Origin: Chiloscyllium plagiosum
Lineage: Eukaryota
NCBI RefSeq assembly: GCF_004010195.1
Contig: NC_057752.1
Location: 7,976,835-8,016,152 of the forward strand
Length of the DNA stretch: 39,318 bases
Direction of reading: 5' to 3'
How positions within the stretch are numbered: the first letter of the stretch is position 1; each line of letters opens with the position of its first letter. The notes below the pieces were generated by a model. That model was not told where the DNA came from. It worked only from the letters and a program-made list of their open reading frames with translations, and did not search any database. The translations under genes were made by a program, and so were the position numbers. Below are positions 1 to 39,318 of the stretch, in pieces.

Positions 1-200
1 CTATCCGAATATCAATTGGGCTTCAAACAATATAAAGGGCACTGAGAGTGAAAAATTCAGATATTGTATCCAGCGATTTTTATTTTTAAACAATACGTGA
101 CAAGCCTATCGAGAATAGATGCAATTCTGGATTTATTTTGGGAAATGATCCTCAAGTGGGTGACTATTTCGGGGATAATGATCATAATTCGGTTAGATTT

Positions 201-495
201 AGTATTACATTACATACCCTACAGTGGGGAAACAGGCCCTTTGGCCCAACAAGTCCACACCAACCTGCCGAAGCGTAACCCACCCATTTCCCTCTAACTA
301 ACACACCTAACCTCTGGGCAATTTAGCATGGCTAATTCACCTGACCTGCACATCTTTGGACTGTGGGAAGAAACCGGAGCATCCAGAGGAAACCCACGCA
401 GACAAGGATATCTGAACACAGACAGTCGCCCGAGGCTGGAATCGAACCTGGGACCCTGGGGCAGCAGTGCTAACCACTGAGCCACCGTGCTGCCC
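201..495 (-). mobile_element. tRNA-derived SINE (shark HE1-like)
   Basis: Minus strand begins GGGCAGCACGGTGGCTCAGTGGTTAGCACTG (A box) and has GGTTCGATTCC (B box), the conserved central domain and a simple-repeat tail; it interrupts a CR1 relic. Confidence 0.9.
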
Positions 496-1136
496 TGAAT
501 TATTATGGAAAGGGACAGAGAAAAATCAGGAGTAACAGTTTCTAACTGGGGGAAGGCAAATTTTATAAAACTGCGAAGTGATTTGGCGGAAGTGGATTGG
601 ACAGCACTGCCAAAGGATAAATCAGTGGGAAACCAGTGGGAGGCGCTAAAAAGTGAGATCCTTATAGCATAAAGCAGATATGTCCCCTCCAAAAATAAGA
701 AAGGTACTGCCAAATCTAGACCCCCATTGTTTTATGGAAAAATACAGGGGAAGATTAAACAGAAAAAGAAAGTTTATGATAGTCACTAAAAACTCAAAAC
801 TGCAGATAGCCTATAAGCATGTAGAAAGTACAGGGATCAAGTTAAAAGAGAAACAAGGAGATCAAAGAAAGAAAATGAAAAATATTAGAAAGTAAGATAA
901 AGGAAAACCCAAAGATAGTTTGTCAGTATATAAAGAGGAAAAGGTTGGATCAGGAAAAAATGGGACCTAATCAGAGATGAAGAAGGAAACTTGTGTGAAG
1001 ATGCAGAGGAAATGGTACGAATTTTAAATGAATTCTTTATTTTCACAAAGGAAAGGGATGATGCGGATATAGTAATCCAAGACGAGCAGTGTGAAATCCT
1101 GGACAAAATAATCATAACAAGAGAGGAAGTGTTAGA

Positions 1137-1800
1137 ACATAGAACATAGAAGAATACAGCGCAGTACAGGCCCTTTGGCCCTCGATGTTGCGCCGATCCA
1201 AGCCCACATAACCTATACTAACCCACTATCCTCCATATGCCTATCCAATGCCCGCTTAAATGCCCATAAAGAGGGAGAGTCCACCACTGCTACTGGCAGG
1301 GCATTCCATGAACGATATGAATGGTAATGACATTACACAACTAGACATATACAATGAATATTTATTTAAATGCCATACCCTGCCAAATGTAACAATATCT
1401 CCAGACTGATTAAACACCACATCTCTAAATCTCAGATCCCAACCATTGTATCACTCTGGGCTCATACCTGACTTTCAAGAGCACACTCTTAAGCATTTAA
1501 CACTGTTGCAAACCACACAGTCAGGTCTTACAGTGCACACACACACTATCAGCTATTCAACTATTTTGACCAGATTACATGGTACTCTTTGGGGATCTTC
1601 ACTCTCCTTCCCAAAGTGAATCACCTCACATTTAGCTACATTGAATTCCATTTGCCACCTTTCTGCCCAGCTCTGCAGCTTCTCTATATCCTGCTGTAAC
1701 CTGCCACATCCTTCCTCACTGTCAACAACTCCTCCGACTTTCGTATCATCCGCAAACTTGCTCACCCAACCTTCTAACCCCTCTTCCAGGTCATTTATAA
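1137..1800 (-). mobile_element. Younger CR1 3' fragment with TSD GTTAGA
   Basis: (tagaaca)n tail at 1133-1150; RT motif SKFADDTKVGG...QMEFNVAKCEVIHFG (1553-1765); gttaga at 1131-1136 and 1801-1806. Confidence 0.85.
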
Positions 1801-2404
1801 GTTAGAGGAGTTAGAATCCTTGAAAGTGGATAAATCGTCAGGGCTAAATGGGTTGTTCCCTCGCACTTTGAAAGAGGTCAGGGAGGAGATAGCAGATACA
1901 CTGAAGATTATTTTTCAATCTTCACAACACAGGTGAGGAACCAGAGGACTGGAGGAATGCAATTGTGGTTCCATTGTTTAAAAAGGGTACAAAGGAAATG
2001 CCAAACAATTACAGGCCGGTCAGTCTTACTTTGGTGGTGAGAAAATTGTTAGAATCTTCCGATAGATTGGATAAACTTTCACTTAGAAAAGGCACGGACT
2101 AGTCAGGGATAGTCATCATGGCTTTGTTAAGGAAAGATCATGCCTTACAAATTTGATTGAATTCTTTGAGGAAGTGATAAGAAGGATCAATGCGGGTAGT
2201 GCGGTTAATGTCATCTGTATGGATTTTAGTAAAGCATTTGACAAGGTCCCACATGGCAGACTGGTCAGTGATGATATGGAGATGCCGGTGTTGGACTGGG
2301 ATGTACAAAGTTAAAAATCACACAACACCAGGTTATAGTCCAACAGGTTTAATTGGAAGCACTAGCTTTTGGAGTGCTGCTCCTTTATCAGATGGTTGTG
2401 ATAC

Positions 2405-4290
2405 AGGGTAATGTGAATGAACTGGATCTAAAGTTGGCTTAGTAAAAGGATAATGGTCAATGGCTGCCCTTGTGAACATAAAGCTGTTTCAAGTAGTCTG
2501 GAATTCACACTGCCTAAGTTGGTGATGGAGGCAGAGGCCCTAAACTCTTGCAAAAAGTACATGGATCTACACCTGTAAGCTGCAGGGCTATGGGCCAGTG
2601 TGCAAGAAAATGGGATTAGAAAGGGCATCTGGATGTCTCTATGTTGGCACTGACAAGATGGGCGGAATGGCCCACTTCTGTGCTGTATCATTTCTGTTTT
2701 TCCACTACAAACATTCCACCAGTCTGAAAAATATCTCTTAACCATCAATCTGTGTCCTATCACTCTTAATTTTGAATCCATGATGCTTTTGTCATGACCT
2801 AGATCTTGCCTCACTAGTCTGTTGAGTGGCACTGTATCAAACACCTGCTGGAAATCCATGTAAACCATATCAGCAGCATGACCTTGATCGAACCTTTGGT
2901 TACCTCTTCAAAAACTCCAGCTGTAGATCCACGTACTTTTTGCAAGAGTTTAGGGCCTCTGCCTCCATCACCAACTTAGGCAGCGTGAATTCCAGACACC
3001 AACCACCCTCAGTGTACAAATGTTATTCCTCATGTCCCCTCTAACCCTCCTGCCACATAGATTCAAGCTATGACCCCTGGTTTTTGAATCTCTGCTAAGG
3101 GAAACAGGTTCCTCCTGTCTACTCTATCTCTAGTCCTCACGATTTTGTACACTTCAATCATGTTACCACTCAGCCTTCTCTGTTCAGGGAAAACAATCCC
3201 ACCCTCTTTCATTGTAGCTACAGTCCTGGCCTCATTCTAGTAAATCTTCTCTGCATTGTCTCCACAGCCACAGCAATTACGTCCTCCTTGTAATGGGATG
3301 ACCAGAACTGCAGACAACATCCAGTTGTGGCCTTAACAGTGTCTTATACAGTTTCATCACTATATCCCTACTCTTCTATTCTATACCTCTACCAAAGAAG
3401 GAGTGCATTCCATATGCCTTTGTTACAAGCTTATCCACCTGTCCTGCTACCTTTGGGATATGTGCACTCGCATGCCAAGGTCTCTGACTTCATCTATTCC
3501 TCTCAGTACATTCCTGTTTATTCTGTATTATCTTTTACTGCTTGACCTCCCTAAATGCATTACCTCACACTTATCACCATTGAACTCCACCTGCCACTCT
3601 CCTGCCCACTACACCAACCCATCTATATCATTTTGGAGCTTACAGCTATTCTCTGCATGATCTCCTTGTTAGAAATCCAAGCTGACTCTTCCTAATCAAT
3701 CCAACTTCTTCCATGTGATTACTAATTTGACACCAAATAACTTCTAGAAACTTCTCCATCACTGAAGTTAACTTGAATTTCACAGTGAATTCAAAAGTAA
3801 CAGACATGTGTCTGAAGCTAGAATATGACAGTGAACTAACAAGATAGGCATAAGGGGCAAATTTTCTCAGTAGATTTGGAAATTAGATTTCAGTTATGTT
3901 AATAGATAAGCAATGACAAACATTTAAAGAAATATTTGATAATTCTCAACAAATACAGATTCCTTTGATAAATAAAAAGTCCAGTGATCATAATATCTTT
4001 AGTTAGCCACAGACGAAGAGAAGTATTAGATTAAAAGAAGCTTATAATACTACCAAGAGTAACACAACAAAGATTGGGAGGATTTCAGAAAGTAGCAAAA
4101 GATGTCCAAAAGTTGATCAGAGGAAGTAAAAGGATGAGAGTAAACTAGGAAAAAGTACAGAAACTGATAGTTAATGTGTTCTAAAACTATAAACAAAAGA
4201 ACAGAGTAACAAGTGTGTCTCTTTGATGCTGAGACAGGGGAAATAATAATAGAGAATATGGAAATGGCAGAGACATTAAAACAATATATA
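2405..4290. mobile_element. Mosaic of nested CR1/L2 LINE fragments
   Basis: YMDFQQVFDTVP motif (2830-2868, - strand) and CR1 3'-region sequence at 2920-3790; boundaries approximate. Confidence 0.7.
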
Positions 4291-4581
4291 ATAGCCCATA
4301 ATTTGTTCTCTTATCCCAAATTTCTCTCAGAAAAACCATTAAGGTGGCTAGTGTTGGAAATGGACATAGCATAGTGACACTTGTTTTAAAAAAAAATTGC
4401 TGGGGGATGCTAATGCAGACTTTAATCTTGATTTGAACCAATTTCAACTTTTGAACATTTGATTCAGATGCTAGATATGAAGAGCAAGACAAACATTATT
4501 TTTCTAGCCTTGGCATCATGAAATACAAATCATTCTCACCCCAAATCCTCTCTTTCTTAACAGGAAAATTGACTGGGCAGA

Positions 4582-4713
4582 ATGTCTGACCTGGAGAATG
4601 CAATGATTGCTATCATAAAAGTCTTTCACAAGTATACAGAATGCAAGAGAGATAAACTTAAGAAAACCCAGCTGAAGGCTCTTGTCAACAATGAGTTAAA
4701 CCAATTTATTGAG
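4582..4713 (+). CDS. S100B: S100B-like calcium-binding protein, first coding exon (N-terminal pseudo-EF-hand); exon starts at 4564 with an 18-nt 5'UTR portion
   Basis: Translates MSDLENAMIAIIKVFHKYTECKRDKLKKTQLKALVNNELNQFIE, closely resembling S100B ([46 protein letters not shown]). Pyrimidine-rich acceptor ctctttcttaacag ends at 4563; donor GAG|gtagaa at 4713/4714 is at the usual S100 phase-0 intron position. It may be an S100B-like paralogue rather than the true orthologue. Confidence 0.9.
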
Positions 4714-4974
4714 GTAGAAGAAATTCTAAGCAATCACTCTGTATATGAAACATTTCTGTTATTTTGTGACACTCTGCTGGGATGAATGCTCATGTAAGGT
4801 ACATCTGATATGTTGCTCCAAATAAGGACTTCAGTTTTTTGCATCTAATCTTTTTATTGCATTGATACATTTTTTAACAGTAATTGAAATTTTGTGCATT
4901 AGTTCCAGAGCTGGAGATACCGGAAAAATGTTCCAAATAGTACTTCTGTTGTCACGAGGTACCACACAGACTCT

Positions 4975-5725
4975 ACAAAAGTAAACAAGCAGCAACAGTA
5001 GACTGTATGGCCCTTCAAGCCTGCTCTACCATTCAATAAAAATCACAAGATCTGCCTTAATGCCACTTTCCAGCCATGGTGGAATACTCTAGGGAAGGGT
5101 TTTGCGCATTCACAGCCTTCAGTGAAGAAATTTATTCTCACTTCAATTGTAAATGATCAAGTTCTTATCCTGAGACTGTGCTCCCCCCACTGCCCCCTCC
5201 ACCCCAGATTGTACAGCCAGAGAAAATAATCTGTGTGTCAACTCTGTCAAGCCCCTTCCGAACCTTACATTTCAATATGACCACCCCTCATTCTTCTAAA
5301 CTCCACGAGGTATAGGTCCAACCTGCTCAATCTCTCCTCAAAACTCAACTCTCTCATTCAAGTGAACTTCCACGATGCCTGCAAGGCAAGTATATCCTTG
5401 CTTCAATATGGAGACAAAGCTATACACAGTGCACCAAGTGTGATCTCACCAAAGTGCTGTATTAAGACTTTCTTATTCCTGTACTCCAATCTCCTTTCTA
5501 TAAAAGGCAACATGCCATTCACCTTCCTAACTGCAGGTTGCCACTTCACACCGTTTTTGTTCCTTATACAAGGGCACCCTAACTCTCTCTGAACATTTAA
5601 CAGTTCCACACCTTTCAAATATGCACGACTGTTCTATTCATCCTAACAAAGTGAATAGCGGCACAACTTCCCATGTTATTTTCCATCTGCCACATTAATG
5701 CCAACTCACTTAAACTTGCCTATTT
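4975..5725 (-). mobile_element. CR1 LINE 3' fragment
   Basis: Relic ORF VRKVNGMLPFIERRLEYRNK and a CR1-type 3' end. Confidence 0.75.
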
Positions 5726-8131
5726 GCAGAATTCTTCCATGTTTTGGCAGTGATTGTTTTCAATGAGATTCAATGGGCGGTCCACCATGCCCCAGGTCAA
5801 ACAACTTTTTCATCTTCAGCTCATTAATTATGCAACTGACCTCAATGGCACCTGACTCCAGAATCGTGTAGCAAGAGAGATGGAAGTGCTGGCCTTTGAT
5901 GGCACTTGGCCACAGTCTCACCACTGGTGCCATATTTACATTCCAGCTTCACAGCATTTCATGAACGACCTATTACACTGTGACACTGCACCACTGTAAC
6001 CCAACAAATGGCCCAGAAAGGGAAGCTGGCACTCTGTTTTGCAGATAGGGACTTGGAGATGCAGGTGAACAGGATGGTCAAGAGAAGGGCAATGCTTTTT
6101 CCCTTCACACTGCCTACGGATGCCACTCCACTGAACAGCTATGTCCAGCTGAAAGCAAGTTAATACCTAAATGCCAGCATTTCCTCTCTGTTACGTCACA
6201 CTCTCAGGGTCACAATTACTCTCTCTAACTCTGCCATTGCACTCAGCTCTCACCAGGCTAATGGACTACAAAAGCTCTCACTATTATATGCAGCATGGTC
6301 ACTCAATGGCTGTCACTAAACCCATCCTCCAAAACCTCAAACCCTTCCTATTCTCTGAGATTCCCACACACTCACTGGAGACACCTCACCACCTCTCCGG
6401 TCCCTGCACCACCTCTCCGGTCCCTCCCTAATGTTTTCCCATCCACATCCATCATACTCCTCCTCTCTTTATATGCTTGTGCAGAAAAGAAATATCTCCT
6501 AACTGGGTAGAGAGGGCAGAAACCAGTGGTGGATATTATATTTCTCATCCCATATGAGGGGAAAATGCTGCATTTGGCTGGAGAAGAAGGTGGGGTACCA
6601 GACATGAGCAACCAACAAAGTAAGCTTCATTGGGCTGTCCTGCACTGCTCTCTTGTTAACGCCAATGCTAACTCATTCTTGTCCTAAACAAGCCTTTGCC
6701 CATTTTTCACATCTAATTCCCTCTTCTCTTATGCAGGTACTATTGGGACCCAGTGAACCACCACACATAGAAAGCAGCACTGCTAACCCTCACGCCCACC
6801 TCAACCTCTGAGGAAGAAGCCACTCAACCCCTGGAGATGTACCAGCAAGGCTTTCACCTGTTTTTCCCCCCCACCCCACCCACCCCCAGATCAGATACTG
6901 TTACCTTGGTGATTTCTCTTTCTCGATTAGATTTGGGAGCACGATCTGGTGAACACATCACTGCCCCATCTCCACAGGTGGGCAAGGAAGAAATGCCCAG
7001 GTTTCTGGCACTCAGAGGACTGCCAGAGACCAGACACTTCAGGCAGAAGTCTTGGCTATTAATGATTTTGTCAAAATGGACAGAGAGGCTCAGGCTACTT
7101 TGTCCACGACAATCAGGAACCTGGATGGAAGAATGGAGGAATCCAATGTTATCAGTACCATGGTGGCTCCAACATGCGTGTCTGTCCGCCATGCAGAGCT
7201 AGGTCCAGCACACTCAGTGTCTATTGGATACGCACACAGACCTGCACTCCTGCACTCCATCACTGTAGCCATAGGTGCTCAGTGTTAATGGCAAGGTGAG
7301 AAGGTGGAGAACCTTAACATCATTCTCGGTGCCTCCTTCCTCTCAGGGAAACAAGGTGGTGACAGCAGATAACCCTGGGGGAAGGAGGGGGGGGGGGAAG
7401 CAGACGCAAGACCTTCAGAAACTTCCTCTCAGGACACTCTCGAATGTCCAGCCCGCCACCTTCCCATTGCCTGTGACACTGAATCATGTAGAAATCTAAG
7501 CCTATAAAGGTGAGCCTGTATTTCATTAGGCCCAGGCACTTTAAACCCAAACACTCTTGACATTGACTGGTCAAGATTTCCAGAACAATAAGGTCAAGTA
7601 CGGAGTACACTCCCTCTACCACAGCTACAGAAGTCAGGACTGTACTTCGACATAAAGCAAGGGAAAGGAAGAGAAAAGCTGACTGAGGTCATATCGGTGG
7701 CACAGGTAATAAATATTTTATTGTTAAATAACCTTGCAGTTTTGTTAATGTATGTTCACTTGCACTTTTAAAACGTCTATTCTCGTCCTTTTGTAGCCTT
7801 CCGAATGGGTGAAGTTGCTCCTGTTTGATGTAATGAGCAGCCTTTTCAGACTTTCCCAAGTTGCAATGACCAAGCATTGTTCATCTCTCTCAAGCAACTG
7901 ACTCCCTTGGTTGCAGATTTCAGCAGACAACGAGAAGCTTTGTACCATCATGTTTTTACTGCAGCCAACGGGCTGAACTTCAACGTGAACAATACTAAGG
8001 CTAAAAGCAATATGCAAGGATTGTTTTGGGGCTCAGCCTGATTGTTCCATCCATAATGGCACACAACTTGAGTGAAAGTGCAGAATGAGTGATAACTGCA
8101 CAGATCTCTGCAGGCAATGTTAAATTCTGCC
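5726..8131. mobile_element. Degenerate PIF/Harbinger DNA transposon
   Basis: Ends gcagaattctt / aaattctgcc are inverted-repeat-like. The + strand ATG at 6008 gives MAQKGKLALCFADRDLEMQVNRMVKRRAMLFP, resembling the Harbinger Myb/SANT-like ORF. A weak transposase-like relic lies on the - strand at 7745-8020. Confidence 0.5.
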
Positions 8132-8809
8132 TTTCAGCTTTTCAAGGGAGCACATTGTCATTGAAGAGTGGCCAGTGTGCAATGGAAGTACACATCTCCA
8201 CTCTCCCTCCTAGTTCACTGGGCTGCTGAGAGAAGCTGAACAACACCCTCTCTCCGGTTAAACACCGTCCTGTAGGATGCTCAAATTCTTCAGGGCAATT
8301 TAACAGGCCAAGTGAATTCTGAAATATTGAAAGCAAAACGATGATGGAAGGGTGAAAAGAATTTGCCTCACGATTGCTACCAACCTACTGCCTCTCAGGA
8401 GGGAATGTATTCTACAACACTCGCATCTCGACTGAAGCCTTAAAAGCAATCTAGCCTCAGTGCCGTGCGACACTATTGCCCTGTTTCACTGACTGATCTT
8501 TTCTTGCAAACGGTGAAGAGGTTCAAATACTTTAAGGTGGGATCAGCCAAAGATACCACGCATACAATCAATCAAATGGGTATGGAAACATTTATTCAGC
8601 AACAGAAAAGTTCGAGGAGTACAGAAATAATCAGGTTCCCATGTACTGTGGGCTGCAGGGACTGCATGCCATATGAAAAATGACAATGTCTCATTCATGC
8701 TGGAAGTTGGTTTTAATAGACTCTGTCTCACCTTGCACACTTAATGGTGCATCACTCTATCATGGTCTCCAGGATGTCCCCCTCAGTCAATTTTCCTCTT
8801 CAGAGGATT

Positions 8810-9081
8810 GCTCTCAATGCCCAATTTCTTCTGCATCCAGCATCTCCACCCCACTTTTGTCTGCTCCAGTTGTGAATATTAATGATGCAAACATTCTTTG
8901 TGGGCCATATTTACATTCCAGCTTCACAGCATTTCATGAACGACCTATTACACTGTGATACTGCACCACTGTAACCCAACAAATGGCTCTCAATGCCCAA
9001 TTTCTTCTGCATCCAGCATCTCCACCCCACTTTTGTCTGCTCCAGTTGTGAATATTAATGATGCAAACATTCTTTATGGGC
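8810..9081. repeat. 96-bp direct repeats flanking an 84-bp copy of 5929-6012
   Basis: 8810-8905 matches 8986-9081 (1 mismatch); 8904-8987 matches 5929-6012 (1 mismatch). Confidence 0.93.
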
Positions 9082-9359
9082 TAAAACGCAAGGCCCACTG
9101 GATTTGTCTTGGCATCAAGATCTCATCTTCATGATACAGGAACCTGTGAGTTCTCCAGTGCGTTCACACCATGGCAGCTTACAGGATACCTGGTGGACAA
9201 CACTGGAATTTGGTGTGGATGGTCAGAGTTAAACTGGATATTGATGGAGTGGAAGGCTTTTCCATCGATGACTGCTGCAGGATAGTGATAGAGCTGAGGT
9301 CTCAAAGCCTGCAGTCTATAGTGCCTGGCTGCTGGGGGAAGCCAGCGATATTAGACAGT

Positions 9360-9722
9360 GCCAGTGCCTGAGTTGTTTCACTCACCTCACCTGTGGAGAA
9401 AGGATATAAACTGGTGTAATCTGGAGAAACTGCAACACCGCCAGCCCAGATCCATTTTGGACCATGACCTGGGAGATGCCCCAAATGTCTCCAGTTGTTC
9501 CTTGGAACAAGCCGCTGACATAACATTTCAGGGCAGATGTAGCCAGTGCCTGAGTTGTTTCACTCACCTCACTGTGGAGAAAGGATATAAACTGGTGTAA
9601 TCTGGAGAAACTGCAACACCGACAGCCCAGATCCATTTTGGACCATGACCTGGGAGATGCCCCAAATGTCTCCAGTTGTTCCTTGGAACAAGCCGCTGAC
9701 ATAACATTTCAGGGCAGATGTA
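9360..9722. repeat. Tandem duplication, 2 x ~182 bp
   Basis: gccagtgcctgagttg...gggcagatgta repeated head-to-tail with a 1-nt indel and a substitution. Confidence 0.95.
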
Positions 9723-9779
9723 ATCTTAATGGGCACTGGGATGGGATGGGATGGTTCTTCTGAGTGGACATTCTGTTCC

Positions 9780-10160
9780 AGCAGATGATCCAGTTCAGTG
9801 ATGATGACCTGGGGTATTCTTAGTCCTCATCTTTGCTTGGTTCCTGAGAATGCAAGTGACGGTGATAATGAAGCCAGTAGATTCAAGGGTTTGGTTCACT
9901 GTCCTGTCTCCTTGGATGATCTGCACATGCTGCTTTTCCCTCTGGAGACTGTACAGCAGTTGCTGGAGGCTGTTGTTCGTGTTGGGCTCAGTCACACCAT
10001 TGTAATTGTGCTCTTCCCTGTCAAGGACTCCTCCAATCGTAGATCCTATCTCAGATGAACAAGCGGATAAAAAATGGTGACTGTCTAAATTGGAGCATAT
10101 CCGTAATGGTACCCTTGATCCTTCACATCAAGCAAAATGAAACAATATGGAAAGCCCTGG
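9780..10160 (-). mobile_element. Harbinger (HARBI1-like) transposase relic, split by the Gypsy insertion
   Basis: Degenerate motifs DQGYHY, EEHNYN and ITVTCILRN resemble GDxGYPL / ExxYN / IxACCILHN. Confidence 0.4.
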
Positions 10161-10395
10161 TGAAATAACTCCACAGAGGCTGGTATCCCATCATCAAGTT
10201 ACCCTTTATTCACACATGGGAAGTCCTTGACACTGACGCAAGCTCCCTCAGAGCCAGCTCTCTGCGTGCCAGAATGTCTGACACTCTGGTTTTAATCTGT
10301 CAGCCAGGGCTCCCTGATTGGGCTGTTAATATGGTTCAATAAGGGAACTCATATTCCTTGACGTCCACCTAACTGACCTTGTTATAATCACTACA
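10161..10395 (-). repeat. 3' LTR of the Gypsy element (target site empty, mutated)
   Basis: TGTAGTGATT...TATTTCA on the - strand, 235 bp, adjacent to the PPT; site reads gacactctggtttt at 10280-10293. Confidence 0.9.
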
Positions 10396-11198
10396 TCCCT
10401 CTCCCTCAGAGTCTGAGGTCATCGGCCATGTCTTTCTTGACCATCTCTTCCTGGGGCATCTTAATATTGGGTCAGGTTCCTCCAACTTTGCTTCGGATAT
10501 AGACGGTGTTTAACACACATTAGTTCGCTTCTTGTGCCCAGAGCATTTTGGAAGAAATTCATCCTCTTCAGGCGACAAATGTGTTGGGGCTGGGAGATCT
10601 ACCGTGTCCATCTCCGATTCCAAGATCTCTTCAATGCTTGACAGAGAGGGAGAACACACAGGTTCTAACAGCCTTTCCGAATCTTCTGAGGTAGGCAGGT
10701 TTTGCTCCTGCATGTTTGCGAATTTGCAGCTTTCATGTGGCCCACATGCTTATTCAGAACCATCTCATCTATCCAAACTTTATATGTCACTGGACCTGAC
10801 CTCATGTCAACCACGCCTCTCACCCATGTAGGGCCATTCCCATGGTTTCTACGCCAAACTTCACCCCTTGCAGGAAACTGTCTCTCTCGCTTAGAGGAGT
10901 CTTGTATCCAGCATTGGTGTTCCTGATGGCATTTCACCCCCTGCCCTAGGAGCAGGAGGATCAGATTTAACCTGGTGCGAAGTCTTCTCCCCATAAGCAA
11001 CTCTGCTGGAGCTATCCCTGTATTTGCATAAGGGGTGGTCTGATAATCAAATAGGATCCTGGACAGTTTGGTATGTAGTGAAGGTATAGGCCATTTCTTT
11101 CAGCCTGCCTTCAAAGTTGGGACTACACTTTCTGCCAGACCATTGGATGATATGGAGCAGTAGTTTTTTTGATGAATACCATTTGACTTTATGAAATA

Positions 11199-11415
11199 GA
11201 GTCATTCCTTCTATAACACGATAGTCACGTTCCCATGTGACCCTGCGCTACACAAAAATTGTGCAATACAAATAATACATAAGTGTTAGTAATCTAATCG
11301 CATTATAACCAAACACGTTTTACAAGTTCACGTTTTAGAAACAGTGTTCCCTATTCACCAATTGCACTACAGCCAACCTGCATTAATGAAAGACACGTTA
11401 TAGCAGAACTGACTG
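11199..11415. mobile_element. Tc1/mariner-pogo (Tigger-like) MITE inside the Gypsy integrase
   Basis: TA at 11197-11198 and 11416-11417; imperfect ~22-bp TIRs (gagtcattccttctataacacg / cacgttatagcagaactgactg). Excision restores integrase FTSRQFEYFIKSNGIH. Confidence 0.85.
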
Positions 11416-14400
11416 TACTCAAATTGCCTGCTAGTAAACGGAGGCCTATTATCTGTGACCAACACTTCTGGGAGTCTGTGTATTACAAAACATGCATGCA
11501 ATTTTTCTATTGTTGTCCCTGTGTATGACTCTATGCATGTCCAGCTGCTTTGAACTGGCATCCACAATGACTAAGAACATTGAGCCCATAAAAGGGTCGG
11601 CATAGTCGATGTGTAATCGAGTCCAGGGTTTACCTGGCCATTCCCATGAATGTGGGGCTCTGCTGCCAGGAATTTTTGTCCTTGCTGGCGATCTGGGCAC
11701 TGCCTCACCAGCATGCATCCAATCCTGGTCACCAGACATAGCTTCTCACCGACATCCTTTGGAAACTCCTGGTGGAGTTCAGCCAGTATCTGGCAGCAAA
11801 CTTTGCTTGGTACAGTCATTCTTAATCCCCATAATAATATGGGGATTATCCCCTACTGTGAACTGGTGTCCAAAACGTTTTCAATTCGGGTTGTGACGGT
11901 TCTTTGGTTTCCCCCATTACCAACAGTTGTTTCAGTTTTGCCAGGGCTGGATTGTTCTGCGTACAAAATCTGATATTGTCAGCTGTGACTATAAGTGTGT
12001 CCAGAAAATTTAAAACCATTATGGACTCTACCACTACTGGTGTATCTGCCAAAGAGAGGGGGTTCATGCATCCACATTCGCTACTCAGCCTCCCAGACAG
12101 TGTTCCAACTTGTAGTTATGTGCAGAGTTCAACCTGAAGCTATGGGTGGCTCTGCCGTATTCTCCTTAAGTAGATCTAGCAGGGGTTTGTGGTCTGTTAT
12201 TATTACAAATTTACATCTGTAAAGGTATTGGTGAAACTTCCTAACTCCAAATATGACCGCTGAACATGCTTCTCTATCTGGGCGTATTCATGCTTTGCAT
12301 TAGCCCAAGTCCTGGATGCATATGCTATTGGGCATTCCTCTCCACTGGGCCTCCTATGATCTAATACCACTTTGATGCTGTATAGGAAGGCATTGCACGT
12401 CAATACCAGATTTCACTTGGGATCATAAATGTGCCAATGCCTGAGAGGATGATAGCTGTTTCTTCACTTCCCTGAAGACAATGGCTTGGCTATGCAACCA
12501 TTTCAAAAGCTGACCCTTTTTTAGGAATTGGGGTGCCTGGAACAGACATTTTTCCCTTCTAAGGCATCCCCATGTGGGAGAAACATCTAAGAACCATGTC
12601 CAAGTTCTCTAAGTGCTCATTATTGGTCTTCCCTGTTCTTAGCACATCGTTTAGATTAACAGCAACCTGGGGTAGACCTTGTAAAAGGTTTTCCATTTTC
12701 TGCTGAAAGGTGGTGCAGGCTGACAATATCCCAAATAATACAGTCTCGTATATTGGTACAAACCTCATCTAGCCGCAATTGCAACTACGCATGGCTCATG
12801 TCCAGTATTCATGAAGGATAGCCCCTCAGTCAGCCTTGCGTCTAAATCCTTTGTACAGGGGATTGGTTATTTATCCAGCTGCAAAAAGCAGTTTACTGTT
12901 TGTTTAAAATCCCCACAAAAGCGAACCATCCAAGTAGGCTTCACTGTCAGAAAGACAAGTGCTGCCCATTCCACAAACTGGACTGGTTTGATGATTCCTT
13001 CGCTTTGCAGCCTCCTGATATCTGTTTCTACTTTTGGTGGGCCTTGCAGCATCATGGAATTGCTTCCTGGTCAATATGTAAGGTGGCCTCGGCTCCTTTG
13101 ATAGTCCCTAAACCTTCCTGATAAACTTCCAGGTATTTAATAAGGACTTCAGTCAGGCAGTCATTTTCAAATCAAGGTGAATATTTCTCAACCAATTTCG
13201 ACCCATCAGGCTTGAGCCCGAGCCTTTTACCACAATCAGTGGCAAAGAGACCCGAACTGAAGTTGTACCCTTAATCTCTAAAGGTTCTCAGTCTAAACGA
13301 GGCCTTGTGCAAACTTAAGGGTTGGCGTCCAGAGCGAATTCTGTTAAAGATTTGTTCTTCAGTCACTGATACGATTGTGCTAATATCATCCTCCATTTAA
13401 CCAGATATTTATTTTGATTGGTTCTGATTTGGATGTTGTTAAGCAAGTTCACTGTCCCACATCGGATGTAGGTTGACGTTCCAGGGTGTTGACTCTCCTA
13501 GATACCACCCTATGTGTTCTCTTAATCAATTTTGGTCTAGTGGGTCTCCTTTGCTGTCTCAAGTCCGCATGTAGACAGGCAGGAGGTTAGATGAACACAG
13601 CAAGCCAGGTAGCATCAGGTGGAGAAGTCACATTTTGGGTATAACCCTTCTTCAGAGGGGAAACAAAACCAACTCTCTCCTCAAGTCCGCATACCGGCAG
13701 CAACTATGATGCCTTGCTGGCCAGGATCCTGAAGAAAATCTTAACCTTCTGGCCAAACCTTGGGTTTGTTTTGGGGTTTTGCTGAGGGCTGACCTAGAGT
13801 CCCTCTGTTCAGGATATGTCCTGAGTGAGGCTGTGCAATTGCCTTCACTCAAATGGTGTTCTCCAAGCTCAGTTGCACTGGAGAGGGTGTCTGCTTCCCT
13901 CTAAATACTCTGCAACTCATATGCTCCATTTACTGCATTTTCCAAGGATAAAACCAGTTGTAAGGCCTGTTTGAAGTCCAGTTAGGCTTCAGCTAGTAGG
14001 TGCTTTTGCACAGTAACATCATTAATCCCACATACCAAATGGTCTCTCAGCATCTCATTAAGGGTTAAACCAAAGTCACATGTCTGTGACAGTCATCAAA
14101 ACCTAATCAAAAATCATGATATGGATTCCCCTGATTCTTAAATTGCTGAGAAAAACAATAGCATTTCAGAATGAGGTGCAGCTTGGGGTTGTAATATTCC
14201 TTAACTAAATCCATAAACTCAAAGGGTTTTAGTACCTCAGGGAAAGTTAGGCTCCTAATAACTGAAAAAGCTGCGGGTCCACAAACTGTCAGAATTACTT
14301 GTTGCTTTTCATCTGCCTCAATGGCATTTCCCATGAAAAAGAAATGTATTCTTTCCATGTACCATGCCCAGTCTTCAGCAGGATTGAACAAGTCAAGTTT

Positions 14401-14613
14401 CCCAAATAATGGCACGATGCCAGAAACACTCACCTCAATTCAAGATGACTGTTACAAGTGAATTTCTTCAGGAGCGTGCTTTGCTCTGGTCACCACTGAA
14501 ATAACTCCACAGAGGCCAGTATCCCGTCACCAAGTCACCCTTTAGTTACATGTGGAGAGTCCTTGACACTGATCCAGCTCCCTCAGAGCCAGCTCTGACT
14601 GAACAGAACCCCT

Positions 14614-15419
14614 AATATTCCTGTTTTTTTTTTGCTAACCCTCACACTACCGCCTAACTGCGGTAGCGCTTACTTTTTTTTCCCCAGCACCCATGGTGCG
14701 TGTGTGTGCAGGTGTGAGACACAGTGAGAGACACAAGGTGCACAAATCTTTATTCAATTTCCACCACCAGGAAGATAGGAAAACACCCGGGTGGCCAGTG
14801 ACAAGCAGTGCCCTTCACAAAAAAGGGCAATGCGGTGTGGACACTCCTGTTTCTTTTTTATTATGCTGACACTCCTGTTCTTTTTTTTCCCACACTACCG
14901 CCTAACTGCGGTAGTGCTTATTCTTTTCCCCAGCACCCATGGTGTGTGTGTGTGTGTGTGTGTGNNNNNNNNNNNNNNNNNNNNNNNNNNNNNNAACCCC
15001 CACACTACCGCCTAACTGCGGTAGTGCTTATTTTTTCCCCAGCACCCATGGTGTGTGTGTGCAGGTGTGAGACACAGTGAGAGACACAAGTTATACAAAT
15101 CTTTATTCAAGTTCCACCACCAGGAAGATAGGAAAACACCTGAGTGGCCAGTGACAAGCACTGCCCTTCACATAAAAGGACAATGCTGTGTGGACACTCC
15201 TGTTTCTTTTTTTTAAGATTTTTCTTTCTTTTTTTTAAACTTTTTTTCTTTTTTTTGTGCAGGTGTGAGACACAGTGAAAGACACAAAGTGCACAAATCT
15301 TTATTCAATTTCCACCACCAGGAAGATAGGAAAACACCTGGGTGGCCAGTGACAAACACTGCCCTTCACATCAAAGGGCAGTGTGATCAAAAACAGTGAA
15401 GGGGAGACACTCCTGTTTC
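14614..15419 (-). mobile_element. Stack of 5'-truncated poly(A)-tailed non-LTR retrotransposon 3' ends (Tx1-like) in the Gypsy 5' LTR
   Basis: Target repeat gacactcctgtt(t) at 14840, 14868, 15193 and 15406, with a diverged copy aatattcctgttt at 14614. All but the last are followed by T-runs (poly(A) on - strand) and related ~200-bp units or a very short stub. Removing the inserts restores a continuous LTR. Confidence 0.82.
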
Positions 15420-15659
15420 TATCTGTCAGCCAGGACTCCCTGATTGTACCAGATTAACAGCCCCAGTTAGTGAACTCCTATTCTACGAGGTCCACCTGGC
15501 TGATGTCATTACAATCATTCCACCTGACAGTATGCTTTGGCAGCTTCACAAGGCCAGTGTCATGCCTCAATATTCTGAGCTACATCACCTTATACAGATG
15601 TATATCAACAGATACAAAGTGCTCATGCTACACTAATGCAGTGAAATTTAGGCACTTCT

Positions 15660-16225
15660 TATTCACTCATGGGACATGGACATCGCTTTGGCTAGCATTT
15701 GTTACCTATCGCGAGTTACTTGAGAAGTTGGTGGTCAACTGCCTTCTCCAAGTGCTGCAGTCCACGCAACAAAGGTATATCCACAATGCAGTTAGGAAGG
15801 GAATTCCAGGATTTTGTCCCAACAACACTGAAGACATGGCAATATATTTCTAAGTCATGATGATGAGTAGCTTGGAGGGGAACTTGAAGGTGGTGGTATT
15901 CCTATGTATCTACTGCTCTTTGACCTTCTTGATGGAAGTAATTTGTAAGATGCTATCTGATTATCTTTGGTGAATGTCTACACTGCATCTTTGTAGATAA
16001 TACACACTGCTGCTACTGAGCATCAGTGGTGGAGGAAGTGGATGTTTATGGATGTGGTACCAGTAAATAGGTTGCTTGTCCTGGATGGTGTCAAGCTTCT
16101 TGAGTGTTATTGGACTTGCACCAATCTAGGCAAGTGGGGAGTTTTACATCACATTCCTGACTTGTGTCTTTTAGATGGTTTACAGGTTTTGGGATGTCAG
16201 GAGGTGAGTTACTGCATGATCCCTT
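15660..16225 (-). mobile_element. LINE (L2/CR1 group) 3' fragment
   Basis: Resembles an abundant shark LINE 3' end (gagaagttggtggtc...ggagggaacttgaaggtggtggtattcc); family not determined. Confidence 0.6.
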
Positions 16226-16729
16226 CTTAAAGCATTCAGGTCAGAGTGAAAGTTGGATTAGAGAAAATCATGTGGAGCCTGGAGAAGGATGAGTGTTCTT
16301 ACTCAACAGCAGTCACAATTGCCCTTCCCAGAACTTACCCAAGGGCCACAGCCAGTCAAGCAGGTGGCCTGATGTTTTTGCTCAGGTGAGCTTCCTGCAG
16401 CTGTGTGACCACTGCCAACAGCTTGTGTCAATGCACTAATGCCCAGCAAATTTCCATCAACTCCTGGGCTTTTTTCTTCAGGTAGATTCTAACTGTGTTT
16501 GGATATAAAATCAGGCCCACATCAAAACTGAGCCCAGAGTCACTCTATTTAGCAGCCCAACCAAGAATATGTGAACTACTCCTTTTGTATTTTACTGAGA
16601 CTGAACATGAGTTCAGGACTGGATTGAATATGAGAACCCCAAGATATTGTAATCAATCATTCCACTTATTTGTTTATGCTTATTTGTTTAAACAATGTTT
16701 ATTTTTATCTTCCAATCAATCTTGCAAAG

Positions 16730-16873
16730 AACATAAAAGACCAAGCGACCTTGGATACACTCATGCTGGACTTGGATGAAAATGGTGATATGGAAATTGA
16801 TTTTCAAGAATTTGTCACTTTTGTTGCTATGATTACCTCAGCATGTCACAGCTTCTTTGCACCTCAAGAGTGA
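16730..16873 (+). CDS. S100B: S100B-like protein, last coding exon (canonical EF-hand)
   Basis: NIKDQATLDTLMLDLDENGDMEIDFQEFVTFVAMITSACHSFFAPQE*; EF loop DENGDMEIDFQE; matches the S100B C-terminus (DFQEFMAFVAMVTTACHEFF). Acceptor ...cttgcaaag|AAC is in phase 0 with the upstream exon, giving 91 aa in total. Confidence 0.92.
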   Translation, partial: NIKDQATLDTLMLDLDENGDMEIDFQEFVTFVAMITSACHSFFAPQE

Positions 16874-16961
16874 ATTTTGGAACCAAGAGCGAACATTGGA
16901 ACTAAGAGCGAACTCTGGATGTGTACATTGCTTTCTGAAATGAGTTGAAAAACCTCAACTA

Positions 16962-17332
16962 AATAAAGCGAACAACTTTTCAAGTAGAATAGAAACATAA
17001 TTATCAGATCAGAATAAGAAGTGCTAGGACGGCTAAAAATATTTTAATCCTTTACTTGCATTCTGTCTGTTTCCATGTTGTATGACGCTATGATCCTGAA
17101 AAGTCCAACTGAATATACATATATGCTTTGAAAAAAAGAGTATTCTAAATCAGATGTCAGCTGTAAATGCAGTGCTTCAGAAATGTCCACTTTATAACTC
17201 CCATTAAATGTAGTTGTCTGCTTTAAGATAACTGCACCAGTATTATTGATTGTTTGGAAAATTTGAACTCACAAAAAGAATGTTACCCAAATGGAAATTT
17301 TATTGATTGAATAAAGAGAGCAGTGAAATAAA
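16962..17332 (+). promoter_or_regulatory. Candidate polyadenylation signals of the S100 gene
   Basis: AATAAA at 16962-16967, 17310-17315 and 17327-17332, downstream of the stop at 16873. Confidence 0.5.
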
Positions 17333-18747
17333 GGGCCCTGACTGTGATATGTCAGAGCTCCCCTGGCAGCAGATAGTATTCTGAAAGCCTAACTTGTAAT
17401 ATCCTTCAGAGCATCAGTATGATAACAGAATGCTTTATTCTCTAAATATTAGAGGAAAACCCATTACTTGGCACGAGGTACCCAATCTTCTTGATTTCAT
17501 GATCATAGCAGGCTTCAGTCAATTACTACATAATAGTTTGAATACACTTTAGACATGAAGGGTAAAACAAAGAGAGTTTATGAAAACACAGGGGAAACAA
17601 TTATACTTCACATACTAGTGAGCCCTATTACCACTTGTTCCAAGTTTATCAAGTTTTGGATTTTGAGCAGTTTGACATTCATAGCAAATTTCATTCAAGT
17701 TAAAAAATTAAGAGCTAATGATATTTTATTTTAAAATTTGCATTCACTGAGCTATTAAAAAATGCACAGCCTCTGCAACAATGCACCCATTTCTACAGCA
17801 CACCAACATGCAGTTTTCAGTATCATTACAATTTATCACTATATTATTGTACATCAAATTGTCTCTGAAGGTTCAAAGGGTTTCAAAATTCTAGGGATTA
17901 TTGATTACCTGTACTGATATTATAATTAATTTGGCAGCAAAATTCACTAACCTTGCTTAGATTTAGTGATGACTATAAGTTCCAGCTTCACAAAACCAGT
18001 ATCCAAACAGTTGTCATTTTCAATTAGGTTCCTTAAGAGTCGACAACATTACCGGTACAACTTTCCAAAATTCTTACAACAGACAACGTAAGTTACTATC
18101 TCAAACAGGAATCTCAATTCTAACTTTAAAGAGTGGAGCCACCGATAGAAAAGCTCAGTGAAAACAAATGAGATGGGATTTTTTCCATTGGAGCATTGAC
18201 TACAAAAACAAAAGTGAATTTGAATTTGTAAGTGATGTTAGTCAGACCGCTGTTGTTTACAGGTTTGGACGTCCAATTATAGAAAGAAAATCAGATTAAT
18301 GGAAATAATCTAGCAAAGATTCAGTAGAATGATAACAGAAAAAAAATTAAAATTATAACACAAGGCTTAAAAAAATGCACACTTTTCATTAAAACACTAA
18401 CTGGGCATCTAATGGAGGTTTTCAAAATGATCAAAGGATTTGAGGCTGTAATTAGTGAAAGATTTTTCACTGGTTAGTGCTTGGTAACAAGAGGATATAA
18501 AGTTATTATTGGAAGATAAAATGCTTTGTGATGCAACTGTTTATTTTGAGAAGACATCAATATATTCATGCAAGCATTACTCATGTATCAGATTTTACAA
18601 CAAATACGATCCTAAAAAACTATTTCGTAACTAATAGTAACATCCCATAGCTAATTTTGCAGAAGTATATCAAGCAGCTAACAATGCTGTAGGAAGTATT
18701 TGAGTTCCAATCTATTTTTGCCTGAAGTGTAAACCATTTCAGGAATT

Positions 18748-18845
18748 TTATTCCTTTCCAATGTTCTGTTTTCGTATAACTGTCTGTTGCTGGCCTGTGC
18801 TACTCTTCAAAGACTTCCTCTCTAACAAGGGCACAATTTGTATCA
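18748..18845 (-). CDS. Probable terminal coding exon of unidentified protein
   Basis: Acceptor tttatgtttttgttcag; phase 1 gives VIQIVPLLERKSLKSSTGQQQTVIRKQNIGKE*; AATAAA on the - strand at 18540-18545. Confidence 0.6.
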
Positions 18846-19853
18846 CTGAACAAAAACATAAATATAAAAATTACAATGACAGTAATATAGACTTCCATAC
18901 ATATGCTCACATTACTTACGTAAGAAATAGAGAGTGTATAAATAACTTTGTTACAACACAGTGCCAACATCAAAGTAAGTTTGCCAGATTTGCTACGGCC
19001 AGTGAGCAAAACTACACAGTCTCCAGCTTTGTCAAATCTAGCTGCTGGTTAGCATTGAAACTGGCTATGGGAGATGTGCACATTTGGAATCAAAGGAATT
19101 AACAAAGTTCAGAAAGCTGTTAAGAATGGATAAGATTAATACTATATCTTACAAAATGGAAAGCAAGCAGTAGATTTTTAACGTTCTCATAAATATCTAT
19201 TCTCGGATACTCCACTATAATTGGAGATCAATGCTACATTTTACATACGTGAAACCGCCTACAGGCTTAAATATGATGCAAAAAAAACTGTACACAAGGC
19301 AAGGAGTGGCACAGCATGTGATTAGCTGCACTAAACCCGATGCCAATAATTGGGTATAACAACAGCACTACCCAATTCAATGGTCTTAAAAAAAATACTA
19401 GTTGATCCCCTGTGGTAAGCTCAAGGAACGACAGTCAAGATCATTTTTCAGATCAAGGAGGATTAGAGACTGGGTAGGAAAACAATTGAAGTGGCAGGAA
19501 AAAAGAAAGGAGGGCTGAGGCATTGTGGGAAAAAACTAGAGGGGAGAGAAGGAGTGAGGGCAAAGAGAGAAAGTGAAAGGGAAAGTGAGCCTGGAGGGAG
19601 GAGAGAAGACAGGTCAGAGACAAGAGAAAGGAGGGTTGAATGACAAATTTAATTGCCTAGTGATAACTGTTTCAGATTTGATATAAACATACCAATCTTT
19701 ACATTTTGGGTTTTAGCTGCATGGAAACATGAGCTTTTAGATTCAGATTTAGATCATTTCAAGTTGAATGGTGCTCTCCCCTCCAAAATGGGAGAACAAA
19801 GAGCAAGAAGGAGGTAAATGTAATAAAGTAATGCAGAAATTCTTACCTCTTAC

Positions 19854-19940
19854 CCTGAGGGGATGGCTTCCGAACACAAGTTTGGTGAGCACTAGCAGTA
19901 ACCACCTTTTCCAGTTTAGGATCAATTGGGGTTGAAGGTA
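19854..19940 (-). CDS. Exon of unidentified protein
   Basis: 87-nt phase 1-1 exon gattttgcag|TAC...CAGG|gtaaga; VPSTPIDPKLEKVVTASAHQTCVRKPSPQ. A second donor lies 7 nt further on (exon end 19847). Confidence 0.68.
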
Positions 19941-20074
19941 CTGCAAAATCTGAAATAAACAATATTCAGCTTGAAGTAAATGCTAATCAATAAACCCATG
20001 TACCTTACTTAAATGAGGGTCCTGATTGATCCAAAACAAGTATCCAACATAGAAAATAAAACATATTCATGCAA

Positions 20075-21035
20075 TTCCACCATTACCCCCTGTCTTCCTT
20101 CCCACAACAGCGACAGGGTTCCCCTTGTCCTTACCTGCCATCCTACCAGCATTCACATCCAGAAGGTCATCAACTGCCTTTCTGCCACCTCCAGCGAGAT
20201 GCCACCACCAGACACATGTATTCCCTTCCCTTCCCCAGTCCGCGGAGACTGTTCCTCCAGGACACCCTGGTCCACTCTTCCCTCCACACCTCCTCTCTCT
20301 CTCTGTCTTCCCACCCCACCACTCACCCCCCACCACACACACACACAAAACAGCCCTACAGCACCTTCCCCTGCAAACGCCCAAGGCGTAAATCTGTCCT
20401 GTCCATTTTCCTCCTCCCTCCTCAGTATCCAAGGACCCAAACATACCTTCCAGGTGAAGCAGCACTTTACCTGTACTTCTCACAATCTCATCTACTGCAT
20501 TTGCTGTTACAAAGCGGTCTCCTCTACATTGGGGAAACAAAGCGTAGACTGGATGACAGCTTTGCAGAACCCCTACTTTCTGCCTGCAAACATGACCCTG
20601 AGCTTCCAGTCGCCTGCCACCCTGTTCCCTGGCCAATACCTCTGTCTCAGGCGTGCTGCAGTGTTCTGGTGAAGCTCAGCGTAAGCTGGAAGAACAATCT
20701 CATTTTTTGCTTGGGGACCCTGCAGCCCTCTGGACTCAATATAATATTGAGTTCAATAATTTTAGGGCTTGAACTCTCCGATGTCCTAACCCCCTACCAC
20801 ACACACCAGGCCTAGTTATCACACAGTGTGCCATGGCAGACTCTCTCTTGTTAGCCACTAACAGTCTCCATTAACAGCTGTTCACCTTCCTAGCCAGATT
20901 GTTATCCACTCCTTTATCTATCCAACTGTTCTCTCTCTATGGGCTCTATCCCCACCTATTGATTACTCCTTATTCCCATCTTCTGCAGATAAACCAACAT
21001 TTTCCCAGCTACCATCAGTTCTGAGGAAGGGCCAT
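20075..21035 (+). mobile_element. Penelope-like element 3' relic (GIY-YIG endonuclease)
   Basis: DRVPLVLTCHP, IQGPKHTFQVKQHFTCTSHNLIYCI and GLLYIGETKRRL in shifting frames; ends at a truncated ctgaggaaggg hammerhead-like start. Confidence 0.88.
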
Positions 21036-21789
21036 CTTATATATCAATTAAATTTACAGACTAGGAACTTCCACAGTGGTTCTTCCAAACTCCTGCAGAC
21101 ATTTCACTGTAAGATCGGCAAAAGCATAGAGAAAAGGGCAGATACCATTTTCACAATATCCAATCATCTATGAGAATTACAATGGAAGATCAAGGAAATC
21201 CTCCCAGAAATTCTATTCCATGGAGTCTTGCATTAAAGCATTTCACAATTCATGCAACTGTTTACTTTTGAAGTGCAGTGACTGCATTATATATGCAAAT
21301 CAATAAACACATCATTATCAAATAAAAATAGAAAATGCTACAAATACTCAGCAGGACGGGTGGAACCTGGACAGAGAGAAACAGACTTAATGTTTCAGGT
21401 TATTGAGCTTTTATCAGGACTCATTGATCATTTAAGAAAGGTCACTGACCTAAAATGTTTTCGCTTGTTTTTGCTCAGCCTGACCTGCTGAGTACTACGG
21501 ACATTTTTTTGTTTTAATTTCAGATTTCCAGCATCTGCAGTTCTTTTTTATTTTAAAAGCTGTGTTAACATGATAATGCTGTACCAAGTATTTGGTTAAA
21601 CATGAGTGGAGGACAGGCACTATCATTTGAGAAAAGTACATGGTGAGGCAGTCACTATATATTGCTATATCTATATTAACATTGCAGGCAGTGTCTGGCA
21701 GTTTCATGAGCTAGAAAATGTTATGTAGTTTAGTCGAGCACATTAGTAGCAAAACAAATTAATTTGTCAGGACAAAAGTGAAAATTTAC

Positions 21790-21867
21790 CTGTATCCTGG
21801 GAATTCAGCATTTTCTCAACAGTGTTATTGGAAGGCGAGGATGGCACATCTCGGTCCCTGTTGTCAA
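21790..21867 (-). CDS. Exon of unidentified protein
   Basis: 78-nt phase 1-1 exon after an 81-nt intron; tttctttcactcttcag|TTG...CAG|gtaaat; VDNRDRDVPSSPSNNTVEKMLNSQDT. Confidence 0.72.
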
Positions 21868-21948
21868 CTGAAGAGTGAAAGAAAAATCAAGTTTTATAGA
21901 AGATCAGCTTTCTCAAGTGTAACATTTTGGAGCTTTATTTGAAATTAC

Positions 21949-22119
21949 CTGGTTCCATCACTTCAGAAACTCGGACATCAAACCACTCAAGGCCAGATCT
22001 TTCAACATCAGGCACCAGATGTAAAGGTGACTCTGGGAACAGAAGTGCAAACCGACGACTGTATGGAGAGTTATAACTAGAAGTTGTTTGATGAGGTGCT
22101 GTATGCTCCATTTCAAACA
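21949..22119 (-). CDS. Exon of unidentified protein
   Basis: 171-nt phase 1-1 exon with strong acceptor ttttgtctttttacttttccag and donor CAG|gtaatt; FEMEHTAPHQTTSSYNSPYSRRFALLFPESPLHLVPDVERSGLEWFDVRVSEVMEP. Confidence 0.75.
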
Positions 22120-23835
22120 CTGGAAAAGTAAAAAGACAAAACTATTTGTCTATAGAAACAGGAGTAAGCCACTCAGCCCCTTGAGCTTGCTCAATCTAAA
22201 TCATTTGAGATCATGTACCTCACTGCCATTTTCTCATGCTATCTCCATATTCCTGTATGTCAGTAGTATCTCAAAATTCATCAATGTGTCTTGGAAAAAA
22301 CTCAATGACTGAATTTACACTGCCCTCTGGGATACAGAATTGCAGAGATTCACTATCGTCTGAGTGAAAAAATTATTCCTCAATTGAGTCCAAAGTGGCT
22401 TACCCTTATTCTGAGTCTATGTTCTGGTTCTAGAGCATTCCCCCACCCCCACCTTGCACCTTTGTTCCTCCTACCAAAGTAGATAACTTCACACTTATCC
22501 ACATATATCCCATCTGTAATGTTCCTGCCCACGAACTCAATCTGTCAAAATCCCCATGAAGCCTCTTTCCTCTTTGCACCTCATTTTATTCCATCCTCAA
22601 ATTCGGAACTATTGCATTTTATCCTCTTAAAAGGCGATCTTATTGAAACATACATATTTCTTAGGGTACTTGACATGGTAGATGCAGAGAGGTTGTTTAT
22701 TTTGTGGGAGAGACTCGGACTGGAAGGCATAATCTCAGAATAATACATCACTTATTTAAGACAGAGAATAAGGAGGAATTTCTTCTCTCAGGTCGCAGTG
22801 AATTTGTGTAGTTGTTTTTTGTAGAGGCTGCAGAGATTAGGTCGTTAAGTATATTCAAGGCTGAGAAAAACAGATTATTTTTATCAGGAAGGGAATCATG
22901 GATTATGGAAAAAGGCAGGAAAGTGAAGTTGAGGATTACCAGATCAACAATGATCTCAATGAATGGAGAGCAGACTTGGGCTGAATGGCCTACTTCTGCG
23001 CCTAGGTCTTAGGGTCCTCACATCCAGATAGTTTCCTATCAACCTGTTCAGAGATGTTATTACAAACCTCTGGAGCAGGTGGCACTTGAACATAGGCCTG
23101 CTGACTCAGAGGTAGGGCCACTACTGCTGCACCACAAGAGCCCTAGGTCCCCACATTCAAATCATCAATATAGATTGTGAGAAATTGCGGCTCGAAGCAC
23201 AGTGCCTTGCTTTACTCCAATAATGACAGCTGTCAACCTGCGAACAGCCCATTTATTTCAACTCTCTGTTTTCACTTATAAATCCTCAACCCATGCCAGT
23301 ATATCACTTTATTTTTTTAAATATGGGATGTTGGTATTGTTGGCTGTTGGCCCATCTCAAATTGCCAGAAGGCATTAAAGAATTACCCATTTTGCTGGAG
23401 TCTGTATTCATGCTGGCCAGTTTAGGTAAGGATGGCAGATTTGCTTCCCTAAAGGACATTAGTGAACCAGATGTTTTTTTTACGACAATTGATAATGGTT
23501 TACGTAGTCATCATTAGACTTCCAATTTCAGATTTTACTGAATTCAACTTTCACCATCTGTGATGAGATTCAAACCAGGGTCACCAAAACATTACCAGGA
23601 TTTCTGTATTAATACTCCAGTGACCACCATACCATCACCTCCCCTCGGTTACACCCCTATTCTGTGTGATCTTATTTGGTTAACTAATCTGTGTAGGACT
23701 TTATGAAAAGCCTTCTGAAAATCCAAGTGCACCACATCCACTGGTTTCTCCCTTTGTCAAACATGACTTCCCTTTCATAAATAATATTGATTATATCTAA
23801 TCAGACTTTCTAACTGTCCATCCTTTATCAGTTCC

Positions 23836-23997
23836 GATTCGGAGATGCCGGTGTTGGACTGGGGTGTACAAAGTTAAAAATCACATAACACCAGGTTATA
23901 GTCAACAGGCTGATGAAGGAGCGTCGCTCCGAAAGCTAGTGTGTTTCCAATTAAACCTGTTGGACTATAACCTGGTGTTGTGTGATTTTTAACTTTA
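23836..23997. mobile_element. Penelope-type terminal repeat in fold-back arrangement (related copies at 2272-2400 and 28083-28276)
   Basis: aaagttaaaaatcacataacaccaggttatagtc is inverted as gactataacctggtgttgtgtgatttttaacttt. Confidence 0.75.
23910..23941 (+). ncRNA. Minimal hammerhead ribozyme core in a Penelope-type inverted repeat
   Basis: CUGAUGA-A-GGAGC-GUC-GCUCC-GAAAG-CUA-GUG; perfect stem II, but the 5' strand of stem I is replaced at an inversion junction. Confidence 0.6.
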
Positions 23998-25428
23998 TCA
24001 CTTCCACTATTTTCCCTACTATTGACATCAGTCTAAAATGTTATAATTCCCTGTATTCTCTCTCTCTCACTTTTAAAACAGTGGGGTTACATTTGCAACC
24101 TTACAATCAGCAGGCATTGTTCCAAAATATACAGAATTTTAAAAAAAATCATAGGAACACAGGACTCAAGAGCAAGATTAAACCATTTGGCCCCTCCAGC
24201 CTGGTCGACCATTTCATAAAATCTTGGCTGATCTGTTGTGGTCTCATTTGCACTTTACTGACTGCACCAGAAATCCACTGACCCCCTTGTCTATCAAAAA
24301 TCGCCACAGCCTTGAACAAACTTAGCCTCCACTATCTTCTGGGAAAGAGAATTCCATACACTCTGTAATAAAAAGAATTCATGTCTTCAAGGTCGATCTC
24401 TTATTGTTAAATTATGTTCCCTCATTTTACTCTCCTCCATCTTACATGTTTCAATAGGATCACTTCTTGTTTTACAAAACTCCAATGGTTACATAACCTG
24501 CTCAACCTTATTTCATAAGATAACATTGTCATAACAGAAATGAGTTGAGTGAACCTGCTCTGAATTGCTTTTTAAAAGCAATCTTTTCCTCAAAAATGGA
24601 GACCGAATTGTACACAGTATTTCAGATGTGGCTTCACCAATGCTCTATAACAGCTGCAGTAAAACTTGTCTATTTTTATATTGCTTTCTCCTGCAACAAA
24701 CACAACCTTCCAATTACCTAACAAATTATTTGCTAGACCTTTGTTCTGTTACAACCAAGGTTGGAGGAGTTCACAATATCTCTCTCATCACTATTCTACT
24801 GGTCACAACATTGTCAGTCACTGAGTAAAACAAACATATACTTCATATGAAGTTCAGAATAAAAAGATCCATCAACCAGGTGTCTTCAAAGATTCACAAA
24901 GATACAAAGCCAATTTAACACAGTGTGAAATGTGAAAGTGTAAATATTTACTCTATTAAATAGCCTAACACAGATAAAAACACACACCAGTTAAATAAAA
25001 TAAAGAAACCTTCTCTACAGAGATTAATTTTGGAGAAAGAAAAACTTCTGCCAGATACTTGTTAATTCTCAGAAAACAAGGTATGATATGTTCCTGACAA
25101 CTTTCAAACTGGTGTCACCGCACATGTCACGCCACTGGGATCCTCTCAGAAGTAAAACATTCAGAAGATGCTAAGAGGAAACCTTCCAGAGGCTATCAGG
25201 GACAATAGCTGTTTGTTTTTCAGCTTTTCATGGGATTCTCAAGAGGGCTTCTTAGAAAGGTGGCAAAGGCTGAACTGAGGGGCCACAAGGTACATCACAA
25301 CTGAATTCCAAACAATCTCAATATAATTTGAACTGCAGACATACATAAATTCAGACATGTGACTTCCATTAAGCAGTTTTCAAACAAAGTGCCCCACAGT
25401 GCCTTTCCAGTGAAAGTGAAAGAAAACT

Positions 25429-25748
25429 GGCGGCATGGTGGCTCAGTGGTTAGCACTGCTGCCTCACAGCGTCAGTAACCCAGGTTCAATTCCCGCCTTG
25501 GGTGACTGTCTGTGTGGAGTCTGCACATTCTCCCTGTGTTTGCATGGGTTTCCTCCGGGTGCTCCGGTTTTCTCCCACAGTCCAAAGATGTGTTGGTCAG
25601 GTGAACTGGCCATGGGAAATTGCCCATAGCGTTAGGTGCATTAGTCAGAGGCAAATATAGGGGAGAGGAGTGGGTCTTGGTGGATGTGGACTTGTTAGGC
25701 CGAAAGGCCTGTTTCCATACTGTAGGGAACCTAATCTAATCTAAAAAA
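25429..25748 (+). mobile_element. tRNA-derived SINE (HE1-like)
   Basis: ggcggcatggtggctcagtggttagc A box, ggttcaattcc B box, (ctaat)n tail. Confidence 0.9.
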
Positions 25749-26399
25749 TAGGAGCAAGTATCTTCTCAGACATAGATCCTCAAAACATAGTAGTAATGGA
25801 AGCACCTTCATGACAATGCTAAGCTTATGTGATTCATGTATCAGGGAATATAGAACCCAATGAATTCTGAAGATTCTCTCCATTTAAAAAGCATACTGTG
25901 TTTCTATTCCTCCTGAGAAAATGGACAAGTTCACAGGTACCCATGTTATACGACATCTGCCAATTTTTCTCCCCACCACTCACTTAAATTGTCTATCACT
26001 TTGTAGACTCTCTAGTGTCACTCATATTAATTGTAAATAATTGAGAATCTGGCACTAATCGATGAGGCACTCCAGTCATGGCAGCTTGCCAACACGAGAA
26101 AGACCCATTTATCCCTATTCTCTGCTTATGAGCCAACCAATTCTTTTTATCCTTGCAAATATATTACCCGCACATATGGTTCATCACTCTGCACGACAGT
26201 TCACATATCTTGTGCAGGGAGCAGAACCACAGATTGCCAATGCATCCACAACATCAACAAGCACGTCTTTCAACATTTTGGGACGTAAATCATCAGAGTC
26301 GCATGGTATTGTTAAGCTTCAATCCCATGAATTTATCCAGACTACTTTTTTTTTAAACAAATAATTTCTTTCAGTTCCTCATCCTCACTAACTGCATTT

Positions 26400-27107
26400 A
26401 GTTCAATGCAAGAGACCTAACAGGGAAGGCAGATGAACTCAGGGCATGGGTAGGAACATGGGACTGGGATGTCATAGCAATTACAGAGACATGGTTCAGG
26501 GATGGACAGGACTGGTAACTTAATGTTCCAGAATATAAATGCTGCAGGAAGGATAGAAAGGGAGGCAAGAGAGGAGGGGGAGTGACATTTTTGATAAGGG
26601 ATAACATCACGGCTGTACTTAGGGAGGATATTCTTGGGAATGCATCCAGGGTAGTTATTTGGATGGAACTCAGAAATAAGAATGGGATGATCACCTTATT
26701 GGGATTGTACTATGGACTCCCCAGTAGTCAGTAGGAAATTGAGATACAAATTTGAAAGGAGATCTCAGTTATCTGTAAGAATAATAGGGTGGTTATGGTA
26801 GGGGATTTTAACGTTCCAAACATGGACAGGCATTGTCACAGTTTTAAGAGTTGAAATGGAGAGGAATTTGTTAAGCGTGTACAAGAAAATTTTCTGATAC
26901 CGTATTTTTGTTGGACCAACTAGAAAAGATGGTTTCTCCTCTTGGGAAATAACGCAGGGCAAGTGACTGAGATGTCAGTGGGGGAGCACTTTGGGGCCAG
27001 CGACCATAATTCTATTAGTTTTTAAATAGTGATAGAAAAAAGGATAGATAGCATCTAAAAGTTAAAGTTCTAAATTGGAGGAAGGTCAAGTTTGATGGCA
27101 TTAGGCA
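26400..27107 (+). mobile_element. CR1 LINE ORF2 endonuclease relic
   Basis: FNARDLTGKADELRAWVGTWDWDVIAITETW...RKDRKGGKRGGGV...VGDFN motifs, with stops. Confidence 0.88.
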
Positions 27108-27607
27108 NNNNNNNNNNNNNNNNNNNNNNNNNNNNNNNNNNNNNNNNNNNNNNNNNNNNNNNNNNNNNNNNNNNNNNNNNNNNNNNNNNNNNNNNNNNNN
27201 NNNNNNNNNNNNNNNNNNNNNNNNNNNNNNNNNNNNNNNNNNNNNNNNNNNNNNNNNNNNNNNNNNNNNNNNNNNNNNNNNNNNNNNNNNNNNNNNNNNN
27301 NNNNNNNNNNNNNNNNNNNNNNNNNNNNNNNNNNNNNNNNNNNNNNNNNNNNNNNNNNNNNNNNNNNNNNNNNNNNNNNNNNNNNNNNNNNNNNNNNNNN
27401 NNNNNNNNNNNNNNNNNNNNNNNNNNNNNNNNNNNNNNNNNNNNNNNNNNNNNNNNNNNNNNNNNNNNNNNNNNNNNNNNNNNNNNNNNNNNNNNNNNNN
27501 NNNNNNNNNNNNNNNNNNNNNNNNNNNNNNNNNNNNNNNNNNNNNNNNNNNNNNNNNNNNNNNNNNNNNNNNNNNNNNNNNNNNNNNNNNNNNNNNNNNN
27601 NNNNNNN

Positions 27608-27960
27608 TTGTCCACTATCTAGGCCTTTTGGAAATGCTCAATGCATTTGGCACTTTGCGAATGCTGCTGCTCCAGTTTAGGTGCTCTTGGGCAAAAAAGC
27701 TCTGAAGATGTTATTGGGGATATTGCAGTTTTTCAGGAAGGCTGTGAGGATGTCCTTGAAGGATTTCTCTGCCCTCTTGGTAACTGCTTACCATGATGGA
27801 ACTTGCAGTAGATAGCTTATTTTGGAAGACTTGTTTCAGGTATGCAGAAAGCTTTGTTGTGATGACAAAGGGGATGTTTTGCTTTGGAGTAAATGTGAAA
27901 CAGTTCTGACTAACCCAGCACATCCGTTGGCTAATATTGAAAAGCCACATTGCAAGGAGT
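27608..27960 (-). mobile_element. RTE-clade LINE 3' relic
   Basis: GQRNPSR/SFKDILTAFLKNCNIP...NWSSSIR resembles the RTE ORF C-terminus (KRFKDxLKxxLKxCxI...WRxxI). Confidence 0.55.
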
Positions 27961-29369
27961 TCTGAGAAATGCTGTTGAACCACCCATAGCAAAAAAGACC
28001 AGGAAGCTGGATAAACTCAGTTGAAAGTGCTTAGAAATAGGAACTGCCCTCAGAGTAATGTGTGCAACAGTGTTTGTTCAATAAGTTAAAAATCACACGA
28101 CACCAGGTTATAGTCCAACAGGTTTATTTGAAAATATAAGCTTTCAGAGCGCTGCTTCTTCTTCAGATAGCTAGTGAAGCAGATACATAGGATACAGAAT
28201 TTATAAGAAAAGGATCAAAGTGTCGTGTGATTTTTAACTTTGTCCACCTTGGTCCAACATCAGCACCTTCATATCATGTTCAATAAGTGGAACAACTTTA
28301 AACTTCTGAAGTGACATCTAGAATGTTTCATTCTGTTCACGATACTAGCTGCAGACATTGACTTTTAAGCTGATAAACTCTAAGCCAAATATGAAGAGCA
28401 ACATCACATGAAATACATTTAATCACACCTGGCTGTTATACGATAGACACTGTACTTAGTTGTACAAGCTGGAGCAGACATTTGATTAATCTAGCCTTGC
28501 TTTGCATTCAGTTCTCTTCCGCCTTTGATTTTGCGCCAACAGCCATTGCACTTGTACAGTACTTATGCCAGAACCTCATTAAAGCTCTAGAATGCATGCC
28601 AAAATATTTTAATAAATAGCTTGAGCATTTTCTTGATTTTTGCACTGGGAATGTATTTTTTATCCTCTAGGAACTTTTTGTCTATTTCTCAATCGATCGC
28701 TCTCATTTTCTACCTCAGTCTCTCTATCTTTCCCCAAAACAATCGCAGACCACACCCTTCCATCCTAAATGACTCCCACAAATTACTCATACATCCTTCC
28801 CACAACCACTACTCATAGCATTGCTACCCTCATTTTCAGTCATCCATTACACACCGTTCCCATATGCCTTCTGCTTCACTTGGTGAGTGAGGATACAGAG
28901 AAGTAATCCATTATTCTGCATCCATTAGCACTCCTAAATGGGGAATTAATGTGCAACCATAGAGTCATAGAGCACAGAAACAGATGCTTCCCTTCAACTA
29001 GTCCATGCCAACCAGGTTTCCCAAACTAAACTAGTCCCACTTGCCTGCATTAGGGCTTTTGCCCGAAACGTCGATTTTACTGCTCCTCGGATGCTGCCTG
29101 ATCTGCTGTGCTCTTCCAGCACCACTAATCCAGAATCTGGTTTCCAGCATCTGCAGTCATTGTTTTTACCATAGCCCACCAAACCTTTCCTATTTATGCT
29201 CCTATTCAAATGTCTTTTAAACGTTGTGACAGTACTTGCATCTACCACTTCCTCTGGCAGTTCATTCTACATATGAACCACTCTCTGTGTGAAAAAGTTG
29301 CCCCTCAGGTCCCTTTTAAATCTTGCCCCTCACACCTTAAAAAGATGACAATTAGTTTTGAATGCCCTA

Positions 29370-29602
29370 CAAAGATAACTCCAGAGAGGCCAGTATCCCA
29401 TCACCACTTCAACCTTTATTTATGTTGGAGAGTCCTTGACACTAATCCACTTTCTCAGAACCAGCTCTCAGAATGAGCAGAACCTGCGACACTCCTGTTT
29501 ATATCTGTCGGCCAGGGCTCCCTGATTGAACTAGATTAACAGCCACAATCAGGGAACTCATATTCTAAAGTCCATCTGGCTAACCTCATTACAATCACTA
29601 CA
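29370..29602 (-). mobile_element. Solo LTR of the same Gypsy family, empty target site
   Basis: Colinear with 10161-10395; single gacactcctgttt at 29488-29500, overlapping TATAAA (- strand, 29498-29503). Confidence 0.88.
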
Positions 29603-30369
29603 TCTGCCCTAGGTTAAGTCAGAATGAGGTCAGAATAAATATCATCTGACAGCAGACAAGCTCAGTCTGTGACCACTCTAGGCAATTTAATGATGAACTA
29701 CCTTTTTTTTTATGACAAATTAATGGCAGCTTTATAACATACTTACCAGTTAAAGAAAAAAAAATAGCAAGTAGTTCCAAATAGTACTGACTGAGCTGTT
29801 GCTTTCACAAGATCTCTGCGCCTCTTGCATTCATTATCCACCTTCCTTCACCAGTTTCTATTCACAGTTCATTGCTATTCTGGTCATCAACTGGTCATCA
29901 ACAATGCAACAGCTGCCTCATCAGTCAAGATTATTTCACTCATATAATGGGAATATTCAGTCAACAACAATATACCTATTAGGTTATATAATGTTTAAAT
30001 ATTATGCAATGATTAATCAAGTGAAATGCTGCTGAGGCACTTGTCATAAAGTAACTGAAGCATTAATGTGGTAATGACTTTGGGCAATGAAAGTAACCAA
30101 AATTAATGCAAGTTACATATCTGAGGGTCCCAGATAAATTCAAGTTGCAAAGTACTCATAGATGAACTGTTTCCGATTGATGGAGTTTTAGATTTACTAT
30201 AAAGTTACAGTTTATTTTCCTGCACTCTTCAAGATTTAAAAACTGCTAACAGTAGAGCATCTGTGAAGCAGTTCCATATGCCCTTTTATTTACAGCCCAC
30301 AGTATAGCTGAGGCACAGCTTGGTGCCAAGCAAGAGTAAAGAGAGCTAGAACACAGTTCAGGGCCTCAC

Positions 30370-30464
30370 TTTCCCAGGCAGTGAATCCCTGGTTTAAAAA
30401 CACAGGTGATGAACAGAAGGTTGGACAGAGCTTTCCTGACTCCTCCAATGACACTGGCAGAGAC
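30370..30464 (-). CDS. Speculative linker exon (phase 2 to 1) that could join the ESYT exons to the unknown downstream exons
   Basis: ttattcctag|G...GAAA|gtgagg, 95 nt, open in the required frame (RSLPVSLEESGKLCPTFCSSPVFLNQGFTAWE). Splice sites are only moderate and I recognise no homology. Confidence 0.25.
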
Positions 30465-30714
30465 CTAGGAATAATTTTTAAAAATGTGCTAAGATAATTT
30501 CACTGATATACCCCAGTTTTTTTTAAAGCAGTTGTGAATCAATCGAAAAACCAAGTGTCAACATCAAAGGTCAAGGAAATACACTAGATTAATGCATCAA
30601 GCAGGAAAAGGCAAATAAATTACAAATATGACAGCTAATATGTACTTCTATATGCAAGGAGCTTTCATCTTGGAGCTTAAGCAGGAAAGTGGAATTAAAC
30701 GGTGAGTCAATTAC

Positions 30715-30788
30715 CTGATATGCAGGTCAAGTGTGACCTGCCTTTTGTCTGTACCTGTATGCACCTGTACTCCATGAATCTTCAGAGG
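30715..30788 (-). CDS. ESYT1: ESYT1-like SMP-domain exon
   Basis: 74-nt phase 0-2 exon gtctttcag|CCT...ATCAG|gtaatt encoding PLKIHGVQVHTGTDKRQVTLDLHI(S/R) (cf. PLRIIGVKVHPGQRKEQILLDLNIS). Confidence 0.87.
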
Positions 30789-31009
30789 CTGAAAGACATT
30801 CAGAGGTATGATCAGATCTCCAGCAACACAGACCTGAACAATTCGCATTTTGTAATATATTTGGAACCTATTTCAGCTTTTTTGGTCCACAGTAAACAGG
30901 CTTCTGCTTCTGACAGTAAAAGCTCCCACTGGGTCCTCACATTTAGCAAGGGAATAGCTGAAAGTCACAGATTTCTCAGTCAATTCTTCGTTGCTTCCCA
31001 CTGGAACCA

Positions 31010-31320
31010 AGAGGTACCTGGTGACTAGGGAGTCCAAAACAGTCTGAAGATACAGGGTAGGACATTTAGGACTGAAGTATGGAGAAATGTCTTCACCCAG
31101 ACCGTGGTGAACCTGTGGAATTCTCGACCACAGAAAGTGGTTAAGGCCAAAATACTGAAGGTATTCAAGAATGAGTCAGATATAGTTCTTCAGTTAAGGG
31201 ATTAAAGGGTATGGGGAGAAAGTGGGAACAAGATACAGTGTTGCTCATGAATCATACTGAATGATGGAGCAGACTGGAAGGGCTGAATGGCCGACACCTG
31301 CATCTATTTTCTATATTTCT
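31010..31320 (+). mobile_element. CR1 3' end fragment
   Basis: gagaaatgtcttcacccagaccgtggtgaacctgtggaattc...gggctgaatggcc...ttttctatatttct tail. Confidence 0.75.
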
Positions 31321-32167
31321 ACGTTAACAATTGACTGCAATGCCCTGTATTAGAGGAAGCTCTTTAGGCTGGGATGAATGCTATCCTGTAACTGCAGCTG
31401 AGATGTAATCATGTGTAAATGTCGAAAGATGACAGGGTTAGCTTCAGCTGTCATGGTCCTGACAAACTCATTGCTTAGATTCACACTCAAATGATGGCCA
31501 CCATCATAAGTTACAGAAGGGTGATCAGTACCCATGATTCATCATGATAAGATACTAGAGGGGACAGCATCCAGAGTGAGCCCTCTCTTGTGTAAATATC
31601 CCAGTATGACATTTCTTTTCAGTAGAAATGAGTCAAATGAGTTGACACATTCATCATTGACCAAATTATGCTGGTAGGTCTCTAGAAATCTACAAATTCA
31701 TTAATATTGTAGGCTGCATTCGATTGGAACCTCAGTAGATATTTGTTATTATCAATAATGCGAGGGAATTGGGAGGCAGATATATCTTGCAGGTAGTTTA
31801 GTAAGGAATATCAAACCACCAATATATCATTTCACCGTGTTGCACAGTTCAAAACATTCTCTTCACACGTGACCCAACCTTGGAAGGGGAAATGAGTTGT
31901 TGTCAGTGAGGACAAGTTTGGATTCTACAGTCAAATAGCCTACCAGCACTCATGGCCAACACTCAGATGAGAAGGGTTTGCATGGAACTGGATCAGCAAC
32001 TTCACTCGAGGATAAAATTGGGTGAAGGTGCTGCAAAAGGTTAACATTCAATTGTTCTTTAAATGTACCCGAGGGATGCACTGTATCAAACACAGAAAAA
32101 AACCCATACCAAAACATTGTGGAAATTAACGATTGTTAGAGTAACACCTGCACAGGTACAGAATTAC

Positions 32168-32302
32168 CTTCACTCCAAAGCTGACTTTTGTGAAGGCAAA
32201 GGTTTGCAGATGATTGTTTGAATTCCGAATAATGGGAGCAATGGAGTTCACCAACAGCTTCTCCAGGTACTGACCAACAAATGGCCATGCTTGCTGTAGA
32301 AC
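32168..32302 (-). CDS. ESYT1: ESYT1-like SMP-domain exon
   Basis: 135-nt phase 0-0 exon ttggtag|GTT...AAG|gtaatt encoding VLQQAWPFVGQYLEKLLVNSIAPIIRNSNNHLQTFAFTKVSFGVK (cf. IVAQVWPFLGQYMEKLLAETVAPAVRGSNPHLQTFTFTRVELGEK). Confidence 0.9.
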
Positions 32303-33119
32303 CTACCAATAAAGAATCTCCGTTAGCTTGTTACATTTGGGATCTAACAATTACACCTCGCCCCAGATGTCATAATAGTTTTGTCAGTTATTGTTGCTTT
32401 CTTTAAGCTTATTCTGTTCATTCTTCCTAACTGACAGGACAGTCAAAAATATCTTCTTTTAGAACTTTAGATAGCTCCATAAGTAGTTGTTCGGAAACTT
32501 GCAAGACCAGTCCCATAGAAACCTGCCCTCCAAATTTAGTTTACTCCCTAAATGGAAGGAAGACACCTGGTCATCTCCTTTCTAAGTAGACATTAAATAC
32601 TTGAACTATGAGCAATTTCAGATAGAATCCTGAACAAATTAATCAGGCTTAACCCAAGTTTACTAGTCAGGAATTAAAGCCCATATGTTAAACTAAGTCA
32701 CCTGGCAGGAACTGAGCAGGCCAGTCTTATCCTATATTTTAGCACTGGCAGACTACCTTTATTTTGATGTTATTTGGAGAATATAGAAGTTTGTAATCAG
32801 TGTAGCATTCAATATTATTCATTTACACACTTACTATTCAATAAAGGGTCTGCTATTTTTAGCCTGAATGAAGTCTGATACACTACTTATTCTCCTGTGT
32901 ACTGAAGTGAAGAAAGCAATTTCAGCTCACATTGGATACCCAAAGAGCAATGCTACATAGCGAGTGGGTAAAAATATACTCCAGTTAGTAGAGGGAGGGG
33001 GTTTTGGCACTAAGCCTGAAGAAAATATCTTGTGGGAAACAGCACAAACCAAATGCTGCCTTTCCCTACTGTGGATATGGTTGTCTGATGCACACTGGCA
33101 TTCACTATCAAGGAACAAG

Positions 33120-33515
33120 GTTTAAAACATAGAGTACTTACAGCACATAAAGAAGCCATTTGGCCCATCAAGTTATTTCTCACCCTTCAAAAGAGCATCC
33201 CACCCAGACCCAGACCCAGCCCACAACCCTATCCCCATAACACCACATTTAGCAGGACCAATCCATATAACCTGCATATCTCTGGACACTACGGACAATT
33301 TAGCATGGCCAATCCACCTCGCTTGCACATCCCTGGACTCTGCGGGACAATTTAGTATGCCCAATCCACCCTAACCTGCACATCCTTGAACTGTGGGATG
33401 AAACCGGAGCACCCAGCAGCAACTCACGCAGACATTGGGTGAATGTGCAAACTCCACACAATCACTCAAGGATGGAACTGAACCTGGGTTCCACCACTGA
33501 GTCACCATGCTGCCC
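33120..33515 (-). mobile_element. tRNA-derived SINE with internal ~45-bp triplication
   Basis: Head ...gagtcaccatgctgccc; three copies of atttagca/gtatgg(c)caatcca...gcacatc between about 33245 and 33390. Confidence 0.8.
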
Positions 33516-33593
33516 TAAAATATATATAATTGGATAGATATAAGAACTCTAGTTTAAAAATTACTTTTCAGGAAATATTACAGCATTTATAAG

Positions 33594-34613
33594 TGTAGTG
33601 ATTGGACCAAGGTTGGCCAGGTGGATCTCACTGAACATGAGTTCCCTGATTGGAAGCCCTGGTTGACAGATAGAAACAGGAGTGTTAGGTGCTGAGGGTG
33701 GTTAGTGAAGCCGGAAGGTGGGTAGGCCGTCCTGACCGCTGTCACCCCGGGCGGGTACCGGGGCGGGCTGTCCTATAGGTGGTCGAAAGGTGTGTCAGGG
33801 CAGACCGAGAACTGGAAGGGGCATGGGGTGGACTGAGAACCAGAAGGTGGGTGGGGGGGGGGGGNNNNNNNNNNNNNNNNNNNNNNNNNNNNAAGGGCAG
33901 TGTTTGTCACTGGCCACCCGGGTGTTTGCCTATTGTGAGTATATGTGCAAGGACTCTCCTTGAAGGGGACAAGAAAAAAATAAAATAAAATAAACAGGAG
34001 TGTCGCATGCGGTGTCGACCAACACCCTGGAGTTGTTCAGGAAGAAAAAACAAAATAAACAGGAGTATCGCTGTCACCCCGGGCGGGTACCGGGGCAGGC
34101 TGTCCTAGAGGTGGTCGAAAGGTGTGTCAGGGCAGACCGAGAACTGGAAGGGGCATGGGGTGGACCGAGAACCGGAAGGTGGGTAGGGACGGGCTGCCTT
34201 AGAGCGCTCGGAAGGTGGGAGGGGCGGGGGCTTGCTGGGTCTGTATTGTCTGCACTTTTGTATGTAACAGTACTGTCTAATGTACAACTGTCACTGCTGT
34301 TTGTGAAACTGGGATTTGAGGTTTGTCCTCATGTCCCTGTAAACTGTCAGAATGGTAGGGTTTGGGGCCTGGCTTTGCTGCTCCTCTCCCTCGTAAAATT
34401 GCTGTCTTTTGTATGCAGCAGTTTGTTGTAGACTGTTTTTGTAATTTGTTTAATAAAATTTTATAAACAGGAAAAAAAAAGAAACAGGAGTGTCAGAGAG
34501 TCTCCTCACACAAGGTGCTGGCTCTGATCTAGCTGGTCAGAGTCCATGTACTATGCACATGCAAATAAAGGGTGACTTGGTGATGGGATACTACTCTCTG
34601 TGCAGTTATTTCA
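33594..34613 (+). mobile_element. Solo LTR of the same family, interrupted by stacked non-LTR insertions
   Basis: Begins TGTAGTGATT and ends GTTATTTCA; LTR halves 33594-33686 and 34481-34613 are colinear with the other LTR copies. Confidence 0.87.
33673..34494 (+). mobile_element. Tandem Tx1-like non-LTR retrotransposon fragments with target-site duplications
   Basis: AAACAGGAGTRTY copies at 33674, 33992, 34057 and 34482; the last three are each preceded by an A-rich tail. 34070-34480 is a GT-rich 3'UTR with AATAAA plus poly(A). 34005-34041 encodes HAVSTNTLELFR, which I recall as a Tx1 ORF2 C-terminal motif. Confidence 0.8.
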
Positions 34614-36327
34614 AAGATGAAACTAACTTGCAAGCACAGCATAATCAATTCCTTTGCAACAGTCTGAAGTTGCAGTTAAGAATTAGACACACCCAAAAAA
34701 AACACAGAGACTGAATACAAGCCCTAAAGATGCAATGCTAACTCTGATAAGTAAAATCACTATCAGATAAAGGAAATGTGAGACCGCAAGTCTTATTATC
34801 TTGCTGGACATGGTATCTTGACTAAACAGATTACTCAACCCTAGTTTTAAATAATAAATTCAAAATAGCATTCCCATAAATTGAATAGATAATTTTAATA
34901 AAATAGGTGGTCCACCTCACTTAATATGGAATAATAATTGAGAGTGATATACTACTATTCCACCTTTTAATTGCGCAATACCAAAAACTCCATTATAAAT
35001 ATCTCAACATAATGTGAAAACTTTGGAGATTCATTAGATTCAGTCAGCTCTGCTTGAGATTCTTTCTGAAACTAATGAGTTTCCCACACTTTGGTATTAA
35101 GGTAATCTCACTTTGATGCTTAATGAATATCCTTACTGACTTTTAAAAATCTTAAAATCTGTAACAAGTTTGAATTTTGGACTCTCATAAATTCGCATTA
35201 TTATCTCTTTTTGGGTTTTATTTAGCGTTGTGATGTATATTCTGTATAACCACCACATTGTAAGTTTTCTTATATTAAATTTGTGAATATAGTTAAAACC
35301 CAATTTGTTTCATCCAGTCTTATTTATCAAACCCTCAGTGAACTCAAATTCTATTCCCTTCATATTTACTGAGTTTTACCTGGATGCTTGTATTATCTGA
35401 AAAAACTACAAATTATCTAAAAAGAACTTTAGGCTATCAGGAAGTGAGTAGCCCCTTGACTAGTTTTATTGCTTTGGCAGAAGGGCATGTTGGATTCCTT
35501 GGGCAGAGGTTATGTGTCCTGGAGTCTGGTCTCTTCTAGCTGAAGTTGAGGGATGTTAATCAAGGAATACACCTGATCCCAATCGCCCCAGGTAAGGTTG
35601 TGATTGTAAAATATCATATCATGTCCTTGGACAATTCTAGTCTCCCAGGTTGAAAAGAGTGCTTGGAACCATGTGTTAAAAACACAAATATATTTTTCGG
35701 TATAAATAAGCCACTTTCCCTGCACACACCCAACCCAACACCACAAACTGGAGTGAAAGACTGACCAGAGAACATATGGCATTCATCAACTTGTGACTAT
35801 CATGAGAGCAGAAAGGGAGAAATCGATAAAGCAAAGGGCTGCATTTTTCTTTGAAATGAGTTCCAATAATCATGTAGTTGTAGGATGTGGAAATGTTCCT
35901 GTAAATTGCCCACATGATGATCTCAAGCTGCTGTGGAAGCTGTTGAGGCACAAGAACTAAAGTACTGGCTGCCCTACCCTGATTCCTTATGACTTCTCCT
36001 TCAACCTCCTGAATTGTGAGCATTCACAATATTTCTGGAAATCACAAGATTTGTAAGCAAATTGCAAGCATTAACACGATGTGATATTGAACAATGTCAT
36101 GGGACAAAGGAAACATTTTATTAATTGTTTAATTAAATGTATGTAACAAAAAAATGAACATTTAAATTGAATAAAACATGTCTTCACTGGCTGCATTCAA
36201 CACATTTGTCTGCATGTGCTGCAGGCTGAGTTGGAGTCAGTGCTGGCTGCTTGCAGGAACACCCTTCCACTGAAAAGGCAGAAAACATTTCAGACTCAAA
36301 GAAAGTCATTAACGAAGCAGTGCCTAC

Positions 36328-36369
36328 CTTGTTTAACCAGTCTGCACGCTCAAGATCCTGGAAGTTAAT
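36328..36369 (-). CDS. ESYT1: Extended synaptotagmin (ESYT1-like) exon, start of SMP domain
   Basis: 42-nt exon tctcttcacag|ATT...AAG|gtaggc encoding INFQDLERADWLNK (cf. ESYT1 VSFPDVEKAEWLNK). Confidence 0.85.
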
Positions 36370-36599
36370 CTGTGAAGAGAGAATACATTGTCAGTTTTAA
36401 ATGCTGATTGATAAAATCAGTCCAGGATGTCTGCTGTGTCACAGACCTGAAAAAGCCAGTCTACCCTGATTTTCTAAGTGTTAATATAATATGTGAATCT
36501 AGTGACTAACCATACGGGTATCAGTGATGTGATTTTAGACCTCTGTGATTGGTGGGAAAGGAACAAGACAGCAGATAAAATAGAGCAACTCAATTTCCT

Positions 36600-36900
36600 A
36601 GGAGAAAGTGAGGACTGTAGATGCTGGAGATCAGAGTCGAGAGTGTGGTGCTAGAAAAGCACAGCAGGTCAGGCAGCATATGTGGGGGGAGGGGAAATGA
36701 GGAAGCTGTTGAAATCCACATTGATCCCATGTGGTTGCAGGGTTCCAAGGCGGAATATGAGGCATTTCTCCTCCAGGCATCAGTGGTAATGGTTTGGCGA
36801 TGGAGGAAGCCCAGGACCTGCATGTCCTTGATGGAGTGGGAGGGGGAGTTGAAGTGTTCAGCCACGGGGCGGTGGGGTTGGTGGGTGCAGGTGTCCCATT
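36600..36900 (-). mobile_element. Penelope-like element relic
   Basis: PVAEHFNSPSHSIKDMQVLG motif plus terminal-repeat sequence gtagatgctggaga...cacagcaggtcaggcagcat. Confidence 0.82.
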
Positions 36901-37369
36901 TCCTGCTGGTTTCCACATTTTAGCAACATTTTCTTTGACGGATGAGGCTTCTCAAGACCCAGGTGAATAGACAAGGCATCTGCTGCCCAAATTCTAGCCC
37001 TCCTCATCCTCAAAGTTCTCACATGACATGAGTAGATTTTGCAAACTAGTGCTCCCAGCAAATACTATTACAAATGGGCAGTGGATAAGATGTGTACATC
37101 AGTGTGCCTCACACAATTTGTAGTCAACTAACTTTAATTCACAAAAAAACAAAACTTTGCTTCAGATTGCACAAAAAAGTACCCTTGTTCATAAATGTAT
37201 GGCGATTTCCTCTCTTATATTTCTCATTGTAAGTATGTTTATTTTTAAGTTGGAAATCTTCACAAAGGCTCCTGTAATGTTGCTACAAGTTACCAGAGGA
37301 AGTATCTCAGTAATGGATATAACTGCAATCAGATGATCATCAAAAATCAATATATTACCATTTCATTTT

Positions 37370-37646
37370 GATTAGATTACTTACAGTGTGGAAACAGGCC
37401 CTTCGGCCCAACACCGACCCTCTGAAGAGCAACCCACCCAGACCCATTCCCCTACATTTACCCCTTCACCTACCACTACGAGCAATTTAGCATGGCCAAT
37501 TCACCTGACCTGCACATCTTTGGACTGTGGGATGAACCGGAGCACCCGGAGGAAACCCACGCAGACACGGGGAGAACGTGCAAACTCTACACAGTTGCCC
37601 GAGGCGGGAATTGAACCCAGGCCCCTGGTGCTGTGAGGCAGCAGTG
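37370..37646 (-). mobile_element. tRNA-derived SINE, 5'-truncated
   Basis: Colinear with the SINE at 201-495; B box present, A box missing. Confidence 0.85.
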
Positions 37647-38727
37647 TACAAATTCCAGCAAACTTCCCTTTGTGGACAAGGTGTTGGGCAGGGAAACCGG
37701 TCAGTTATTTGTTCACCTGATCTATTTCGAAACTAACAGAATAGGTAGGTCATATTACCACCTATATGATTTTGCCTAATTTTTACGTGGGATTATGAGG
37801 AAGCTTTAAAATTAAATCCCAGAAGACTAATGTTACATCTTTTGTTTTGACAAACAGAAATATTTTTTCTCTATATTTTTAAGTTTGTTATTGTCTGGAC
37901 TGTTAGTTATTGAAATCTTTGATCAACTTAAGTCATTAGCAGGATAGACCTTAGAATTCAAACGGCTCTCCTACATAGCCTCCATCCCATATTCTGAACA
38001 CTGAACAGTTTTCAGGTTGATCTTACAATACTTTTGTCCAGTTTCCAGAGTTCAGACAGCAGGAGGCAATGTGCTTATCCCACTATGTCTCCAATCCATC
38101 TTGTTTTTTTTGTCATGCCTTTGATCCTCTTCCTATTATCAAAACCAACTCCATGTTGATAGTGTATAGTTCATAACCAGGATTTAATCAAGTCTATGAA
38201 AAAAAAACTATTTCATCAAGCACAGATAATTCTGAAATATTCTCTTTCCAAGAAGATTGTGGATGCTGAAGATCAATTGAAATTTGCTGGGAAAGGATGT
38301 CAAAGGATGCAAATCAAAGGTAGGTAAATGGATTTGACATACAGATCATGATCTGATGGAATGGCAAAATGGACTCAAGGGGACTGAATGGCCTGCTCCA
38401 AGGCAGCTGTCCTTTTGCATGAAGCAGACTTTGAGCGCACAATCTAGAATATTTCTGGGATGTAAACCTGACACCAAGAGATTGTGACTTTATGGCACTG
38501 TGATGTATATGCTTTCTTTTTATATAGTACTCTGCATTGCTTTAAATATTCTGAGTGTCCAGCACTTCTGTCAGCATTGATGGCTCCCTGGAAAGTGATT
38601 ACAGCTTCTGGTGAGACACCTCTGTCGATTTGAGGAAATGCAACCCTTTTGTTACAAGTCACCACTGCCACCTGGCACCATTGATAAGACAGCATACAAG
38701 CAGTTACATCAGAAACCTGGTATCAGA

Positions 38728-39074
38728 AGAAAAGAAAACTGGCACTGTGGCTGTACCATCAGATCCAACTCAAGCAGGAAACCATATTGGATAGTTGTTC
38801 AAAACACTGTTATTAAGATATCAAACACATCTTGAAAATACATGTTGAAACTTTATTGCTGGAACAGCACAGCAGGTCAGGCAGCATCCAGGGAACAGGA
38901 GAAAAGAAAACTGGCACTGTGGCTGTACCATCAGATCCAACTCAAGCAGGAAACCATATTGGATAGTTGTTCAAAACACTGTTATTAAGATATCAAACAC
39001 ATCTTGAAAATACATGTTGAAACTTTATTGCTGGAACAGCACAGCAGGTCAGGCAGCATCCAGGGAACAGGAGA
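38728..39074. repeat. Tandem duplication, 2 x 172 bp
   Basis: agaaaagaaaactggcactg...gggaacaggaga repeated, apparently without mismatch. Confidence 0.92.
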
Positions 39075-39222
39075 TTCGACGTTTCGGTAACAGGCCCTTC
39101 TTCAGGAATGAGCAGAGAGTGTTCAGCAGGAGAAGATAAAAGGTAGGGAGGAGGGACTTGGAGGAGGGGCGTGGGAAATGTGATAGGTGGAAAGAGGTCA
39201 AGGTGAGGGTGATAGGTCGGAG
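38843..39222 (-). mobile_element. Penelope-like terminal region with hammerhead core
   Basis: gctggaacagcacagcaggtcaggcagcatcc...gacgtttcg...cccttcttcagg followed by purine-rich PLE sequence. Confidence 0.75.
39074..39109 (-). ncRNA. Minimal type I hammerhead ribozyme motif (Penelope-associated)
   Basis: AUUC-CUGAAGA-AGGGCCUGUUACC-GAAAC-GUC-GAAU: core boxes and stem I intact, stem II partly mismatched. Confidence 0.65.
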
Positions 39223-39226
39223 GAGA

Positions 39227-39318
39227 CTAACTATCCGTGATCCCAGTCTGGTTCACTGTGATCCTGACCTAATTAAATGTGATCCCAGTCTGCTTTACCG
39301 TGATCCTGACCTAACTAT
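39227..39318. repeat. Minisatellite (~42-bp unit with ~21-bp sub-repeat), running off the window
   Basis: Alternating gtgatcccagtctg / gtgatcctgacctaa. Confidence 0.7.

Follow-up and report, generated by a model that had tools for sequence, protein, structure and literature searches.

Tandem insertion of a Tx1L-clade LINE and a non-coding partner at the TATA box of a Gypsy LTR family in the shark Chiloscyllium plagiosum

Gypsy LTRs and their insert stacks

The window analyzed here is a 39,318-nt stretch of the Chiloscyllium plagiosum genome (assembly GCF_004010195.1, NC_057752.1, positions 7,976,835 to 8,016,152, forward strand). It holds all four LTR copies described in the initial annotation, although two of them are not independent, being the 3' and 5' LTRs of one old element on the minus strand (10161-15522). 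Paired LTRs with TG...CA ends, PBS-like and PPT-like stretches, decayed gag/pol pieces and a flanking 5-bp repeat with one mismatch identify this element as Gypsy-type, as first proposed. Its 3' LTR (10161-10395), with a PPT-like purine run just upstream, is empty and carries the target site at 10280-10292 with two mismatches. In the decayed internal region (10396-14496), broken by stops and frame changes, a gag-like piece (14110-14439) is followed by putative RT, RNase H and integrase remnants, whose order we presume from motifs recognizable in the broken frames; a Pfam search with two of the pieces named no family and gave one sub-threshold, unrelated match. The 5' LTR (14497-15522), whose left end has drifted, is split at its TATA box by at least five inserts, and its two halves share 72.5% and 84.3% identity with the 3' LTR. 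Its CCAAT-box position (15443-15447, one mismatch) precedes the first site copy by 29 nt; many other LTR copies have an unmutated box at that distance. The remaining two copies are solo LTRs: an empty one on the minus strand (29370-29602) with an intact site at 29488-29500, and one on the plus strand (33594-34613) split by four inserts, whose left half lacks the stretch bearing the forward CCAAT box. Alignment and site search agree with the earlier description of both empty LTRs, one with a mutated and one with an intact site; their mean column identity is 79%, flanks included.

At two mismatches or fewer, the 13-mer site occurs 13 times in the window against 1.6 expected, and none of 100 shuffles gave as many as 13. 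The minus-strand stack opens with a site copy (15406-15418) overlapping the TATA position of the LTR, followed by a Tx1 3' UTR fragment that ends early in a long A-rich tail (15206-15405, matching positions 5156-5281 of the long copy L125). After the second site copy (15193-15205) come a 5'-truncated Tx1 3' UTR whose tail lies within an assembly gap (14995-15192; L125 5175-5356) and a short Tx1 3' end with a terminal hairpin and A-tail (14881-14964; L125 5296-5352). The third and fourth copies (14868-14880 and 14840-14852) enclose a 15-nt A-rich micro-insert of no identified source (14853-14867). A further 5'-truncated Tx1 3' UTR (14627-14839; L125 5175-5371) ends in a 10-bp terminal hairpin and A-tail, with a predicted fold of -24.1 kcal/mol, a value given without shuffle control; the fifth copy (14614-14626, three mismatches) then leads into the right half of the LTR.

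In the plus-strand stack, the first site copy (33674-33686) precedes a 5'-truncated copy of a second family, partner B, with GC-rich repeats and a 3' end lost in a gap (33687-33864, matching 1445-1607 of the B copy at L032). A Tx1 3' UTR piece joined to a Tx1 5' head piece and closed by an A-tail follows (33893-33991); the same join extends the 5' end in a Tx1 subfamily. The second copy (33992-34004) is followed by a piece from the end of the Tx1 ORF2 that ends early in an A-tail (34005-34056; L125 5048-5088), the third (34057-34069) by a 5'-truncated partner B with an AATAAA, seven read-through bases of the site and an A-tail (34070-34481), and the fourth (34482-34494) by the right half of the LTR.

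Each stack contains one assembly gap that hides a junction (14965-14994 and 33865-33892). Every visible insert is closed by an A-rich tail and oriented as the LTR, so that the earlier count of five and four site copies separated by co-directional, A-tailed inserts is borne out. Two other parts of that description have to be revised. The footprints of target-primed reverse transcription are present, but 5' truncation is not general: three pieces that end early in an A-tail and the micro-insert are exceptions. The inserts, taken at first for a single family, belong to two unrelated ones, a Tx1 LINE and the non-coding partner B.

The LINE, its partner and their LTR-derived heads

The copy at locus L125 unites the end of a putative ORF1, the APE and RT domains and the 3' UTR found in the stacks. 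Its ORF2 frame of 708 amino acids matches RVT_1 above the Pfam cut-off and Exo_endo_phos just under it; Pfam names nothing in the frame upstream, which may be a Tx1-like ORF1. The closest named protein is Tx1L of Xenopus laevis (YTX2_XENLA, P0007), with 45% identity over APE and RT. A quick ORF2 tree built on 37 rows, with 36 taken from the 120 matches listed and none a mammalian L1, places the shark protein in a six-row clade with Tx1L and turtle proteins (SH-aLRT 95). The APE-RT part gave protein matches; the C-terminal part of ORF2, searched against longer proteins, gave none. Copies of the element show A-tails, 5' truncation and short target duplications. By domain alignment and tree, the LINE-type inserts of the stacks belong to a Tx1L-clade LINE, and the Tx1 affinity assigned at first sight stands.

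Partner B is about 1.9-2.1 kb long, non-coding and unrelated to the LINE. The two families have no common 3' end, so the dependence of B on the Tx1L-clade LINE, which probably moves it too, is indicated solely by the common target site. We rejected a SINE origin with a tRNA, 5S or 7SL head and a polymerase III promoter: the head of B resembles the R region of the LTR and no tRNA was called in L031 or L032. Rfam returned no match in the window, which holds no B head. The reading of an additional G at the 5' ends of B (L194, L198, L033) as cap-derived was also set aside, as the duplications are unconfirmed and the four L033 heads represent one structure. When six B 3' flanks were inspected for an extended duplication, two fell in gaps, one inside B and three were readable; the single clean LTR pair among the latter has a donor-derived head.

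LTR sequence forms the head of many full-length copies. The order site, LTR R, 5' UTR is found in 11 of 14 Tx1 heads and also in that of L200, which starts from the left half of an LTR; 8 of 18 B heads directly adjoin such a left half. Another form of extension, by the element's own ORF sequence rather than an LTR R head, is present in 13 of 20 Tx1 5' regions. Heads of tandem B copies within a locus are 98% identical and ungapped (nine pairs), against 92% between loci, with gaps in 32 of 36 pairs, whereas the bodies show no such difference (83 versus 85%). At two loci (L185 with L219; L199) donor-derived heads begin upstream of the predicted start site, and therefore not all RNAs begin at the Inr. 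In a 3'-type single-cell RNA run (X16, about 2% read), reads cover the Tx1 3' UTR, where they have poly-T ends, and the 3' end of B, with no pile-up of starts. A second run (X17) gave no reads, and a further set (X1) consists of contigs whose type is uncertain; these data have no bearing on the promoter.

Site preference and promoter position

In a genome-wide sample, 9 of 39 LTRs are filled exactly at the site. With up to three mismatches allowed, the site follows 22 of 29 3' ends in Tx1 and 19 of 29 in B (control, 7%), and an LTR half in the same orientation is found at 14 of 29 Tx1 and 13 of 29 B loci. Both families thus lie above the 20% of flanks beyond which Kojima (2015, PMC4494074) calls a family target-specific. 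LTR occupancy and insert flanks, two of the checks named in the initial annotation, both uphold the preference.

Tx1 elements often change targets, and the change is usually credited to the endonuclease. The annotation had suggested a new sequence-specific APE. The enzyme would itself read the 13-14 bp site with some flank, off-targets being star activity. Such specificity would agree with the reported specificity of the closest named relative, Tx1L, for Tx1D, with the main role given to the endonuclease in target choice of the Tx1 group (PMC4494074), with a beta-hairpin specificity loop three residues shorter than that of Tx1L (a second, frameshifted copy agrees) and with a few off-target sites that start like the target (L127, L039, L163). 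However, off-target copies make up about a quarter of all, and their 22 sites share only T|AAA, with no consensus past the first four bases. Mismatches to the 13-mer are no fewer in filled LTRs than in empty ones (2.4 versus 2.1), strongly altered sites (L013, L025, L059, L157) are still filled and stacked, and the CCAAT spacing described below is not predicted. We consider direct reading of the site unlikely, and infer an APE domain whose preference for T|AAA is weak and L1-like.

Insertion breaks the LTR within its TATA box, about 29 nt downstream of the CCAAT box, and 12-15 nt are duplicated. TATAAA is present, with at most one mismatch, in 27 of 39 LTRs; of 30 empty LTRs, 15 have an Inr-like word and 16 have A(A/T)TAAA, as raw counts without a computed background. 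A first test for CCAAT, with a threshold of 20% set beforehand, missed it: none of the 11 junctions of long copies was positive, and among 8 fresh sites whose duplication is visible 1 was. In the discovery set, 6 of 14 off-target sites have CCAAT at the LTR spacing. Pattern searches gave 13/21, 3/4 and 5/6, against 2/14, 2/4 and 6/14 for control words (pooled, 21/31 versus 10/32, p = 0.004, with rows sorted manually and unblinded); taken by itself, the third replicate has p = 0.12. The distance from the junction peaks at 40-42 nt (17 of 21 rows), and the reverse word scores 0 of 5. The control word CACTA mostly falls in the element's own hairpin, leaving 3 of 67 rows usable. By a rough estimate, CCAAT lies at this distance in only about one in ten off-target copies. 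The landing spot seems to be set partly by promoter layout, some 29 bases after CCAAT, and not by a 13-letter code.

The CCAAT signal may also merely reflect the AT-rich TATA boxes that abundant repeats have in their promoters, if nicks occur at any T|AAA and succeed where the RNA ends (site and LTR R) pair with the target. Homology of this kind would fit the 3' ends that often run on into the site and beyond (34466-34472 in the window; L028, L176), the locus-specific heads, the negative long-copy test and the origin of 7 or 8 of the 21 CCAAT-spaced rows in one repeat with a TATA box. Yet most inserts are 5'-truncated with a plain A-tail ahead of the site, so that little homology is available to them; several CCAAT-spaced off-target sites have no TATA word, and the excess persists, weakly, without that repeat, an abundant second family (pooled p = 0.04-0.055), for which an exact-junction pattern retrieved the known locus only. 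Homology as the sole guide therefore appears improbable to us.

Amplification of one filled LTR by Gypsy, or growth of the stacks by unequal crossing-over, would account for the locus-specific heads common to tandem B copies, but is very hard to reconcile with nine filled LTRs that begin at differing points of two different elements, a filled 5' LTR whose 3' partner is empty, B bodies no more alike within a locus than between loci, inserts 90-95% alike beside paired LTRs at 72-84%, and truncation points and duplications that differ from locus to locus.

A proposed promoter-guided route and its known relatives

The most likely explanation is a weakly specific nuclease guided to CCAAT/TATA promoters, which the element then borrows. 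The stacks would be built through target-primed reverse transcription by the Tx1L-clade LINE; as 12-15 nt are duplicated, TATA and site are restored on the left side, and each further insert lands ahead of the previous one. The strong site bias may have two further sources. One would be the setting of the promoter, with CCAAT at a constant distance and acting through a bound host factor (for example, NF-Y) or open promoter chromatin. The other would be sequence identity between RNA ends and target, since many RNAs carry site and LTR R at the 5' end and read into the site at the 3' end. Our comparisons suggest that the two together do much of the targeting work. Landing in sense would place the element under the polymerase II promoter of the LTR, which would explain the LTR-derived heads and close a self-reinforcing loop. 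Taken as a whole, this account, from Tx1L-clade reverse transcription and a weak APE to promoter capture, strikes us as somewhat more probable than its negation.

More tentatively, we may hypothesize that a CCAAT-bound factor, with NF-Y as a candidate, leads this vertebrate LINE to polymerase II core promoters, where the LINE would cleave the TATA position some 29 nt beyond CCAAT and then be transcribed from the captured promoter; this is possible rather than probable. The Gypsy LTR would then be merely the most abundant promoter with that geometry, and insertions at host CCAAT/TATA promoters are predicted. If CCAAT tethering fails, the case is still a well-documented instance, in a cartilaginous fish, of transposons that insert into transposons, a habit already known, here combined with promoter capture. 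The general question of how APE-type LINEs become site-specific becomes directly testable.

The habit itself, which the annotation had thought undescribed, is already known from crocodilians, where Tx1-8_Crp and Tx1-4_AMi insert preferentially into LTR retrotransposons (PMC4494074); our literature search found no report of Tx1 insertion into LTRs for sharks. New here are the position of the cut, inside the TATA box of the LTR and 29 nt beyond CCAAT, the LTR R on many full-length heads of both families and the apparent off-target enrichment of CCAAT at that spacing. The crocodilian systems, which also include Tx1-Mar with SINEU, resemble ours in their preference for another transposon, LTR retrotransposons in two of them, in tandem insertion, in a non-autonomous partner with a common target and in proposed transcription from the flanking target (PMC4494074). 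They differ in that the LTR-targeting families form a Keno-linked group, whereas the shark LINE groups with Tx1L (in a tree without Keno or crocodilian rows), and in the snRNA head of their partner, against the LTR-derived head of the shark partner of about 2 kb; for the crocodilian LTR targets we came across no site and no TATA or CCAAT position in PMC4494074. Tx1L also targets a transposon, but a DNA transposon, Tx1D (PMC4494074).

R2 and 5'-transducing SVA are likewise transcribed from flanking host sequence, which they carry at the 5' end, and the co-transcribed target may strengthen targeting (as cited in PMC4494074). R2 differs in its restriction-like nuclease and rDNA target, and SVA in not being targeted. 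TRE5-A of Dictyostelium, on which the tethering hypothesis is modelled, is like the shark LINE an APE-type non-LTR element. It inserts at a fixed distance and orientation relative to a factor site, as the shark LINE may do; its targets are polymerase III genes, an interaction of ORF1 with TFIIIB is reported, and its preference is strong and its orientation opposite (PMC5911963). In the shark, by analogy, tethering would occur at a polymerase II CCAAT/TATA promoter, in sense orientation and with partial effect. We found no CCAAT-tethered non-LTR targeting of polymerase II promoters in the literature; if true, the CCAAT-factor reading would provide the polymerase II counterpart of TRE5-A and Ty3 tethering.

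Insert stacks and their two families

The window contains stacks of inserts at one repeated site of a short Gypsy LTR family, as the initial annotation had described. Five copies of the 13-bp site lie on the minus strand within 14497-15522 and four on the plus strand within 33594-34613; window-wide, 13 matches at two or fewer mismatches are found against 1.6 expected. All visible inserts share the orientation of the LTR and terminate in an A-rich tail, and each stack includes one assembly gap. Two further LTR copies (10161-10395 and 29370-29602) are empty. The copy at 10161-10395 is the 3' LTR, and that at 14497-15522 the 5' LTR, of a single Gypsy-type element that has decayed and lies on the minus strand; accompanying them are stretches resembling a PBS and a PPT, a 5-bp repeat in the flanks with one mismatch, and fragmented gag/pol remnants, presumed from their motifs, with no family-level Pfam match for the two pieces scanned. 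Half by half, this LTR pair is 72.5% and 84.3% identical, against 90-95% identity of the inserts to other genomic copies; the stack is thus younger than the Gypsy insertion and no ordinary part of the LTR.

The inserts, first taken for a single family, belong to two, both present in the window. Family A inserts are the 3' end of a LINE: at one locus (L125), the ORF1 end, a 708-aa APE-RT frame and the same 3' UTR lie within one copy. Its protein is 45% identical to Xenopus Tx1L, and a quick tree of 37 rows places it in one group with Tx1L and proteins from turtles at an SH-aLRT of 95, in agreement with the proposed Tx1-clade placement. Family B measures about 1.9-2.1 kb, with GC-rich internal repeats and a terminal AATAAA; one copy (L031) has no sense-strand frame of at least 120 aa, another (L032) has one short AT-rich frame at its 3' side. 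No 3' end is common to A and B.

Other arrangements were observed around these elements. Several Tx1 subfamilies (L105-L124, L201, L208, L211) have longer 5' ends, to which segments of the element's own ORF1, ORF2 end or 3' UTR have been added with neither a tail nor the site at the join; positions 33893-33991 of the window represent one such join that was retrotransposed by itself. A Tx1 3' end lies antisense within partner B at L031 6620-6850, and control-word rows of our pattern searches hold two further insertions in antisense, both at a single different position of B. Shortly upstream of a full-length B without site, L186 1-60 is a stretch presumably resembling tRNA-Val (ARAGORN made no tRNA call on it), possibly a template switch. 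A second Tx1-type element, in decayed form, occupies L104 2680-4750; it is flanked on each side by a short stretch that we presume to resemble the U2 snRNA start, that is, Keno-like; a family A copy lies just downstream, within another decayed element. The window also holds decayed frames (20013-20815 and 36590-36951), presumably resembling GIY-YIG/Penelope endonuclease ends, and near-perfect tandem duplications in two copies (181 bp at 9360-9722 and 172 bp at 38724-39074), possibly assembly artefacts.

Preference for the LTR site

Initial searches yielded 2235 candidate B ends, 1178 candidate A ends and 1340 candidate LTR left halves, and we scored 40 per query. Of 39 LTR left halves, nine carry an insert precisely at the site (95% interval 11-39%), six of them Tx1 and three B or B-like, each insert with a different start point. 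For 29 loci of each family, the window's own excluded, the site follows the 3' end at three or fewer mismatches in 22 (A) and 19 (B) cases (control 7%), and at two or fewer in 13 and 17 (control 0.9%). The genome-wide preference expected from the window is found, and it is strong but incomplete: in hand-scoring, 14 of the 58 loci were clearly off-target, each insertion being flanked by a 12-15 bp duplication of its own. Of the long copies traced on both sides, nine are on-site or in arrays and four off-target with duplication, the remainder being gaps, deletions or interrupted.

The initial annotation suggested that the endonuclease could be a new sequence-specific APE. We consider classical endonuclease specificity, with the APE itself reading the 13-14 bp site, unlikely. 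Across 22 off-target sites, for which we set the duplication start at an A, the nick is preceded by T in 16; A occupies the first, second and third positions after the nick in 17, 16 and 15, and no consensus extends past those four bases. Furthermore, filled LTRs average 2.4 mismatches to the 13-mer (n=9) versus 2.1 in empty ones (n=30), although filled copies may gain a mismatch from a short duplication. Sequence reading at insertion is thus weak. Compared with Tx1L, the endonuclease hairpin loop lacks three residues; PMC1950540 shows that this loop influences target choice without being a simple sequence reader.

Promoter position of the cut and element heads

The nick falls inside the LTR TATA box (of 39 LTRs, 15 have TATAAA exactly and 27 have it at no more than one mismatch), and a CCAAT box starts 29 nt upstream. 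As raw counts, without a background rate, 15 of 30 empty LTRs have an Inr-like word about 30 nt downstream and 16 a poly(A) signal farther on. Two inverted CCAAT boxes were also seen within the LTR (window 33640-33660; three further pattern-search rows), the stretch between them being gone from several filled copies.

Many full-length copies have LTR-derived heads. Among 14 Tx1 heads, selected from 40 matches for reaching the head start, 11 show site, LTR R region and 5' UTR in this order and three a chimeric extension; at L200, LTR left half, TATA, R and 5' UTR are contiguous. With a different query, 13 of 20 Tx1 5' regions were extended from the element's own ORFs, which counts against the generality of LTR-R heads. 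Eighteen B heads, drawn from 40 matches once those with a previously recognised site were set aside, begin directly after the LTR left half (eight), after the tail of an earlier insert (eight), or about 30 nt past the expected TATA position with no site (two). At two loci the head is donor-derived and begins upstream of the predicted start, so that read-through RNAs also act as templates. The RNA reads examined (3'-type single-cell, about 2% of the run) show no start sites.

Tandem B heads inside one locus are 98% identical and ungapped (nine pairs, six from a single locus), versus 92% between loci, with gaps in 32 of 36 pairs; B bodies lack such a difference (83% within, 85% between). This locus specificity points to homology-assisted 5' joining. 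A feedback by homology only seems to us as improbable an account of targeting as classical endonuclease specificity, and hitchhiking very improbable.

CCAAT spacing, targeting models and known systems

In a post hoc discovery set, CCAAT started 26-29 nt before the nick at 6 of 14 off-target sites (background 0.6%). The first test set beforehand missed its 20% threshold: the spacing was absent from all 11 unrelated flanks on the left of long copies (nine others comprised one LTR, four gaps, three internal deletions and one contig end) and present at one of eight fresh sites with duplication. Pattern searches then looked for element motifs preceded by CCAAT at 30-64 nt, and the distance from CCAAT to the 5' junction was compared with a preset interval of 38-46 nt, rows being sorted by hand, unblinded. 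In the first (54 rows), 13 of 21 usable rows fell within the interval, one ambiguous row being scored out, after removal of 11 LTRs of the family, 10 variant LTRs whose TATA region contains CCAAT, six own or array rows, one known locus, one duplicate and four rows unable to reach the interval. The second (13 rows, less two LTR, three variant, one internal and three at known loci) gave 3 of 4, and the third (20 rows, less six LTR or variant, two LTR-like, three array and three unreachable) 5 of 6. Control words handled identically gave 2/14, 2/4 and 6/14, and the reverse word 0/5. Pooled, CCAAT exceeds control words (21/31 vs 10/32, p=0.004; p=0.04-0.055 without the 7-8 rows of one second repeat; p=0.12 for the third replicate by itself), and the distance is 40-42 nt in 17 of the 21 in-interval rows. 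As a rough estimate, a tenth of off-target copies have CCAAT at such spacing, in better agreement with 1/8 than with 6/14.

Three left flanks (L014, L063, L176), mutually related and unrelated to the LTR, belong to a second abundant repeat, presumably of Penelope-type origin, which contains CCAAT boxes in tandem as well as a TATA box and is repeatedly targeted at the same spacing. The L040 left flank, which matches window 23366-23557, and row G000:C12:14939513 of the first pattern search are insertions into apparent coding repeats that we take to be CR1-type, with the CCAAT word at the right spacing; should the word prove specific to these copies, they may serve as natural experiments.

The insertion footprints are those of target-primed reverse transcription (TPRT), and the cut lies at the TATA position. 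We lean slightly towards a combined promoter-context model, in which elements would be transcribed from the LTR promoter, B would be mobilised by the family A LINE, inserts would be joined with the help of homology, and a CCAAT-bound factor or open promoter chromatin might guide the machinery to its target. That the LINE is tethered to CCAAT/TATA polymerase II promoters and then uses them itself is a more tentative proposal, which we rather doubt.

Tx1 targeting of an LTR in the window is real. In the literature searched, with most subscription journals, Repbase and Dfam outside reach, we found neither a shark case of it nor a CCAAT- or NF-Y-guided LINE; PMC3747384 and PMC13000458, in their available parts, serve as background only. 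The transposon-on-transposon habit has a precedent: Kojima 2015 (PMC4494074) reports crocodilian Tx1 families favouring LTR retrotransposons, along with tandem insertion, non-autonomous partners with a common target and transcription that may start in the flanking target, so that the basic habit was already known. For insertion of a non-LTR element at a fixed distance from a factor site, TRE5-A at polymerase III genes provides a precedent in the available part of PMC5911963.

Follow-up and report, generated by a model that had tools for sequence, protein, structure and literature searches.

The LTR copies and their insert arrays

The window, a 39,318-nucleotide stretch of Chiloscyllium plagiosum DNA analysed over its full length, contains four copies of a long terminal repeat (LTR) of about 231-235 nucleotides (nt), two of which are occupied by arrays of short A-tailed inserts. 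The features are as follows (window positions).

29371-29602, minus strand: empty solo LTR (roughly 231 nt) from a Gypsy-type family, with an approximate end near 29371
29498-29503, minus strand: TATAAA, probable TATA box, at position 100 of about 231 in the LTR
29488-29502, minus strand: 15-nt insertion target, duplicated on insertion; present in nine copies around the inserts in arrays A and B
29470-29476, minus strand: initiator-like TCATTCT, with its A at 29474, the predicted start of the empty LTR
29415-29420, minus strand: AATAAA, probable LTR polyadenylation signal, at LTR position 183
10161-10395, minus strand: empty 3' LTR of a decayed Gypsy element, its TATA position decayed to TTAAAA and the polypurine tract just upstream
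10396-14496, minus strand: decayed gag-pol region of the same element, with many stops and frame changes
14497-15522, minus strand: 5' LTR of the same element, split by array A; TATA position TAGAAA
14614-15420, minus strand: array A, about five co-directional A-tailed units between five target copies
15206-15405, minus strand: unit A1 of array A
14995-15192, minus strand: unit A2a of array A
14880-14964, minus strand: unit A2b of array A
within array A, minus strand: a 14-nt stub
14627-14839, minus strand: unit A4 of array A
33594-34613, plus strand: second occupied LTR, with no visible internal region; TATA position TAGAAA
33672-34494, plus strand: array B, co-directional A-tailed pieces, with outer target copies of the G form
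33687-33991, plus strand: piece B1 of array B, with a 28-N gap
34005-34056, plus strand: piece B2 of array B
34070-34481, plus strand: piece B3 of array B

The solo LTR matches the other three copies at 72-83% over the main matching segments, and contigs of the same family cease to match it at 29602 and near 29375. Identical seven-letter sequences (29362-29368 and 29605-29611) flank it, a few bases off its ends. On the minus strand 29488-29510 reads GACAGA-TATAAA-CAGGAGTGTC, with one C before it. The initial annotation had placed the start of the duplicated target inside a TATAAA upstream of the AATAAA, and this proved exact, as the 15-nt target takes in all of TATAAA but its first letter, together with the 10 nt that follow the motif, meaning that an insert would start about 10 nt downstream of the TATA box, as was also proposed.

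The element that hosts array A appears to be a Ty3/Gypsy-type LTR retrotransposon. Its LTR pair has TG...CA ends and flanks that agree at four of five letters (a short target duplication), a TGG-type primer binding site adjoins the 5' LTR and the purine tract is in place. Within the internal region RT_RNaseH and RT_RNaseH_2 score above the Pfam cut-off, with the RNase H divided between two frames, while gag, reverse transcriptase and integrase motifs were placed by eye, the last two having no Pfam hit in single frames. There are 63-81 stops per frame and the longest stop-free stretch is 144 codons. A retroviral identity was rejected, since no sign of env was seen by eye. Unrelated stretches, also recognised by eye, interrupt the integrase region (~11200-11420) and the gag-protease junction (~13560-13680), the second of these resembling a short repeat found at 29044-29121, 36636 and 38844.

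All inserts are poly(A)-tailed and lie in the same direction as the LTR, with lengths of 14-412 nt (B1 spans a gap); the gaps at 14965-14994 (30 N, array A) and 33865-33892 (array B) make the unit counts and lengths lower bounds. A further assembly gap, at 27108-27607, is outside the insert arrays. At least two unlike insert types use the same site, and A-tails with target duplication, one recurring site and one orientation were found throughout (nine target copies, two arrays). The window holds no full-length insert and no coding part of the inserting element, whose assignment to the Tx1 clade is thus putative; arrays A and B gave no Pfam hit in six frames, and insert sequence has no match outside the LTR target anywhere in the 39 kb. 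Helitron and Penelope-type inserts were rejected, since the A-tails, like the duplications of 15 nt, are in line with target-primed reverse transcription.

Array A contains five target copies and array B four. The U3 side of both occupied LTRs reads GACAGATAGAAACAGG, as the initial annotation reported for occupied copies. The G form is present in four of the five copies of array A and in both outer copies of array B, from which it follows that the array B site was TAGA before insertion. The T form is limited to two of the nine copies, both within array B (within 33977-34069, plus strand) and between the G-form flanks; the last nine letters of the B3 tip before its tail (within 34450-34494, plus strand) are of the T form as well. 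The simplest reading is that array B may have been copied whole, as one RNA, from an occupied TATA-type LTR, although the T letter could alternatively derive from AAAAT-type tails. Where a T-form target copy follows an A-tail, the joined letters make up AATAAA, which is a poly(A) signal. In array A the final target copy (14614-14628, minus strand) has 4 of its 15 letters changed from the empty site, with G to A accounting for three of them, and the other four copies of that array are near-intact.

Units A1, A2a and A4 start 6-21 nt ahead of a hairpin common to all three, which has a stem of at least 11 bp and a compensatory A-T/G-C pair (15348-15405, 15150-15192 and 14797-14839, respectively, minus strand). 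A2a and A4 share their first base, which lies 15 nt further in than that of A1 relative to this hairpin, and the 6 nt ahead of the hairpin in A2a and A4 fail to align with bases 16-21 of A1; these two units may be one event that was later duplicated. The A units match neither the A nor the B box of Pol III, contain runs of four or more T and carry their own AATAAA. They may represent a short non-autonomous element whose 5' end is defined and, if so, the missing Pol III boxes and the T runs imply that they need transcription from outside. A second, perfect hairpin (9-11 bp stem) precedes the A-tail of A2a, A2b and A4 (14995-15025, 14885-14912 and 14636-14665, respectively) and is absent from A1, which is tailed earlier; it is a possible 3' recognition stem. 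When A4 was folded whole its z-score was -1.47, which is not significant.

The probable core promoter of the LTR family

TATAAA is intact in only one of the four window copies of the LTR, the empty solo LTR. The initiator consensus is YYANWYY, to which the solo LTR offers a full match whose A is 29 nt past the first T of TATAAA, and three of the four window copies have CA at this offset. In 20,000 first-order resamples of the solo LTR, TATAWA together with an initiator match at 28-34 nt appeared in 0.38%, compared with 8.6% for TATAWA alone, and the rarity of the pair argues that the layout goes beyond chance. On its sense strand the LTR is A-rich (5 of 7) nowhere but at the TATA box and the poly(A) signal, and the TATA-proximal stretch is the best-matching part of the family contigs. 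TATAAA is probably the genuine core promoter of an abundant and old Gypsy-type LTR.

The state of this motif across the family was read from four public runs aligned to 29330-29650 at 80% likeness. The DNA runs X1 and X6, which bear two organism labels, supplied 8,949 and 9,051 contigs, some of which do not span the TATA site. Each run has two A-to-C places at 5% or above, at 29412 and 29545, both accounted for elsewhere, so the TAGA letter at 29501 must be below 5% of depth in X1 and X6, with the provisos that contigs lose rare variants and that, although none of the 40 of 102 differences listed is another change within the six TATA letters, smaller variants there may exist. The initial annotation had asked whether the LTR consensus carries TATAAA, and TATA is indeed the majority form of the family. 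The exact 22-letter target pattern was found at no locus in metagenome and viral contigs.

Against this background, both occupied LTRs of the window have TAGAAA, which at a base rate below 5% gives p <0.0025 if the two are independent. This may point to an LTR subfamily or to TAGA sites being preferred (n=2), and the T-form inner copies of array B indicate that a TAGA preference would be no strict rule.

The RNA evidence consists of run X21, with 151 poly(A) single-cell reads drawn from about 2% of the run and prepared without cap selection, together with run X22, which yielded 0 reads. RNA was aligned to the empty LTR only, where RNAs starting inside inserts are invisible. No pile-up of starts at the predicted initiator was seen among the 151 reads of X21. 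U3 and the TATA box, upstream of the predicted start, are covered at a depth of 78-110, which fits read-through and suggests that much of the LTR-family RNA arises in this way. On the assumption of an antisense first mate, approximately 87-89% of the depth at the TATA box is LTR-sense. Three sets of loose ends at the target edge, of 15, 8 and 8 reads (agreement 0.45-0.48), could reflect either insert junctions or R regions that have diverged, and were left out of the count of occupied copies.

These data bear on the idea that the endonuclease chooses the target and that promoter-less units and whole arrays are then amplified opportunistically from RNAs begun outside them, the sources being upstream read-through across U3, an LTR enhancer and sometimes the TATA box, as proposed for SINEU and shown for R2. 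The Pol III-less A units with their T runs and own AATAAA, the start of three of them close to one hairpin with a compensatory pair, the apparent co-transposition of array B, and the LTR-sense bias with U3 covered are all consistent with it. R2 has a ribozyme. Against the idea, an HDV-like or hammerhead core was found in none of the seven units, using our own loose patterns on short units only and with no positive control, and Rfam gave no hit in the window at gathering score (array A had one chance-level hit, E 0.93, and array B none). Moreover, no unit bears a U3-derived 5' extension, the units may be merely 5'-truncated 3' ends of a LINE, and the sense bias is explicable by oligo-dT priming on the genomic A-tails of the inserts. 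We regard this explanation as possible but doubtful.

Spacing between the TATA box and the first inserted base

The initial annotation proposed that a full-length, co-directional insert could take over the LTR promoter. Insert sequence begins 16 nt past the TATA box's initial T, and the initiator A of the empty LTR is at 29. In mouse CAGE data the best start lies 30-31 nt from the first T, and when the TATA spacing is altered, initiation resettles about 30 nt away from the box (PMC1779604). Given a junction at 16 nt and initiation at 29-31 nt, transcription anchored to the TATA box would begin at base 14-16 of the insert, and the resulting RNA would lack the first 13-15 nt, a loss that would be repeated anew in each generation. 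Conversely, a start at base 1 of the insert would place the TATA box only 16 nt away, much under the -30/-31 optimum. A borrowed start would thus land within the first bases of the insert, as had been proposed, but would not preserve the 5' end of the element.

Nor do the occupied copies support the idea of a usable promoter. Neither of the two occupied LTRs in the window has an intact TATA, a count that says nothing of other loci, and TAGAAAAA is among the weakest TATA mutants in yeast assays (PMC2396422), although this weakness was measured in yeast and in a different context. The first inserts, A1 and B1, have no initiator match at bases 14-16, and what stands behind the TATA position in the window is not a full-length insert but pieces of 14-412 nt. 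Promoter hijacking by the inserts is not supported by these results.

In its strict form, where an autonomous element depends on the LTR TATA box and the target has been selected so that RNA starts within the full-length insert, promoter theft seems to us quite unlikely. It can draw on the predominance of TATA in the family with an initiator at the proper distance, on the co-direction of all inserts, on the start of A2a and A4 15 nt inward of A1, on the inner target copies of array B, which suggest a TATA-type source LTR, and on the dependence on flanking transcription that has been proposed for the Tx1-mobilised SINEU (PMC4494074). However, the distance between junction and start would cause loss in every round, and the lost 13-15 nt would have to be replaced, for instance by template jumps or through a 5' tip that is repeated or disposable. 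The occupied LTRs lack TATA, the window lacks a full-length insert, and A1 and B1 lack the initiator match. The inward start of A2a and A4 is also open to another account, as their 6 nt before the hairpin are unaligned to A1, which makes descent from an A1-type copy unnecessary, and the two may represent a single duplicated event. Ordinary sequence targeting fits the spacing and the copies seen here better than promoter theft.

Probable endonuclease targeting of a conserved A-rich site

The probable explanation, which we hold with moderate confidence, is that an endonuclease targets a conserved A-rich site and that breakage of the promoter is a side effect. The inserts would have been made by target-primed reverse transcription, through a non-LTR retrotransposon that is sequence-specific and probably a member of the Tx1 clade. 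Its endonuclease would nick within the TATA box, on the T-rich strand. This first nick would fall between plus-strand positions 29502 and 29503, a location deduced from the geometry of target-primed reverse transcription; the freed T-rich end would prime on the poly(A) of the RNA, and a second cut 15 nt along would give rise to the duplicated target. Such a site may be used because it is conserved, high-copy, A-rich and located in a dispensable repeat. As the nick is asymmetric it would fix the direction of the insert with no benefit from a promoter, and we accordingly rejected co-direction as a sign of promoter use. Insertion would part the TATA box from the initiator and so break the LTR promoter, mostly in copies that had already decayed, and the autonomous element would obtain its 5' end otherwise, from its own promoter or from upstream read-through.

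Two observations sit less well with targeting alone. The 15-nt offset of A2a and A4 is the loss predicted for a TATA-anchored start, and the T-form inner copies of array B look as if they came from the RNA of a TATA-type LTR. Both would be footprints of a process in which a target-specific LINE and its short promoter-less dependants use the LTR TATA box: Pol II would start about 14-16 nt into the first unit and read through the array, and the RNA would be recopied into further LTRs while a 5' tip that can be dispensed with takes up the loss, but we consider that process unlikely.

The degree of specificity implied by endonuclease targeting can also be questioned, since an abundant LINE with an L1-like preference for nicking at T-rich/A junctions might strike the TATA box as a mere hot spot, the A-tails then drawing further hits. 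The nick context does resemble the 5'-TTTT/AA-3' of L1 (PMC1950540), and the use of one site by at least two unlike insert types would be in keeping with this. Set against it are the nine recurrences of an identical 15-nt duplication, the complete absence of insert copies outside the LTR target in 39 kb, and the fact that the poly(A) signal, the other A-rich site of the LTR, has received no insertion in any of the four copies. The lack of any dedicated targeting is in our view very unlikely.

For the host, the insertions have the structural effect that was first proposed, in that co-directional inserts inside the occupied LTRs split U3 and the TATA box from the initiator, R, U5 and the primer binding site. 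Because the TATA box is severed from the initiator and the A units carry AATAAA, the occupied 5' LTR cannot make a normal Gypsy RNA. The further suggestion that the full-length element was disabled in this way fares less well where it implies the killing of an active element, as the coding region is riddled with stops and the divergences differ. Between the two Gypsy LTRs 48 of 230 sites (21%) differ, whereas the A units differ from one another at 8, 9 and 11 of 128 (6-9%) and B1a from B3 at 5 of 119; the contrast between the LTR pair and the A units gives Fisher p values of 0.0002 and 0.003 (two pairs tested), with the reservation that tandem units may be homogenised, which affects insert divergence as a measure of age. 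This suggests that the inserts are younger than the decayed LTR pair and that they hit an already old copy. Against a younger age, the 4 of 15 changes in the last target copy of array A would have p ~0.02 if divergence were 7%, which could date the first hit in array A to the age of the Gypsy copy, and the upper bound on the age of A4, 6.3% (CI 2.7-11.9), overlaps the LTR age of 10.4% (CI 7.9-13.3).

Endonuclease targeting of this kind has precedents. Tx1-8_Crp and Tx1-4_AMi, crocodilian LINEs of the Tx1 clade, prefer LTR retrotransposons (Kojima 2015, PMC4494074) and, like the inserts described here, are non-LTR elements that favour specific LTR retrotransposons as target; in the related SINEU-3, tandem insertions sandwich a target duplication, again as seen here (PMC4494074). 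The present site overlaps the probable TATA box, and the clade of the inserts is putative. Tx1L of Xenopus laevis, whose endonuclease nicks nearly only its own target, likewise has a single endonuclease-defined site in another transposon, with little harm to the host, but that target is the DNA transposon Tx1D and not an LTR core promoter (PMC1950540).

Where transcription is concerned, SINEU with Tx1-Mar and R2 illustrate that a targeted element may do without a promoter if its target is transcribed (PMC4494074). Their RNA starts upstream, so that the 5' end is kept, and SINEU-2 copies bear 5' extensions from upstream starts, whereas a TATA-anchored start here would be inside the insert (PMC4494074). 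The head-to-tail non-LTR arrays of HeT-A at Drosophila telomeres also have their promoter outside the transcribed copy, yet this is the 3' UTR of the upstream copy itself and buffers 5' erosion (PMC5537684), whereas a borrowed TATA box 16 nt before the junction would cause erosion. In the openly accessible papers searched, we found no report of a LINE that targets an LTR TATA box or uses its promoter.

An LTR core promoter would be a well-defined addition to the known targets of site-specific LINEs. Each hit severs the LTR TATA box from its start site, and such an element could thereby thin out cryptic LTR promoters. Should the promoter truly be borrowed, this would bear on how Tx1-mobilised elements with no obvious promoter are transcribed.

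The window has other repeats besides those of the LTR family. Two 80-nt inverted arms (2496-2575 and 2918-2997), 96% complementary and 342 nt apart, are either MITE-like or two opposed copies of a repeat. Near-perfect two-copy tandem duplications at 9360-9722 (181 nt) and 38724-39074 (172 nt) are recent duplications or assembly artefacts. Finally, a tRNA-headed SINE-like repeat, which we take to resemble the shark HE1 SINE, is present in four copies, at 204-494, 25429-25740, 33128-33490 and 37367-37646.
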